Below are positions 1-64,000 of a stretch of 64,000 nt of DNA, piece after piece. Each line of letters opens with the position of its first letter. Positions within the stretch are counted from its first letter, which is position 1. The notes under the pieces are model-generated. The model saw only the letters and a program-made list of their open reading frames with translations. It made no database searches and was not told the DNA's origin. The DNA is from Deltaproteobacteria bacterium (GTDB lineage: Bacteria; Desulfobacterota; Dissulfuribacteria; Dissulfuribacterales; QOAL01), in the NCBI GenBank assembly GCA_026995935.1, contig JALWNK010000063.1:20684-84683 (forward strand), read 5' to 3'. Both the position numbers and the translations under genes were made by a program.

Positions 1-1
1 C

Positions 2-3000
2 ATGATGGCACTTGCAAAGCTTCCTGCAAAAAATGTAGGCGAGATGATGAAGATGTGGACTGATGGCCTCAAGCAGATGGAGGCGAACGGTTTAAGTCTT
101 CCCTATGCCATATATGGTGAAAATGTACAGAAGATATGGGGCGCGCAGGGAATAAAACCGGAATATTGTGCAAATCCCAATGGGCCAGCAGATGAAATGC
201 AAAGGCTCATGGCTTCCAGAAATGCCCTCAATTCAATGTTCCAGGGCTTTTTGAGCTATCTTAAAAATAATGGTCTTGTTCCACCTGAAACCACCATGGA
301 ACAGATGATGGCCATGTTTTTCAACGATTTCATCTTTGCCTATCAGATAAAGGACCAGATGGGTAATTTGCTACCTATTCCCATTGCACTAAGGGCATAC
401 GAGAGAGGCAAATTCTATACGAATTGGGACAGTCCGGACGCATCTGTAAGGGACTATGTTCGTGCTCCTCTCATTGAAGGGGACAAAGACGGTATTCCGT
501 ACTCTGGAATGGTAGGTATTGGCTGGGGTGCTACTATGTTTGCCATCCAGAAGTATATGCAGGGAGATTCAACCTATATGAAGCCAAACGGCCAGCCAGA
601 TGTGGCAAAGGTCATGACTGACCTACAAAACGGCGTTATTCCTCCAAATGCAGTAATGCCAACACTCCACAACTATCTGCCAAACTTCTTTTATGTAATG
701 CCTACAGCACAGCTCATGGGTCTTGATTTCAATCAAGATGGAGCACCCATTTCATATGTTCAGTTAGTGAAGAGCGGTGACGAGTGGCAGGCCAAGGTGT
801 ACTGGAATGTGGCAGATCTTGGTGACGGCTCCATCCACATGGAGATGTTTGGTGGTCAGGAGGATATTAACTCATACAAGTGGGTCAAGATCTGCGGACA
901 GTGTCACGTTATGACACAGGACCACGGAAACAGCGAGTGGACACGTGCAAGGCTGTACAATCTCGGTATGCCTGCCGACTGGGTCAAAAACGGCCATTTT
1001 GTTAACTGGACAGACAATGAAGAGGCACCGGGATTTGATGTTCACATGTCCAGGAAGAAGATGGGGTGTGGCTCCTGTCACCTGAGGGAAGTTGGCAACC
1101 TGGAAGACAAGCATAATTTCCGCAAGGGCACAGACACGGCTCACATGGTGAGAAACGATCTTGACAACAATCCCAAGCCAAAGACTTGCGAAAGTTGTCA
1201 TGTGGGCGGTCAGGATCCAGAGGCGCCAAATCCCACCTCTGCCCACGAGGAGAAATTTGGGGAAAGCGCTGGCCGGCACCTTGCCGAAATAGCATGTCAG
1301 ACTTGCCATGTGCCCTACAGAAAGACGTGGCGCTTCAGGATGTTCGATGACACCTTGGGCTACTATGGCAACTTTGATAACCGCTTTGGATACAACATCC
1401 TTCCAGGAGGAGACGGCAGCATGATGGCCTTTCCTGGCCCCTATGCCCTCTCGCCTGTTTACGGCACCTCTCCTGGCTACGGCATACCTCACTTCCATAT
1501 GGTTTCCCATCATATGGATGCTGACGGAAGTGGTGTAGTGCCCATGGATTTCGTTTCCCAGATGGTTGATTATTTCAATTTCAACGGATCGTCAGATCCT
1601 GGGCAGATTGTAAACGGCATGCCTACCAACTTCTCCTTTGACTTCTGGAAGTATTTCTACCAGGTAAGTCTCATGCAGTATCAGCAGATGGGCGTGCCCT
1701 TGAGCTTTGATCCAAATTACGATCACGAGGTATTTCCGCCGCTTTACTGGGCAAATGGGACAAATGGCTATCCGCAGATAGTCATTGGCAACCCCATTAC
1801 CATCATGACATGGGTTGATGTCAATCCTCAGCCCGACCACGACATGAGCGACATAGCCTACGGCGGAGCCAAGGTTCTTTATCTCAAGGAGATAAATGCT
1901 GCCATAAGGTCCTTTTTCCCGCCTGTACAGCTGGGCAAGGTGGATCCCATGACGCTTGCCATGATTCCGCCAAACGACCCCACTTTTGCCAAGAATCCCT
2001 ATGTGGGCAAGATCGTGCTCAAGGATAGCGGGTACGTAATCTTTGACCACACTGGCGATATGTATCCCGATCTTTGGTGGCCAGAGGATGTAAAGGCTAT
2101 GCAGCAGGCCCTTATCAAGGTACTTAAGGCGGAAGGAGAAACAAACCCAATGCCTGTAATATTCATTGCAGCCCACTATTTCTCCGACTCCCATGGTGTG
2201 CAGCCTGCTGAAAAGGCACTTGGAGCAAAGAGCTGTTACGACTGCCATGGCGATTATAAAAAGGATCCTGGCGCGCACAGGGTAACCGACAGGGTAGTGG
2301 TTTACGGGCCCTGGGCACCTCCATTCTTTACTGAGGAAAACAGGCTCCTGAGGTATGCCCCTGACGAGGTTCCTGCCGATGCGCCAATCTGGATGAAGAG
2401 GGCAGGTATGGTGCTTAACAATCCAAACGGTCTTTTCGTTGTGGATGGAGAGGTTGCCTACATAGAACCTATCCAGGCAAATGGGCTGTCTGTTCTTGGT
2501 GCCAAAGAGGAAGATATCCTTCATCTTAGCAAGCACCATGCAGAGGAACTCTTCTACATGGTTGCAGAAGGAACCGTTAAGGGTGAAGAGATAGAAGAGA
2601 TCGACCCAGGTAAGCTCACTCCTGAGGAGCGTGAAACAACCTATGTAAGGCAGGTTGTTAATAGTCCCTGGAATCAGAAGCTCTACTTCTACATCCCGCA
2701 GCAGTTAAAGCCTGAGATAGCAGAATGCGGCTTCCAGCCAACCCAGGAACAGCTCTATCTTGAGGGCGAGGGAATGGCAGAAGGCTACGTCCTCAAACTG
2801 GGCTTTCATGAGGATGTAACCGAGTCCATGATTATCAGGTTGCCTTACAGCGGAGCAAACCCGGTGATAGTTACCAAGACCGCTGGCAGGAGCAGTTTTG
2901 TCAGGGATAAGAACGCACAGATCCTTGATCAGACTGGCGGTTACGTCACGGTAAAGGTCAACCATGCAGGGGAATTTGCTGCCATAAACAGCCAGTTCCT

Positions 3001-3046
3001 CCTTGGTCCTAACGGGGAGCAGTGGCAGCCATTCCTCAAGGACTAG
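2..3046 (+). CDS. Large multiheme c-type cytochrome, octaheme tetrathionate reductase (Otr)-like; probably 5'-truncated by the window edge
   Basis: Five CxxCH motifs (CGQCH, CGSCH, CESCH, CQTCH, CYDCH). Their contexts (DVHM..CGSCH, HL..IACQTCHVP, SHGVQPAEKALG..CYDCH) resemble Otr hemes 4-8. The frame is open from the window edge. Confidence 0.75.
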   Translation: MMALAKLPAKNVGEMMKMWTDGLKQMEANGLSLPYAIYGENVQKIWGAQGIKPEYCANPNGPADEMQRLMASRNALNSMFQGFLSYLKNNGLVPPETTMEQMMAMFFNDFIFAYQIKDQMGNLLPIPIALRAYERGKFYTNWDSPDASVRDYVRAPLIEGDKDGIPYSGMVGIGWGATMFAIQKYMQGDSTYMKPNGQPDVAKVMTDLQNGVIPPNAVMPTLHNYLPNFFYVMPTAQLMGLDFNQDGAPISYVQLVKSGDEWQAKVYWNVADLGDGSIHMEMFGGQEDINSYKWVKICGQCHVMTQDHGNSEWTRARLYNLGMPADWVKNGHFVNWTDNEEAPGFDVHMSRKKMGCGSCHLREVGNLEDKHNFRKGTDTAHMVRNDLDNNPKPKTCESCHVGGQDPEAPNPTSAHEEKFGESAGRHLAEIACQTCHVPYRKTWRFRMFDDTLGYYGNFDNRFGYNILPGGDGSMMAFPGPYALSPVYGTSPGYGIPHFHMVSHHMDADGSGVVPMDFVSQMVDYFNFNGSSDPGQIVNGMPTNFSFDFWKYFYQVSLMQYQQMGVPLSFDPNYDHEVFPPLYWANGTNGYPQIVIGNPITIMTWVDVNPQPDHDMSDIAYGGAKVLYLKEINAAIRSFFPPVQLGKVDPMTLAMIPPNDPTFAKNPYVGKIVLKDSGYVIFDHTGDMYPDLWWPEDVKAMQQALIKVLKAEGETNPMPVIFIAAHYFSDSHGVQPAEKALGAKSCYDCHGDYKKDPGAHRVTDRVVVYGPWAPPFFTEENRLLRYAPDEVPADAPIWMKRAGMVLNNPNGLFVVDGEVAYIEPIQANGLSVLGAKEEDILHLSKHHAEELFYMVAEGTVKGEEIEEIDPGKLTPEERETTYVRQVVNSPWNQKLYFYIPQQLKPEIAECGFQPTQEQLYLEGEGMAEGYVLKLGFHEDVTESMIIRLPYSGANPVIVTKTAGRSSFVRDKNAQILDQTGGYVTVKVNHAGEFAAINSQFLLGPNGEQWQPFLKD

Positions 3047-3078
3047 ACGGTCCAGCTCGTTAGCTAAAAGGTAATAAC

Positions 3079-3111
3079 AAAGGGCGGGATAAATTCCCGC
3101 CCTTTTATTTT
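3079..3111 (+). terminator. Rho-independent terminator, possibly bidirectional
   Basis: AAAGGGCGGGA-TAAAT-TCCCGCCCTTT followed by a T-rich tract, between convergent genes. Confidence 0.85.
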
Positions 3112-3150
3112 CTATTGCTGTAAATGTAGGACAAAGTTTGATGAACTACC

Positions 3151-3435
3151 CTATTTCTTCTTCGCAGACAGATACTCCACCAGGAATCCTATTTCCTCAT
3201 GGTCAATTTCCGCTCCGTGTCTTTTCATGCGCTCTATTATGTCTTGCCATTCTGCCTTGCTTCTCTTGTATGCGTAAATTCTCTTTGTTGAATGGCATTT
3301 GGTGCATTTTTTATTAATGATTCGGGTTCCCTTGTCTGTGCCTGAACACGCCGTAAAGAGCGCAGTAAAGGCAAACATAAGGAATGCGGCCACAGTCCAT
3401 AAAAAAGAGGCATTTGTCTTTTTTCCGTGTATCAT
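3151..3435 (-). CDS. Small monoheme c-type cytochrome lipoprotein
   Basis: Lipobox-like LFTAC after a hydrophobic stretch, one CTKCH, and a candidate distal Met in MKRHGA. Confidence 0.75.
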   Translation of the reverse strand: MIHGKKTNASFLWTVAAFLMFAFTALFTACSGTDKGTRIINKKCTKCHSTKRIYAYKRSKAEWQDIIERMKRHGAEIDHEEIGFLVEYLSAKKK

Positions 3436-3565
3436 TACAAGCTTCTCCTGTTTGGGATGTTAAAGATCTTGATCGGTTTAAAGTTGTGTCCTTGTGGTTA
3501 GGATTGTATTTTTTATTTTAATTATACACTTCATTTTTTCTGAAACGGTGTAGGAGGATTCATAC

Positions 3566-4021
3566 ATGAAATTTTTTGAGGAATGGCATCTTCTTGGCTG
3601 GTATGAGAGGTTTGAAAAGATTGTCTGTATCATTTTGTCCCTAATGGTGGCACTTGTCATACTTTGCGCACTTTACAAGCTGGGTTTTCACCTGTTTCAT
3701 CTCCTTGTAACCCATGGCGTTGACCCCTTGGATCACAAGGCATTTAAGGCCATTTTTGGAATGATCATGATACTCCTTATAGCGCTTGAGTTTAAACACT
3801 CCATAGTAAAGGTTATAGAGAAGGATCAAGGCATTGTTCAGGTGAAAACCGTCCTGCTCATAGCCATTCTTGCCATAAGCAGGAAGATGATCATCCTTGA
3901 TACTAAGGCCATGTCGCCCCTTACCATTTTTGCCCTGGCTGCCGTGTTGCTATCTTTAGGGGCAGTTTACTGGCTCATGAGGGAAAGGGATGACAGGATA
4001 CTTGGAATCAAGGAGTCCTGA
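3566..4021 (+). CDS. psiE: Phosphate-starvation-inducible PsiE family membrane protein
   Basis: Four hydrophobic segments; LIALEF and IAILAISRKMII motifs; GGAGG SD. Confidence 0.8.
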   Translation: MKFFEEWHLLGWYERFEKIVCIILSLMVALVILCALYKLGFHLFHLLVTHGVDPLDHKAFKAIFGMIMILLIALEFKHSIVKVIEKDQGIVQVKTVLLIAILAISRKMIILDTKAMSPLTIFALAAVLLSLGAVYWLMRERDDRILGIKES

Positions 4022-4039
4022 CGCGAAGAAGGCCAGTAA

Positions 4040-4555
4040 TCAGGCCTCTTTTAACCCTTTTAAGGTCTTTACAACCTCCTTCATGAAAAGGGGGATGTCG
4101 CTGGGCTGCCTGGAAGTTATGATATTACCGTCAACTACCACAGGGCTATTTTCATATATGGCCCCAGCCTCCTGGAGCTTGTCTGAGACCTTGTGGTAGC
4201 AAGTGGCCTTCCTCCCTTTCAGTATTCCGGCAGATGCCAGAAGCAAGGGGCCATGGCATATTGCAGCAATTGGCCTTTGAAGCCTGGCAAACTCCTGCAC
4301 GAATTTTACAATGGCGTCATGCATGGCAAGCTTTTCTGCCACCTTACCCCCGGGAATAAAGAGGGCATCAAAGGCCTCTGGCTCCGCCTCGTCTATGGCT
4401 AGGTTCGCACTTACTGGATACCCCCTTTTGCCCTTAACCTCGCCCCAGTCAGGTGCTGCTATATCTACTTGGAATCCCTCTTCTTCGAACCTGTACTTTG
4501 GGCATAAAAGTTCAGAATCCTCAAAGCCCTGGCCAGTTATAAAAAGAATTCGCAT
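4040..4555 (-). CDS. pfpI: PfpI/DJ-1 family type 1 glutamine amidotransferase-like protein
   Basis: GFEDSE, IPGG, AAICHGP nucleophile elbow, VVDGNIITSRQP. Start moved to ATG 4555 behind AGGAGG. Confidence 0.9.
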   Translation of the reverse strand: MRILFITGQGFEDSELLCPKYRFEEEGFQVDIAAPDWGEVKGKRGYPVSANLAIDEAEPEAFDALFIPGGKVAEKLAMHDAIVKFVQEFARLQRPIAAICHGPLLLASAGILKGRKATCYHKVSDKLQEAGAIYENSPVVVDGNIITSRQPSDIPLFMKEVVKTLKGLKEA

Positions 4556-4579
4556 GGTTTCCTCCTTTCTTTTCAAAAT

Positions 4580-6997
4580 CTACCTGACACACCTTGAACC
4601 CGCGGTGCTGCTTCCCCTTTTCCCTTTCATTTTCCTAAAGGCAATTCGGGCTGCCTGGTCCACCTTTGATATCAGGTGAAACTTAAGTTGATGCCTTATC
4701 TGTTCCGGAAGTTCATCCAGATCCATGTTGTTCCTTTTAGGCAAGATAATCTCCTTTATTCCTGCCCGGTGGGCAGCAAGGACCTTTTCCTTTATGCCTC
4801 CAACAGGGAGAACCAGCCCCCTCAGCGTTATCTCACCTGTCATGGCAACATCAGGTCTGACAGGTTTGTCTGTAAAAAGAGATATAAGGGCTATGGCAAT
4901 GGTTATTCCTGCAGAAGGCCCATCCTTTGGGATGGCCCCGGCAGGGACGTGCACATGTATGTCCTCGGTCTTAAAGACCTCTTCGGGTATGCCGTAGGCA
5001 CAGGCCTTGGATTTTACGTAGCTTAGAGCCGTCTGGGCAGATTCCTTCATGACATCTCCCAATTGCCCGGTCAAGGTGAGCTTTCCACTTCCTGGCATCT
5101 TGGTGGCCTCAACAAAGAGGATGTCACCGCCCACAGGGGTCCAGGCAAGCCCGGTGGCCACCCCTGGAACAGAGGTCCGTTCCGCAACATCTGGCAGGTA
5201 TTTGGGCTTACCAAGAAACTCCTCGAGATTTTTAACCTTTACCGTAACCTTTTCCTGGTGCCCCTGGGCCACCATCCTGGCAACGGCCCTGCATATGGAG
5301 CCGATTTGCCTTTCAAGGTTTCTGACCCCCGCTTCCCTTGTGTACTCAGAGATTATTCTGGTAAGGGCCCTCTTGTCTATGGAAAGGTTCTTTTTTGTAA
5401 GGCCGTGGGCCTCCAGTTGTCTCGGAATGAGATAGCGCCTTGCTATCTCAATCTTGTCTTCAAGGGTGTAACCAGACAGTTCAAGGACCTCCATCCTGTC
5501 AAGGAGCGGAGGTGGGATGGTCTCGAGCATGTTTGCAGTGGCAATGAAGATCACCCTTGAAAGGTCAAATTCCACGCCAAGGTAGTGATCCGTGAACTTG
5601 GAATTCTGTTCTGGATCCAGCACCTCAAGGAGTGCAGATGCAGGGTCTCCTCGAAAGTCGGTTCCAACCTTGTCTATCTCATCAAGCATAATGACAGGGT
5701 TGTTAACCCCCACCTTTCTCAGGCCCTGGATTATTCTACCAGGCATGGCCCCAATGTAGGTCCTGCGGTGCCCTCTGATTTCCGCCTCGTCTCGTACGCC
5801 TCCAAGGGCTATCCTGTGAAACTTTCTGCCAATGGCCCTGGCAATGGATTTACCAAGGGAGGTCTTGCCCGTGCCCGGGGGACCAACAAAGCAGAGTATC
5901 GGACCCTTAGCATCAGGCTTGAGTTTTCTAACTGCCAGGTACTCGATTATCCTCTTTTTTATCTTTTCAAGGTCATAGTGATCCTGGTTGAGTACCCGTT
6001 CTGCACGGTCAAGATCCAGGTTATCCTCGGTGGATTCGCTCCACGGAAGCTCAAGTATCCAGTCAAGGTATGTCCGTGCCACAGTGTATTCAGAAGAGGA
6101 CGGATGCATCCGGGCAAGCCTTTCAAGCTCCCTTTCTGCCTCCTTCCTGGCCTCTTCAGGAAGCTCCTTTGCCTTGAGTTTTTCCCTGAGCTCTTCGATC
6201 TCATCAGGTTGTTCCTCAGATTCACCTAGCTCCTTCTTTATGGCCTTGAGCTGCTCCCTAAGGAAGTATTCACGCTGGCTCTTATCAACCTGATCCCTTA
6301 CCTGGCTCTGGATCTTGTGGCCGAGCTCCAGTATCTCTATCTGTTCTGACAGGATTTTAAGGGCCTTCTCCAGCCTTTTCATAACGTCAAGTTCCTCTAA
6401 AATCTCCTGTTTCTGGGCTGGAGATACGTTCAAGTGGCTGATGACAATGTCTGCAAGAACGCCAGGATCGTCTACGCTCATGACTATGGAGCGCAGTTCT
6501 CCTGGAAGGTTTGGGGACAGGTCAAGTATCCTGGAAAAGGCCTGCCTGATGTTGACCACCATGGCCTCTAGGGCCATGCTAGGCTTCACCTTATCCTGCA
6601 CTGCCTCAACTCGTGCCTTTATGTAAGGCGTTGTGGATGTGATCTCCTTTATCCTGACCCTGGTGATCCCCTGGACCACGAGACGGGCGTGGCCCTGTTC
6701 ATTCTTGGCCATCCTCAGGATAAGCCCCATGGTGCCTATATTGTTGAGTTTTTCAGGAATCTCTTCCTCGGATTCAACAGGCCCTGCCACGGAGACCACT
6801 GCGATGGTCCTGTCCGAGGCCAGGGCATCGTCTATCATCCTTACCAGATTAGGTGGCTCAACTATCCAGGGGACCACCATGTGCGGAAAGAGCACAACGT
6901 CCTTACTGGGCAGAATGGGCAACTCCCTTATGGTGTTTGGGTGCTCCTGCTGCAGTTTTTGGGTATCCTGTATCTTTATTTCTGTATTCTCGCTCAT
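4580..6997 (-). CDS. lon: ATP-dependent Lon protease
   Basis: Walker [15 protein letters not shown], catalytic PKDGPSAG and GGIKEK. Confidence 0.97.
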
Positions 6998-7021
6998 AGT
7001 CGCTCCTGATTTACTGACCCT

Positions 7022-7456
7022 TTATTTTATCTTTATCTGCATCTTGTCTTTTTCTCTTTTTTTAAAACGAACAAGGAGCAGGCCATTATCCATTTTTGCC
7101 ATTATCTGTTCGGCCTTAACAGGAAGTGGAATTCTGATTACCCTTTCAAAGGGGCCGTATTCCACTTCCATCTGAAAAAATCTCTTTTTCTTTATTGTCA
7201 GGGGGGGTCTCCTGTTGCCTGACATCCTCAAAAATTGGCCCTCCAGCACGAGCTCAAGGCTTTCAGAGTCAACGCCTGCAAGGTCTGCAACCACGTAAAT
7301 ACAAGAGGAGTCAGCATAGATATCTATGGCCGGAATCCAGCCCCCGCTGGAGGTCATGGCGCCGTAGGGGATACGAAAAAGCTCATTCATGATCTCGTCA
7401 AATTCCCTACGAAGCTTGTCTATTTCCTTGGATATTCCGATCTTGATTACTGGCAT
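7022..7456 (-). CDS. Hsp20/alpha-crystallin small heat shock protein
   Basis: WIPAIDIY, EYGPFERVI, MDNGLL; directly upstream of lon. Confidence 0.92.
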   Translation of the reverse strand: MPVIKIGISKEIDKLRREFDEIMNELFRIPYGAMTSSGGWIPAIDIYADSSCIYVVADLAGVDSESLELVLEGQFLRMSGNRRPPLTIKKKRFFQMEVEYGPFERVIRIPLPVKAEQIMAKMDNGLLLVRFKKREKDKMQIKIK

Positions 7457-7666
7457 AATTCCCAGATCCTTTCCTGTTTATAAAAATTTTCTAACCCTCC
7501 CTGAAAAGACCACATGAAAGATGGCATGTTAAAACGAAATAAAGGGACAGAATTTATTTTGGATTAAAATAGTTACGCTGCTCTCGTGATGCAAGGAGAT
7601 GCATATCAAAAAATGGGCTTAACATCTTGACTTTTTTGGGGAGATGGTTTTAAAAGGCATATCCAA

Positions 7667-7717
7667 TTCCTCCTTGCCCTGTATGGCGCAGGGCCAGAGA
7701 ATAGACCGAAAGGGGGC
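7667..7717 (+). promoter_or_regulatory. S6:S18 ribosomal protein leader (autogenous translational control element)
   Basis: CCTCCTT pairs with the SD-containing AAGGGGG; inner stem GCCCTG/CAGGGC; unpaired CCG (7706-7708) just before the SD strand; immediately upstream of rpsF. Confidence 0.8.
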
Positions 7718-7722
7718 AATTT

Positions 7723-8127
7723 ATGAAATTGCGACATTACGAAGCCATGTTCCTTCTTCACCCTGATCTCAGCACCGAGGACAGGGAAAGTGCAGTTGAA
7801 AAATTCTCCAACATCATCAAGAACGACGGGGGCCAGATTGTAAATATAGATCAGTGGCCTCTGAGAAAACTCGCCTACAAGGTCCAAAAGCAGACTCAAG
7901 GTTATTACATTGTGATGGACTTCGGCGCCCCTGGAAGCGCCATTGAGGAGCTCACCAGGAATTTCAGGCTTGACGAAGGCGTAATGAAGTTCATGACATC
8001 AAAGCTCAACGACGAGTTCGACCCGGTAGAGGCTGCCAAAAAATACACACAGAAGCCTTCAGAGGAAAGCGCCGGCGAGGCCGAAAAGGAAACCCAAGAG
8101 GCTGGGTCAGAAGGGAAGGAGGAATAA
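7723..8127 (+). CDS. rpsF: 30S ribosomal protein S6
   Basis: RHYEAMFLLHP, RKLAYKV, GYY; acidic tail ending in EE. Confidence 0.97.
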   Translation: MKLRHYEAMFLLHPDLSTEDRESAVEKFSNIIKNDGGQIVNIDQWPLRKLAYKVQKQTQGYYIVMDFGAPGSAIEELTRNFRLDEGVMKFMTSKLNDEFDPVEAAKKYTQKPSEESAGEAEKETQEAGSEGKEE

Positions 8128-8391
8128 ATGCAACGTCCGCAGCAAAACAGATACAAACGCCGCAGAATATATGTAAGAAGGAAGGTCTGCCGGTTCTGTG
8201 CAGACAAATCCCTTGTGGCAGACTATAAGCAGCCTGAGCTTCTTAAGGGGTTCATAACGGAAAGGGGCAAGATACTCCCAAGGCGCGTTACAGGAACATG
8301 TGCCAAGCACCAGAGGCGGCTTACAAACGCCATCAAAAAGGCACGTATCATGGCGCTTTTACCCTTTACTTCCGGCCACGCCATTGAGTAA
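8128..8391 (+). CDS. rpsR: 30S ribosomal protein S18 (Zn-binding form)
   Basis: [34 protein letters not shown]. Confidence 0.98.
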
Positions 8392-8405
8392 ATCTGCCTG
8401 ATGGC

Positions 8406-9392
8406 GTGAATTCCAATCCCTTAAGAGGCAGAGAGCCGGCTAAGGGCGCGCCCTTGAAAGACATCCTGGTTGGTATTGGCGCACTCTTAGTTCCGTCTCT
8501 TCTGCCTTCATTAAATTCCATTCTCCAGCTATTTATGCCGGGGGCAAGTGCTGCTTTTTTTAATTTTGGCAATATAAGGCGCAGCCTTCTCCTCTTATTC
8601 GCAGTCTACATTGGGGCAAGCCTTCTGTTCCTGGCAGCCGGTATGGCGGCATCCTTGCTTATACTTGCCCAGGCAGTTGTTATCTGTGGGGTCCTCCTCG
8701 TCTCCCTTTGGAAGGGAGTGGAGGCCCCCAAAACGGTTATCGTCATGACTCTTGCCATATTGGCAATGTCCCTTGTGGTCATGGGCGCGGCTTCAGGCTG
8801 GAGGTTTCATGACGTATACATGAAGATGGTTTCATCCATGACATCTGAGTATGACAAGGCCGTTGAGTTATATAAGAAGAACGCAGGCAACCAGCTTCCC
8901 GTTCAGCTTGAGGAAATAATTTCCCAGGTAAAGCAGACCCTTGTCTCCTACTTTCCAGGAATAGTGTGCAGCTTTTTCGTGTTTCTCGGTCTTTCAAACA
9001 CGTTGGTGTTTGTAAAGATGAACCAGGCAAGGCAGAAAACACAAAACCTTGCGCCAGAGTTCCACCAGTGGCGTATGCCGTGGCCGTTGGTTTGGTTGTT
9101 TATCCTGTTCGGATTCATGGCCCTTTTGCCCACAACGCCCTGGAATCTTGCGGGAAAGAACGGGGTGCTGGTGGTAAGTGTGTTTTATCTGATTCAGGGC
9201 TTTTCTATTATGCAATTTTTCTTTAAAGTAATGCAAACTCCTGTCTATGTGCGTTACCTTGTTTATGCATTAATAGGTATTCAGTGGTACGGTTTGCTGT
9301 TGGTTGTCCTTACCGGACTTATGGACAACTGGTTCGACTTCAGGGGGCGTCTGGAGGCCAGGATGTCTTCCAAGGGAGACGACCAGGAGTGA
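8406..9392 (+). CDS. DUF2232/YybS family membrane protein
   Basis: Multiple TM segments, YLIQGFS and GLMDNWFDFR; typical position between rpsR and rplI. Confidence 0.85.
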   Translation: MNSNPLRGREPAKGAPLKDILVGIGALLVPSLLPSLNSILQLFMPGASAAFFNFGNIRRSLLLLFAVYIGASLLFLAAGMAASLLILAQAVVICGVLLVSLWKGVEAPKTVIVMTLAILAMSLVVMGAASGWRFHDVYMKMVSSMTSEYDKAVELYKKNAGNQLPVQLEEIISQVKQTLVSYFPGIVCSFFVFLGLSNTLVFVKMNQARQKTQNLAPEFHQWRMPWPLVWLFILFGFMALLPTTPWNLAGKNGVLVVSVFYLIQGFSIMQFFFKVMQTPVYVRYLVYALIGIQWYGLLLVVLTGLMDNWFDFRGRLEARMSSKGDDQE

Positions 9393-9453
9393 AGCTGAGG
9401 CCTTAGGCCTTAAGCAAAAAAATAAAGACTATGGTTTTTGGAGGATAACAGTC

Positions 9454-9897
9454 ATGGAAGTAATCTTGAATGAGAGTATAGAAAGCCTTGGCAAGGCCGG
9501 GGATATTGTTAACGTCTCAGACGGTTATGCTAGAAACTATCTGATACCTAAGGGAATCGCCATTGTTGCCAACAAGAAAAATCTGGTACAGATTGAAAAA
9601 CAGCGTGCCGCCATCCTGGAACGGGCAGCCAAGGTCCGCCAGGAGTATGAGGCCCTTGCAGAGCAGCTTTCAAAGCTTGATATAGAGATACCTGTCAAGG
9701 TAGGTGAGGAGGAAAAGCTTTATGGCTCTGTCACTTCCATGGACATAGCCAGGGCCATTGAAGAGAAGGGCTATCAGGTGGACAGAAAGAAGATCGTTCT
9801 TCCAGAGCCCATAAAGGCCCTTGGTGAGTACGAGATTCCCGTAAAGCTTAGCCCGGATGTTACTGCCACCGTGAAGGTGAGGGTAGTATCCTCCTAG
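9454..9897 (+). CDS. rplI: 50S ribosomal protein L9
   Basis: MEVIL..LGKAGDIVNVSDGYARNYLIP, KLYGSVT; ATG 9454 after GGAGG. Confidence 0.97.
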   Translation: MEVILNESIESLGKAGDIVNVSDGYARNYLIPKGIAIVANKKNLVQIEKQRAAILERAAKVRQEYEALAEQLSKLDIEIPVKVGEEEKLYGSVTSMDIARAIEEKGYQVDRKKIVLPEPIKALGEYEIPVKLSPDVTATVKVRVVSS

Positions 9898-9909
9898 AAT
9901 GCATCTGCA

Positions 9910-11289
9910 GTGAAGACCTTTGAAGTAAAGAGGCTCAAGCGGGATCAGTATCGTATCCCGCCCCAAAATATTGAGGCGGAGCAGTGCGTCCTTGGTGGCA
10001 TACTTATTGAGGCAGGTGCCCTCCTCAAGGTCATTGAGATACTTGAACCAGATGACTTCTACAAGGAAAGCCACGCCATCATCTATTCCGCCATCATAGA
10101 TCTGTTTGACAGGAATGAGCCACAGGACCTTGTGACCGTACACAACGAGCTTAAGCGCCGCGGGCAGCTTGAGGCCGTGGGCGGGGCCGTTTATCTGGCC
10201 GAGCTGACCGAGACGGTTCCCGTTGCCTCCAACATCGATTACTATGCGAGAATCGTTCGGGATAAGGCAATACTCAGGCGGTTAATCAACAAAAGCTCAG
10301 ATATCGTCTCCATGTGTTACGAGGAGGCCGAGGACGTTGATGACATCCTTGAGTATGCAGAAAGTACCATCTTTGAACTCTCCCAGGCCAAGATAAAACA
10401 GTCCTTCCACAGGCTAAAGGACGTACTCAAGGACAGTATCAAAAAGGTGGAAGACCTCTATGAAAAGCACGAGCTTATTACTGGGGTCCCATCCGGTTTT
10501 ACTGACCTTGACAATCTTACCGCAGGATTTCAGCCCTCTGACCTTATAATAGTGGCAGGAAGACCCTCCATGGGTAAGACGGCCTTTGCCCTCAATATTG
10601 CCCAGCACGCCGCTGTGGACAACAACATCCCCACGGCTATATTCTCCCTTGAAATGTCAAAGGAGCAGCTCGCCTTGAGGATGCTCTGTTCAGAGGCAAT
10701 GGTTGATGCCCACAAGGTGCGTACAGGTTTTCTTGGAAGGGAAGACTGGCCAAGGCTCATAAACGCCGCTGGCAATCTCTCCAGGGCTCCCCTGTTTATA
10801 GATGACACGCCGGCCTTGAGTGTCCTTGAGATGAGGGCCAAGGCAAGGAGGTTGAAGAGTGATCAGGGGATAGGGTTGGTTATTGTTGACTATCTCCAGC
10901 TCATGCAGGGAAGGAGCGGAAGTGAGCGCAGGGAACAGGAGATATCAGAGATTTCAAGGTCTTTAAAGGCCATGGCCAAGGAGCTGAATGTGCCTGTAAT
11001 AGCCCTTTCCCAGTTAAACAGAAAGGTTGAGGACAGGCCAAACAAGCGTCCCCAGATGTCCGATCTCAGGGAGTCTGGCGCAATAGAACAGGATGCGGAT
11101 GTCATCGCCTTTATTTACAGGGACGAGGTATACAACAGGGACGAGAACAATCCCCGCCGGGGAAAGGCCGAAATAATAGTGGCCAAACAGAGGAACGGGC
11201 CAACAGGCACCGTGGTCCTGGCCTTTGTTGGGAAGTACTCAACCTTTGGAAACCTTGCAGACGAAGAGCAGACGCCAGATATTACTTGA
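9910..11289 (+). CDS. dnaB: Replicative DNA helicase
   Basis: PPQNIEAEQ, GRPSMGKT, VDYLQLM, DLRESGAIEQDAD, KQRNGPTG. Confidence 0.98.
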   Translation: MKTFEVKRLKRDQYRIPPQNIEAEQCVLGGILIEAGALLKVIEILEPDDFYKESHAIIYSAIIDLFDRNEPQDLVTVHNELKRRGQLEAVGGAVYLAELTETVPVASNIDYYARIVRDKAILRRLINKSSDIVSMCYEEAEDVDDILEYAESTIFELSQAKIKQSFHRLKDVLKDSIKKVEDLYEKHELITGVPSGFTDLDNLTAGFQPSDLIIVAGRPSMGKTAFALNIAQHAAVDNNIPTAIFSLEMSKEQLALRMLCSEAMVDAHKVRTGFLGREDWPRLINAAGNLSRAPLFIDDTPALSVLEMRAKARRLKSDQGIGLVIVDYLQLMQGRSGSERREQEISEISRSLKAMAKELNVPVIALSQLNRKVEDRPNKRPQMSDLRESGAIEQDADVIAFIYRDEVYNRDENNPRRGKAEIIVAKQRNGPTGTVVLAFVGKYSTFGNLADEEQTPDIT

Positions 11290-11944
11290 GGCCATAAGGA
11301 CCGTTACAGGGGCCTTTGGCCTTCCCCTTAGCCCCAATCAGGAAAGAGATATTCTCACCTACTTTTTGACCCTGCATGACTGGAACAGATCCATAAACCT
11401 TACGGGCATCAGGGAGCCGGATCTCCTGGTTTACAAGCACCTTGGGGACAGCCTGATTTTTGAGATGTTCATGGACGAAAAGACGGAAAGCCTTTTGGAT
11501 ATAGGTACAGGGCAGGGGGTCCCAGGGCTTATTCTGAAAATCATCAGGCCTCAGATGTACGTGGTGCTGGCAGAGGCGGTAAAGAAGAAGTGCTCCTTTT
11601 TAAATTATGTCTCCTCCCTTTTGAACCTTTCCGGGCTAAAGGTGGAAGAGGGAAGGCTTGAAAAGGGGGCAAGGCCCAAGGCTATGCCTGAAGGGGGCTT
11701 TGAGATGGTGGTTAGTCAGGCAGCAGGTAGTCTCAACTGGCTGCTTGATCTTTCGGTTAAGCTTTTTTCTGAAAAAGGGAAGATTGCCTCCCTTAAAGGG
11801 CCTTCTGTTAAGGGGGAAATTGACGCAATAAAGAGGCGTGCAGAGGGGCTTGGACTACAGGTGGTGGTAAGGGAGACGCTCCTGCCGGTGCTGAACCATG
11901 AAAGGGTCATGGTCCTTTTTGAAAGGGCCCATAATAAATCCTGA
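11255..11944 (+). CDS. rsmG: 16S rRNA m7G527 methyltransferase RsmG (start uncertain, TTG 11225 or 11255)
   Basis: WNRSINLT, KHLGDSL, DIGTGQGVPG, KKCSFL. Confidence 0.85.
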   Translation: MQTKSRRQILLEAIRTVTGAFGLPLSPNQERDILTYFLTLHDWNRSINLTGIREPDLLVYKHLGDSLIFEMFMDEKTESLLDIGTGQGVPGLILKIIRPQMYVVLAEAVKKKCSFLNYVSSLLNLSGLKVEEGRLEKGARPKAMPEGGFEMVVSQAAGSLNWLLDLSVKLFSEKGKIASLKGPSVKGEIDAIKRRAEGLGLQVVVRETLLPVLNHERVMVLFERAHNKS

Positions 11945-12028
11945 GACATCCCAAGGGCATCCTGGTTTAAGACAGGATTTAAAAGAGCCTGTAACACCCC
12001 CAACAACAAATAATTATTTTCCCGGATA

Positions 12029-13387
12029 TTACTGGCCTTGGCACGCCTTTTCTATGTGGGCAGACAGTTCCCTTGCAATCTCCTCGATTTCATCCTTGTC
12101 TTCACCTTCCACCATCACCCTGATTACAGGTTCAGTTCCAGAAGGCCTGATCAGTATCCTTCCCCTTGAGCCTAGCCTATCTTCAAGGCTTTTTTGAAGC
12201 TTTTCAAGGCCCGGAATCTCCTCGAGGGGCCGTTTTTCAGTAAGCCGCACGTTATAGAGGACCTGGGGAAAGGTCTCCATTACAGAGGCAAGCTCAGAAA
12301 GTGGACGCTTGGTGCGCTGCATGACAGCAAGAAGCTGAAGGGCTGCAAGGATGCCATCTCCGGTAGTGATGTGGTCCATGAAGATGAGATGTCCTGACTG
12401 TTCGCCGCCAAAGTTGTAGCCCTTCTCCCTCATGGTCTCCACCACATAGCGGTCTCCCACCTTTGTGCGAACCAGCCTTCCGCCCATTTTTTTAAGGGCC
12501 TTTTCAAGCCCCATGTTGCTCATGACCGTGGCAACCACTGTATTGTAGTTGAGCCTTTTGTTCTCTATCATGTCCTTTGCACAGATGGCCATGATGTGGT
12601 CGCCATCCACCACATTTCCCTTTTCATCCACAACAATTACCCGGTCGCCGTCACCGTCCAGGGCAATGCCCATGTCAGCACCGCTTGTGCGCACGAGCTC
12701 CTGCATGAGATCTGGATAGAGTGCCCCGCAGTTCTCGTTTATGTTGGTTCCGTTGGGTTCAACCCCTATCTTTATCACCTCGGCCCCCAGTTCCTCGAAT
12801 ACGGCAGGGGCTACCTTGTAGGTTGCGCCGTTGGCACAGTCAAGCACTATCTTGAGTCCATCTAGGGTCAGCTCCTTGGGGAAGGTGTGTTTTGCAAAGA
12901 CGATGTACCTTCCACGGGCATCATCTATCCTGTATGCCTTACCCACGTCTTTTCCGGTGGGCATTTCTCGCTCAAGGGTGGGAGACTCAATGAGCTCTTC
13001 TATTCTGGCCTCGACACGATCTGGAAGCTTGAAGCCGTCGTGTGAAAAGAGCTTTATGCCGTTGTCCTGAAAGGGGTTGTGAGAGGCGGATATCACCACA
13101 CCTGCATCAGCCCTCATGCTCTCTGTCAAAAAGGCAATGGCTGGGGTGGGCATCGGGCCAACCAGGAGGACGTCTACCCCCATGGAACAAATACCTGCCG
13201 CCAGGGCGTTTTCAAGCATGTAACAAGACAGCCTGGTATCCTTTCCTATGAGTATTCTGGGGTTTCTGCTTCTTTCATTCTTGAATACGTAGGCCACTGC
13301 CCTTCCAAGGTTCATGGCGACGTCTGGGGTCATGGGATAGACATTTGCCAGTCCTCTTACACCATCTGTACCAAAAAGACTCCTCAT
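12029..13387 (-). CDS. glmM: Phosphoglucosamine mutase
   Basis: [35 protein letters not shown]. Confidence 0.97.
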
Positions 13388-14310
13388 CTTATCTTCTCCC
13401 TGGAGATTCTCACTTGGACCTTCTTGGGAATGATCTCAAGACACTCAAAACCCGTGGGCCCCTGTGCCTTGGGCTCAATCGTGTACCTGCCCGGCTTAAG
13501 AGATGTAGCATTGACGCTTACACTGATATCCTCTATACGCAGTTTGTTCAAGGCAGGAATTTCGCCGCACAGTTTTACTGTTACCTCTGTGGGCCATACA
13601 GAGACCTTGTATTGGCCCTGATAGATGCGTACAGGCACATGCCTGATCCTTCTTGTTCCCTTCTTTGGACGTATGTAAACGGTAACCCTGAATTTGGACG
13701 CACCTTCCACGCTGATCCTCAGGTTTCCGATGTCTGGGCTTGAGATGGCCGTAAAGGTCTTTCTGGCACCTGTAAGATCAACTGGTAAAAGTTTAAGTTC
13801 TTTAATGGAGGCCACCACCTTTGCCGGACCGCTTATCTGGGTGGCAAGGGGCTGCACCATTACCTTTTCCACCTCGTATCCCTGGGCAGGCTTGTTTCTC
13901 AGGACTGGTTTTACCGGGACTGTCTTTCTTAGCAGGGGCTGAAGTTCTATCTCTATAATGTTTGGTTTTATCCTGAGTACCTTAACACCCCCGGGCAGGG
14001 AAAAGTCATCTGCTGCCAGGTGAATGAGCATCTTTCCCGGGGTGGCATCTCTGAGATCAATGACCTTGGTGAGATTTTGGGCGGCAATGTTCCTTATAAT
14101 TGATCTTGGCCCGAAGACACGCAGCTGTATGTCCGAGGGGATGTCATTGGCAATGACCAGATGGGAGGGCAGGTTTATGATTTCAATGGGAACGGAAAGG
14201 CCTATCTCTGCCTTTTCCTGCCCTACAACAAATGACCACAGGGTAATGGAAAAGGCCAGCGCTATGACCTTTAGATGCCAGTCCCTTATGAAGATGTCCC
14301 GCCAGTTCAT
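13384..14310 (-). CDS. cdaR: CdaR/YbbR family diadenylate cyclase regulator
   Basis: N-terminal TM ([15 protein letters not shown]) and YbbR-like repeats; between cdaA and glmM. Confidence 0.88.
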
Positions 14311-15108
14311 CTACTTTAACCTCGAGTTCCAGCTGGAGCCCTCTTTTTCTTCCGAAATCGAAAAGCTGTTGTGAAGTATTCTTCTTAGTATACCTGGGCT
14401 TATGTCACGAGTTATCCTTCCGGCTATTGCCACGGATATGGCACCGGTCTCCTCTGAAACTATTACGGTGACCGCGTCTGTCTGCTCGGTTATGCCGATT
14501 CCAGCCCTGTGTCTCGTGCCAAGTCTTCTGCTAATTGCCGGGTTTGAAGTAAGGGGAAGCACGCATCCAGCCGCTGCAAGCCTTCCCCCCTGTATTATTA
14601 CAGCCCCGTCGTGCAGGGGGGTACACTTTGCAAATATGGTGTTCAGGAGCATTCGGCTCACCTCGGCATCTATCTTTGTTCCGGTTTCAATGTACTCGTT
14701 CAGGCCAATGGTCCGTTCAAGGACGATGAGCGCCCCTGTCCTGGTTTGGGAAAGCTCTGAAGCGGCCTTGGCAACCTCTTCCAGGGCGTGAAATGTCTTG
14801 ACCTTGTACCTGAGAAATGGAGGCTGTCCAAACTGGGTCAGAACGCGCCTTATGTCATCCTGAAATACGATTACAACCAGCAAAAAGATGGAGCTAAGGG
14901 CTGTACCAAGGAGCCAGTGGAGTGTGTAGAGCTGAAGCTGCTTGGCGACGAAATAGATGAGGACGATGACCCCCAGCCCCGCTGCCATCTGTACGGCCCT
15001 GGTACCCCTGATGAGCACCATGATCCGGTAGATAATAAAGGCCACAAGGAGTATATCTACTATGTCCTGCCAGCGCAGAATGGGGAGAAACTGCTGCAGG
15101 GCATCCAT
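14311..15108 (-). CDS. cdaA: Diadenylate cyclase CdaA (c-di-AMP synthase)
   Basis: Three N-terminal TMs; PLHDGA and LGTRHRA catalytic motifs; VSEETG. Confidence 0.95.
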   Translation of the reverse strand: MDALQQFLPILRWQDIVDILLVAFIIYRIMVLIRGTRAVQMAAGLGVIVLIYFVAKQLQLYTLHWLLGTALSSIFLLVVIVFQDDIRRVLTQFGQPPFLRYKVKTFHALEEVAKAASELSQTRTGALIVLERTIGLNEYIETGTKIDAEVSRMLLNTIFAKCTPLHDGAVIIQGGRLAAAGCVLPLTSNPAISRRLGTRHRAGIGITEQTDAVTVIVSEETGAISVAIAGRITRDISPGILRRILHNSFSISEEKEGSSWNSRLK

Positions 15109-15968
15109 TATTCAGATTCCCCTTTCCTGGTTCGTAATGCATGTGCAACCTTGATGGCGTCCACTACGCAACCTGGTTCATGGACCCTGACGAGCCCTGC
15201 TCCATTTAAAACTGCCGCTACCACGGCTCCGCAGGTGGCAATATCCCTGTGGCTGGGCGTGGTGTGGCCAGTGATCTCACCTAGAAAGGCCTTTCTGGAA
15301 GGGCCAACGAGAACAGGTCTTTGAAGATCAAGGAATGCCTTTATGTTATTGATGATGTCCAGGTTGTCCTGGAAGCGCTTTCCAAAGCCGATTCCAGGGT
15401 CAAGAATTATCTGCTTCCTGCTTATGCCCTTGCCCATGCAAAAATTGATTCTTTCCTTGAAAAAATCGTGTATTTCCCTGATTACGTCATCATAATGGGG
15501 ATTTAGCTGCATGTCCCTGGGTGTGCCCTTCATATGCATTAGTATTACAGGAACGCCCCTTTGTGCCACCAGGTCCGCCATCTTTTCATCAAATCTCAGT
15601 GCACTGATGTCGTTTATCACGTCTGCCCCTTCATCAAGGGCGGCCCTTGCAACCTCTGACTTTGTGGTATCAACCGAAATGGGAATATCAGACAATGACC
15701 TTATGGCCCTTACTGCACTAATCACCCTTTCCATCTCCTGATCAAGGGGAACAGGTTCAGAAAAGGGGCGGGATGATTCACCTCCCACGTCAATTATGTG
15801 GGCTCCATCTGAGATGAGTCTTGTACACTGGGCTGTTATGGCCTCTTTACTAAGAAAGCGGCCACCGTCTGAAAAGGAGTCAGGGGTCACATTGAGGACC
15901 CCCATTACAATGGTCTGTTTTTCGGGATTTAGGTCAACATGTCGGCATCTTATGGCATGATTGGTCAT
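15108..15968 (-). CDS. folP: Dihydropteroate synthase
   Basis: GVLNVTPDSFSDGG, DVGGESSRP, DPGIGFGK, SRK, VRVH. Confidence 0.97.
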   Translation of the reverse strand: MTNHAIRCRHVDLNPEKQTIVMGVLNVTPDSFSDGGRFLSKEAITAQCTRLISDGAHIIDVGGESSRPFSEPVPLDQEMERVISAVRAIRSLSDIPISVDTTKSEVARAALDEGADVINDISALRFDEKMADLVAQRGVPVILMHMKGTPRDMQLNPHYDDVIREIHDFFKERINFCMGKGISRKQIILDPGIGFGKRFQDNLDIINNIKAFLDLQRPVLVGPSRKAFLGEITGHTTPSHRDIATCGAVVAAVLNGAGLVRVHEPGCVVDAIKVAHALRTRKGESE

Positions 15969-17818
15969 TTATCAGAAGGACCGTCGCTTTCCTCTTCTTT
16001 TTCTGTTTCTGCATTCTCTTCTTTTTTTCGACACCTGGAAAGGATTTCGTCAATATCCTTGGCGTCAAGGGTCTCATTTTCAAGAAGTGCCCGGGCGATC
16101 TGGTGGAGGCATTCAATGTTTTCCGTAAGCAGTTTCTTGGTCTTGTTGTAGGTCTCGGTAACGATTTTTTCGATTGCCTTGTCTATCTTTTGGGCAGTTG
16201 CCTCGCTGTATTCGCGCACGTGTCCAAAATCCTTGCCGAGAAACACCTCGTCATTTTGTTTTTGGAAGGCAACAGGCCCTATGTCATCACTCATGCCCCA
16301 CTCGCAAACCATCTTTCTTGCAAGGGAGGAGACGCGCTCTATGTCATTTCCCGCCCCTGTGGTGTAGTCATGGAATATGATTTCCTCGGCCACCCTGCCT
16401 CCCAAGAGTATGGCCAGGTTGTTCATCAGGTAAGAACGGGGGTAGGTGTGCCTTTCATCCTCGGGAAGCTGCTGGGTAAGACCAAGGGCCCTGCCTCTCG
16501 GGATTATAGTCACCTTGTGCACTGGGTCTGTTCCAGGCAGGAGCTTTGCAATCAGGCAGTGGCCAGCCTCATGGTAGGCAGTAATCTTCTTTTCCTGGTC
16601 AGACATTATCAGGCTTTTTCTTTCAACACCCATTAGGACCTTGTCCTTTGCCATCTCAAAGTCCACCATTTCCACTTTGTCCTTGTTGGCCCTGGCGGCA
16701 ATGAGGGCGGCCTCGTTCACAAGGTTTTCCAGGTCAGCACCTGAAAAACCAGGTGTTCCCTTGGCAATTATGGATATGTCCACGTCGTCAGCAAGGGGAG
16801 TCTTTGCCGCATGCACCTTGAGGATTGCCTCACGACCCTTTACGTCGGGGACAGGAACCACCACCTGCCTGTCAAAGCGCCCTGGGCGGAGTAGGGCAGG
16901 GTCCAGAACGTCTGGCCTGTTGGTTGCAGAGATGACAATTACGCCCTCAGACGTTTCAAAACCATCCATCTCCACCAGAAGCTGGTTGAGGGTCTGCTCC
17001 CTTTCGTCATGTCCGCCTCCAAGGCCCGCACCCCTGTGACGGCCAACGGCATCAATCTCGTCTATGAATATGATGCATGGCGCATGTTTTTTTGCCTGAA
17101 GAAATAGGTCACGTACCCGGGATGCACCAACACCAACGAACATTTCTACGAAGTCTGACCCGCTAATGCTGAAAAAGGGAACCCCTGCCTCTCCTGCAAT
17201 GGCCTTTGCCAGCAAGGTCTTACCAGTTCCCGGAGGCCCAACAAGGAGTACGCCCTTTGGAATCCTCCCTCCAAGCTTTGTAAATTTTTTAGGATCCTTA
17301 AGGAAATCTATGACTTCGCTCAGCTCCTCCTTGGCCTCGTCAACGCCTGCAACGTCCTTGAAGGTCACGTTGATATTCTGGCCATTAAGCATCTTGGCCT
17401 TACTTCGCCCAAAGGACATGGCCCGGCCGCCCCCAGTCTGCATCTGGCGCATGAAGAATATCCAGACGCCAATGAGCAAGAGCATGGGGAACCACGAAAT
17501 GAGGAGGGTGAGATACCAGGGGGTCTCCTCCACGGGCTTGACCTGTATTATTACCCCCTTTTTCTTGAGTTCAGGAATGAGGTCTTGATCTTGAAAGGGT
17601 ATGGCCGTATGAAATTTTTTCTGGTTTTCAAAGACCCCTTCTACCTTCTCGTTTTGTATGATGACCTTGGCCACCTTGCCCTTTTCAACATAATTCAGAA
17701 AGTCGCTGTAGGTTATCTCCTGAACATTGGCCTGGGGCTTGTTGAAAAGGTTGAATAAAAATACGACAACAAGGCCTATTACAAGCCAGAGGCTGAGATT
17801 TTTATAAAATGTATTCAA
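15965..17818 (-). CDS. ftsH: ATP-dependent zinc metalloprotease FtsH
   Basis: Two TMs, [22 protein letters not shown]. Confidence 0.98.
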
Positions 17819-17972
17819 ATACGTTCCTCCAATTTCAATTAAATTATGCTGTTGGATTTATTGATTTTTAGAAGTTAATTCAAACTCTTTTGAGAAAAAA
17901 CCAATCTTGGCATTCATTTATTAAATTAACTGAATGCTCAATATAAATGCAACTAAAAAAGCAAGCTGGCAG

Positions 17973-19547
17973 TTAACTGCGGTAAAAATTTTCCCTTGTG
18001 TCTTTTATTAGTAAAAATAGTGTTTTCAGTAGCCCTTTTGGCTCCCAGTGGATTTTGAGGGCACGCGAGCCTTTTACCCTGAACGGATGTGCAACCTCTA
18101 GTCCGCAAACACCTGCTATTTCATTGTCCTTTACAAGAACTGGGACAAAATCGCGCAGGATTTTAGGAACATGTCTTCCCATAAGAAAGTCTTTTAGCTT
18201 TACGGGCTTGTCAAAACCCAGGGGAAAGAACCTGTCTCCAGGCATCCTTAGCCTGACCAGTAGGGGCATAAGATCATCTTCATACCCGAGATAGATGGGC
18301 CTTGGGTAACCTGGAGAGGATATATCCCCTGAAACAGCCTGTTTCATGGGAGAATAATCCGTTTCTTCTACTCTAATCACTCCGAGACAGGGGCCAAGGT
18401 CTATGTTTGCCGGGCCATCTATTTGTGGGCAAGGATCCAGGCTGCATTGGGATTTTAGTTCCTTTAGAAAATCAGTGGAGATAAGTAAACGATTATAAAT
18501 GCGAACAGCCAAAAAACCACTGGGAAGCCTGTAGAAAGACGATGGATTTTTGCCTCTTAGCAAGTGTTCCATTTTGAGGATGTGGTCAGAGACTATCCTC
18601 TCCACGGGCACCCCTGCATCCTTTAATGCCATAAGCAGGGCCCTTCCAAGAACAGAGTTGGGCTCATCAGCCAGCATCTTGACCCTCAAAATCACCATAT
18701 TTTCATGGATTTTTTGGCCCTCTCCCTCTTTCCAGCCAAGCCGGGCCCTTTCATAGGCCTTTCTGGCAAGGGCCATGAGGGCGTCTTCATCCTCTTGAAG
18801 CAGCATGGCGGTCCTTGAAAGGCACTTTGAGATGGAAGGGTTAAAATGTTTCCTTATAACCGGGATGAGAAGCTGTCTCACCCTGTTTCTGGTATATTTG
18901 TCTTCAAGGTTTGACGAATCCGTCACAAATGCGATTCCCATAAGCTTAAGGTGCTCCACCAGCTCCTTTTTCGTTGCGAAAAGAATAGGCCTTATGATGC
19001 CGTCATCCCGTCTGACCCTTATACCGGAAAGACCCTGGAGGGATGCGCCCCTTATGAATCTGATTATCAACTCTTCTGCCTGGTCATCGGCTGTGTGACC
19101 AGTGGCTATGGCATCAATTTGGTTTTCTCTGGCAAGGTCCTTCAAAAAATCATATCTGAGCCTCCTTGCCGCGTTCTGAATGCCAAGGCCATTTTCCTTG
19201 GAGAGTACTTTGACGTCCCCTTTGCCCAAAAAAAAGGGGATACTGTTTTCCTCGCATATCTTTTTCGAAAATAAGGCATCCCTGTCCGCTTCGGCCCCCC
19301 TGAGTCCGTGGTGAAAGTGTGCTGCATAAAGCCGGAACCCGCGCTTTTTGGACAGGAGAAATAGGAGATTCAGAAGACAGACCGAATCCGGCCCTCCGGA
19401 AAGGGCAACCAGGACAGACTCAACCTGGTCGAGGAGCCCGTATCTTCGGACAAAACCCTTGAATTTTTTAAATATCGGGGAATTTTTTCCCTTGTGCGGA
19501 TCAAACTTTAAAGGGGAGCGACCGCCCCCACCATTTAGCAGGCTCAC
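17973..19547 (-). CDS. tilS: tRNA(Ile)-lysidine synthetase
   Basis: PP-loop SGGPDS, ARRLRY, GHTADDQAE, DSSN, RNRVR; upstream of ftsH. Confidence 0.93.
   Translation of the reverse strand: MSLLNGGGGRSPLKFDPHKGKNSPIFKKFKGFVRRYGLLDQVESVLVALSGGPDSVCLLNLLFLLSKKRGFRLYAAHFHHGLRGAEADRDALFSKKICEENSIPFFLGKGDVKVLSKENGLGIQNAARRLRYDFLKDLARENQIDAIATGHTADDQAEELIIRFIRGASLQGLSGIRVRRDDGIIRPILFATKKELVEHLKLMGIAFVTDSSNLEDKYTRNRVRQLLIPVIRKHFNPSISKCLSRTAMLLQEDEDALMALARKAYERARLGWKEGEGQKIHENMVILRVKMLADEPNSVLGRALLMALKDAGVPVERIVSDHILKMEHLLRGKNPSSFYRLPSGFLAVRIYNRLLISTDFLKELKSQCSLDPCPQIDGPANIDLGPCLGVIRVEETDYSPMKQAVSGDISSPGYPRPIYLGYEDDLMPLLVRLRMPGDRFFPLGFDKPVKLKDFLMGRHVPKILRDFVPVLVKDNEIAGVCGLEVAHPFRVKGSRALKIHWEPKGLLKTLFLLIKDTRENFYRS
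19514..19529 (-). promoter_or_regulatory. Putative bacterial SECIS element of the slyD-like gene
   Basis: GGGGGC-GGTC-GCTCCC hairpin; the loop starts with G about 21 nt after the UGA. Confidence 0.5.
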
Positions 19548-20023
19548 CCTCCGCCTCTGCTGAAGTTGACTGCTCTCAAAATGTCCATGGCAGAGGCTGC
19601 GCGAACGGAAAGTATCTGTGCCTTCAGAATGAGCTCCTTTCCTGCGGCAGGATGGTTAAAATCTGCAACGACACTGTCTTCCCTGATTTCCTTCACCATG
19701 AATCTCACTGGCTGACCCTGGGCATTTATCTCTTCATAGAGCTCCCCCTCTTTAAGGGTTTCTGGCCGTTTTATCTGGGAAAGAGACAGTTCGCTAACAA
19801 GGCTTTCGTCCCTTTTGCCAAATCCCTGTTCCGGGGGAATGGATACCTCTACTTCATCTCCTTCTGAAAGTTGAAGTATGGCTTTTTCAAGGGCGGGGAT
19901 TACAGGTTCCCTGCCATAGAGAAACTCTGTTTTGAAGACCCTGGAAAGCTCGGGCGGGGTTATACCGTCTTTTACCTGAAGCATATATTGGATCTGGACA
20001 ACTGTATCGTTTTCTACCTTCAT
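19535..20023 (-). CDS. slyD: SlyD-like FKBP-type peptidylprolyl isomerase. Ends at UGA 19544, or at TAA 19535 (tail GGG-U-A-C) if the UGA is recoded as Sec.
   Basis: IPALEKA, IPPEQGFG, DFNHPAAGKEL. ATG 20023 behind AGGAG. The 3' end reads GGG TGA GCC TGC TAA, followed by a hairpin. Confidence 0.85.
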
Positions 20024-20161
20024 CCTGTTACTCCTAATTATATAAAGAAATGATGCATTATAACCCAAATGAAAAGTTTCTTAAAGCCATTTCCGCAAAG
20101 GGGCCTCATGCTTTACAATAATTTAAAAACTGATTATACAGAGGCCTGGACTTTTTGTCAG

Positions 20162-20238
<77 letters not shown>

Positions 20239-20252
20239 AGCTTTGCCTTGAC

Positions 20253-20286
20253 AGGGGGGAATGATGTCACTCGTTCCTCCCTTTTT
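20253..20286 (+). terminator. Rho-independent terminator after the tRNA
   Basis: AGGGGGGAATGA-TGTCAC-TCGTTCCTCCCT followed by TTTT. Confidence 0.75.
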
Positions 20287-20342
20287 GTTGTATAAATACT
20301 GCTGGTACTCACATCTCTTAATCAGATTAACAGGCACTAGAC

Positions 20343-22502
20343 GTGACTCTCAATCCCTTGAAATTAACACCCTTTCAGCGCGTTATTGCAAGCCTCCTGC
20401 TTGGAATATTTTTTGGCATCTTTCTTGGTGAACCAGCAGGGAAGCTAAACATTATCGGGAACATCTACATAAAGCTCCTCCAGATGACGGTAATTCCCTA
20501 TATAATGGTTTCACTTATTGGTGGACTTGGACGGCTTGATCTGAAGATGGCAAGGCTCGTGGGAATCCGGGGAGGAGGACTCATCCTGTTTCTGTGGATT
20601 CTTACTGCAGTAACCTTGACCTTTTTGCCCCTGGCTTATCCTGACTGGACTTCTTCATCCTTTTTCAGCACAAGCATGGTGGCAGAGGCCAAGAAAATCA
20701 ACTTTCTGGATCTATACATACCTGCAAATCCCTTCTATGCCATGGCGCACACCATAGTACCCGCCATAGTGGTCTTTAGTATTTTTCTTGGGGTTGCACT
20801 CATAACCGTGGAAAACAGGAAGGGTTTTATTCTAAGCATGCAGAACCTTAGTGATGCCCTCATGAAGATGGCATCTGTTGTGGCAAAAAGTGCGCCCATA
20901 GGCATCTTTGCCCTTTCTGCGGCAGCAGCCGGAACCCTTCATGTCTCCGAGCTGAGCCGATTGCAGGTGTACCTTTGGGTCTACCTGGCCGCCTGGCTCA
21001 TACTGGCCTTCTTTGCCCTGCCAATGCTTGCGGCAAGGGCCACCCCCTTCAGGTATTCCGAGGTGATTAAGGATGCTCGCCTGGCAATGGTAACCGCCTT
21101 TGCCACTGGTACTGTGCTGGTGGTCCTTCCCATGATCGCTGAAAAGACAAAGGCCCTCCTGGAGAAGAAGGGCATGAAGGATGCCACAACGGTTTCGGCT
21201 GTGGATGCACTTGTGCCCACTGCCTACAGCTTCCCCAGCGTTGGCACAATCCTCGGAATAGGTTTTGTGCTCTTTGCCGCCTGGTTCGTGGGCTCACCCC
21301 TTGGCATCCCGGACTATCCCGCCTTCTGCATACTTGGAATACTTACTGCCTTTGGCTCCATGGCAGTGGCAATACCCTTCATGCTGGACTTTTTCAAGCT
21401 TCCGGCAGACCTATTTCAACTCTACCTTTTGGGCAGTGTTTTCACCATGCGTTTTGCCACGGCCCTTGCAGCCATGCACGGTGTTATAATTTGTCTCCTT
21501 GGGGCATGTGCAATGGCTGGCAAGCTAAGCTTGCGAAAAATGGTGGAGGTTGCAGCAATAAGCCTTGGCATAACGGCCATTGTCATGGCAGGTCTGGGTT
21601 TTGTATTAACCAGGGTGATACCCTACGAATATACCGGTTATAAGACCTTGGTGAACATGGAGCTCTTGGGGCCTCTGGCCAAGGTCCAAAAGGCTGGCCC
21701 AATAACTCCCCTTTCAAAGGCGGAACTGGCTGAGTCCAGGCTTAAGGTCATAAGGGCCAGGGGAAGTCTGAGGGTAGGGTTCTCCAAGGACAGGTTGCCC
21801 TTTGCATTTGTTAATGCCAAGGGCCACGTAGTTGGGTACGACATGGAGCTTGTTCATGCCCTTGCCAGGGACCTTGGTGTTTCCCTTGAGATAGTCAAGC
21901 TTGAATGGCCAAAGATAGAAGAGGCGCTTGACAGCGGCCTTATAGATCTTGCGGTTGGAGGAATAAGCGTTAGTCCCCGGAGGGCCCTTCACTTTGTCTT
22001 TTCAAGAAGCTATCTGGATGAATATCTTGGTCTGGTAGTGCGTGATTACAGACGAAACGAATTTTCATCCCTGGACAAGATCCGCTTCATGAAGGGTCTG
22101 AGCCTGGGTGTCACACCATTTCGGTTAAAGGAGGGCGCTGGCCAGCGCCTATTCCCTAATGCCAGGCTGGTTGTAGTGAAGTCTCCCAGGGATTTTTTCA
22201 AGGGCAGGGTAAAGGATGTGGATGCAATGCTTTACACGGCCCAGACGGCCACTGCCTGGACGCTTATATATCCAGAGTGGACTGTGGTTGTTCCAAAGGG
22301 TTTAAAATATGAGTGTCCCATGGCCTTTGCCCTTCCCCATGACCAGGTGGAGTGGACGTGGTACGTAAATACGTGGCTTGAGACCGCGGTGAAATCAGGG
22401 CTTACAAAAACCGCGTACGATTACTGGATACTTGGAAAAAAAGAGAAGGAAAAAGGGGGCAGGTGGTCAATTGCAAAGGACGTTTTGGGCTGGATCAAGT
22501 AA
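20343..22502 (+). CDS. Dicarboxylate/amino acid:cation symporter (DAACS) fused to a C-terminal family-3 periplasmic solute-binding domain
   Basis: N-terminal DAACS features (YIKLLQM, IPANPF, APIGIFAL); C-terminal RGSLRVG..PFAF..VGYDMEL..LARDLGV PBP signature. Confidence 0.85.
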   Translation: MTLNPLKLTPFQRVIASLLLGIFFGIFLGEPAGKLNIIGNIYIKLLQMTVIPYIMVSLIGGLGRLDLKMARLVGIRGGGLILFLWILTAVTLTFLPLAYPDWTSSSFFSTSMVAEAKKINFLDLYIPANPFYAMAHTIVPAIVVFSIFLGVALITVENRKGFILSMQNLSDALMKMASVVAKSAPIGIFALSAAAAGTLHVSELSRLQVYLWVYLAAWLILAFFALPMLAARATPFRYSEVIKDARLAMVTAFATGTVLVVLPMIAEKTKALLEKKGMKDATTVSAVDALVPTAYSFPSVGTILGIGFVLFAAWFVGSPLGIPDYPAFCILGILTAFGSMAVAIPFMLDFFKLPADLFQLYLLGSVFTMRFATALAAMHGVIICLLGACAMAGKLSLRKMVEVAAISLGITAIVMAGLGFVLTRVIPYEYTGYKTLVNMELLGPLAKVQKAGPITPLSKAELAESRLKVIRARGSLRVGFSKDRLPFAFVNAKGHVVGYDMELVHALARDLGVSLEIVKLEWPKIEEALDSGLIDLAVGGISVSPRRALHFVFSRSYLDEYLGLVVRDYRRNEFSSLDKIRFMKGLSLGVTPFRLKEGAGQRLFPNARLVVVKSPRDFFKGRVKDVDAMLYTAQTATAWTLIYPEWTVVVPKGLKYECPMAFALPHDQVEWTWYVNTWLETAVKSGLTKTAYDYWILGKKEKEKGGRWSIAKDVLGWIK

Positions 22503-22589
22503 TATGCTTTGCACTACACAACCAATAAGTTGATGAGGGCCAGGCCTTGTCCAATAACACGTTTCAAATGAAAGGAAGGATGGTTTTTC

Positions 22590-23570
22590 ATGGAAAAATA
22601 CATAGCCCAGGGATGGATACTTTACAGGCCAGACAAGAGCCTTGTTAAGCAGGAAGACTACGAAATAGAGCGTCTCAAGGAGACGGCGCCTAGGTACGGC
22701 TACAAGGTCGAGGTGGTAAACCCCGATGAGCTTTCCTTTATCATAGGAATGGGTGGTAAGCCAGACCTCTTTCTGCGCGGAGAACATGTGGACAGGCTGC
22801 CAGATTTTGTGATTCCAAGAATGGGTTCGGCCACCAGTTATTTTGCCCTTGCTGTGCTCAGGCACCTTGAAAAGCTTGGCATCTATAGCCTCAACAGCTC
22901 GTCAGCCGTGGCCCTTGCCCAGGATAAGCTGCTCCATCTTCAGAGGCTTTCCGATGCGGGGCTGCCAGTACCCAAGACAATTCTTGTGCAGTTTCCGGTA
23001 AACATCGATCTTATCGAAAAGGAGATAGGGTTTCCCACTGTGGTAAAAACCAGGGTAGGTACCCAGGGAAGCGGGGTGCATCTTTGCGAGACACGCCAGG
23101 CCCTTAATGACCTTCTTCAGTTCGTGGAGGCCAACAACCCAGAGGCAGAGCTATTTCTTCAGCAGTTTCTCCCGGAAAGCAGGGGCAGGGACGTAAGGGT
23201 GCTGTCAGTGGGCGGGCTTATCGTTGGAGCCATGGAGAGAAAGGCGGCTGAAGGATTTAAATCCAACTATTCCCAGGGTGGGAGTGCAGTCCCTTTTGAG
23301 TATGGCCCCAAGAATCAGCTGGCAGTGGCAGATACCATGAAGGTGCTGGGTATGGACATGGCTGGACTGGATTACCTGTACGACGACGAGGTGGGCATGA
23401 GGATTCTTGAGGTCAATTCCTCTCCTGGATTTGAAGGCCTGGAGAAGACGTGCAAGGTGGATGTGGCAGCTGCCGTGTTCAGGTTTCTTGACGTAAAGCT
23501 CAAGATTTCCAATAAGTACAAGGCAAAGGTGCTTGGATGGAGCAGGCCTTCGGAGTGTATGCCAGATTAG
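22590..23570 (+). CDS. RimK family alpha-L-glutamate ligase (ATP-grasp)
   Basis: VIPRMG, DKL..LQRL, VVK..GTQGSGV, GRDVRV, FKSNYSQGG, LEVNSSPGFEGLE. Confidence 0.88.
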   Translation: MEKYIAQGWILYRPDKSLVKQEDYEIERLKETAPRYGYKVEVVNPDELSFIIGMGGKPDLFLRGEHVDRLPDFVIPRMGSATSYFALAVLRHLEKLGIYSLNSSSAVALAQDKLLHLQRLSDAGLPVPKTILVQFPVNIDLIEKEIGFPTVVKTRVGTQGSGVHLCETRQALNDLLQFVEANNPEAELFLQQFLPESRGRDVRVLSVGGLIVGAMERKAAEGFKSNYSQGGSAVPFEYGPKNQLAVADTMKVLGMDMAGLDYLYDDEVGMRILEVNSSPGFEGLEKTCKVDVAAAVFRFLDVKLKISNKYKAKVLGWSRPSECMPD

Positions 23571-23723
23571 TAACTGGCAATAAAGGTGTGTTGTGAGATT
23601 ATGTTGACTTAAATAGTCTTGTTTATTATTGCTTTTTGTCAAAGTCTGAATGAAGAGTGATTACAAAAATACCTGTCTGTTTTTTTTGAGCAGGGTCGTC
23701 AAAAAAAAGGAGGTTAGCCGAAC

Positions 23724-24254
23724 ATGGTTCGCAGTTTAGTTGTCTTTCTTACCGCAGCTTTCTTGATGGTAAGCTGCTCAAGCCTGCGTGTCAGCAGCGA
23801 CTACAATCCCGGTTTCAATTTTTCCAAACTCAAGACCTTTGCCATTGTTTACAACAGGCAGGGCAACTCACCCATGCAGCAGAGAATAGTCGAGGCCTTG
23901 ACCCGCGAGTTCAAGGCCAAGGGCTACGTTCCTGCCCCAAGGGAAAAGGCGGATTTTCTGGTGGTTTTTCACACCAACATTAGGAACAAACGGCAGGTGG
24001 TTACGGATTACCAAAGGGTTGGGCTTTATCCTTACGGCTTTGGGAGCTATGCAATGGTGCCCATCCAGAGGGAGTACGAATACAAGGAAGGCAAGATAGT
24101 CGTGGATGCCCTTGATCCAAAGACCAAAAACATATTTTGGAGAGGAATTGCAACAGACAGGCTGAAGTCTTACAAAAATCCACAAGAACGCATGAAGTAC
24201 GCAATGGAGGTGGCCAGAGAGCTTTTAAAATCCTTTCCCCCGGCACGGTCATGA
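23724..24254 (+). CDS. DUF4136 family lipoprotein
   Basis: Lipobox MVSC, DYNPGFNFSKLKTF, EGKIVVD..IFWRG..FPP. Confidence 0.85.
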   Translation: MVRSLVVFLTAAFLMVSCSSLRVSSDYNPGFNFSKLKTFAIVYNRQGNSPMQQRIVEALTREFKAKGYVPAPREKADFLVVFHTNIRNKRQVVTDYQRVGLYPYGFGSYAMVPIQREYEYKEGKIVVDALDPKTKNIFWRGIATDRLKSYKNPQERMKYAMEVARELLKSFPPARS

Positions 24255-24311
24255 ATCTATGAGGAGGGAGAGAGCCGACCACCCAATCAAAAATAGAATT
24301 GGTTACGATTT

Positions 24312-24355
24312 AAGGGGCTGATAAGGGGCGGTTATGGTCACTTCAGCCCCTTTTT
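24312..24355 (+). terminator. Probable terminator between convergent genes
   Basis: AAGGGGCTGA ... TCAGCCCCTT inverted repeat followed by TTT; long loop. Confidence 0.6.
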
Positions 24356-24377
24356 AATGTCCTCAGGATACGTTTTG

Positions 24378-25025
24378 CTATCTACGTCCTGTAGCAAGGA
24401 ACACCGGGAACACCTTGGTAACGCCAGCCTCGGTTGTCTTTTTCATTTCGTGGGCCGTAAGTATCTTTATCTCCTTAAAACCAATGTCAGAAAGGAGTGT
24501 CCTTATTTTTTCTCTCTGAAACCCGTGATGGGCCACCCCGGGCACATCCTTTCCATGGAAATCACCATCTTCTTTATCAAGGTCTGCAATGGCCAGCCAG
24601 CCACCCGGCCTTAAAAGCTGGTAAAATCTACTGAGAAGTTTTTGGACCGGGCCAATGTGGTGGAGTGTCATGCTTGAAAAGATGAGGTCCAGCTCCTTTA
24701 AAAAGGGCACTGAGGGGAGTTTATCATCAGTAAGATCCATCTGGTAAGTGGAGATGTTGTGCGGCCTTGGCTGTCTGGCCAGTTTTTCCTCAAGGACCTT
24801 TAACATCTGCCTTGAAGTATCCACGGCCACTATCCTATCCACATAGGGGGCAAGGAGAAGGGAGATGATTCCCGTGCCACATCCATACTCCATGCATGAA
24901 AATTTGGGGTTTAATTCCACGTTTTTCCTTATTGCAGTGGCCACGGCCTGGGCCAGTTCAACCCTGGCAGGTTTTTCATCCCAGGTCTTCGCTGCCTTGT
25001 CGAAGTAATTGGTTTCCTTTTCCAT
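24378..25025 (-). CDS. Class I SAM-dependent methyltransferase
   Basis: MEKETNYFDKAAKTWD, EYGCGTG, SSMTLHH, LRPGG. Real start is ATG 25025; the 440-aa ORF call is an antisense extension. Confidence 0.88.
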   Translation of the reverse strand: MEKETNYFDKAAKTWDEKPARVELAQAVATAIRKNVELNPKFSCMEYGCGTGIISLLLAPYVDRIVAVDTSRQMLKVLEEKLARQPRPHNISTYQMDLTDDKLPSVPFLKELDLIFSSMTLHHIGPVQKLLSRFYQLLRPGGWLAIADLDKEDGDFHGKDVPGVAHHGFQREKIRTLLSDIGFKEIKILTAHEMKKTTEAGVTKVFPVFLATGRR

Positions 25026-25239
25026 TTTTTTCTTTTGTCCAGGTAAATCCTTCAAAGGCCTTCTGCTGTTGAGCCTATCACAAAATGGTGAGGGCGACAT
25101 CTGAAAGAAATGCGAGTGCACTGCATCTGATTTTTTGAAAAGAGTGCATAGGTTGATCAAAAAGGGCTTGTAAGTGAGAATAAGATTAATTACGTTATTT
25201 ATGTAATTTAAAAGGCATAATTTTTTAAAAAAAGCAACC

Positions 25240-26445
25240 ATGGCCCAAAACCCCTTTATAGTCCAGAGGCCCATAAAGTATGGGGAGCCTTTTTGTAACA
25301 GGACCCCGGAGATCCAGCGGCTTGAGAAGGCTGCCAACAGGTCAGAGGCAGTCTGCATCCTGTCCATCAGGCGTTTTGGCAAGACATCACTGGTGAACCA
25401 GGTCCTTGGAAGACTTGAGGAAGCTGGATGGCTCAGCATTCGTCTCGACCTTAGCCGTTGTTTTTCATTGCGTTCAATGACAAGGGAGTTTGAACGGGCC
25501 CTTTTTTCCCTTGAAGGAAATTGGAGAAGGCTTCTTGAGGGGTTAAAGACCGTATCCAGAATAAGGCCCCAGCTTGGCATTGACCCTCTTACAAGCCAGC
25601 CCTCCATTGGCTTTGACTTTTCAAGGCCAGCCGACGATGCAGAGAGGCTTAAATATATCCTTGAAAAGATAGTAGGCCTTCCAGAAAGATCAGAAGGCAA
25701 AATTCACCTTTGCATGGTGCTTGACGAATTCCAAAACATCAGGAAGATAGACCCCAAAAAGGACCTGGAATGGCTTTTTCGCTCTGTATTTCAGGAGCGC
25801 GGCCCTTTGTTTGTCCCCTTTTTACTGGGTTCAGAGAGGCACCTCCTGGATATGATGATTCGTGAGGAGTCTTCAGCCTTTTTTAAAAGTGTCACCCCAA
25901 TGACCCTGGAGGTTTTGCCTGAAATGGAGGTAGTGTCTTTTGTTAAGGGCCATTTTTTTTCCGGCCTTGGGCTTGAGGTTCCTGAAGGCCGCATCAGGGG
26001 GATATACCGGATATTTGGAGGCCACCCCTTTGCCATAAACTGGTACTGGGCAGAGATGTGGGATCTTGTGGAAAGAAGTGGCAAAATGGAGCCTGTTGAT
26101 ACATGGGTAGATGTTGCTGTAAGGATAATCCTGAATCAACGGGACTATTATGAGGCCATGAACAGCCGCCTGCCCCTTGGTGCAAGGAAGGTGCTTTTTG
26201 CCATAGCTGCAAACGAGCCTGTAAAACGGGTCTTCTCCAGGAAGTTCATGGTGGAGACACTGGGCATGGCCCAGGGCAGCCTCCAAAGCGCCATAAAGGT
26301 CCTTTTGGAGGAGGACAAGATCAGGAAGACCCCTCAGGGGCTTGTAATAAATGACCCCCTTGAAAGGCTTTCAATAGCAGTCTCAGAGCTGGATGAAGAG
26401 GCCATTGCTTCATTTGTAAGGGAACGGATTGACGTGGCAGTTTGA
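25240..26445 (+). CDS. Archaeal-type AAA/P-loop ATPase with probable C-terminal winged helix
   Basis: NPF..FCNR..E, Walker A variant SIRRFGKTS, Walker B VLDEFQ, GS motif, GGHPF. Confidence 0.8.
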   Translation: MAQNPFIVQRPIKYGEPFCNRTPEIQRLEKAANRSEAVCILSIRRFGKTSLVNQVLGRLEEAGWLSIRLDLSRCFSLRSMTREFERALFSLEGNWRRLLEGLKTVSRIRPQLGIDPLTSQPSIGFDFSRPADDAERLKYILEKIVGLPERSEGKIHLCMVLDEFQNIRKIDPKKDLEWLFRSVFQERGPLFVPFLLGSERHLLDMMIREESSAFFKSVTPMTLEVLPEMEVVSFVKGHFFSGLGLEVPEGRIRGIYRIFGGHPFAINWYWAEMWDLVERSGKMEPVDTWVDVAVRIILNQRDYYEAMNSRLPLGARKVLFAIAANEPVKRVFSRKFMVETLGMAQGSLQSAIKVLLEEDKIRKTPQGLVINDPLERLSIAVSELDEEAIASFVRERIDVAV

Positions 26446-26475
26446 AAAATTAAGGGGAATAGGGGGGAGCAGGGC

Positions 26476-26979
26476 TTGAATTTCACGGCCATTGATTTTG
26501 AAACAGCCAACCATAAAAGACACAGTGCATGCGCAGTTGGTATTGTTCGCGTGGAGAATGGAAATATAGCAGTGAAGAAGGCCTTCTTAATACGTCCACC
26601 TGAGTCTTACTTCAGGTTTACACACATCCATGGAATTACATGGAAAGATGTCAGGGATGCCCCAACCTTCAGGGATTTATGGCCAGAGATTGAGCCGCTT
26701 ATCACGGCAGGGGACTTTCTCGCAGCCCATAATGCCCCCTTTGACAGATCAGTTCTCTGCGAGACATGCAGGTTTTATGGAATAAGGCCCCCTTCTGTTG
26801 AATTTAAGTGTGCTGTCCAGATTGCCAGAAGAGTATTGGGGATAAGGCCTGCCGGCCTTTCCAATGTATGCAGGGAGCTTGGAATTTTACTCGATCATCA
26901 CCAGGCCCTTTCAGATGCCCTTGCCTGTGCAAAAATAGTTCTACATGCTGCCCGTTTGGATGCCAATGTGTCCCTTTAG
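26476..26979 (+). CDS. DEDDh 3'-5' exonuclease (DnaQ-like)
   Basis: IDFETAN, IHGIT, AHNAPFD, HHQALSDA. Confidence 0.9.
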   Translation: MNFTAIDFETANHKRHSACAVGIVRVENGNIAVKKAFLIRPPESYFRFTHIHGITWKDVRDAPTFRDLWPEIEPLITAGDFLAAHNAPFDRSVLCETCRFYGIRPPSVEFKCAVQIARRVLGIRPAGLSNVCRELGILLDHHQALSDALACAKIVLHAARLDANVSL

Positions 26980-27305
26980 TCCTTGACAGTATGCCAGTTT
27001 TTCTTGGCTCTCTATCAAGGAGATGACTTCATTATAATGTGGTCGAAACCTGGCATTTTCCAGAAAAATATCCAATTATTTGCAAATAGCCCGGAATGTC
27101 TCCCAAATAGTTCAATCACAAGAGATATGGCCAGTTTCCTTTAAATGATAATATCATTTGCCCTGCCAGGCCCTGTTTTTCCATAATCTCGAGATTTTTA
27201 TAAAGAAATGCCAAAAGAGGCGGAAATATTCCAATAAATATAGAAAGCATTATTTCCAAATACTTATCATTTAATATCTTTTGCTATAGTAAAAATGCTG
27301 TCCAT

Positions 27306-27385
27306 GTGTGAAAAATTTAATAAACTTTTCTGATATTTTTGATTTGTAATAAGAATCACAAAATATATTGTGAAAGCTTTAATTT
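27306..27385. promoter_or_regulatory. Cluster of Rex/CRP-like operator boxes upstream of the Mo-enzyme/nuo operon
   Basis: GTGTGAA-AAAT-TTAATAA (27306), TTGTAAT-AAGA-ATCACAA (27344) and TTGTGAA-AGCT-TTAATTT (27368), versus consensus TTGTGAA-N4-TTCACAA; TTGACA at 27409. Confidence 0.45.
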
Positions 27386-27536
27386 TCGCCATTTTTCTAT
27401 ATTTTTTATTGACAAATGACAAGAATTCGCTAACCATAAGTAACGAAAGTCTTGACAATTTGATTTGTCAGGGAGCCAGAGCCAAGACCAGGGAGTTTGA
27501 TCAAAAAGATCAAAAAAGCAAAAAGGAGATTGCAGT

Positions 27537-29621
27537 ATGGCAAGTTCTGTTTACAGCATCTGTGGAATGTGTGCAGTCCGTTGCCCGATTCGCGTAGAAG
27601 TTGAAGACGGCAAGGTCTCCTGGATAGAAGGCAATGCCAACGATCCAGGGATGGGGACAAGCCTTTGTGCCAAGGGCATAGCCGGCAGGGCGTTGCTTTA
27701 CGACGATGAAAGGCTTCAGTACCCGATGATAAGGGAGGGAGAGCGCGGATCAGGCAAATGGAAAAGGGTCTCATGGGATGAGGCCTTTGATTATGTAGCC
27801 TCCAAACTTAAGGATATTACGCAAAAGCACGGTGCAAGAGCGGTGATGCTGAGCGACAGGGGGGGGCCATTTGCAGACATGAGGAAGGCCTTCATGAAGG
27901 CCATAGGTTCCCCAAACTACTGCAATCACGATTGTACCTGTGGAAGAAACACGCATCATGCCTCTAAGTCCGTTTACGGGCTTGGCAGAACGGGCCTGGC
28001 TTACGATTTCAAGAATGCAAAACAGATAGTGCTCTTTGGCAGGAATATGGCCGAGTCCTTTAAGGTCAAGGAAGTGAAGTCCTTCATGCAGGGGGTCAAA
28101 AATGGAGCAAAGGTCACCTACATAGATCCCAGGGCTGCGCTAACGGCTTCAAAGTCTGCAAGGTACTGGCAGATAAGGCCTGGCACTGATTACGCGTTGC
28201 TTTTGGCAATGGCAAATGTGATTTTAAAAGACGGCCTGTATGACAAAAACTTCGTTAAGAAATATGTAACCGGGATCACCAAGCTTAAGAGTTTTGTAAA
28301 GGGCTACACTCCGGCTTGGGCAGAAAAGGAGACGGGTATCCCTGCAGATGAGATAGTTGCCTTCTGTAAGGAGATAGCCGCAGACAAGCCTAAAGTGATA
28401 TTTCATCCAGGCTGGCATCTCTCCAGGTATAACGATTCCTTCTACGCGAGCCGCATGATCCATATCCTGAATGTCCTTATGGGTAACATTGAGGTTCCTG
28501 GCGGGCAGTTTTATCCAAAGACGCCCAAAGATGCAGGCTACAAGGGCCTTAAGAGCCTGGGTGCCGATATTCCAAAGGTTGAGGAAAAGCGGGCAGACGG
28601 ATGTGGATGGAAATACAAGAGATTCGATGGTGGGCCTGGCCTTCTTCAGCTAATGTATGAGGCCATTGAGAAAGAAGATCCATATCCAGTAAAGGCCTAC
28701 TTCGTGGTAAGGCATGACCCGCTTCTAGCCATGCCAGATCCAGAGGAACAAAAACGTATCCTCAGCAAGCTTGATCTGATTGTAGTGGTTGATGTCAACT
28801 ACAGCGAAACCTTTGGTTTTGCCGACGTCATCCTGCCTGAGAGTACCTATCTTGAGCGCGACACCATGATGAGAACCGACAAGGGGCTCAAACCTGGTTT
28901 CAGCATGAGAAAGAAGGCGGTAGAGCCGGTTTATGACACAAAGGCAGGATGGGAGATTTGGACAGAGCTTGCCCAAAGGCTTGGAAAGGGTAACTACTTC
29001 CCATACAAGACCATAGAGGACATCTGGAGATATCAACTCCAGGACACGGATATCAAGCTTCAGGACTTTGATGAAAAGGGCTTCGTACAGCTTACCAAGG
29101 AACCCATCTGGTACGATAGGGACAAGCTCAAATTCCCTACACCTTCTGGGAAAATAGAGCTTGTTTCAAAGCGTCTGGAAGACGAGGATATTCCCTCCTT
29201 TATTCCCTACGAAAGTCCAAAGAAGCCGGAGAAGGGTGAATTCAGGCTGCTTTTTGGACGCACTGGTTATCAGACCCACGGACAGACCACAAACAATCCC
29301 ATTATATCCGAGTTCATGGGAACCAACTGCCTATGGATAAATACCCAGGCGGCCAAGGAACTTGGCATCAAGGACGGCCAGGAGGTTGTTATCAGCAATA
29401 AGGGTGTTACCGGAAAGATAAAGGCCAAGGTTACGGATTACATACATCCTGAAGCGGTCTTTATGCTCCATGGTTATGGCCGTTCCATACCCTTTCAGAC
29501 AAGGGCCTACAAAAAGGGCCTTGCGGACCAGATGTTCATGAAGGGGTTACTGAAGGTTTGGGACAAGGCAGGAGGGAGCATCTCTCTTTGTGAGTCTTTT
29601 GTAAAGGTCACGCCTGCATAA
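27537..29621 (+). CDS. Cytoplasmic molybdopterin (Mo/W-bisPGD) oxidoreductase catalytic subunit, PsrA/PhsA-like
   Basis: N-terminal CX2CX3CX27C (CGMCAVRC..LCAKG) starting at residue 9 with no Tat peptide; HDCTC Cys-ligand loop; RPGTD; DVILPESTYLER; C-terminal THGQT domain. Confidence 0.9.
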   Translation: MASSVYSICGMCAVRCPIRVEVEDGKVSWIEGNANDPGMGTSLCAKGIAGRALLYDDERLQYPMIREGERGSGKWKRVSWDEAFDYVASKLKDITQKHGARAVMLSDRGGPFADMRKAFMKAIGSPNYCNHDCTCGRNTHHASKSVYGLGRTGLAYDFKNAKQIVLFGRNMAESFKVKEVKSFMQGVKNGAKVTYIDPRAALTASKSARYWQIRPGTDYALLLAMANVILKDGLYDKNFVKKYVTGITKLKSFVKGYTPAWAEKETGIPADEIVAFCKEIAADKPKVIFHPGWHLSRYNDSFYASRMIHILNVLMGNIEVPGGQFYPKTPKDAGYKGLKSLGADIPKVEEKRADGCGWKYKRFDGGPGLLQLMYEAIEKEDPYPVKAYFVVRHDPLLAMPDPEEQKRILSKLDLIVVVDVNYSETFGFADVILPESTYLERDTMMRTDKGLKPGFSMRKKAVEPVYDTKAGWEIWTELAQRLGKGNYFPYKTIEDIWRYQLQDTDIKLQDFDEKGFVQLTKEPIWYDRDKLKFPTPSGKIELVSKRLEDEDIPSFIPYESPKKPEKGEFRLLFGRTGYQTHGQTTNNPIISEFMGTNCLWINTQAAKELGIKDGQEVVISNKGVTGKIKAKVTDYIHPEAVFMLHGYGRSIPFQTRAYKKGLADQMFMKGLLKVWDKAGGSISLCESFVKVTPA

Positions 29622-29633
29622 GGAGGGTATGAA

Positions 29634-30137
29634 ATGAGCAAATATCATGTTGAACAGGATATAACCCTTTGTATTGGCTGCTTGGCCTGCGAGGCAGCAT
29701 GCAAAGACAAGAATAATGTGCCAGTGGGTTCCCACTACTGCAGAATGATACCTGTGGGCCCAAGAATGGTGAGAAACATTCCCATGGTAAACCACGTCTA
29801 CATGGCATGTTTCCATTGTGAAAAACCGTGGTGCGTGGATGCGTGCCCTACAGGGGCCATGCAGAAACGTGAAAAAGACGGCATCGTATTTGTCGAGGCA
29901 GAGCTTTGCGTTGGCTGCAAGGCCTGCATAAAGGCCTGTCCCTGGGGAGTGCCACAGTGGGATTCCAATACGGGAAAGGTTGGCAAGTGTGACCTTTGTA
30001 AGGACAGGATTGACCAGGGGCTTAAGCCTGCCTGCGTCACCAAATGCACAACCGGCTCTCTGCAGTTCCTGACGCCGGAAGAGGCCTCAGAGAAAAAACG
30101 CAAAGACTTTGCGGAACAGATGCTTAAAACGGCATAG
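29634..30137 (+). CDS. 4x[4Fe-4S] electron-transfer subunit (PsrB/DmsB/NrfC-like)
   Basis: CIGCLACEAAC, CFHCEKPWCVDACP, CVGCKACIKACP, KCDLC..PACVTKC. Confidence 0.93.
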   Translation: MSKYHVEQDITLCIGCLACEAACKDKNNVPVGSHYCRMIPVGPRMVRNIPMVNHVYMACFHCEKPWCVDACPTGAMQKREKDGIVFVEAELCVGCKACIKACPWGVPQWDSNTGKVGKCDLCKDRIDQGLKPACVTKCTTGSLQFLTPEEASEKKRKDFAEQMLKTA

Positions 30138-30149
30138 GAAAGGGCAACC

Positions 30150-30527
30150 ATGACACCGGGAACCTATCTACCAACCGAGTACCTGCCCATTATGGTAATG
30201 CTTCTCTTTGCCACGGGCTTTGGAGTTGTGACCCTTTGGGTGGGAAGATTCTTCAGGCTCAGAAGACCCTACGCGGAGAAACTGGAGGCGTACGAATCTG
30301 GAAACCCGCCTTCGGCTCCTCCAAGGTTCAGGTTTTCCATCAAATTCTACCTGATTGCCATCCTGTTCGTGGTCTTTGATGTGGAGGCCATTTTCCTCTA
30401 CCCGTGGGCATTGGTTTACGACAATATCGGCGTTTTTGCCGTGATTGAGATGTTCCTTTTCATATTCTTGCTTCTTATTGGATATGCATATGCTTGGCGA
30501 AAGGAGGCCTTGGAGTGGGAAAGATAA
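30150..30527 (+). CDS. nuoA: Complex I subunit A
   Basis: [29 protein letters not shown]. Confidence 0.95.
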
Positions 30528-31036
30528 CCTCCCCGGATCTTGTGCCAGTTGCGGAAGGCATCAAGGTGATACCTGGCGCAAACACTTTTTTGATGCAGTT
30601 TGACAAGATTATTAACTGGAGCCGTACCGGTTCCATCTGGCCGGTGACCTTCGGCCTTGCCTGATGCGCCATTGAAATGATGGCTGCTGGAAGCAGCCAC
30701 CACGATTTGGACCGCTTTGGAATCATCTTCCGGGCGAGTCCAAGACAGTCCGACGCCATGATAGTGGCAGGCACTGTCACACAAAAGATGGCACCCGTTG
30801 TCCGCAGGGTTTACGACCAGATGCCAGAACCCAGATACGTCATTGCCATGGGTAGTTGCGCCTGCAGTGGCGGCGTATTCAAAACCTATCATACCGTTCA
30901 GGGCGTCGACGAGTTTTTGCCTGTGGATGTATATGTCCCAGGTTGCCCGCCGAGGCCCGAAGCTCTGCTGGAAGGCTTTATTCAACTCCAGCAGAAGATG
31001 ATGAAGGAGGAGATGAGGTGGAGCCGCTGGAGATAG
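30515..31036 (+). CDS. nuoB: Complex I subunit B, probable selenoprotein (UGA at 30662-30664, codon 50)
   Basis: GTG 30515 after AAGGAGG. Reads [51 protein letters not shown]; the canonical motif is FGLACCAIEM. Confidence 0.92.
30681..30699 (+). promoter_or_regulatory. Putative bacterial SECIS element of nuoB
   Basis: Perfect hairpin TGGCTGCT-GGA-AGCAGCCA starting 16 nt after the UGA; G-initiated apical loop. Confidence 0.75.
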
Positions 31037-31602
31037 CAAACAGACTCAAGGAGAGGTTCCCGGAACAGGTCCTCGAAGTTACTGAATGTCGTGACCAGGT
31101 AGGCATCATAGTAAAGAAGGACAGGATAGTAGAGATGCTGCGCTGGTTACACGATGACCCTTCCATGCAGCTTGATCACCTGGCTGATCTGTGTGGTGTG
31201 GACTACCTGGGTAAAAAAGATGTGCGCTTCGAGGTGGTTTACAACCTCTATTCCATTCCTCTCAGACACCGTATCCGGATACGTGCACAGGTGCCTGAGG
31301 ATGACTGTCAGATAGAGTCGGTAACCTCCATCTGGATGGGCGCAGACTGGCATGAAAGGGAATGCTTTGATCTTTTTGGCATTACCTTTAACAACCATCC
31401 TGACATGAGAAGGGTACTGCTTCCAGAGGACTGGGAAGGCTACCCCCTCAGAAAGGATTACCCATTGGATGGTGGCGGCAAGAACTGGAGGGGATATGAC
31501 GAGGTGTTGGAAAAGTCCAAGAGGTTGAGGAAGTTTGACTTCTACGGACAGTACCAGGATCCTACGAAAAGCACAGGGTTAGAAGAAGATGCCAGAAAAT
31601 AA
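31018..31602 (+). CDS. nuoC: Complex I subunit C
   Basis: [33 protein letters not shown]; GTG 31018 after GGAGG. Confidence 0.93.
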
Positions 31603-32812
31603 AGCCGAATCAAAAGAGATCGTCAGGGAGGAAGTTGCCTACGAGCCTTACACCATTGCCATGGGGCCGCAGCACCCTGCGACCCACGGGGTGCTCAAGC
31701 TGGATCTGGAGCTTGACGGTGAAACTATTTTGAACTGTAAGCCCACTGTTGGATTTCTCCACAGGGGGGTTGAAAAGCTTGCTGAAAATCTCTCATATGC
31801 CCAGACGCTGCCTCTTACTGACCGGTTGGACTACATTGCTTCAATGGCCAACAATGTGGCCTACAGTATCGCCGTTGAAAAGCTTCTGGGAATAGAGGTC
31901 CCCATGAGGGCCAAATACATCAGGACCATAGTCATGGAGATGGCGAGGCTAACAGGTCACCTGCTGTGGCTTGCAACCCACGCCCTCGATATAGGGGCCA
32001 TGACGGTTTTCCTGTACTGCTTCAGGGAGAGGGAGAATCTCCTGGACATGTTCGAGGAGATATGCGGTGCCCGTTTGACAACAAGCTATACATGCGTTGG
32101 TGGTGTCAGACAGGATGTAACCGGCCATTTCCTGGAAGCCTTGCACGCCTTCACGGATGATTTTCCTTCCAAGATAGCAGAGTATGAAACCCTTATTGAC
32201 AAGAACCGTATCTGGCTAAAGAGGACACAGGGAGTTGGAATTGTATCTGCGAAGGATGCGGTGAGCCTTGGGCTTACAGGGCCAACACTTAGGGGGTCTG
32301 GTGTCGATTATGATGTGCGCAAGCACATGCCTTATGACGCCTATCCCTATGTGGATTTTGAGGTTCCAATAGGTTCAAAGGGCGACGTGTACGACAGGTA
32401 CCGCTGCCGTATGGAGGAGATGCATCAGTCCAATTCCATCATCAGGCAGTGTATAGAGGCACTTCCCACAGGGCCGATTCGTTCGCCTGATGCGCCAGAC
32501 ATCGTTATGCCATATGGCGAGCAAAAAAGGGTAGCGGCAGACGCGACCTTTGCTTCCGGTGTCATAAAGCTCATGAAGGACAACGAGCATTACATTGACG
32601 GAGATGTCTATGTGTCCGCTGAGGTACCCAAGGGAGAGCTGGGATTCTACTTCGTCAGTGACGGCAGAGGCGTACCCTACAGGATGCACATAAGGTCCCC
32701 GTCTTATATCCATATTGGCGCGTTGCCTTTCTTGTGCAAGGGCCAGATGGTGGCAGATGTAATAGCAATAATAGGTAGTGTGGACGTAGTTTTGGGAGAG
32801 TGTGACAGATAA
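31589..32812 (+). CDS. nuoD: Complex I subunit D
   Basis: [32 protein letters not shown]; no NiFe-binding CxxC pairs. Confidence 0.96.
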
Positions 32813-32826
32813 GGATTGGGGGATAA

Positions 32827-33795
32827 ATGGAACTGTTATGGATCCTCATTAAAATCTTGATTGTCTTCGCGGTGGTGATGTTTCACGTGATGTACGCCAC
32901 CTACTTCGAACGCAAGGTTATCGGCCATATGCAGGTGCGTATGGGGCCCATGAGGGTAGGGCCGCACGGCATACTTCAGCCTATAGCAGATGGCCTCAAG
33001 TTGTTCTTTAAGGAAGACATTATTCCGACTGTGGCAGACAGAAAGGTCTTCTATGCGGCGCCCCTCATATGCCTGATTTCGGCACTAAGTGCCGTAGCGG
33101 TGGTGCCGTTTTTTGAAGGCTTTGCCATAGCCAACATCAATATTGGAATACTTTACATCTTTGCCATGAGTTCTCTGGCATCATACGGTGTGGTGCTGGC
33201 TGGCTGGTCTTCAAACTCCAAGTATTCGTTTCTTGGAGGTCTTCGCTCATCGGCCCAGGTCATAAGCTACGAGGTAGCCATGGGGTTGAGTCTCGTTGGT
33301 GTTATGATGCTATCTGGCTCCTTGAATCTGACAGATATAGTTCATGCCCAGATGAAGAGCCCTTTCAAGATTTACCTCATACCACAGATCATAGGTTTCT
33401 TCGTCTTTGTCATTGCCATGTTCGCCGAGACCAACCGTACCCCCTTTGACCTGCCAGAGGCGGAGTCGGAGCTTGTGGCAGGCTACTGTACAGAATACAG
33501 CGGTATGCGCTTCGCCCTGTTCTTCATGGCGGAATACATTGGCATGATCGTCATGTCATGCCTTGCGGTTGTCTGTTTTCTCGGTGGCTGGAGCGGACCT
33601 TTTGACGTGCCAGGAATACCGTTTTTCTGGTTCCTCATAAAGGTCTACTTCTTCATCTTCGTTTACTACTGGGTCAGGGCCACTCTTCCCCGTTACAGGT
33701 ACGATCAGCTTATGGCCCTTGGCTGGAAGGTGTTAATCCCACTTGCCCTGTTGAATATCGTGCTGACAGGGATAATTAAGTCCATGTTTGGGTAA
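32827..33795 (+). CDS. nuoH: Complex I subunit H
   Basis: ERKV..QVRMGP, QPIADGLKL..KE, RTPFDLPEAESEL, LPRYRYDQL. Confidence 0.97.
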   Translation: MELLWILIKILIVFAVVMFHVMYATYFERKVIGHMQVRMGPMRVGPHGILQPIADGLKLFFKEDIIPTVADRKVFYAAPLICLISALSAVAVVPFFEGFAIANINIGILYIFAMSSLASYGVVLAGWSSNSKYSFLGGLRSSAQVISYEVAMGLSLVGVMMLSGSLNLTDIVHAQMKSPFKIYLIPQIIGFFVFVIAMFAETNRTPFDLPEAESELVAGYCTEYSGMRFALFFMAEYIGMIVMSCLAVVCFLGGWSGPFDVPGIPFFWFLIKVYFFIFVYYWVRATLPRYRYDQLMALGWKVLIPLALLNIVLTGIIKSMFG

Positions 33796-33809
33796 TCAGG
33801 CGGGTTGCT

Positions 33810-34451
33810 ATGAAAATTCAATACGATACAAAGAAGAATCTAGCCGAGCGCATATTTTTGCTGGAGATTTTAAAGGGGCTTGGACTTACCTTGAAAAGGC
33901 TTTTTTCCAAGTCTGTTACCATCCAGTATCCCAAGGAACGAAAGGAGCTTTTTCCCGGATTCAGGGGCAAGCATGCCCTCATCAGGGATCCCAAAACCCA
34001 GGATACAAGGTGTGTGGCGTGTATGAGGTGTGCCACAGTGTGCCCTGCAAGGTGCATATCCATAAGATTCTCCGTGGATGAGAAGACACGGGCCAGGAAG
34101 GTGGAGTCTTACGAGATAGATGCACTGCGCTGCATATTCTGCGGTTACTGTGAGGAGGTATGCCCTGTAAATGCAGTGGTTCTTACCGAAGAGTACGAGT
34201 ACTCCAATTACACCAGGGAACCATTTCACTTTGACATGGAAAGACTCCTTAAGAATTGGGATGAATTTTTGGAGAAAAACAAGGTGGATCCAGACCAATA
34301 CAGGAATCCGTTTCTCAGGCCCAGGGGATTGTCTATTGGAGATCTTCCTGTGGGTAAGCGTATAGACGTGCCTGAGGAATGGACCCTTGAGGGCCAGGTA
34401 ATCTGGAAGGACGGCAAGGCCGTGTCTGCCAAGGATGCCGTTTCTGAATAG
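33810..34451 (+). CDS. nuoI: Complex I subunit I (2x[4Fe-4S]) with C-terminal extension
   Basis: TIQYP, FRGKH, CVACMRCATVCP, CIFCGYCEEVCP. Confidence 0.95.
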   Translation: MKIQYDTKKNLAERIFLLEILKGLGLTLKRLFSKSVTIQYPKERKELFPGFRGKHALIRDPKTQDTRCVACMRCATVCPARCISIRFSVDEKTRARKVESYEIDALRCIFCGYCEEVCPVNAVVLTEEYEYSNYTREPFHFDMERLLKNWDEFLEKNKVDPDQYRNPFLRPRGLSIGDLPVGKRIDVPEEWTLEGQVIWKDGKAVSAKDAVSE

Positions 34452-34461
34452 GGAGGGATAA

Positions 34462-34977
34462 ATGGTTCAGCTGTTATTCTTTTATTTTGCCTTGGTTGTG
34501 ATTGGACTGGGTCTGCGCATTGTAACCTGCAAGAACCCGGTTCACTCAGTGCTCTTAATGCTGGTCTTGTTCTTTCACATGGCAGGCTTTTACCTGTTGC
34601 TGAATGCTGAATTTCTGGCAGCGGTGCAGGTGATCGTCTATGCGGGAGCCATACTGGTGCTGTATCTGTTCGTGCTGTTTCTGGTTAATCTCAGGGAAGA
34701 GGTCAAGATGAGCCCCTTTATCGAAAAGGGCAAGTGGCTGGGAATCGTTGGGGCTGTAGCGCTTTTCATCACCTTTTTGAGGGGGGTCATGAACTTCACC
34801 CTTGGGCCTCATGGAAAGTACACCATAGAGAAGGTCCAGCAGCTTACCCATACCAAGGCCATGGGAGAGGCAATCTATACAACTTACATACTGCCATTTG
34901 AGATCGCAGGAATATTACTGCTTGTGGCTGTTATCGGCGGGCTGGCCTTGGCCAGGAAGGAAAACAAGGGGGCATAA
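34462..34977 (+). CDS. nuoJ: Complex I subunit J
   Basis: NPVHS, AEFLAAVQVIVYAGAILVL, PFE. Confidence 0.95.
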   Translation: MVQLLFFYFALVVIGLGLRIVTCKNPVHSVLLMLVLFFHMAGFYLLLNAEFLAAVQVIVYAGAILVLYLFVLFLVNLREEVKMSPFIEKGKWLGIVGAVALFITFLRGVMNFTLGPHGKYTIEKVQQLTHTKAMGEAIYTTYILPFEIAGILLLVAVIGGLALARKENKGA

Positions 34978-34978
34978 A

Positions 34979-35281
34979 ATGGTCCATTTAAGCTGGTATT
35001 TAACCGTATCAGCCATGCTGTTCTGCATTGGAGTCTTCGGGTTTCTAACAAGGCGGAACATCATAATGATGCTGTTATCCATAGAGCTCATGCTTAACTC
35101 GGTAAACCTGAATCTTGCTGCCATGAGTCACTACATGGAAGACCTTAGGGGTCAGGTCATGGTCTTCTTTATAATTGCCGTTGCAGCGGCCGAGGCGGCA
35201 ATAGGGCTGGGCATAGTAGTCACCCTGTTTAGAAATTACCGTTCAGTCCATACTGAAGACATAACTAAGCTGAAAGGATGA
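34979..35281 (+). CDS. nuoK: Complex I subunit K
   Basis: RRN..SIELMLN, VAAAEAAIGL; ATG 34979. Confidence 0.95.
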   Translation: MVHLSWYLTVSAMLFCIGVFGFLTRRNIIMMLLSIELMLNSVNLNLAAMSHYMEDLRGQVMVFFIIAVAAAEAAIGLGIVVTLFRNYRSVHTEDITKLKG

Positions 35282-35288
35282 GGTAGAG

Positions 35289-37208
35289 ATGAATATTCCC
35301 ACTTATTTACTCGTAATTCCGTTTCTGCCCCTGGCTTCCTTTATATTTACCTTACTTCTTGGGAAAAGGCTGGGAGACAAGGCGCACTGGCCGCCTATAA
35401 TAGCCGTACTTATATCCTTCCTGTGTGCCTGTTATGCCTTTGATCAGGTGCTTCATGGCAACCACGTAAACGCGGATCTCTATACCTGGTTTGCCTCTGC
35501 CAAGTTCAAGGCGTCGGTTGGGTTTCTGCTGGATGAGCTTACTGCAGTAATGCTCATAGTGGTGACCTCCATCAGCAGCCTTGTTCACATCTATTCCGTG
35601 GGCTACATGCACGATGATCCTGGCTATTACAGGTTCTTCTCCTATCTCAGTCTCTTTACCTTTTCGATGCTCATGCTGGTTCTGGGTAACAACTTCCTGC
35701 AGCTATACTTTGGCTGGGAAGCGGTTGGCCTTTCATCATACCTGCTCATCGGTTTCTGGTACCATAAGAAGTCTGCGTCTGATGCTGGAAAGAAGGCCTT
35801 CATTGTGAACAGGTTTGGAGACTTTGGGTTTGGTCTCGGAATAATGGTGGTCTTCCTTGTTTTCGGCTCTGTTCACTACGATACGGTATTTGCACATGTC
35901 CATGATGTTGTGGGGCATACCTTCAACTTCATGGGCTTTAATTTCGACGTCATAAGCCTCATGGCAATACTTTTGTTCTGCGGCGCAGTTGGTAAGTCGG
36001 CACAGATTCCACTTCATGTATGGTTGCCAGATGCCATGGAGGGCCCCACGCCAGTCAGCGCCCTCATCCATGCCGCCACCATGGTTACTGCAGGTGTCTT
36101 TCTGGTTGCAAGGTGTAATCCCATCTTCAGCCTGTCTCCTGCTGCAATGAACCTTGTAACAATCATAGGTGCGCTGACATGCTTCTTTGCTGCGACCATC
36201 GCACTGGTACAGGTGGACATAAAGAGGGTCATCGCATATTCCACAGTGAGTCAGCTGGCATACATGTTCATAGGTTGCGGCGTCGGAGCCTACGGGACTG
36301 GTATTTTTCACCTTTATACCCACGCCTATTTCAAGGCACTTCTCTTTCTAGGTGCTGGTAGCGTAATTCACGCAATGAGTGACGAGCAGGATATTAGAAA
36401 GATGGGAGGCCTCAAGAAGTATCTGCCAGTGACCTACTTTACCTTCCTGATGGCATCGCTTTCCATATCTGGAATTCCGCCCTTTGCCGGTTTTTTCAGT
36501 AAAGACCAGATACTTGCAGAGGCGTTTGCTTCCCACGTGGCTGCTGGAAAGTTTGCCTGGTTCGTTGGAACGGTTGTAGCGGCCATGACAGCCTTTTATT
36601 CCTTCAGGCTCATATTCCTCACCTTTCACGGGGAGTTCAGGGGAACAGAGGAACAGAGAAAGCACCTGCACGAATCTCCCCTTACCATGACCATACCCCT
36701 GACACTTCTTGCCCTGGGAGCCCTTGCTGCAGGCTGGGTAGGTGTTCCAGAGGTGCTTGGAGGGGAAAATGGCTGGGCACATTTCCTTGCCCCAGTTGTT
36801 GGACACCCGGAAGTTCATTTGAGTGAATTCACGGAGTGGGTGCTTATGACCATTTCCGTGGCGGCAGGTATTGGAGGAATATACCTGGCATACGTCATGT
36901 ACATGGTCAAGCCTGAGATTCCGGTTGAGCTTGCCCGTAAACATCCAAAGCTGTATGACACCCTTTTCAATAAGTACTACGTGGACGAGTTTTACAACGC
37001 CACCATAGTCGAACCCACCATTACCTGCGGAAGAAAGATACTCAGGGGCATAACGGATGGAAAGATAATAGAGGGGGTTGTCAATGGTGTTCCAGGTTTA
37101 ATCGGCAAGTTCAGTCACGTACTTGCAAAACTCCAAAACGGAAGAGTCCAGCACTATGGCGGAGTGATGGCTGTTGGTGCCTTTATTCTTCTTTGGATAT
37201 TCATGTAA
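35289..37208 (+). CDS. nuoL: Complex I antiporter-like subunit L
   Basis: GWEAVG, NRFGD, KSAQIPLHVWLPDAMEGPTPVSALIHAATMV. Confidence 0.97.
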   Translation: MNIPTYLLVIPFLPLASFIFTLLLGKRLGDKAHWPPIIAVLISFLCACYAFDQVLHGNHVNADLYTWFASAKFKASVGFLLDELTAVMLIVVTSISSLVHIYSVGYMHDDPGYYRFFSYLSLFTFSMLMLVLGNNFLQLYFGWEAVGLSSYLLIGFWYHKKSASDAGKKAFIVNRFGDFGFGLGIMVVFLVFGSVHYDTVFAHVHDVVGHTFNFMGFNFDVISLMAILLFCGAVGKSAQIPLHVWLPDAMEGPTPVSALIHAATMVTAGVFLVARCNPIFSLSPAAMNLVTIIGALTCFFAATIALVQVDIKRVIAYSTVSQLAYMFIGCGVGAYGTGIFHLYTHAYFKALLFLGAGSVIHAMSDEQDIRKMGGLKKYLPVTYFTFLMASLSISGIPPFAGFFSKDQILAEAFASHVAAGKFAWFVGTVVAAMTAFYSFRLIFLTFHGEFRGTEEQRKHLHESPLTMTIPLTLLALGALAAGWVGVPEVLGGENGWAHFLAPVVGHPEVHLSEFTEWVLMTISVAAGIGGIYLAYVMYMVKPEIPVELARKHPKLYDTLFNKYYVDEFYNATIVEPTITCGRKILRGITDGKIIEGVVNGVPGLIGKFSHVLAKLQNGRVQHYGGVMAVGAFILLWIFM

Positions 37209-37229
37209 CCAAGGGGAGGAATAGCGAAC

Positions 37230-38771
37230 ATGGATTACGGATTTCCAATACTTAGTTCCCTGATTTTCCTGCCGATTATCGGGGCAGCGGCACTGCTTTT
37301 CATACCGCGTTCAAACGAAGACGATGTCAGGCGCATGGCGCTACTTATAACCATAGTGGAGTTTCTGCTCTCACTTCCCCTATGGTTTCAGTTCGACAAG
37401 TCTTCCCACCTCATGCAGTTTGTGGAAAAGCACCCCTGGATTCCAGCGTGGAATGTCAACTACTACCTGGGCATTGATGGAATCAGCATACTCTTTGTGC
37501 TTCTTTCCACCCTCATCACAATTTTGTGTGTGCTTGTTTCATGGACTGCAATTACAGACAAGGTCAAGGAGTTTTTTGCGGCCTTGCTCTTCCTGGAAGG
37601 CGCCATGATCGGGGTGTTCTGTTCCCTTGACTTTTTCCTCTTTTACATATTCTGGGAGGCCATGCTTATTCCCATGTACCTGATAATAGGTGTATGGGGT
37701 GGGCCCGGCAGGCTGTACGCTGCCATAAAGTTCTTTCTCTACACCCTGGTGGGAAGTGTCTTGATGCTGGTTGGAATAATCACACTCTACTATCATGGGG
37801 GGCACACCTTTGATATCCTCAAGCTTTCTGCCAACACCTACCCCTTGAAGCTTCAGATGATTCTGTTCTGGGCATTCTTTGCGGCCTTTGCGGTCAAGGT
37901 CCCCATGTGGCCTGTTCATACATGGCTGCCTGACGCCCACACCGAGGCCCCTGCGGCAGGCTCTGTCATCCTTGCCGGGATCCTCATCAAGATGGGGGCT
38001 TACGGATTCCTCAGATTCTCCATGCCCATGTTTCCCCAGGCAACCCAGGCCATGATGGTGCCCATGCTGATACTTTCCATAATCGCAATAGTTTACGGGG
38101 CAGTTATCTGCCTTGGGCAGGACGATATGAAGCGTCTCATTGCCTACAGCTCCGTAAGCCACATGGGTTTTGTAACCCTTGGAATGTTCGCGCTCAATTA
38201 TCAGGGGCTTGAAGGAGCGATTCTTCAGATGGTCAATCACGGAGTCGTAACAGGCGCTCTCTTTCTTTCCATAGGTATCATTTATGAACAGACACATACC
38301 AGGGAGATTGCAGACTATGGCGGCTTGGCCTCCCTTACTCCAATTTTTGCTGGATTTTTCATGGTCTTTACCATGGCAGCCGTAGGTCTTCCCGGTCTTA
38401 ACGGGTTTATTGGCGAATTTCTCATAATCCTGGGTGGATTCGCCACTAAGACCTGGGCTGGTTTTTTCGCTGCAACTGGAATCATCATAGGCGCAGGTTA
38501 TATGCTCTGGCTCTATCAGCGAGTCTTTTTCATGGAAAAGAACCCAAAGATGGTCTCGCTTGGGCTTCGTGACTTGAACTGCAGGGAATTTATCACCCTT
38601 CTACCCATGCTGCTTCTCATATTCTGGATTGGAATTTATCCCAACACCTTTTTGAGCTACATGCATGCCTCTGTTGCCCACTTGCTGCAACAGGTCCATG
38701 CGTCAACGGGAAGTGTCCAGGCTAATACCAATGCCATAGTAGAATGTGCGCTTCGATTCATAGGAGGCTAG
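37230..38771 (+). CDS. nuoM: Complex I antiporter-like subunit M
   Basis: GIDGIS, FWEAMLIP, VKVPMWPVHTWLPDAH, AYSSVSHMG. Confidence 0.97.
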   Translation: MDYGFPILSSLIFLPIIGAAALLFIPRSNEDDVRRMALLITIVEFLLSLPLWFQFDKSSHLMQFVEKHPWIPAWNVNYYLGIDGISILFVLLSTLITILCVLVSWTAITDKVKEFFAALLFLEGAMIGVFCSLDFFLFYIFWEAMLIPMYLIIGVWGGPGRLYAAIKFFLYTLVGSVLMLVGIITLYYHGGHTFDILKLSANTYPLKLQMILFWAFFAAFAVKVPMWPVHTWLPDAHTEAPAAGSVILAGILIKMGAYGFLRFSMPMFPQATQAMMVPMLILSIIAIVYGAVICLGQDDMKRLIAYSSVSHMGFVTLGMFALNYQGLEGAILQMVNHGVVTGALFLSIGIIYEQTHTREIADYGGLASLTPIFAGFFMVFTMAAVGLPGLNGFIGEFLIILGGFATKTWAGFFAATGIIIGAGYMLWLYQRVFFMEKNPKMVSLGLRDLNCREFITLLPMLLLIFWIGIYPNTFLSYMHASVAHLLQQVHASTGSVQANTNAIVECALRFIGG

Positions 38772-38778
38772 TAAAGAC

Positions 38779-40218
38779 ATGGTTACAGGATTTTCTTTAC
38801 CAATCATTGCACCCCTAGGGCCTGAAATTTTTCTCGCAGTCATCGGCTGCGCAGTGATACTTGCCGATATCATCTGGAATGAGCAGCGATACGTCGTCCC
38901 CATAGTGGCAATGGCAGGTGCTGCTGCCACTGTTATCATGGTGTTAAAGGCCTCGGGCATCTCTTTTTCCGGGATGTACACCGTTGATTCCTACAGTGCC
39001 TTTTTCAAGATCGTGTGCCTCCTGGGGCTCATGTTGGCCATCCTCATGTCTCTGCGTCACTTGGACATAATGGGTGTCAAAAGGGTAGGTGAGTACTACA
39101 GCCTCATGGTCTTCTCCTGTGTAGGCATGATGATAATGGCCTCCGCAACCGATCTCATTGTGCTTTACCTGGGACTCGAGTTGATGGCCCTTAGTGTCTA
39201 CTGTCTTGTAGGGCTTTTAAAGACCGATCCCAGAGCGTCAGAGGCAGCCATGAAGTATCTGCTTCTTGGTGCCTTTGCCTCTTGTCTCCTTCTATTTGGC
39301 ATGTCCTATCTTTATGGTACAACTGGAACCACCGATATGGCTCAGATTTCAAAGGCAATGGCCCAGGGCAAGCTTAGTGGTAATCCTGCCTTCATGATGG
39401 GGCTTGGCCTGGTGGTAATTGCATTCTGTTTCAAGGTTGCCGCAGCACCTTTTCATATGTGGACCCCTGACGCCTATGAAGGTGCCATGACGCCTGTTAC
39501 CGCCTTCATGTCCGTTGGGCCAAAGGCCGCAGGCTTTGCAGCCCTTGGCAGGGTCCTTATGGAGGCCTTTCCAAACGCCCATTCCGACTGGATGACTGCC
39601 CTTATAATCATGGCATTTCTCACCATAGCCATTGGTAACATAACGGCCCTTTGCCAGACATCCATCAAAAGGATGCTTGCCTACTCATCCATTGCCCATG
39701 CAGGTTACGCACTCATAGGCTTTTTGCCAGGCACAGCGGAAGGTGCCTCAGCTACCATGAACTATCTCTTTATCTATCTCTTTATGAACATGGGGGCCTT
39801 TGCAGTGATAATTCTCTTGCAGTACAAGGGGCTTGTTGGTGAGGCCCTGGAAGACTACAAGGGCCTTGCAAAGACGCACCCAGTGGCGGCAGGCCTTATG
39901 CTTGTATTCATGTTTTCCCTTACAGGAATCCCCCCAACGGCCGGCTTTATTGGCAAGTTCAATCTCTTCATGGCAGCACTCCATGCAGGTTACACATGGA
40001 TAGTTATATTTGCCGTACTCTTTAGCGCAATTTCTGCATACTTTTACCTTAGGGTCATCATGCTAATGTACATGTACGAGCCAGAAAGAGAGATGAAACT
40101 TGCTCCCTCAGGTGCCCTTTCAGCGGTCCTGGCCATAGCCCTCACAGGCGTTATTCTCCTTGGTTGCTATCCAAACGGCATTCTTTCCTATGCATCAAAG
40201 GCCATAATGGGACACTAA
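38779..40218 (+). CDS. nuoN: Complex I antiporter-like subunit N
   Basis: EAAMKY, FKVAAAPFHMWTPDAYEG, KRMLAYSSIAHAGY, GIPPTAGF. Confidence 0.97.
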   Translation: MVTGFSLPIIAPLGPEIFLAVIGCAVILADIIWNEQRYVVPIVAMAGAAATVIMVLKASGISFSGMYTVDSYSAFFKIVCLLGLMLAILMSLRHLDIMGVKRVGEYYSLMVFSCVGMMIMASATDLIVLYLGLELMALSVYCLVGLLKTDPRASEAAMKYLLLGAFASCLLLFGMSYLYGTTGTTDMAQISKAMAQGKLSGNPAFMMGLGLVVIAFCFKVAAAPFHMWTPDAYEGAMTPVTAFMSVGPKAAGFAALGRVLMEAFPNAHSDWMTALIIMAFLTIAIGNITALCQTSIKRMLAYSSIAHAGYALIGFLPGTAEGASATMNYLFIYLFMNMGAFAVIILLQYKGLVGEALEDYKGLAKTHPVAAGLMLVFMFSLTGIPPTAGFIGKFNLFMAALHAGYTWIVIFAVLFSAISAYFYLRVIMLMYMYEPEREMKLAPSGALSAVLAIALTGVILLGCYPNGILSYASKAIMGH

Positions 40219-40249
40219 TTTTCTACAACAGACGCCTCCTTTGTTTTGT

Positions 40250-40283
40250 AAGGCGCCTTGGGTCACTCCAGGGCGCCTTTTTT
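40250..40283 (+). terminator. Rho-independent terminator closing the Mo-enzyme/nuo operon
   Basis: AAGGCGCCTTGG-GTCACT-CCAGGGCGCCTT followed by TTTT. Confidence 0.85.
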
Positions 40284-40455
40284 AGTCTTTGGATGTCTGT
40301 AAAATTTTTTTGAATCGGACTATTCTGTAAGTCAATGAAAGATACATGTCAAAAAAAAGAGCAGATAAACTGACATGGATTTTGCAATGAATCGCTTTTG
40401 AATAAGGAGAAACATAATATCAGTCAATAGTTGAAATGTTCAAATTGGAGGCCTT

Positions 40456-41358
40456 ATGTCCAAAACCATGTGTCTGTTTTTCTGTCTTTTTTCTTTCCCG
40501 TTTAATTTGTCATTGGCTTATGGGGGAATCCTTGTAGATACATCCTGGCTTAGGGATCACCTGAAAGAGCAGGATATAAGGGTACTTGATGTCAGCAGGG
40601 ATCCGGCCTTTTATGAAAAACGCCATATTCCAGGTGCCCTCCAGGTCTTCAGACACCGGGACCTTGAAGACTATACTAGCTATCCTCCTGTGGGATTTCC
40701 TCAAAAAAGGCAGTTTCTGGCCCTCATGAGACGTCTTGGTATCTCAAACAAGACCATGGTGGTGGCCTATGACGATAACAATGGAATGTATGCCTCAAGG
40801 ATGGTCTTTCTCATGCAGCTTTATGGCCATCCCATGGAAAAGCTCAAGATTTTAAACGGCGGGATAAAGCAGTGGGTGGAGGAGGGATTGCCTGTAGAAG
40901 AAGGTTCTTTGAGTGTCAATGAAGAGGCAAAACCATACAGGCCTGGAAAGAGGAGAGTGGAATACCTTGCCACGTGGCAAGATATATACAGAAAGGTGGT
41001 TCAGGAAAGATCTAAACACTTTGTCCTGCTGGACGTGCGTCCTGAGGACGAATATGACGGAGACAAGGTAAGGCTTGTCAGGGGAGGACACATCCCTGGT
41101 GCGGTCAATCTAGAGGTGGCCGCTATTTCTTTGGGTAGCGGCAGCCATTTGTGGGAAACCCCTGAAAGACTTGAGGCAATTTTCCAAAAAGAAGGTATTA
41201 CCAAGGACAAGACGATTATTATCTACTGCCATTCCGGAGATAGAAGTGCCCATGCCTTTGTGATACTAAAGGACTTGCTTTACTATCCAGATGTGAGGAT
41301 TTACGAAGGCGCATGGGAGGAGTGGGCGGTTCTTCAGGCCCTTCCGGTGGAAGAATAG
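40456..41358 (+). CDS. Tandem-domain rhodanese/sulfurtransferase with N-terminal signal peptide
   Basis: HIPGA twice, LNGG, LDVR, active-site YCHSGDRS, YEGAWEEW; hydrophobic N-terminus ending in SLAYG. Confidence 0.88.
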   Translation: MSKTMCLFFCLFSFPFNLSLAYGGILVDTSWLRDHLKEQDIRVLDVSRDPAFYEKRHIPGALQVFRHRDLEDYTSYPPVGFPQKRQFLALMRRLGISNKTMVVAYDDNNGMYASRMVFLMQLYGHPMEKLKILNGGIKQWVEEGLPVEEGSLSVNEEAKPYRPGKRRVEYLATWQDIYRKVVQERSKHFVLLDVRPEDEYDGDKVRLVRGGHIPGAVNLEVAAISLGSGSHLWETPERLEAIFQKEGITKDKTIIIYCHSGDRSAHAFVILKDLLYYPDVRIYEGAWEEWAVLQALPVEE

Positions 41359-41410
41359 GAAGTCTTGATTGCAACCTGCGCTATATCTTGCTTGGGAGGC
41401 TCCAAAGGAA

Positions 41411-42304
41411 ATGGCTAGGGTTATCCTTAATGGGAAAAAGGCCCACCAGGAGGATTTTCGCCAGGCTGTAGATGCCTTGAGGAGTCAAGGGGCAGAGATC
41501 GAGGTGAGAGTTACATGGGAAAGGGAGGATCCCAGGCGCTTTGTTGAAGAGGCTGTTAGAGACGGGGTCAGACGCCTGGTGGCAGCCGGGGGAGACGGTA
41601 CCCTTCATGAGATTGTAAATGGCCTTTATTCCGTTTCAAGGGAGAAACGCCCTGAGCTTGCCATTGTGCCAATGGGAACGGGAAACGACTTCGCAACTGC
41701 CTGCAAGGTCCCCTTGGATCCCATGGAATCCTTGCGACTGGCAGTTTTTGGCGAGCCTGTCTCCATTGATCTTGCCAGTGCCAACGACCAGATTTTTATA
41801 AATGTTGCAACTGGAGGGTTTGCCTCCGCTGCGTCCAGAACCCTTCCGGCAAGTCTGAAGAATCTTCTTGGTGGAAGCGCCTATCGGCTTGCAGCAGCTC
41901 TAAAGGCCTTTAATTTCGCCCCTGGGACAGGCCGCATAAAGGCGGAAGGGGTTGAGCTGAGTGGCAGCGCCCTGGCAGGCGCAGTATGTAACGGAAGGCA
42001 GGCAGGAGGCGGACAGGTCCTTGCCCCAAATGCCTTTCTAAACGATGGCCTTCTGGACGTTATCATAATTCTCACTTTTCCTGTTACAGACGTTGGCCAG
42101 GTTATAAACGAGTTTTTTGATAAATCAAACAGCGGCAAGTATGTAAAGCGCTTTAAGACTTCCTGGCTGGATTTATGGCCTAGTGAAAAACGCACAATTA
42201 ATCTGGACGGTGAACCCTATGAGGCGGATTTTATCCACTTTGAGGTCATACCGGGTGATCTGGAGATGGTTCTCCCCAAGGATTGTCCATGCATTAGAGG
42301 GTAG
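41411..42304 (+). CDS. yegS: YegS/BmrU family lipid kinase
   Basis: ILNGKKA, VRVTWE, GGDGT, PMGTGNDFA, NGRQAGGG, NLDGE. Confidence 0.88.
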   Translation: MARVILNGKKAHQEDFRQAVDALRSQGAEIEVRVTWEREDPRRFVEEAVRDGVRRLVAAGGDGTLHEIVNGLYSVSREKRPELAIVPMGTGNDFATACKVPLDPMESLRLAVFGEPVSIDLASANDQIFINVATGGFASAASRTLPASLKNLLGGSAYRLAAALKAFNFAPGTGRIKAEGVELSGSALAGAVCNGRQAGGGQVLAPNAFLNDGLLDVIIILTFPVTDVGQVINEFFDKSNSGKYVKRFKTSWLDLWPSEKRTINLDGEPYEADFIHFEVIPGDLEMVLPKDCPCIRG

Positions 42305-42322
42305 TTGCGAAGTTTTCTGCCC

Positions 42323-43303
42323 TTAAAACAAGGCCGAATAGATCTGTTTAATGACCCCTGTGGGTACAGAGCTTATCCAGTGGCCTGTAAGGCGCGCTGT
42401 CAGCCAGCTAAGAAGAAGAATGGAGATTGTGCCAACGGGAAGAATATAAGGCCATACATTTTTGCCAAAGGGACCGCATAAACAAAGTGACCCTTTTGTG
42501 TCACACGCGTTAAGGCACTCCAGACATCCAATGCAGTCGGGGTTTCTTATGATGTTTTTTCTTGTGATCTCAATGGACATTGGGCACGCCTTTTCGCATT
42601 TCTTGCAATTAAGACATGCCTTTTCGTGGCGTTTTATCTGAAAAGGGGAGGCGCAGGCAAGAAGGCCAAGGAGTGCGCCATAGGGGCAAAGATATTTGCA
42701 CCAGAAATTACCTATGAAGACAGACAACACAGCAAGGCATCCAATGGCTGCCAGGGTAGTTGCGGTGGGATCAATAAAGAAGTTTAGCATCTTTATATCG
42801 GCAACGATGTTGTATGGGGACATCAAGAAGCTTTCCACCTGGGAGGGCGACATATTAAAGAAGATGAAATATATGAAGAATCCCAGGAGCAGGTACTTAA
42901 TGGAGGAAAGGGGGAGGGCGATCCACCTGGAGGGTCTGAGGCGGGTATTCATTCTTTGTCCAATTGACTGAAGGAGGGAGGATATGGTCCCAACCGGGCA
43001 TATCCAGCCGCAAAATGCCTTTCTGAAAAGAAGGGCAGAGCAGACAATGGCAATAAAGATGAAAAGCCCTGCCGGATGAACAGGGTCCCATGTGCCAGTA
43101 AGTATCAGGTGATACAGGCCCACAAGTGCGCTTATGGGCAAAAAGGCCTCCACTGCAGGGAGTCTTTCGTGAAATGCTCCGCCTGCTGCAAGCCATTTGC
43201 AAAAGAGAAAAAACTGGACGCCCACAAGCATGCAAAAGCCAAGATAAAGCCCCTGGATAAGCGCTCTTAAGAGGTGGGTTCTGTTGGTCAAGCGTGCATT
43301 CAT
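42323..43303 (-). CDS. Membrane 4Fe-4S binding protein (NapH/YccM-like)
   Basis: TMs, FCGWICPVG, WCKYLCPYG, CLNCKKCEKACP, CIGCLECLNAC. Confidence 0.87.
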   Translation of the reverse strand: MNARLTNRTHLLRALIQGLYLGFCMLVGVQFFLFCKWLAAGGAFHERLPAVEAFLPISALVGLYHLILTGTWDPVHPAGLFIFIAIVCSALLFRKAFCGWICPVGTISSLLQSIGQRMNTRLRPSRWIALPLSSIKYLLLGFFIYFIFFNMSPSQVESFLMSPYNIVADIKMLNFFIDPTATTLAAIGCLAVLSVFIGNFWCKYLCPYGALLGLLACASPFQIKRHEKACLNCKKCEKACPMSIEITRKNIIRNPDCIGCLECLNACDTKGSLCLCGPFGKNVWPYILPVGTISILLLSWLTARLTGHWISSVPTGVIKQIYSALF

Positions 43304-43578
43304 GATAATCGCGTATTCCTAAGCCCTCTTTGTCTAATGGATACCTAGGGGTTGTCCTTGATATAGGTCATGAATGGTGCTGTAATGGCATCAAAGGTCG
43401 TTTCATATCCACCGAACAAATCAGGAGATAAGGCGGAAGGAAAAGTGTGGTAGTAAATGGGGGGCCACCTACTATAACTGCGGTGGTACCTATTATCAGG
43501 CTGCCCATGACGGGCCAAACCTTGTTTACATGGTTGTGGAACCACTCAAGTAAACGTGGGTCCCTCTTGGTTTGCCTT

Positions 43579-44238
43579 TCAGATTACGGTTTCTTGAACC
43601 TTTTCCAGGCAGTCGAAGAAGACCTTGTAAGTAAGCCTCTTTTGAGCCATTAATTTTGGTACAAGATCGGTAAATCCTGTTATGTCCATGGGGCTCAGAG
43701 TGGCATCTACGCCCCTTGAGAATGCGTCATACAGGTCGTAGCGGTTTCCGCTGAGATGGATGTAAAGCACCATTGTGTTTCTTCGCATGTGTGCAGGCAT
43801 TGAGTTTATGTATTCAAGGATTGCCTTCATGTTGTCGTCCGGGTCCGGACCATGCTGGTACAGGACCACGAGATCGAACAGGTTGTATCTGAAGTGGTGC
43901 CTTATGTCTGCTTCATCCTTGATACCCCTGGTTTCAAAACCAAGCTCCGCCAGCTTCTTTTCCATTTCCAGCCGGGCCTGAATCTCCTGGCAGTATATGA
44001 GGGCCGTTTTCGTCTCAGGATCAAAGTACTCTACCGGGGCCTCTTCTTGTCGGGATTGTTTGAACTCCTCACCTTCCTTGGCCGTCTTTAAGGGTTCGGC
44101 AGGTGCAGTCTGCTGCTTACGGCTGACCTCTATCTTTTCACCACAGGAGGAGCACTTAACATATACCTTGCCTGTTGACGGGATCTTTGATTCGTCTATC
44201 GAGTAGACTTTGCTGCAACTGTTGCAAATTATTTCCAT
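43579..44238 (-). CDS. Zinc-ribbon (MJ0042-like) domain protein with receiver-like C-terminal domain
   Basis: N-terminal CNSC..KIP..VKCSSC; co-directional with pilT/pilU. Confidence 0.75.
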   Translation of the reverse strand: MEIICNSCSKVYSIDESKIPSTGKVYVKCSSCGEKIEVSRKQQTAPAEPLKTAKEGEEFKQSRQEEAPVEYFDPETKTALIYCQEIQARLEMEKKLAELGFETRGIKDEADIRHHFRYNLFDLVVLYQHGPDPDDNMKAILEYINSMPAHMRRNTMVLYIHLSGNRYDLYDAFSRGVDATLSPMDITGFTDLVPKLMAQKRLTYKVFFDCLEKVQETVI

Positions 44239-44247
44239 TGTCTGCTC

Positions 44248-45417
44248 CTAGTACTGTCTCAAATGGTAATCTTCCTCGATCTCGAGGCCTCCGATGTCGG
44301 ATGTCTCCTCGCCCCTTGCAGCCTTTATCCTGTCAATTCCTTGACGAACCTTTGCCCGGTTACTTGCGTATGCAAGGGCGGTCCGTTCATCAATGAGGCC
44401 CTCTTCAAAGATGTCCACAATGTGCTGATCAAAGGTGTGCATGTCATAGGCATGGCCGGCTTCTATGATCTCATAGAAGCTCTTTCCTTCCCTTTCCCCG
44501 TTTATTATTGAATCCTTGACTCGGATGTTGTTTTGCATGATTTCAAAGACGGCTACCCGGCCGCCTTCCTTTTTGGGAAGAAGTCTTTGGCCAACAACCC
44601 ATCTGAGGGAGTCGGCGAGCCTGAATCTCACCTGGCGTTCTTCCTCGGTTGTGAACATGCCAAGTATCCTGTTAATGGTATGGCCTGCGCTCACGGTGTG
44701 AACCGTGCTGAAGACCAGGTGTCCGGTTTCAGAGGCATTCAGGGCGATTTCAATGGTTTCCCTGTCCCTGATTTCTCCAACAAGTATGACGTGTGGGGCC
44801 TGTCTGAGGGCTGCTCTCAGACCGTTTGCAAATGTGTCAAAATCCTGACCAAGTTCCCTCTGGTTGAAGGTGGCCTTTCGGGAACGATGCACGTATTCTA
44901 CCGGGTCTTCCAGGGTGATGACATGGGCTGCCTCAACGGAGTTTATTTCGTCCAGGATGGCGGCAAGGGACGTGGTCTTACCCGTTCCCGTGGCACCGGT
45001 AAAAAGTATGATCCCGTTTTTCTCTCTGGCCATTTTCTTGAAGCAATCTGGAAGTTTGAGTTCCTCAATGGTGGGCACCTTGTTCTCAAGGCGTCTCATA
45101 ACGATGCTGTAGGTGCCCTTCTGGGAAAAGACGTTCACACGGAAGCGCGGACCGTTGTCCAGACTGTAGGAAAAGTCGCAGGAGCCGTGCTTGAAAAGGT
45201 CGGCAAGGAGCCTTCTGTTGTTGTCAATGAGGGCCAGAGCGAGCTGTTCCGTCTGGTATGGTACAAGGATGCCTGTTTTCAGGTAGGGTTCCGCCTGATG
45301 CAGCCTTCCGTCTGCTGCCACCTGGCACGGCCTTCCAACCGTAAAATTGAGGTCCGATATCCTGGGATGACTGGAAAGCATGTCCTGAAGAACCTGGTTT
45401 AGTTCAGCGCGTCTCAT
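44248..45417 (-). CDS. pilU: PilT/PilU family type IV pilus retraction ATPase
   Basis: GATGTGKT, TLEDPVE, RQAPHVILVGEIRD, TGHLV; ATG 45417. Confidence 0.88.
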   Translation of the reverse strand: MRRAELNQVLQDMLSSHPRISDLNFTVGRPCQVAADGRLHQAEPYLKTGILVPYQTEQLALALIDNNRRLLADLFKHGSCDFSYSLDNGPRFRVNVFSQKGTYSIVMRRLENKVPTIEELKLPDCFKKMAREKNGIILFTGATGTGKTTSLAAILDEINSVEAAHVITLEDPVEYVHRSRKATFNQRELGQDFDTFANGLRAALRQAPHVILVGEIRDRETIEIALNASETGHLVFSTVHTVSAGHTINRILGMFTTEEERQVRFRLADSLRWVVGQRLLPKKEGGRVAVFEIMQNNIRVKDSIINGEREGKSFYEIIEAGHAYDMHTFDQHIVDIFEEGLIDERTALAYASNRAKVRQGIDRIKAARGEETSDIGGLEIEEDYHLRQY

Positions 45418-45418
45418 G

Positions 45419-46504
45419 TTATCCCACCTCCGTAAAGTCTGCCGGGGCGCTCTTGGCGTAGGGTTTGAACTTGGCCTTTTCAACACACTTGGCGTAGGCC
45501 TCATCCGGATCTATCCAACCCTTTTGCAGCAGATCCATTATGGCATCGTCCAGGGTCTGCATCCCGTACTTCTTTCCGGTCTGCATGGACGAAGGAATCT
45601 GGTAGGTCTTGCCCTCCCTGATGAGATTTCTGACAGCAGGGGTGGCTATCAGTATCTCAAAGGCGACACAGCGTCCAGGGATGTCTATCCTCTTGAACAT
45701 GGTCTGTGAGATTACGGCCCTAAGGGCATCTGCCAGGGTGGCCCTGACCTGTGGCTGCTGGTGAGTAGGAAATATCTCAATAATCCTGTCCACGGTCTTT
45801 GCAGCGCTTATGGTGTGGAGGGTGCCCATAACCAGGTGACCAGTCATTGCCGCCTCTATGGCAAGGGATATGGTCTCGAGGTCCCTCATTTCACCAACGA
45901 GTATGATGTCTGGGTCTTCACGAAGGGCGCCTCTGAGGGCGGCACTAAAGGATTTCGTATGGGTGCCCACCTCCCTGTGGTTCACAAGGCAGCCCTTGTG
46001 CTGATGTACGAATTCAATAGGGTCTTCAACAGTAATAATGTGGTCTTTCCTGTGCCGGTTGGCATGGTCGAGTATGGCTGCAAGGGTGGTGGACTTACCG
46101 CTACCGGTAGGCCCTGTAACCAGAACAAGGCCCCTTGGAAGCATGGCAAGCTTTGTCATGACCTCTGGAAGGCCCAGATCTTCCGCTGTCATGATGTTGC
46201 TGGGAATCTCCCTGAAGACTGCCCCAACGCCGTTTTTCTGCATGAAATAGTTGGCGCGGTAACGGGCAAGCCCTGGTATTTCATATCCAAAGTCCACATC
46301 CCCTGTCTCTTCAAAGTGCTTGATCTTTTCTTCTGGGGCAATCTCGTAGAGCATGGATTTGAGCTCATCATTTTCAAGGGTCTTGTATTTTACCCTTTGA
46401 ATGTCTCCTCTGATCCTTATTATTGGCGGAGAGCCCGCCACCATATGTAAGTCAGAGCCTCCCTGGTCGTGAAGCAGCTTAAAAAAGGCATCAATCTTGG
46501 CCAT
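45419..46504 (-). CDS. pilT: Type IV pilus retraction ATPase PilT
   Basis: SDLH, GPTGSGKSTT, REDPDIILVGEMRD, AVRNLIRE. Confidence 0.95.
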   Translation of the reverse strand: MAKIDAFFKLLHDQGGSDLHMVAGSPPIIRIRGDIQRVKYKTLENDELKSMLYEIAPEEKIKHFEETGDVDFGYEIPGLARYRANYFMQKNGVGAVFREIPSNIMTAEDLGLPEVMTKLAMLPRGLVLVTGPTGSGKSTTLAAILDHANRHRKDHIITVEDPIEFVHQHKGCLVNHREVGTHTKSFSAALRGALREDPDIILVGEMRDLETISLAIEAAMTGHLVMGTLHTISAAKTVDRIIEIFPTHQQPQVRATLADALRAVISQTMFKRIDIPGRCVAFEILIATPAVRNLIREGKTYQIPSSMQTGKKYGMQTLDDAIMDLLQKGWIDPDEAYAKCVEKAKFKPYAKSAPADFTEVG

Positions 46505-46652
46505 GTTTTATTGGATCCTCCTAAGATGGCGCTTGTTTTGCATACGAAGAATATCGCTCAAGGATTTCAAGGTCGTTGGCCTGTGAGTCTTGAGCCGATC
46601 ATTTATTCTATCGGCAACATGGCCCAAAATTATGAAAATGTAGAGGACAGTT

Positions 46653-47330
46653 ATGCTTTCAGGTGATCAGTCAGTCATAGAGCTCAGGGAGGTCCAGAAA
46701 AAATATGCGCCGGACATAGTTGCCCTTGAAGAGGCGGATCTCACCATCTCCAAGGGGGAGTTCGTTTTTTTGACAGGACCAAGCGGGGCAGGAAAATCTA
46801 CCCTGCTAAGGATGCTTTACAAGGCTGAGGAACCCACCGGAGGCTCCATAATTATTGACGGTGTGGATCTGTCAAGCCTGTCAAAATCCCAGATTCCACA
46901 GCTCAGGCGAAAGGTGGGTGTCATCTTCCAGGACTTTAAACTCCTCTTCAACAAGACCGTCTTTGAGAATGTGGCCCTTTCCCTTGAGGTCCTGGGCCTT
47001 AAAAAGAATCAGCTTTCCTCCAGGGTGCGGCAGGTGGTAGAAGGCGTGGGTCTTTCTGACAAGCTCCACAGAAAGGTGGTTCAGCTTTCCGGAGGAGAAC
47101 AGCAGAGGGTGGCAATAGCAAGGGCCGTGGTGAACAGACCCCCGATTATCCTTGCAGACGAACCCACCGGTAATCTTGATAGAAAGCGGACAACAGAGGT
47201 TGTAGCCCTGATGGAGGAACTCAATGCCAGGGGCGCAACCATTTTATTTGCAACCCATGATGAAAACCTTTTCACCGACACACACAGACGAGTGCTCCGG
47301 TTGAAAGACGGAAAGATAGAGGAACTTTGA
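46653..47330 (+). CDS. ftsE: Cell division ABC ATPase FtsE
   Basis: GPSGAGKST, IFQDFKLL, LSGGEQQR, ADEPTGNLD; precedes ftsX. Confidence 0.93.
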   Translation: MLSGDQSVIELREVQKKYAPDIVALEEADLTISKGEFVFLTGPSGAGKSTLLRMLYKAEEPTGGSIIIDGVDLSSLSKSQIPQLRRKVGVIFQDFKLLFNKTVFENVALSLEVLGLKKNQLSSRVRQVVEGVGLSDKLHRKVVQLSGGEQQRVAIARAVVNRPPIILADEPTGNLDRKRTTEVVALMEELNARGATILFATHDENLFTDTHRRVLRLKDGKIEEL

Positions 47331-47331
47331 T

Positions 47332-48216
47332 ATGCCGCTTGGAATAATATTCAAAAGGGCCCTGAGGGACATCAGGCAAAACCTTGTAACCCACGTAATG
47401 ACAACCATAGTGGTGGCCTTGACATGCCTGGTATTCATATTTTTCAGTGTCTTTTCTCTGAATCTTCAAAGAATAGCCGACCACTTCGGTAAGGAACTGG
47501 CAATCGTGGTCTATCTGAAAAAGGATATGCCCCAGGACAAGATACCCTCACTGTACCAAAAGATTGTAGGTATGGATGGAATAGAGAGTGTCCGGTTCGT
47601 ATCCTCGGAGGAGGCCTTCAAGAGGCTGGAAAAGTACTTCAAGGATGAAAAGGAGGTCCTTGAGGGTGTTGATCCTCTTTTTCTTCCTCCATCCTTTGAG
47701 ATACAGATAGACAGGGCGGTTTACAACCCGGGAAGGGTGAGGAGCATTGCCCAGAAGTTTGCAGATTGGCCAGAGGTGCAGAAGGTGCAGTATGGAAAGG
47801 AGTGGGTGGACAGGCTTGAGTCCTTTTCAAAGGCGGTGAAGGCAGCCGTGGTGGCAAGCGCTGTGCTTTTACTGGTAATGGCCGCCTTCGTTGTGTCAAA
47901 CACCATAAAGCTCACGGTATATGCAAGACAGGACGAGATAGAGATAATGAGGCTTGTGGGGGCAACAAACGGCTTCATCCAGGGTCCTTTTCTACTTGCC
48001 TCGTTTTTGCAGGGTGTGAGTGGCTCCCTTGCAGCCATTGTTGCTGGCCTCTTTTGTTACGAGTACGTGCTCAACATCATTACTCAAACAGAGCTCATAA
48101 AAAGTCTCAATCTGCAGTTTCTTCCGCCTCTTTACATGCTCACCATAGTCCTGGTGAGTGGCATATTCTGTGTAGCTGGGACAGCCATGGCACTTAGGAG
48201 GTTTCTTACACTGTGA
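47332..48216 (+). CDS. ftsX: Cell division permease-like protein FtsX
   Basis: Four TMs, LPPSFEI, NTIKLTVYARQDEIEIMRLVGAT..FIQGPF. Confidence 0.93.
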   Translation: MPLGIIFKRALRDIRQNLVTHVMTTIVVALTCLVFIFFSVFSLNLQRIADHFGKELAIVVYLKKDMPQDKIPSLYQKIVGMDGIESVRFVSSEEAFKRLEKYFKDEKEVLEGVDPLFLPPSFEIQIDRAVYNPGRVRSIAQKFADWPEVQKVQYGKEWVDRLESFSKAVKAAVVASAVLLLVMAAFVVSNTIKLTVYARQDEIEIMRLVGATNGFIQGPFLLASFLQGVSGSLAAIVAGLFCYEYVLNIITQTELIKSLNLQFLPPLYMLTIVLVSGIFCVAGTAMALRRFLTL

Positions 48217-49406
48217 AGAAACAACTCTTGTTTCTACTGTTGGTATTTTTTGTCTTTACCCACCTGGCCCAAGACTCCATAAGTTTTGCACAGCCAGACA
48301 TCATCCAGGAAGAGCTCTCCATACATCAGAAACGGCTTTCTGATATAGAAAAGTCCATAAAGAGAAAAAAGAGGGCCAGACACCGTGTAGAAAGGGAAAA
48401 AAGGGATGTGCTTTCAGAGATTCAGGAGCTTGACAGAAAGATAGATCTTCAGTGGCAAAGCCTTCAGCAGGCCAAGAGGGACTGGACAGAGGCGGAACTC
48501 CAGTTAGACAGGACGAGGTCAGAGCTTGAGAAAATGCGAAACAGGGCCGCCACGCTCAAAAAGTATATTGAGACAAGGCTCAATGCCTTCAGGCAAATGG
48601 GGGAAATAGGAGTGCTTAATATCCTCCTTGCTGCCGATTCCATTCCAAACCTGCTGGCAAGGCAGGAATATCTCAAGATGATAGTCAACGAGGACCAGAC
48701 GAGGCGCAAGGAGTACGTTTCCATTTTAAAAGGCCTTGCTATCAAGGAAAAAGAGCTCAAAGACAGGCAGGTGCTCCTCAAGGCGGTTTCTGAACGTCTT
48801 CAAAAAGAGGCACAGCTTCTTGAGAAGAGAAAGCAGGAAAAAGAAAAATACCTGAAGGCACTGAAGAAAAAATCTGTACGTTACAGGCGCTTAATTGCCC
48901 AGCTAAGAAGGGCCAAAATGAGGCTTACCCAGGTGGTGGAAGAGCTTTCCATGAAGTTAAGGGCCAGCCAAAAGGCCCTTGACCCTGTAACAAGGGAAAG
49001 CCAGTTTGAATTTCGTTCCCAGAAGGGCAGGTTGAATCTGCCTGCACCAGGAAAGGCCATCCTATTCAAGTCTCGCAAGCGTTCCAAGGGTATGGCTGTT
49101 CAATGTCCCTGGGGCACTGAGATAAGGGCAATTTTTGACGGAACAGTTGTCTATAACGACTCGCTTCCAGGCTACGGTAATGTCCTCATAATAGATCACG
49201 GCAATGGCTACATGAGCCTTATAGCCCAGGGGCAGAGCTTTAAGAAGAAGGTTGGCCAGGAGGTGGCAGAGGGAGAGGTAGTTGGTCTTTCCGGCGGGGG
49301 TCCCTGGGTCACTGAAGGGATATACATCGAGATAAGGCATAATGGAAAACAGCTGACAGCTCCTTACTGGTTTGATCTAAGGGGTATTGAAATAGTGCGC
49401 AGATAG
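48213..49406 (+). CDS. envC: Murein hydrolase activator EnvC family
   Basis: Signal peptide, long coiled coil, degenerate M23 domain (GYGNVLIIDHG) lacking metal ligands; follows ftsEX. Confidence 0.85.
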   Translation: MKKQLLFLLLVFFVFTHLAQDSISFAQPDIIQEELSIHQKRLSDIEKSIKRKKRARHRVEREKRDVLSEIQELDRKIDLQWQSLQQAKRDWTEAELQLDRTRSELEKMRNRAATLKKYIETRLNAFRQMGEIGVLNILLAADSIPNLLARQEYLKMIVNEDQTRRKEYVSILKGLAIKEKELKDRQVLLKAVSERLQKEAQLLEKRKQEKEKYLKALKKKSVRYRRLIAQLRRAKMRLTQVVEELSMKLRASQKALDPVTRESQFEFRSQKGRLNLPAPGKAILFKSRKRSKGMAVQCPWGTEIRAIFDGTVVYNDSLPGYGNVLIIDHGNGYMSLIAQGQSFKKKVGQEVAEGEVVGLSGGGPWVTEGIYIEIRHNGKQLTAPYWFDLRGIEIVRR

Positions 49407-49472
49407 AGTAATAGTAAGGCGGCTTTTTTATTTGTAAAATGCCTGGTCATCTAACCCGTGAGGTAGCTGAAA

Positions 49473-50825
49473 ATGAAATCTGAGCGTTTGCGTATTTTCT
49501 TTTGTTTCCTTTTTGGCGTTGCCATTCTTGGGCTCATGGCAACGGTCATATACATAAACCCTGGAAATCTGGCAGTTGCTGAGGATGACGACAACACCAC
49601 CTATCATCAGCTCAAGCTTTTTTCCCAGGTCCTTGATCTTGTAGAGCGTGATTATGTTGAGCCGGTAAAGCCCAAAAAACTCATCTATGGGGCAATCCAG
49701 GGCATGCTTAGCTCCCTTGATCCCCATTCTGCCTTCATGAAGCCAGAAGATTTCAAGGAGCTTCAGGTAGAGACCAAGGGCAAGTTTACGGGTATAGGAA
49801 TAGAAATAACCATAAAAGATGGCGTCTTGACAGTTGTCTCACCCATTGAAGGCACTCCAGCCTTTAAGGCAGGGATCCAGGCAAACGACAAGATCCTTAA
49901 GATAAACGGCAAAAGCACAAAAAACATGAGCCTTATACAGGCGGTCAAACTGCTTCGGGGGCCAAAGGGCACAACCGTTACCATATCCATTTACAGAAGT
50001 GGTTGGAACAAACTGAAGGACGTGAAGCTCGTCCGCGACGTTATTCCAATAAAGAGCGTACGTTCCAAGTTGCTGGAGGACGGGTACGGTTACGTTCGCA
50101 TCACGAATTTTCAGTCCAAGACAGAAAAAGAGCTTAGGAAATCCTTAAGGAGGCTTGAAGACAAGGGAAAGCTCAAGGGGCTTATCCTTGATCTCAGGAA
50201 CAACCCGGGAGGTCTTCTTGACCAGGCCGTTGCCGTAAGCGACGAGTTCCTTGAATCAGGCCTGATTGTCTATACTGACGGTCGCCTGGAGGATTCCAAG
50301 ATGCGGTTTTACGCAAAGCCCAACCGGGTGCATCATAATTATCCAATTGTAATCCTTGTTAACGGAGGAAGCGCCAGTGCCTCTGAGATCGTCTCTGGGG
50401 CCTTGCAGGACAACAAACGGGCAGTAATAGTTGGAACTCAGACCTTTGGGAAGGGTTCTGTCCAGACCATAATTCCCCTGGAGGGGGGGGCGGCCATAAG
50501 GCTCACCACTGCCAGATACTACACACCAAGCGGAAGGTCCATCCAGGCAAAGGGCATTACCCCAGACATCGTGGTACCCTTTTTACCTCCTTCAAAGGAG
50601 AAAGAGGAAAAGGATGTTTTTCACTTCATAAAGGAAAAGGACCTTGAGGGGCATCTTAAGGGTGACGGAGAGGATTCTCAAAAGAAAAAGAACTCCACAG
50701 CCAAGAAGTTCAAGGAGAAGGACGCCTCCGAGCTTCTGAAGAAGGATAATCAGCTCCGGGAAGGGCTTAGAATACTTAAGGCCTTTAATATCTACAAGGA
50801 GCTAAAGGTCCAAGGGAACAGTTGA
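49473..50825 (+). CDS. ctpA: Carboxy-terminal processing protease (S41A)
   Basis: LDPHS, PDZ GIGI, DLRNNPGG, SASASE, TFGKGSVQ. Confidence 0.93.
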   Translation: MKSERLRIFFCFLFGVAILGLMATVIYINPGNLAVAEDDDNTTYHQLKLFSQVLDLVERDYVEPVKPKKLIYGAIQGMLSSLDPHSAFMKPEDFKELQVETKGKFTGIGIEITIKDGVLTVVSPIEGTPAFKAGIQANDKILKINGKSTKNMSLIQAVKLLRGPKGTTVTISIYRSGWNKLKDVKLVRDVIPIKSVRSKLLEDGYGYVRITNFQSKTEKELRKSLRRLEDKGKLKGLILDLRNNPGGLLDQAVAVSDEFLESGLIVYTDGRLEDSKMRFYAKPNRVHHNYPIVILVNGGSASASEIVSGALQDNKRAVIVGTQTFGKGSVQTIIPLEGGAAIRLTTARYYTPSGRSIQAKGITPDIVVPFLPPSKEKEEKDVFHFIKEKDLEGHLKGDGEDSQKKKNSTAKKFKEKDASELLKKDNQLREGLRILKAFNIYKELKVQGNS

Positions 50826-50831
50826 TAGTAG

Positions 50832-51740
50832 GTGCCTTCAAGGAAATCGGGGAAGAGAAGATCCTCCAAAAGGAAAAAGGGACCTGAACCTACAAGGTTC
50901 AAGGGCCTTTTCCTTCATGTAATAATATTTCTCTTTCTGACCTTCCCTTTAGCCATTGTCCTTCTTGTGCCAACACCGCCTGTTGAACGCGGTTCTCATC
51001 CTGTCTATGAGGAATTTACCAAGGCCCCCAAGACCCCTCCTGTCAAGAAGAGAAAAAAGAAGGCAAAAAGCGCTGAAAAAAAACTGCCCCTGGTCGCAAT
51101 AATAATTGATGACATGGGTTACGATTACAACCTGGATAAAGAATTTATCCTGCTTGACGCCCCTCTTTCATTTGCCTTTTTGCCCTATGGGCCAAACACC
51201 AAAAGACTTGTGCACATTGCCCACAAGAAAAAAAGGGATATACTTGTGCACCTTCCAATGGAGCCTGAGAACAAGGCGTTGGATCCAGGTCCAGGCGTGC
51301 TCATGGTTGACATGGGGTTTGATGAGCTGATTGATACCCTTAAACGGAATATAAGCTGTGTTCCAGGGGCCATAGGGGTGAACAACCACATGGGCTCGCG
51401 TTTTACTGCCGACGCCAGGGCAATGGAATATGTCCTTGCCTATCTCAAGGAGAGGGGGCTTTTTTTTGTTGACAGTCGTACAACCAAGGAAACCATTGCC
51501 TTTGAGACTGCAAAAAAAATGGGGGTTCCTTGCGCTGAACGAGCTGTCTTTCTGGACCATGACAACAACAAACAAAAGATAGGCCATGAATTAGAGCGCC
51601 TGGTGAGGGTTGCCAAGAAAAACGGAGCTGCCATAGCCATAGGGCATCCCTACAAAAATACATATGAGGTGCTTTTTCAGCGCCTTCCCATTATAAGGAA
51701 GGAGGTAAGGCTTGTGCCAGTGCATATGCTCGTTCATTAA
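50832..51740 (+). CDS. Divergent polysaccharide deacetylase family protein
   Basis: AIIIDDMG, HLPMEP, NNHMGS, FVDSRT, AIGHP. Confidence 0.92.
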   Translation: MPSRKSGKRRSSKRKKGPEPTRFKGLFLHVIIFLFLTFPLAIVLLVPTPPVERGSHPVYEEFTKAPKTPPVKKRKKKAKSAEKKLPLVAIIIDDMGYDYNLDKEFILLDAPLSFAFLPYGPNTKRLVHIAHKKKRDILVHLPMEPENKALDPGPGVLMVDMGFDELIDTLKRNISCVPGAIGVNNHMGSRFTADARAMEYVLAYLKERGLFFVDSRTTKETIAFETAKKMGVPCAERAVFLDHDNNKQKIGHELERLVRVAKKNGAAIAIGHPYKNTYEVLFQRLPIIRKEVRLVPVHMLVH

Positions 51741-53668
51741 TGGTCCGAAATCTTTCCTTCATCTTCTGACAAATGGCTGACGGTCTGAATGCCTTCTGAC
51801 ATATCTTCTCTCCTCCTTCTATTTGTCAGGTTCAGCAGTATGTCCTTTTCCACAGAACGAAGGTGGATATCGCGTTGTGGAAAGGGGATCTCTATGCCTG
51901 CTTCAGTCAGGGCCTTGTAGATGATAAGCAGAAACATCGATGTGGTTGCGTTGGGTCTCGTGATATCTGGACCGTTTATCCATATTCTTAAATAGAAGTT
52001 TAGGCTGCTGTCTCCCATTTCCTTCAATATTACACTGGGCTGTCTTAACGGAGACCTGTGGATCTGGGTGTAGTTACATTTATCTATGGCCCCCAGTACC
52101 ACATCTGCAACCCGTTGAGGATCTGTTCCATATGCAGTGCTGAAGGGGATGTCAAAACGTCTTATTTTGTCCTTCATTGTCCAGTTGATTACCCTTTGTT
52201 GTATGAAATCCTGGTTTGGGACGATTATGTCAATATTTGCGTTGGTGTTTATAGTCATGGAGCGCATCCTGATGTCAACGACCCTGCCCCTTAGTTTTTC
52301 ATCGAATTCAATATAGTCCCCAATTTTTACACTTCGTTCAAACATCAGGATTATGCCAGATACGAAATTTGCCACTATATTTTGAAGTCCAAATCCAATT
52401 CCCACAGTAAGCGCACCGGCAACAAGGGCAAAGGATGACAGGTCTATGCCTACCATCTTGAGCCCTGTAAGGAACCCCAAGATCACTATGGCGTAGTAGC
52501 CAAGATTTGCCAGGAGCGTTCTGGTTGCCTGGGTGAGTGTCCTGTTTGCGAGGCTTATACGGTTGATGTTCTTCTTGTATATATTTCCAAATATAAAGCC
52601 GAGCAGAAGGGCCACTAGGGCCATGAAGAGCTTCATAATGCTAATTGGCGTCCCGTCTATGGAAAATATGGGCTCGTTTATTGTCTTAAAAAACTTGGTC
52701 ATAAGGAGTTTGATCTCCTGTAGTGCCTGGAGGTGAAATGTACGTGCCATGCCAAAGACCAAGGTCTCCATGGTATTAAGGAGCTGGGCTATTTCGCTGC
52801 TTAACTCAGGCTCTCCGTTAAGGGCCTTGGCAAGTTCCATAATCTGGCTACCCGTGTCAAAGGCGCTCTTATTCTTGTTTTTAAGCTCGAAACTGAACTT
52901 GAGAAAAAGGATTCCCAATCGGTCTGTGAGAAGTTTTTGTTTCTGAGCCTCCATGGCTTCAATTACTTTTCCAAGTTTGGCTGCCTTGTCATTTCTCTGA
53001 AGAAGGTTGAGCCTTTCCAGCTCTATACGGGCAGCCCTGATCTTGGCTTCAATTTGGTCTAAAGAGGCGCTGTTTTGGTCAAGCATCTTCCTGGTCTTGG
53101 AAAGATCCAGGGAGAGATGGGGAAGGGCCTTGACCATGAGTTTAGGAGTCTGTTTAATGGCCTGAGAGAGTGAAGCAAGGCGTTCCTGAAAGAATTCCAG
53201 GCTCTTTTTGTAAAAGGCGTACTGCAGCTCCAGTGTCAAAAGCCTTGGGGATGTGTTTGGCAAGAGGTCTATCTGGTTTTTAAGCATCTCCAGATTGTCC
53301 TTTGATTCCTCTATCTTTTTTACTAGTTCCGCCTTATCTTCTGCCCAGGAAAGAAACTTTGAAAAAAGATCCAGATACTCGTTTTGATTTGTTGGCTCGG
53401 GGACGTCTATTTTGGTTTTCGGTTTGGAAGAAGAAAAATAGATAAGTCTCTGAAGTAGGGTTTTCTGTAGGAGGATCTCGTCGCTTGTTGCATTAGAACT
53501 GTCTAAGCTTTCAAGGAGTTTTTTGTAATAGGCAGGGTCCCACTTAAGCAGGTTTGGGTCGATTTTTGATCCAAGTGCCCTTTGGCACAACAAAAAGCCA
53601 GAAAGAAAAATGGTGGTTACGGCGAAAATGGCAAAGAGTCTATTTATTTGTTCTTTACAGATTGACAT
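51737..53668 (-). CDS. MscS family mechanosensitive channel with large periplasmic N-terminal domain
   Basis: GALTVGIGFGLQNIVANFVSGII, IIVPN, GIEIPFPQRDI. Confidence 0.9.
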   Translation of the reverse strand: MSICKEQINRLFAIFAVTTIFLSGFLLCQRALGSKIDPNLLKWDPAYYKKLLESLDSSNATSDEILLQKTLLQRLIYFSSSKPKTKIDVPEPTNQNEYLDLFSKFLSWAEDKAELVKKIEESKDNLEMLKNQIDLLPNTSPRLLTLELQYAFYKKSLEFFQERLASLSQAIKQTPKLMVKALPHLSLDLSKTRKMLDQNSASLDQIEAKIRAARIELERLNLLQRNDKAAKLGKVIEAMEAQKQKLLTDRLGILFLKFSFELKNKNKSAFDTGSQIMELAKALNGEPELSSEIAQLLNTMETLVFGMARTFHLQALQEIKLLMTKFFKTINEPIFSIDGTPISIMKLFMALVALLLGFIFGNIYKKNINRISLANRTLTQATRTLLANLGYYAIVILGFLTGLKMVGIDLSSFALVAGALTVGIGFGLQNIVANFVSGIILMFERSVKIGDYIEFDEKLRGRVVDIRMRSMTINTNANIDIIVPNQDFIQQRVINWTMKDKIRRFDIPFSTAYGTDPQRVADVVLGAIDKCNYTQIHRSPLRQPSVILKEMGDSSLNFYLRIWINGPDITRPNATTSMFLLIIYKALTEAGIEIPFPQRDIHLRSVEKDILLNLTNRRRREDMSEGIQTVSHLSEDEGKISDH

Positions 53669-53842
53669 TTGGATCTCCAGGGCTGAATTGGTTATATTTT
53701 TACGGCCTTACAGGCTCATGGTTTTTTTAAGACGACTATCACAGCGGATTTTATGTATAAACTTAGCCTCTTAAACATCAAAGTATAAAAACTCACGGGA
53801 ATTTTATTGTCCCGTAACACTATTAACCATTGAGAAAGGCCA

Positions 53843-54241
53843 ATGACAAAAGAAATCGATAAAAAAAAGTACGGTGAAAAGGCTATCAGGGAGGCCCGGC
53901 TTGAACCGTGGCCCAATCCATCTCCTGAGAGGGATTATCTCATTGAGATTTCCTTTCCGGAGTTCACCTGTCTTTGTCCAAGGTCGGGGTATCCTGATTT
54001 TGCGACAATAAGAATAAGCTATGTACCAGGAGACTATATAGTTGAGCTTAAATCCCTGAAGCTATATTTGAACAGTTTTCGTGACAGGCATATATCCCAC
54101 GAAGAGGCCACAAACAGGATCTTTGGTGACCTATCAGAGGCCATTAACCCCAAGTCCTTGAAAGTTGTTGGAGATTTTCACCCAAGGGGTAACGTACACA
54201 CTGTGGTGACAGTGGAAGAAGGCCTTGTGACTAAGAGTTGA
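53843..54241 (+). CDS. queF: NADPH-dependent 7-cyano-7-deazaguanine reductase
   Basis: [31 protein letters not shown]. Confidence 0.95.
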
Positions 54242-54590
54242 GCACCGATTCAACCTTGGTTTCGAGTTCCTTCTTGTCAATAGGTTTTACACAGTACTCC
54301 CTGGCTCCAAGGGCCAGGGTCTGCCTGGCGGTGTCTATGGTGGGGTAACCTGTAAGCATCATGGCCTTTATTTCGGGGTCTATTTTCTTCAGTTCTTCCA
54401 GGACTTCCACTCCTGTCATCTTTTTGAGTTTGATATCAAGGATTGCCAGGTCGACCTTGTTGTTCTTTACATAATCAATGGCCTCTTCTTCTTCTGTAAA
54501 AGGGATCACCTCGTGTCCCTTTTTTTCCAGAATCTTTTTTATGAGAATGCCTGCATCTTTAACGTCATCAAGTACTATAATTTTTGCCAT
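54231..54590 (-). CDS. Single-domain response regulator
   Basis: VLDD, ILDIKL, MLTG, YCVKP. Confidence 0.92.
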
Positions 54591-54672
54591 GATTTGTCCC
54601 CTTTAAAATACAACGCCAGGTCTTTTTCCCGCTTCAAGAGCAAATGAATAGGATTCACGTAATTTTATTTCA

Positions 54673-55608
54673 TTAAGAAGGCTTTATGTCAACATGTTTT
54701 AGATAAGTGATTTTTTTCATTAGCTGTTCTTCCATTTCATCTATCTTTGCACCCACTGTCCTTGTTACCCTGTTGGCAAAGGCCGCACAGAACTGCAAGA
54801 AATCGCCAAAGTCCCTTATCTCGTCAAAGTCTTCCCTGAGGCTGTCCTCCATTTCCTTGATTAGAAGGTAACCGTTGAGCTCCACCTCTGCACGTACGTA
54901 ATGGGCCTCGGGGGTAATTACTATCATGCGTATGTCCTTTATGTCCTCAACCAGGGGAAAGGCCTCGATCTGCCTGCGCACCTCTTCCTGGAGCTCTTCA
55001 GGTGAGGCCTTTTCTATCAGATATTCCAGGTTCTCCTTGATAAGAATTATGGCAATAACTGCCAATATTATTCCAACTATTATGGAGCCTGTTGAGTCCC
55101 AGTAAGTTTGCCCTGTAATCTTGGTCAGTACTATAGCCAGGGCTGCAAGTACAAGGCTTAAAAGGGCCGCCCCATCCTCAAGGAGCACTGCCAGATTCGC
55201 GGTGTCGCCCTCTCTGTGCTGGCGCAGGGCCACAAAGAATGAATAGCCCTCTGCTATGAAGGAGACTGCAAGGACCCAGAAGGTCCACTTATTTATTTCT
55301 GGGTCGTGGTGGTGGAGCAGGCTTATTATACCGTGGTAGACCGTCACTCCCGCTCCCACGAAGAAGATGCCGCATGCAGAGATGAGGCCCCATACAAAGC
55401 GCTCCTGTCCACGGCCAAATGGATACTCCTTGGAAGGTCCTATACGGCTTCGTTTAAGCCCAATAAGTAGCAGGGCCTGGTTGGCCGTGTCTGCAGCCGA
55501 ATGGATGGCCTCTGCAAGCATGGATGCGCTGCCGCCCATGATTCCCACTATGAACTTTAGCGTACATACAATGAGGTTTGCGCTGATGGCTGTTGTTACA
55601 GCATGCAT
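54673..55608 (-). CDS. Cation diffusion facilitator family transporter
   Basis: SMLAEAIHSAADTANQ, YPFG, LLEDGAA. Confidence 0.9.
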   Translation of the reverse strand: MHAVTTAISANLIVCTLKFIVGIMGGSASMLAEAIHSAADTANQALLLIGLKRSRIGPSKEYPFGRGQERFVWGLISACGIFFVGAGVTVYHGIISLLHHHDPEINKWTFWVLAVSFIAEGYSFFVALRQHREGDTANLAVLLEDGAALLSLVLAALAIVLTKITGQTYWDSTGSIIVGIILAVIAIILIKENLEYLIEKASPEELQEEVRRQIEAFPLVEDIKDIRMIVITPEAHYVRAEVELNGYLLIKEMEDSLREDFDEIRDFGDFLQFCAAFANRVTRTVGAKIDEMEEQLMKKITYLKHVDIKPS

Positions 55609-55631
55609 ATACTTAAAGCCTCTCCTGGTGG

Positions 55632-58600
55632 CTATTTTGAGGAATGAAATCCCATACCGGCTCTGCGCCAGCTAAATGGGACAAGTTCTCCAGTGACAAG
55701 TTCCAGGTTTTTGAAGCCACCTTTTTTATTCCTTCTCTTTATTCCCAAGGTCACCCTTTCTCCCTTTTTCATGAAGAAAAGTTCAAGCTTGAGATCATAT
55801 ATATCCTTTACGGTCTTACCACCTACTTGCGTTATTATATCTCCCTTTTTTATACCTGCCCTGGACGCAGGGCTTCCAGGCACGACAGCCTCCACGGTGA
55901 GCCGGTTTTCACCTGAAAGTAGCACGCCAAGCTTTGGCGTAAAGGGCGCTTCCACTTGAGGTGCATGGAGGAAAAGGTCGGCTCTGGCAGGGTCATCTGG
56001 ATCGTTGTTAAAAAGGGCCTTAACCTGGGTTATTTCTGGGAGTCTCTTTTTCACCCTGGAAGGTATCCCATAGCCATATTCAACGTGTCCTCCACCCACC
56101 AATACCACCATGTTGTGCTCAGGGTGTCTTTTCAAGTAATTTGTTATGGTCTGCGCCATGGTCTCGTCCCATGCGATTTGGGCCTGGAAAAAATTCTCAA
56201 AGTCGTCAAGTTCGCCAGAGTTGTGATTTGCATAAACCTTTTTCAGATATCTCTTGTACAAATCATTGGTGAAATCAAGTTCGACTGGCAGTGCCTTTCG
56301 TTCCTCTTGGTTCAGGGATGAAATGCCCTTTCTGGCAATCTTTTTTGATATTTCGGTCGGAAGGTTAAGTGCCACTATGGGAATGGCGTTTTCCTTGCAG
56401 TATTCTACAATTGGCCTGTAAAAGTGGTAGTTAAATGCCCACCTTTTGAAGTATTCGCTTTTCCTCAAGAATTCCTTTTCACTGATTTTTCCTTTAAGGT
56501 AGCTGTCAATAACCCCCTGAAAGGGCCTCTGAAACATCTCCATGCCCACTGCCAGCCTTTCCTTACTTGAAAGTTCCTTGATTATCCTGAGCTGGGCCTG
56601 GTGTATGCCTTCCTGGTCATGTTTTTCGCCTAGGTAGACGACCCGATGGCCTTCAAGTCCTTTTGTTATACCGTGTATTGATTTTATATTTTGGGAAAAG
56701 ATTCCAGAAAGCCCAAGTGTCACCCTTTGGTCAATGCCTCTTTCAAAATCAGCAGCCTTTTTGGCTTTCAATACACCTGACTTGAATCTCAAAAGGGAAA
56801 ACCTTCCGTAATGGGGTATTTTGTGGATTGCCTGCTGTAACTCCTTTGCTGAAGAGGCCTTGAGGAGGGCAACAACATGATTTTTGTTCAAGGGATTTAG
56901 TCCCAGCCTTATTGTTACACCCTCAACCCTTTCTTCAATTTCTGGACAGAAGGACTCAAGCCTCCCGGTTACAGAGCCGAGGACCAGGAAGGCCCCTTCC
57001 TTGAGCATACCATGTTTCAGGGTCTTCCTTTCTATGGGTCTAAAGCCCCTTGCCCTGAAAAAAGAGATGGCAGGCTTATAGATCAATAGCTCTTTTTTTT
57101 CTGGAAGCACCATGAGCCTTTTTTCTGCCCCAAGAAGTCTTGAGAGGGAAGGGGGAAACTCGCCCTGGGAAAGGTCCCTCATAAGGTCAAAAGCGTGGTC
57201 AAGAATCACCAGTCTCGGTTGATGTTTAGTCTCAAGTCTTACCTCTATCTGTGCCGTGCACATTCGTATGACAAAATTTTCCGTGCCCTTCTCCGTAAGT
57301 ATGCGTACAGGAATATCAAGCTCATATGGCTTTTCGTTTTCCTGGGAGATATCAAGTATCAGGTTAAAGGTACCGTCTTCATTTTTTTCCTCCCAGCAGC
57401 CCTTTATACTTATCACAGGCACATCGGTGCGGTTTAGCCACTGGTCAAAAAAAGCATGAAGCCTGTGTGCGGAGTATCGGGATGAAAAAAGTTGCTCAAT
57501 ATCCTTCCAGGAAGCGGTCTTAAAGCGGAAGTCTTTGGAGAAACGGGAGATTTCAGAGAAAAAGGCCTCATCACCCACCATCCTTCTTAGCATGTGGAAA
57601 ACCATGGCTCCCTTTCCATAGCCGACGGCCTTGGAGATCCGGTCATATCTCGACCTGAACCTGGAGAGGGCCAAGGAATTTGTGGAATCATGCACGTAGC
57701 TTTTGTAATCGGAGAGGATGTTGTGACGGTAGAGGGCGCCTTTTCCCTGTTTTTCCTCCATGAGGTAGTCTGCCATGTATGTGGTAAGGCCTTCGCACCA
57801 GTTACCCCCTTTTTCTGCAACCAGAACCGAATTCCCGAACCAGGAATGTACAAATTCGTGGATCAGGGAGGTATTGAGCACAAAGGGTTTATCGATTATC
57901 TGGGAACCAATGAGGGTTATGGTTGGAACCGTAACACCTGTTGGTGCAGGGTTTTCAACTACCTGAAAGCGCTTAAAGGGATAGGGAGAAAGAAGCCTTT
58001 CATAGGTGACAAGTCCCTCTTTCAAGGCATCAAGTATCTTTTTTGAAAGTTTTGGCCTCTTTTTAAGCGTATAGACGAAAAGCCTTACGCCATTTTTTCT
58101 TGCCTCCGTAACACTGAACCTTCCTGCTGCCACTGTTATTGACTCTCTCACGTGATCAAAAATAAATGTAACCTCTTTGGTTTTCCCTTGGTGCCTTTCA
58201 ACGACCTCATCAGACTCTGAAACGGGTGTAAGCTTGCTACTAATGGTCAAGGTGAGCCTGTATGTGGCAGGCCTGTCAAGTATCGGACACCAAGAGTCCA
58301 TCAACAGTACATAATCTTTTGAGATAAGATTTCTTCCCCGAACAGGAGACTTTCCAGAAACCCTGGTTTCAAAGAATATCCTTACCCTGGTTGCAGGGGT
58401 GATACTTCCTTTAACCGTAAGAGTATCACCGGTTTTGGCAAAGGGGATATCCGCGCCATTTTGTGTCTCAAGCTTGATGATCCTGGCAGAACCGGTCTTT
58501 AGCTTTCCTGACCTCAACACGGAAAAAGGGGCTTGGACCTCTCCTTTGACCTTTGATTTGACAGTGTCAACTGTGGCATGGACAAGTATCTCAGGGACGC

Positions 58601-58688
58601 TGTCGCTTGCCTGGCACGCCGGCTCAAGCAAATGCCATGTCATAAACATGAAGGGTATTAAAAGGAGGCTTTTTATCATAAAGGTCAT
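55632..58688 (-). CDS. Secreted M1-type zinc aminopeptidase / ChaN (Tiki-superfamily) / PDZ fusion protein
   Basis: Signal peptide; HEFVH..EGLTTY, YGKG; VYLGEKHD..GMEMFQ..WDETMA..GGGHV (ChaN); C-terminal PDZ (GSPASRAGIKKGD). Confidence 0.85.
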   Translation of the reverse strand: MTFMIKSLLLIPFMFMTWHLLEPACQASDSVPEILVHATVDTVKSKVKGEVQAPFSVLRSGKLKTGSARIIKLETQNGADIPFAKTGDTLTVKGSITPATRVRIFFETRVSGKSPVRGRNLISKDYVLLMDSWCPILDRPATYRLTLTISSKLTPVSESDEVVERHQGKTKEVTFIFDHVRESITVAAGRFSVTEARKNGVRLFVYTLKKRPKLSKKILDALKEGLVTYERLLSPYPFKRFQVVENPAPTGVTVPTITLIGSQIIDKPFVLNTSLIHEFVHSWFGNSVLVAEKGGNWCEGLTTYMADYLMEEKQGKGALYRHNILSDYKSYVHDSTNSLALSRFRSRYDRISKAVGYGKGAMVFHMLRRMVGDEAFFSEISRFSKDFRFKTASWKDIEQLFSSRYSAHRLHAFFDQWLNRTDVPVISIKGCWEEKNEDGTFNLILDISQENEKPYELDIPVRILTEKGTENFVIRMCTAQIEVRLETKHQPRLVILDHAFDLMRDLSQGEFPPSLSRLLGAEKRLMVLPEKKELLIYKPAISFFRARGFRPIERKTLKHGMLKEGAFLVLGSVTGRLESFCPEIEERVEGVTIRLGLNPLNKNHVVALLKASSAKELQQAIHKIPHYGRFSLLRFKSGVLKAKKAADFERGIDQRVTLGLSGIFSQNIKSIHGITKGLEGHRVVYLGEKHDQEGIHQAQLRIIKELSSKERLAVGMEMFQRPFQGVIDSYLKGKISEKEFLRKSEYFKRWAFNYHFYRPIVEYCKENAIPIVALNLPTEISKKIARKGISSLNQEERKALPVELDFTNDLYKRYLKKVYANHNSGELDDFENFFQAQIAWDETMAQTITNYLKRHPEHNMVVLVGGGHVEYGYGIPSRVKKRLPEITQVKALFNNDPDDPARADLFLHAPQVEAPFTPKLGVLLSGENRLTVEAVVPGSPASRAGIKKGDIITQVGGKTVKDIYDLKLELFFMKKGERVTLGIKRRNKKGGFKNLELVTGELVPFSWRRAGMGFHSSK

Positions 58689-58704
58689 GCGATTCTCCTT
58701 GATA

Positions 58705-59760
58705 TTATCTGTAGATGAGCAAGAATATCCCGGTTGCCATTACCACACTTACTATCCTCAGGGACTGACCCACTAAAAGCAGGGCAAGGCCGGTTCCAGG
58801 GGTGTATATGCCAAGATACCTTGGAAGCTGGTGTCTTAAGGCCCTGATGGGCGTTGCGATTATGTTCCCGAGAACCAGGGCGATAACCGTTTCTTTTACA
58901 GTTAATACCCCTTCCTGAAGCATGGCCCCTGCAGCTGCGGCCCCTGCTGAAAATTCAGTGACTATGCTGAAAACCACCACTGAAATGCCCTCAACTGGGA
59001 TGGCATTGGTCTTTAAAATATTGGCAGTTGCATGCTGAAGCATATCAAAGAATCCGTGAAGCCTCAAAAGTACCACCAGCATGTAGATTGGGACAGTGTA
59101 GAGTGCAATGGAAAAGAGCCTTTTTGTTACGTATTTCTTGAAAAGTGGCATTATGCCCTGTTTTTGCCCTTCTTTTCCCCCAAAGTCCTCAAGCCCTTGG
59201 GGCTTGTCCTTGCCATTTTTGAGAATAAGCCTTCCAGCCAAAATTATGAGGATGGTCCTTATAACAGCTGCCATAAAGGTGATGGCCATATAGAGGATTC
59301 CAGCTTCCCGGGCAAGGGGCACAATAATGGCGAATGTCACAGGAAGGTGCAGAAAGTACGAGGGAAGCCCAACATTTAACAAGGCCGAAAGGAACATCTC
59401 TTTCTTGGAGATCTTGCCTTCCTTGTATGAGTTCCAAAGCATGGTATTTGCTGCGATGCCGGAAAGAAAGGCGGTTGTAAAGGCAGTGGCACTCCAGTCA
59501 CTTAGATTGCCAAGACGTATTAGAGGCCGGGATATGGCTGCAACCATCCTTGACCAGCCCTTGGCCTCGATAACTGCCGTGAGAAAAAGGGTGCCAGCCA
59601 TAACGGCCATGAGTCTCAAAAGTGGAAAAAAGACGCGCGACCACAGAAAGGGGAGATTGAAATGGGTTTCTTTCAATAGCAGAACAAGTAGAAAAATGGC
59701 CAGAAGGACCCAGAAGGTAGTGTTAAGCCTTTGCCTTATTCTTTTCCCTGACCGATTCAT
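58705..59760 (-). CDS. Nucleoside-recognition (Gate) domain membrane protein
   Basis: Many TMs; AFLSGIAANTML, LPSYFLHLP, RALRHQLP. Confidence 0.7.
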   Translation of the reverse strand: MNRSGKRIRQRLNTTFWVLLAIFLLVLLLKETHFNLPFLWSRVFFPLLRLMAVMAGTLFLTAVIEAKGWSRMVAAISRPLIRLGNLSDWSATAFTTAFLSGIAANTMLWNSYKEGKISKKEMFLSALLNVGLPSYFLHLPVTFAIIVPLAREAGILYMAITFMAAVIRTILIILAGRLILKNGKDKPQGLEDFGGKEGQKQGIMPLFKKYVTKRLFSIALYTVPIYMLVVLLRLHGFFDMLQHATANILKTNAIPVEGISVVVFSIVTEFSAGAAAAGAMLQEGVLTVKETVIALVLGNIIATPIRALRHQLPRYLGIYTPGTGLALLLVGQSLRIVSVVMATGIFLLIYR

Positions 59761-59847
59761 GGCCGAAGTTTAAGCAGAGTTACCTGGGAATAAAAGGAAA
59801 AAATTGAAATCTTTACTTTGACCCATGTCTGTACAATATTTTTTGGT

Positions 59848-61170
59848 ATGAAAATCTTGATAGTTCAGCCTACACATTTTGAACGCCCTTATAGCAAGAA
59901 GCTATACAAGTCAAAGGCCAGGGCCCTGATTCCCCTTACGCTTCCCTATCTTGCAGCCCTGGTTCCAGAAGGTCACAGAATCACCCTGGTTGATGAGCAG
60001 ATTGAGGAGCCTGATTTTAAACAGGACTTCGACTGCGTACTCATCACCTCCACCATTCTCACCTCCTTCAGGGCCTATGAGATAGCAGACAGGTTCAGGA
60101 ATAGGGGAATTCCAGTGATAATTGGCGGGCCCCACTGCACATTTTACGGAGAAGAGGTGTTGGAGCATGCAGATGCCATAGTAGTTGGTGAGGGTGAGAC
60201 CCAGGTCCCTAAGATCATAAGGGAACTGGAAGGGGGCGGGCTTGGCCAAAAAATATACAAGGCCCGGGAGCCTTATCATCTAAAGGGCCTACCATTTCCC
60301 AGGTACGATCTCTTGAGTCCAAAGATCTTTCCAAGGTTTCCCACTTACTCTGTTCAGACCACGAGGGGCTGTCCGTACAGGTGCGAGTTTTGCGCAGAAA
60401 GGTACCACCTTGGTGAGAAATACCGCATGCGTCCTGTGGATGAGGTCATTGAGGAGATAAAGCACACCGGCTCCAAACAGATTTTCTTTGCAGACTCCAC
60501 CTTTGCCGGAAACAGGTCCCGCACCATGGAACTCATGGAAAGGCTCATTCCCCTTAAGATTCGCTGGTCAACCCTGTGGAATACCTTCAGGTGCCTTGAC
60601 AAAGAGTTCATGGAACTTGCCAAGACAAGCGGGCTCTTACACATAAATATGGGTGTTGAAAGCATAAAAAAAGATACCCTCAAAAATATGAACAAGAAGA
60701 CCACCCCTGCCGATCGCCTTGAAGAGGTGGTAAGGATATTGAGAAAACTTGGAATAAGCTTTTCTTTTAACCTTATATTTGGATGGGATACTGACAGGTT
60801 GGAGGACTTTGACGCGACCCTTGATTTTCTCATTAAAAACAAGGTGCACGTGGCCTTTTTTAATGTCTTTTCGCCCCATAAGGGAACCAAGATCTATGAC
60901 AGGTACCTCAAGGAGGGAAGACTTATTGATCCCCATAACATGGGGCGCTGGCCTGGAATAATAGCTGAAATATACCCCAAAAATTATTCCCCAAAGGAGC
61001 TTGAACAAAACGTACTGAGGCTTTACAGGGAGTTTTACTCCTGGCCGTCCATGTTGAAGCGCCTGCCGCCTCCTGTCACAAAGGCCTACATTGCCTCCTG
61101 GTTCATGAACATTCAGGAAGGAAGGCTTTACAAGGGTAATACCCACAGGGCAAATTTTGATGGCATTTAA
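59848..61170 (+). CDS. Cobalamin-binding domain radical SAM protein
   Basis: PLTLPYLAA, IGGPH, VGEGE, RGCPYRCEFC, FFAD, GVES; ATG 59848. Confidence 0.9.
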   Translation: MKILIVQPTHFERPYSKKLYKSKARALIPLTLPYLAALVPEGHRITLVDEQIEEPDFKQDFDCVLITSTILTSFRAYEIADRFRNRGIPVIIGGPHCTFYGEEVLEHADAIVVGEGETQVPKIIRELEGGGLGQKIYKAREPYHLKGLPFPRYDLLSPKIFPRFPTYSVQTTRGCPYRCEFCAERYHLGEKYRMRPVDEVIEEIKHTGSKQIFFADSTFAGNRSRTMELMERLIPLKIRWSTLWNTFRCLDKEFMELAKTSGLLHINMGVESIKKDTLKNMNKKTTPADRLEEVVRILRKLGISFSFNLIFGWDTDRLEDFDATLDFLIKNKVHVAFFNVFSPHKGTKIYDRYLKEGRLIDPHNMGRWPGIIAEIYPKNYSPKELEQNVLRLYREFYSWPSMLKRLPPPVTKAYIASWFMNIQEGRLYKGNTHRANFDGI

Positions 61171-61253
61171 CTTTCTTTCCTTGCCTTATTGGAATTGGCT
61201 GTTGTAAAATGATAGTGGCCAGTTATTGAAGGATCAGGAGATGATAGAAATAA

Positions 61254-61550
61254 ATGGGAAAGCTTCTTCCTTTTAGAAAGATAAGTGGGGCTTCAAAGAA
61301 GAGGCCAAGAAGGCTCGAGAAGATAAAAGAGGAACTGCTTTTATACCATGGAATAGACCTGGATAAGCTAATAACCTCAGAGCCTGCCACAACCCTTACA
61401 ATAGATGAATTCGAGATACTAACTGATAAACTGTTGGAGACCATAGACGCCTTTTGTGAGGAACATCCTGCAACCACGGTGCACGACATCCTCTATACCA
61501 TAGAAAACGTCAAGGAGATAATAAAAGACACGGTTGACGAGGTGGACTAG
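61254..61550 (+). CDS. Hypothetical acidic protein
   Basis: 98-aa ORF with AGGAG upstream filling the intergenic gap; no motif recognised. Confidence 0.6.
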   Translation: MGKLLPFRKISGASKKRPRRLEKIKEELLLYHGIDLDKLITSEPATTLTIDEFEILTDKLLETIDAFCEEHPATTVHDILYTIENVKEIIKDTVDEVD

Positions 61551-61566
61551 AGATCACCTTCCCCAC

Positions 61567-61806
61567 CTAAGAAAGAGGTTCCACTTCGATTGTGGAGGCC
61601 TCTTCATGTCTCAGGCTTACGTGGTAACCCTTCACAAGATATTCCACCGGATCTTTTAAAGGCGCGTATTTAATCACCTCTACTTCTGCGCCGGCCACAA
61701 AACCCATCTCTAAAAGTCTTTTCTTAAAGGGGCCAGTGGCGTTTATCCTTATGACAAGGGCCTTTTGGCCTGTTTTGAGGTTATCTAAAGTCATGTTTAA
61801 TCCCAT
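61567..61806 (-). CDS. feoA: FeoA family protein
   Basis: KRLLEMGF..GAEV..APLKDP..SLR..EA. Confidence 0.9.
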   Translation of the reverse strand: MGLNMTLDNLKTGQKALVIRINATGPFKKRLLEMGFVAGAEVEVIKYAPLKDPVEYLVKGYHVSLRHEEASTIEVEPLS

Positions 61807-62001
61807 TCAGAAATTGCACATTTAAGTTACGCTAAAACATAGCATTCATTTTCCCACGGTCAACAAGCTGTAAATGTTGCCCTAATAATCAAAAGGGCCC
61901 GCTACAATTGAAATTGTGAATATATCTGGTAGAAGATTAGTAATTTTTATATCAGGCTTGATAAACCTTTAAAGCCTGCATGTTTTAAAAGGAGAACATA
62001 A

Positions 62002-62385
62002 ATGGCCAAAATTGCAGTAGGCGGATCCAGGAGTATAGAATCCTACGAGCTTGTAAGGTCTGTTCTTGATTGTCTTTTGGTACCAGGGGATGTGGTCCTT
62101 TCTGGTAACGCGCCAGGGGCAGACAGGTTAGGAGAACAATATGCCCAGGAACACGGCCTTGAATACAAGATAATTCCCTCTGAGTGGGAAAAACATGGGC
62201 TTAAGGCCACCATGATGAGAAATGAGGTTCTTTTAAAGGCGGCAGACTGTATAATCTTGTTTTGGGATGGCAAATCCGAGGGCTCCAAGCATATGCTGGA
62301 AATCTCTCGCCGGGCAAAGAAGCTCCTTGCAGAGGTAAGGGAGGATGGTTATTTGCGGCTTAGCCTTAATCCCAGAAGGCTTTAG
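62002..62385 (+). CDS. SLOG superfamily (DUF2493/YspA-like) protein
   Basis: VGGSR, SG.APGAD, MRN, FWDGKSEGSKHM. Confidence 0.8.
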   Translation: MAKIAVGGSRSIESYELVRSVLDCLLVPGDVVLSGNAPGADRLGEQYAQEHGLEYKIIPSEWEKHGLKATMMRNEVLLKAADCIILFWDGKSEGSKHMLEISRRAKKLLAEVREDGYLRLSLNPRRL

Positions 62386-62720
62386 AGGTATTTGCGTGCT
62401 CCTCTTTGCCAAAAAAAACCGCTCACCAATTCTGTGATGGCCCGTTTCTGTTCCTGGCGGATGTCTTGGAACTTGATGCCCAATTGGTATGAAATGCCTT
62501 GCCTTTTGCACCATGCTATTCGTCCGCTGACCTTTACTGGTGGTTTCGTGGGCAATATTATCTTCAACTCCTGGCCCTTTTCAAAGGGCTTGCCGCATTC
62601 CATGCACAGTCCACCAAGGCTTATGTTGATTATGGCGTTTGAGCATACAAAGGAGCCTGAACTAAAGGTCCCCTCAAGCCTTACATTGAATCGTTCATGC
62701 CTTCTTTGATCTTGATTCAT
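62382..62720 (-). CDS. PilZ domain protein
   Basis: RRHER (RxxxR) and NISLGG (D/NxSxxG) c-di-GMP motifs; GIKF. Confidence 0.9.
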   Translation of the reverse strand: MNQDQRRHERFNVRLEGTFSSGSFVCSNAIINISLGGLCMECGKPFEKGQELKIILPTKPPVKVSGRIAWCKRQGISYQLGIKFQDIRQEQKRAITELVSGFFWQRGARKYL

Positions 62721-62756
62721 TTCAAATCCTAATAATTTTAAGGTTAAAATAGGATA

Positions 62757-63503
62757 ATGTCTCTTTCTACTTATCGTCTAAAGGATATTTGCCTTGAATG
62801 TCATGAGCCATGCTGTAGGCATGTCAAGCATATGCCTTACATGGGTGAAAAGGCCCAGGTATTATTCCGGACTTTTCTCTTGGGGGCATTTGCTCTACTT
62901 GGTGAGGAAGAAGGTTGTTCCGGGTTTGTATCCTTTGATATGGAATGGATTATTCCGGCAGAAATAGAGGGTTGTTTGGCCTACACAAAGGATAAGGTCT
63001 GCGCAATATACCATGAAAGGCCGGTCTCCTGCCGTAATTTCCCTGTAATAAACCCAGAGGGTGAGGTTCACGACTTTTGCCCCCAAGGTGAGCAGTTCTC
63101 CCATATTCCATTTTGTAGTCCTGCTTTTGTTAAAAGGGCCCGGAAACTTTCGGAATCCTTATCTGAAGAGTATTTTAGGCATGGGATAAAGGGGCTTTCT
63201 GAGTGGATTTTAGAGGAGCGTTCGGCCAATATACCCCTTTTATATAATGGTTTATGGGTCCTTTTTCTTGTCCTTGCTGGAGCAGACGTTACCAAAGCAA
63301 TAAGTAGGCAGAAAAAACTCCTGACCCAACTCGTGACACAGGGCTGTCATCAGGTAACTGTCTTGATACCAGGTTCTGATTACTGTATTACCGGTGAAAT
63401 TGACGGACTATTGGCAAATCTTGACTACCTTGCTTTTCGCATCGAAAGGGAAGCAATAATCTTTAAGGTGCTAAGTAGAATAAACTCACTTTTATCAGAA
63501 TGA
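62757..63503 (+). CDS. YkgJ family Cys-cluster protein
   Basis: CLECHEPCC ... C..CAIYHERP.SCRNFP...FCP. Confidence 0.75.
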   Translation: MSLSTYRLKDICLECHEPCCRHVKHMPYMGEKAQVLFRTFLLGAFALLGEEEGCSGFVSFDMEWIIPAEIEGCLAYTKDKVCAIYHERPVSCRNFPVINPEGEVHDFCPQGEQFSHIPFCSPAFVKRARKLSESLSEEYFRHGIKGLSEWILEERSANIPLLYNGLWVLFLVLAGADVTKAISRQKKLLTQLVTQGCHQVTVLIPGSDYCITGEIDGLLANLDYLAFRIEREAIIFKVLSRINSLLSE

Positions 63504-63518
63504 AATCGAGTGGCATCT

Positions 63519-63998
63519 CTAGGCCGGCAGTTTTTCAAGGCAGGTTCTCAGCCCTTCCATGGTGAGATCAGGCGCCAGGCAGTCGATTTTTTCTGTAAAT
63601 TTAAAGATCAGTTCCGAAAGCCCACCAGTGGCGACAGTTAAGGGCCTTTTGGGGTACTCCATTAAAAGCTTTGATATGATTCTGTCTGTTAGTCCTGAAA
63701 AGCCATAAAGGATGCCCGCCCTGATGGCCTCTTCTGTATTTTTGCCAAGGGCACTTTCAATATCTGATCCCAGCGCAACCAGAGGTAGTTTGGATGTGCC
63801 AGAAAAAAGCGCCTTCAAAGACAGGATTATTCCAGGAGCTATGGCGCCCCCTAGGTATTCGCCCTCTTCTGAGATGCAGTCAAAGGTTGTAGCTGTACCA
63901 AAGTCCGCTACTATACAGGCCTGTTTGAATTTGCTATATGCCCCAATTGAGTTAACAAGCCTGTCCGTTCCTATTTCATGGGGCCTGGGGTAGTTTAT
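63519..63998 (-). CDS. coaX: Type III pantothenate kinase; 5' part lies beyond the window
   Basis: Frame open to the window edge: IGTDRL, ADFGTATTFD, YLGGAIAPG, GKNT, VATGG, LTMEGL. Confidence 0.93.
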   Translation of the reverse strand: MNYPRPHEIGTDRLVNSIGAYSKFKQACIVADFGTATTFDCISEEGEYLGGAIAPGIILSLKALFSGTSKLPLVALGSDIESALGKNTEEAIRAGILYGFSGLTDRIISKLLMEYPKRPLTVATGGLSELIFKFTEKIDCLAPDLTMEGLRTCLEKLPA

Positions 63999-64000
63999 CT

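Follow-up and report, generated by a model that had tools for sequence, protein, structure and literature searches.

A candidate complex-I-type operon with a PsrA/PhsA-like molybdoenzyme pair ahead of nuoA and a selenocysteine codon in nuoB

Complex I works with a stoichiometry of 4 H+ per 2 e−, and both complex I and the Psr-type enzymes are reversible in principle. In formate hydrogenlyase, HycB docks on HycF. The superfamily of the molybdenum (Mo) subunit described here (MoA) includes the Mo-less members NuoG, QrcB and ActB. ActB is listed without Mo/W-bisPGD (PMC10100899). Phs is described as using the proton motive force (pmf) through its membrane anchor (Stoffels, 2012, as cited in PMC13490349), and a PhsAB-like pair of Dissulfuribacter thermophilus, with neither Tat leader nor PhsC, is given as the top up-regulated enzyme in thiosulfate disproportionation (PMC13490349). 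The accounts of PhsAB-like enzymes in PMC9751629 and PMC13490349 draw no link between Phs and Nuo; one of them calls for testing a “potential membrane association”.

Gene content and borders of the operon

The window analysed here (64,000 nucleotides of contig JALWNK010000063.1) carries 13 co-directional + strand genes at 27537–40218, which by open reading frames and Pfam/NCBIfam matches encode a Mo subunit, a 4x[4Fe-4S] subunit and NuoABCDHIJKLMN. We regard it as an even call that they specify a pmf-driven menaquinol:thiosulfate/polysulfide oxidoreductase of the complex-I type, a single membrane complex in which MoA and MoB would take the place of the N-module NuoEFG. MoA (27537..29621, 694 aa; Pfam Molybdop_Fe4S4, Molybdopterin and Molydop_binding) is a predicted PsrA/PhsA-like Mo/W-bisPGD catalytic subunit without a Tat leader, and MoB (29634..30137, 167 aa; Fer4_11 and DmsB-type matches) is a predicted electron-transfer subunit. 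They are followed by nuoA (30150..30527; PF00507, E 3e-36), nuoB (30515..31036; NuoB family matches), whose GTG start lies behind AAAGGAGG, and nuoC (31018..31602; PF00329), whose GTG start lies behind GAAGGAGGAG and overlaps the end of nuoB. Next come nuoD (31589..32812; TIGR01962, 509 bits, above cut-off), nuoH (32827..33795; PF00146, E 8e-131) and nuoI (33810..34451, 213 aa, 2x[4Fe-4S]; TIGR01971, above cut-off), the presumed docking partner of MoB. The remaining genes are nuoJ (34462..34977; PF00499), nuoK (ATG at 34979; 34979..35281; PF00420), nuoL (35289..37208; Proton_antipo_M and Proton_antipo_N), nuoM (37230..38771; Proton_antipo_M) and nuoN (38779..40218; Proton_antipo_M).

The ORF coordinates bear out the 12-nt spacings that a sequence-only reading had given for both MoA/MoB and MoB/nuoA. 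That reading also had nuoABCD running straight into nuoH: the 14-nt nuoD/nuoH spacing and the missing nuoE, nuoF and nuoG stand, but nuoABCD are not four plain ORFs, as nuoB carries an in-frame TGA. The overlapping starts and the 12-, 12- and 14-nt gaps support assignment of the genes to one complex. The single terminator claimed after nuoN is likewise found, as an intrinsic-terminator-like hairpin ending the operon (40250..40279, + strand; 13-bp stem, 8 GC pairs, T run); the six other terminator-like sites in 26800–41600 have 3 GC pairs apiece, and the total of seven does not reach the mean of 16 seen in shuffled sequence. In the 556-nt upstream intergenic region (26980..27536, + strand), presumed to hold the promoter, the sigma-70-like matches at 27128–27270 are weak (9/12) and do not exceed shuffles, and an Rfam scan gave zero matches.

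NuoD retains quinone-site motifs, including LTDRLDYI, and its NiFe-hydrogenase Pfam score of 18.8 falls below the cut-off of 25.8, in keeping with the earlier view that it is not a hydrogenase subunit and has no NiFe ligands. The NADH module was also sought genome-wide, and neither NuoE nor NuoF occurs anywhere in the genome, which is estimated to be 100% complete. The operon has zero NrfD genes, so the reported lack of a PsrC/NrfD anchor at the locus holds; five NrfD genes lie elsewhere in the genome. Two features absent from the earlier account are a second nuo operon of 11 subunits and an orphan MoA2/MoB2 pair without a visible partner, the latter indicating that such Mo modules can stand alone.

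A selenocysteine codon in nuoB

The in-frame TGA at 30662..30664 (+ strand), overlooked previously, splits nuoB under translation table 11 into a 49-codon piece and a 119-aa ORF. Orthologue comparison places it at the leading Cys of the cluster N2 motif GLA-CC-xEMM, in a protein that matches PSST 7arc_B at 3e-64 and is ~60% identical to mitochondrial PSST. An assembly error is ruled out by contigs from three other studies, all of which keep the TGA: one (X3 record 22) has 0 differences over 30183–31187, and the others have one (X6 record 28) and two (X10 record 5), none at this codon. Among the syntenic loci the site is TGA in 11/14 and TGC in 3/14, and in five other families all 14 further loci have TGA at the identical codon. 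The matched part of NuoB contains no second stop in any of these 11 syntenic and 14 further TGA loci, and at least 119 metagenome stretches share the coding pattern.

A candidate SECIS hairpin, GGCUGCU-GGA-AGCAGCC (30682..30698, + strand), begins 18 nt past the UGA. Synonymous codons disrupt it in a Cys-type orthologue (L027), and a sister hairpin class in the same register shows compensatory changes in 2/7 pairs, with 88% of cells paired compared with 14–51% when slid, a value reached by 0/500 shuffles. The genome encodes tRNA-Sec (selC), SelA, SelB and SelD. Given the TGA at the N2 Cys position, the conserved hairpin, the Cys orthologues and selA/B/C/D, it is well supported that NuoB is a selenoprotein in which UGA is decoded as selenocysteine (Sec), and that Sec replaces the first of the two tandem Cys ligands of N2. 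That the TGA is instead a true stop, making nuoB a pseudogene in a decaying operon, we find scarcely credible. Table 11 does read it as a stop, the hairpin gains just a modest margin over shuffles when single sequences are folded (z −2.3 and −1.9), and two other loci favour a different minimum-energy fold; against this stand the codon pattern across loci and metagenomes, the hairpins with compensatory changes, the Sec machinery and the intact state of the other 12 operon genes.

The molybdenum module and its proposed attachment to the Nuo subunits

The N-terminus of MoA is MASSVYSICGMC. The alignment with MoA begins only at position 42 of the PhsA profile and at residue 38 of PsrA (2vpw_A), which agrees with the original description of a Mo subunit lacking a twin-arginine peptide. 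MoA matches PsrA with E 1.4e-116 over residues 3–691, effectively its full length, and FdhH with E 5.3e-51. The NCBIfam PhsA model scores 596.7 bits, below its equivalog cut-off of 694, and weaker matches are seen to QrcB (166 bits) and NuoG (72.6 bits). The Mo-ligand Cys173 of PsrA aligns with Cys135 of MoA and is retained in 17/17 nuo-linked MoA homologues; from this conservation and the likeness to PsrA, MoA looks catalytic. It is very improbable that MoA is a cofactor-less relic like NuoG or QrcB in a complex fed by ferredoxin. The Mo-less relatives in its superfamily and the weak QrcB and NuoG matches would fit such a relic, but the Mo-ligand Cys kept in all 17 copies, the full-length alignment to the active enzyme PsrA, the far higher PhsA score and the pairing of close MoA paralogues, as catalytic units, with NAD(P)H flavoproteins all argue otherwise. 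The residues following the Mo-ligand Cys vary by clade (CGRN, CDLN, CAVS, CRKD, CSNS), and the substrate may therefore vary between clades; this, like the PhsA score below the equivalog cut-off, weighs against the proposed reading.

MoB matches PsrB (2vpw_B, E 5.5e-27) and HycB (7z0s_B, E 3.1e-14) and has 17 invariant Cys. Related MoA/MoB pairs adjoin a GltD-like NAD(P)H flavoprotein in 25/76 rows, and fusion to that flavoprotein occurs in about 14 of the 29 longer MoB relatives, which marks MoB as the adaptor to a redox partner. Of the contacts between MoB and Nuo subunits that the sequence-only reading suggested modelling, the MoB-NuoI pair was folded using custom alignments. The median score was 0.39 (runs 0.37, 0.39 and 0.55; best control 0.00), with contact agreement and partner pLDDT each at least 83 (the former in %); the pass mark is reached by 58/80 solved complexes and 2/110 mismatched pairs, but passes at or below 0.60 comprise just 7/80 solved complexes and both passing mismatches. 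Since formate hydrogenlyase HycB-HycF is already solved, the score may merely reflect likeness to that pair, and the model weakly suggests that MoB may dock on NuoI.

The synteny that the sequence-only reading proposed as a test is conserved. Of 80 related loci recovered using MoA, 14 have MoA-MoB-nuo, and MoA adjoins NuoB in 16/401 sampled genomes of the phylum from five families, seven of which were mapped in full. In one family (f38) and a metagenome locus (L164) the genes instead run MoA-MoB-NuoB-D-I-A-C-H, a rearrangement that leaves the Mo genes joined to Q-module genes. In a NuoD tree, 17 Mo-linked operons and one ferredoxin-linked operon form a clade (99/100) distant from the second Nuo of the same genome. 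A further case (f48/L071) combines a NuoD from within this clade with a MoA from another MoA clade, and by these sequences its Mo slot is refilled, not lost.

These data bear on a rather unlikely alternative, in which MoA/MoB is a soluble thiosulfate/polysulfide reductase of the cytoplasm and the other genes encode a separate 11-subunit ferredoxin:menaquinone Nuo, the two either being linked by a soluble electron carrier or exchanging no electrons, and sharing an operon since both serve sulfur disproportionation. The orphan MoA2/MoB2 pair, the weak MoB-NuoI fold and the absence of a fusion to any Nuo subunit among the 29 longer MoB relatives (0/29), which also counts against a single complex, favour such separation, as does the commonness of 11-subunit Nuo without Mo genes (NuoB matches in 315/401 genomes, MoA in only 111/401). 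PhsAB-like enzymes are, moreover, taken as soluble and directly fed by AprAB in the account of PMC13490349. On the other side, MoA-MoB stays directly ahead of NuoB-D-I even after rearrangement, the Mo-linked NuoD is a clade of its own, the f48 slot was refilled, and a specific C-terminal tail (TPEEASEKKRKDFAEQMLKTA) is present in 20/20 nuo-linked copies of MoB and missing from MoB2; direct Apr-to-Phs transfer would also have to climb ~330 mV without an energy source, from the values given in PMC13490349.

Proposed electron path and comparison with known systems

In the single complex that we propose, electrons would pass between Mo-bisPGD and FS0 in MoA, the four [4Fe-4S] clusters of MoB, the two NuoI clusters, N2 in NuoB and menaquinone at the NuoB/D/H site, coupled to proton movement via NuoA, H, J, K, L, M and N. 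Physiologically it would run in reverse, the pmf lifting electrons from menaquinol to thiosulfate or polysulfide in the cytoplasm and so feeding the reductive branch of thiosulfate/sulfur disproportionation. PMC13490349 gives ~−74 mV for menaquinol and ~−402 mV for thiosulfate. At 4 H+/2 e−, this 328-mV gap needs a pmf of ~165 mV. If the proposal is right, the operon may be the machine that drives electrons uphill in sulfur disproportionation.

In Desulfolithobacter dissulfuricans, as reported in PMC9751629, PhsA-1 (GF1_30490), PhsB-1 (GF1_30500) and Nuo proteins (GF1_30510 and GF1_30520) have consecutive tags; PhsA/B and the adjoining NuoA/NuoB were detected in the proteome, these Nuo proteins only under thiosulfate disproportionation. 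In D. thermophilus, available data show Nuo DITHS69_2265–2274 as less abundant, and PhsAB-like as more abundant, under thiosulfate disproportionation; if this Nuo is the Mo-linked one, that is evidence against co-regulation with PhsAB-like. Of the sulfur-compound:quinone oxidoreductase first read from the sequence, the overall assignment gains from synteny, NuoE/F absence, the lack of NrfD in the operon and proteomic co-detection; we infer the physical docking of the Mo module, its substrate and the electron direction.

It is improbable that the same complex works in the opposite direction, with MoA/MoB as an electron-input module that oxidises a reduced substrate (sulfide to give polysulfide, for instance, or sulfide and sulfite together to give thiosulfate) and feeds menaquinone while Nuo pumps protons and conserves energy. 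Both enzyme types are reversible in principle, and the earlier reading allowed both directions. Nuo genes are up-regulated in S0 disproportionation, a process in which the authors of PMC12142623 see additional energy conservation, and sister Sec-NuoB operons have a donor-type module, a Sec-formate dehydrogenase, upstream of nuoA. However, PhsAB-like abundance follows thiosulfate as substrate in the data reported in PMC13490349 and PMC9751629, and thiosulfate disproportionation is stated to require a very-low-potential reductive cleavage (PMC13490349).

Among known systems, the NAD(P)H-linked clusters of Desulfobulbales, Desulfobacterales and Desulfovibrionales share a ~50% identical MoA and a MoB, but are partnered by a ~720-aa GltD/NfnB-like flavoprotein that is in many cases fused to MoB; TauE/SafE and sigma-54 regulators lie close by, and nuo is absent. 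The PhsAB-like enzymes of D. thermophilus and D. dissulfuricans are also Tat-less pairs that lack subunit C and are abundant or induced when thiosulfate is disproportionated, but are treated as soluble, with no membrane partner, in the accounts of PMC13490349 and PMC9751629. PsrA and PsrB of PsrABC/PhsABC (2vpw) are the nearest in sequence to MoA and MoB, with shared Mo-ligand Cys and cluster motifs; in contrast, the pair here has no Tat leader or NrfD-type anchor and a predicted cytoplasmic location, and the complex-I membrane arm, instead of the Phs anchor, would couple the pmf. The 11 Q-module and membrane subunits of 14-subunit complex I (NuoA-N) are present in the usual order, but with a PsrA-like catalytic subunit and a four-cluster subunit upstream of nuoA, NuoE/NuoF missing from the whole genome and Sec as the first N2 ligand. 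Formate hydrogenlyase (FdhF-HycB-HycCDEFG; 7z0s/7z0t) likewise combines a cytoplasmic, Tat-less Mo-bisPGD enzyme and a multi-cluster ferredoxin subunit, its Mo unit sitting on a membrane module of the complex-I type through the NuoI-like subunit of that module, as may also be the case here. The operon differs in that its NuoD carries quinone-site motifs but lacks NiFe ligands, the full antiporter-like trio L, M and N is encoded, the Mo subunit is of the Psr/Phs and not the formate dehydrogenase lineage, and the proposed redox partner is menaquinone, as opposed to protons in formate hydrogenlyase.

Subunits and layout of the Mo-Nuo operon

Thirteen co-directional genes lie on the + strand at 27537–40218 (open reading frame calls with Pfam and NCBIfam assignment): MoA, a molybdopterin oxidoreductase (694 aa, 27537–29621), MoB, a four-cluster ferredoxin-type subunit (167 aa, 29634–30137), and NuoA, B, C, D, H, I, J, K, L, M, and N. 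All 11 conserved complex I subunits are present, each with its own Pfam family, and NuoD, H, I, and K score above their NCBIfam cut-offs. A sequence-only reading of this region had proposed a complex I with a molybdoenzyme in place of the NADH module; its observation is confirmed except for an interrupted nuoB. The spacings it gave are exact (12 nt for MoA/MoB, 12 nt for MoB/nuoA, and 14 nt for nuoD/nuoH), and a single terminator does follow nuoN, a 13-bp GC-rich hairpin with a T run (40250–40279), with no comparable hairpin within the cluster. The pairs nuoA/nuoB, nuoB/nuoC, and nuoC/nuoD overlap, nuoC starting at GTG 31018 (+) behind GAAGGAGGAG. No Rfam match was found across 26000–41500 at E values up to 1. 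The genes flanking the operon are housekeeping. Just past the terminator, at 40456–41358, lies a gene for a tandem-rhodanese protein, which is 3-mercaptopyruvate sulfurtransferase-like but below the cut-off and has a hydrophobic N-terminus resembling a signal peptide; as a candidate conserved part of the system it had no match in any related locus, most of which end short of that position. A NapH/MauN-family membrane ferredoxin-type protein, below its cut-off, is also encoded near the operon (42323–43303, −).

In alignments, MoA, which begins MASSVYSICGMC, enters the PhsA profile at position 42 and Thermus PsrA at residue 38, and so lacks a Tat leader; the proposed absence of a twin-arginine signal is borne out, as is that of a membrane anchor, the operon containing no NrfD/PsrC-type gene (the genome's five NrfD genes are all on other contigs). 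MoA is a MopB catalytic subunit with three Pfam domains, the FS0 Cys motif, and the Mo-ligand Cys. Its best solved-structure match is PsrA (2vpw, E 1.4e-116; Mo-ligand Cys173 aligns with Cys135), and its score against the PhsA equivalog NF012032 is 596.7 bits, below the cut-off of 694. The Mo-ligand Cys is kept in 17/17 nuo-linked MoA sequences, the residues that follow it varying by clade, and on sequence grounds MoA looks catalytic. Proteins about 50% identical to MoA occur in Desulfobulbales, Desulfobacterales, and Desulfovibrionales beside MoB and a GltD-like NAD(P)H flavoprotein (~720 aa), at loci that also hold a 2Fe-2S/4Fe-4S protein, TauE/SafE, and sigma-54 regulators. The source genome encodes an orphan second MoA/MoB pair on contig C60 (L147:8755–11318; 704 and 150 aa, MoA 55% identical); no membrane or flavoprotein partner is found nearby on this contig, which ends ~0.8 kb downstream.

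MoB matches Fer4_11, has 17 invariant Cys residues consistent with four clusters, and is related to PsrB (E 5.5e-27). MoB looks like an adaptor. Among 29 longer MoB relatives, about 14 are fusions of MoB with the GltD-like flavoprotein and none is a MoB-Nuo fusion. A C-terminal tail of ~20 residues is common to 20 nuo-linked MoB sequences and is missing from the orphan paralogue. Two-chain folding of NuoI with MoB, run on alignments built for this analysis, gave a median score of 0.39 (runs 0.37, 0.39, and 0.55; best control 0.00) and argues weakly for contact, given that the mark applied was reached by 58/80 solved complexes and 2/110 mismatches, and that scores of 0.60 or less were obtained for only 7 of those 80 complexes and for both passing mismatches. 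The runs agreed in no less than 83% of contacts, and partner pLDDT was 83 or higher. The score may, alternatively, originate in the solved HycB-HycF complex. A C-terminal extension of NuoI was considered as a docking element and rejected, NuoI being 211–226 aa long in families f1, f24, and f48 vs 178–186 aa in f102 and f38.

The predicted lack of NuoE and NuoF extends to the whole genome, which has no match to PF01257 (NuoE) or PF01512 (NuoF); since the assembly is estimated to be 100% complete, there is no other input module in the genome. NuoD retains both HPATHG and DRLDY, which we take to carry the quinone-site His and Tyr, and, as proposed, is not hydrogenase-like (NiFeSe_Hases 18.8, below the cut-off of 25.8; C-terminus VVLGECDR). 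A second 11-subunit nuoABCDHIJKLMN operon lies on contig C77 (L016:1638–12115, −), with a normal CC in NuoB and without Mo genes; upstream of it is a 113-aa open reading frame without a Pfam family, and UbiD/UbiX-like genes diverge from it.

A predicted selenocysteine codon in nuoB

The nuoB gene is not a plain open reading frame: it runs from GTG 30515 to an in-frame TGA (30662–30664), which the sequence-only reading overlooked, and on to 31036. The TGA replaces the first Cys of GLA-CC-A-I-E-M-M, the second position being Cys; its counterpart in mitochondrial PSST is the first Cys of GLACCAVEMM. In solved structures the tandem CC of NuoB ligates cluster N2, and of the four N2 Cys ligands that characterize complex I the first of the tandem pair is here a TGA, read as selenocysteine (Sec). 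A perfect hairpin, GGCUGCU-GGA-AGCAGCC, begins 18 nt after the UGA (30662–30698 from UGA to hairpin end). At 14 related loci with the same synteny the codon is TGA in 11 and TGC in 3. Where it is TGA the hairpin is retained, C-to-U changes keeping G-U pairs; the Cys-type orthologue L027 has identical amino acids there but uses synonymous codons for them, which disrupt the hairpin. The TGA is also retained in matching contigs of three other studies, and the genome encodes the Sec machinery (tRNA-Sec, selC, on C7; SelB on C23; SelA and SelD on C48). Together, these features fit nuoB being a true selenoprotein gene. SelD itself (G000:C48:27361–28284) and a weak DsrA-family match (G000:C18:7219–7767) each have one in-frame TGA and are likely further selenoprotein genes.

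Sec-type NuoB is found beyond these loci. Across 401 sampled genomes of the phylum, exactly one TGA occurs in 19 NuoB matches among the 150 listed (336 more were obtained), and in the 14 of these TGA-containing matches that were retrieved, from five other families, the TGA stands at the same codon in 14/14; 6 relatives among further loci compared at this codon have CC. In the 14 loci from the five other families the hairpin is another one, though its distance from the TGA is almost unchanged. In an 11-sequence alignment of this class, both partners differ in 2/7 stem pairs (GC to CG, CG to UA), 88% of cells pair vs 14–51% with slid partner columns, and the covariation score was reached by 0/500 shuffles; because the sequences are related, we consider this covariation supportive rather than decisive. 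Single-sequence folding was rejected as proof of a SECIS element, the energies for the window hairpin being weak (z −2.3 and −1.9) and the minimum-energy fold of L130 and L143 not being the hairpin.

At least 119 metagenome stretches match a degenerate DNA pattern of the motif with TGA, and these include more hairpin sequence classes at the same register. No full-length NuoB relative above 88% identity was found in 5.8 billion predicted proteins, and the full-length database relatives inspected have CC in 6/6 cases, so Sec forms seem to be absent as full-length gene calls; standard gene callers split nuoB in Sec-type organisms. Among the close Cys-type NuoB relatives are Nitrospirota sequences labelled Dissulfurispiraceae and Thermodesulfovibrionia. 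We found no report of Sec in NuoB or PSST in the literature searched, which covered few subscription journals, and the marine selenoprotein family table in the accessible part of its source includes no NuoB/PSST (PMC2398784).

Several Sec-type operons differ in the genes around nuoB. In family f19 (L143:5124–7796, −; also L137, L142, L144, and L145) an 890-aa formate-dehydrogenase-like gene lies directly upstream of nuoA. Its product resembles NuoG at the N-terminus, and the gene has a TGA of its own (motif CARL-U-H); it is a predicted second kind of Mo/W enzyme ahead of a nuo operon that lacks nuoE and nuoF. In two metagenome operons with Sec-type NuoB, genes are found between nuoD and nuoH, a GltD-like flavoprotein and a NuoG/Fdh-like gene in L160 and a NuoG/Fdh-like gene in L162. 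A mitochondrial-type PSST/NDUFS7-like protein (EMMHAAAARYD, GSCANGGGYYHYSY) is encoded in 14/80 metagenome loci with the TGA motif (L150, L152, L158, L161, L174, L177, L186, L192, L194, L197, L213, L215, L219, and L223). The five such loci that were checked have a GC content of 56–70%, one with an intron-like insert, and gave no matches to nuo neighbours. These loci possibly belong to the nuclear genomes of eukaryotic plankton, with Sec at the equivalent position of N2.

Conservation and phylogeny of the Mo-Nuo pairing

The synteny is conserved, as the proposal anticipated: MoA-MoB-nuoA...N occurs at 14 of the 80 loci found with MoA. By coordinates, MoA adjoins NuoB in at least 16/401 sampled genomes from five families, seven of which were mapped in full. 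The order is rearranged to MoA-MoB-NuoB-NuoD-NuoI-NuoA-NuoC-NuoH in family f38 and metagenome locus L164, where the Mo genes remain with those of the Q module. In family f102 the interval from MoA to nuoA contains two MoB-like four-cluster genes (L129:10503–11642, L130:4788–5902). Another nuo operon of f38, which belongs to the Mo-Nuo clade, has a 141-aa MoB-like ferredoxin upstream of nuoA (L134:5847–6269) without MoA.

In a NuoD tree (31 rows), 17 Mo-linked operons and one ferredoxin-linked operon form one clade (99/100). The Sec-type operons of other families fall outside this clade, and the second Nuo of the source genome, whose NuoD has a very long branch, is distant from it. Similarly, 18 nuo-linked MoA sequences fall in one clade (99) of a 76-row MoA tree. 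The MoA of f48/L071 groups with non-nuo relatives and its NuoD lies inside the Mo-Nuo clade, which implies that a different paralogue has taken over the slot upstream of nuoA.

Proposed function and relation to known systems

The Mo-Nuo interpretation passed every computational test that the sequence-only reading proposed; the physical complex is putative. The system adds a new variant to the modular complex I family, one that also has a predicted selenocysteine at N2. The unsolved energetic step of thiosulfate/sulfur disproportionation is that electrons from sulfite oxidation are available near the potential of menaquinone but have to reduce thiosulfate at about −400 mV. Complex I usually translocates four protons per two electrons, and four protons at a pmf of ~165 mV would pay for moving two electrons across a 328 mV gap. 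Because these protons cover the difference between thiosulfate (−402 mV) and menaquinone (−74 mV; values from the available text of PMC13490349), a reversed complex I with a cytoplasmic thiosulfate reductase would fit the energetics of the reductive branch; DsrA and AprA are present in the genome for the rest of the pathway. A PhsAB-like enzyme joined to a reversible proton-pumping complex I would thus be a concrete, testable mechanism whose stoichiometry fits. We infer both direction and substrate, and the same architecture could run forward.

Proteomic and transcript data bear on such a pairing. In Desulfolithobacter dissulfuricans, PhsA-1 (GF1_30490), PhsB-1 (GF1_30500), and the Nuo subunits GF1_30510 and GF1_30520 (NuoB) have consecutive tags, and these two Nuo subunits were detected only under thiosulfate disproportionation; the authors describe a Phs without subunit C, which they consider needed for reaching quinone (accessible sections of PMC9751629). 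The PhsAB-like pair of Dissulfuribacter thermophilus, Tat-less and PhsC-less, showed the largest increase under thiosulfate disproportionation, and its authors propose that sulfite oxidation supplies electrons directly and call for a membrane-association test; Nuo (tags 2265–2274), either of two possible nuo operons, was less abundant under this condition (excerpts of PMC13490349). In the portions of both proteomic papers available, a cytoplasmic anchor-less PhsAB-like enzyme is thus central, with the donor left open or direct uphill transfer proposed (PMC13490349, PMC9751629). Nuo and PhsAB are listed next to each other among the highly transcribed loci of 'Ca. Desulfobulbus rimicarensis' (partial text, PMC7117923). 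The Nuo cluster of Desulfurivibrio dismutans (RS03515–03575) has 13 locus tags vs 11 named subunits, a possible lead. The portions available of the literature searched, with few subscription journals covered, yielded no stated Phs-Nuo link.

The most far-reaching reading, which we consider doubtful when taken as a whole, has two parts. In the first, the operon encodes the reverse-electron-transport engine that has been missing from accounts of sulfur disproportionation, namely a complex I capped by a cytoplasmic thiosulfate/polysulfide reductase, in which pmf would drive menaquinol electrons ~330 mV uphill and Sec would ligate N2. In the second, the replacement of Cys by Sec at N2 would be a common but unrecognised way of tuning complex I, present in several bacterial families whose input modules differ and, apparently, in mitochondrial-type PSST of eukaryotic plankton as well. 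The pairing suggests one possible electron donor or acceptor for the many 11-subunit complex I enzymes found in anaerobes. Since N2 is the cluster from which quinone receives its electrons, Sec at this site would offer a natural experiment relating cluster chemistry to the direction and coupling of complex I.

The system shares features with three known types of enzyme. It has the catalytic and four-cluster subunits of Psr/Phs, but neither the Tat signal nor the NrfD/PsrC anchor of these enzymes, which are classed as periplasmic in the part of a MopB review that was accessible (PMC10100899). NuoE and NuoF of complex I (NDH-1/Nuo) are missing, whereas its 11 core subunits are all found. The closest known analogue is formate hydrogenlyase; NuoD here lacks the NiFe Cys motifs of formate hydrogenlyase and the group 4 [NiFe]-hydrogenases.
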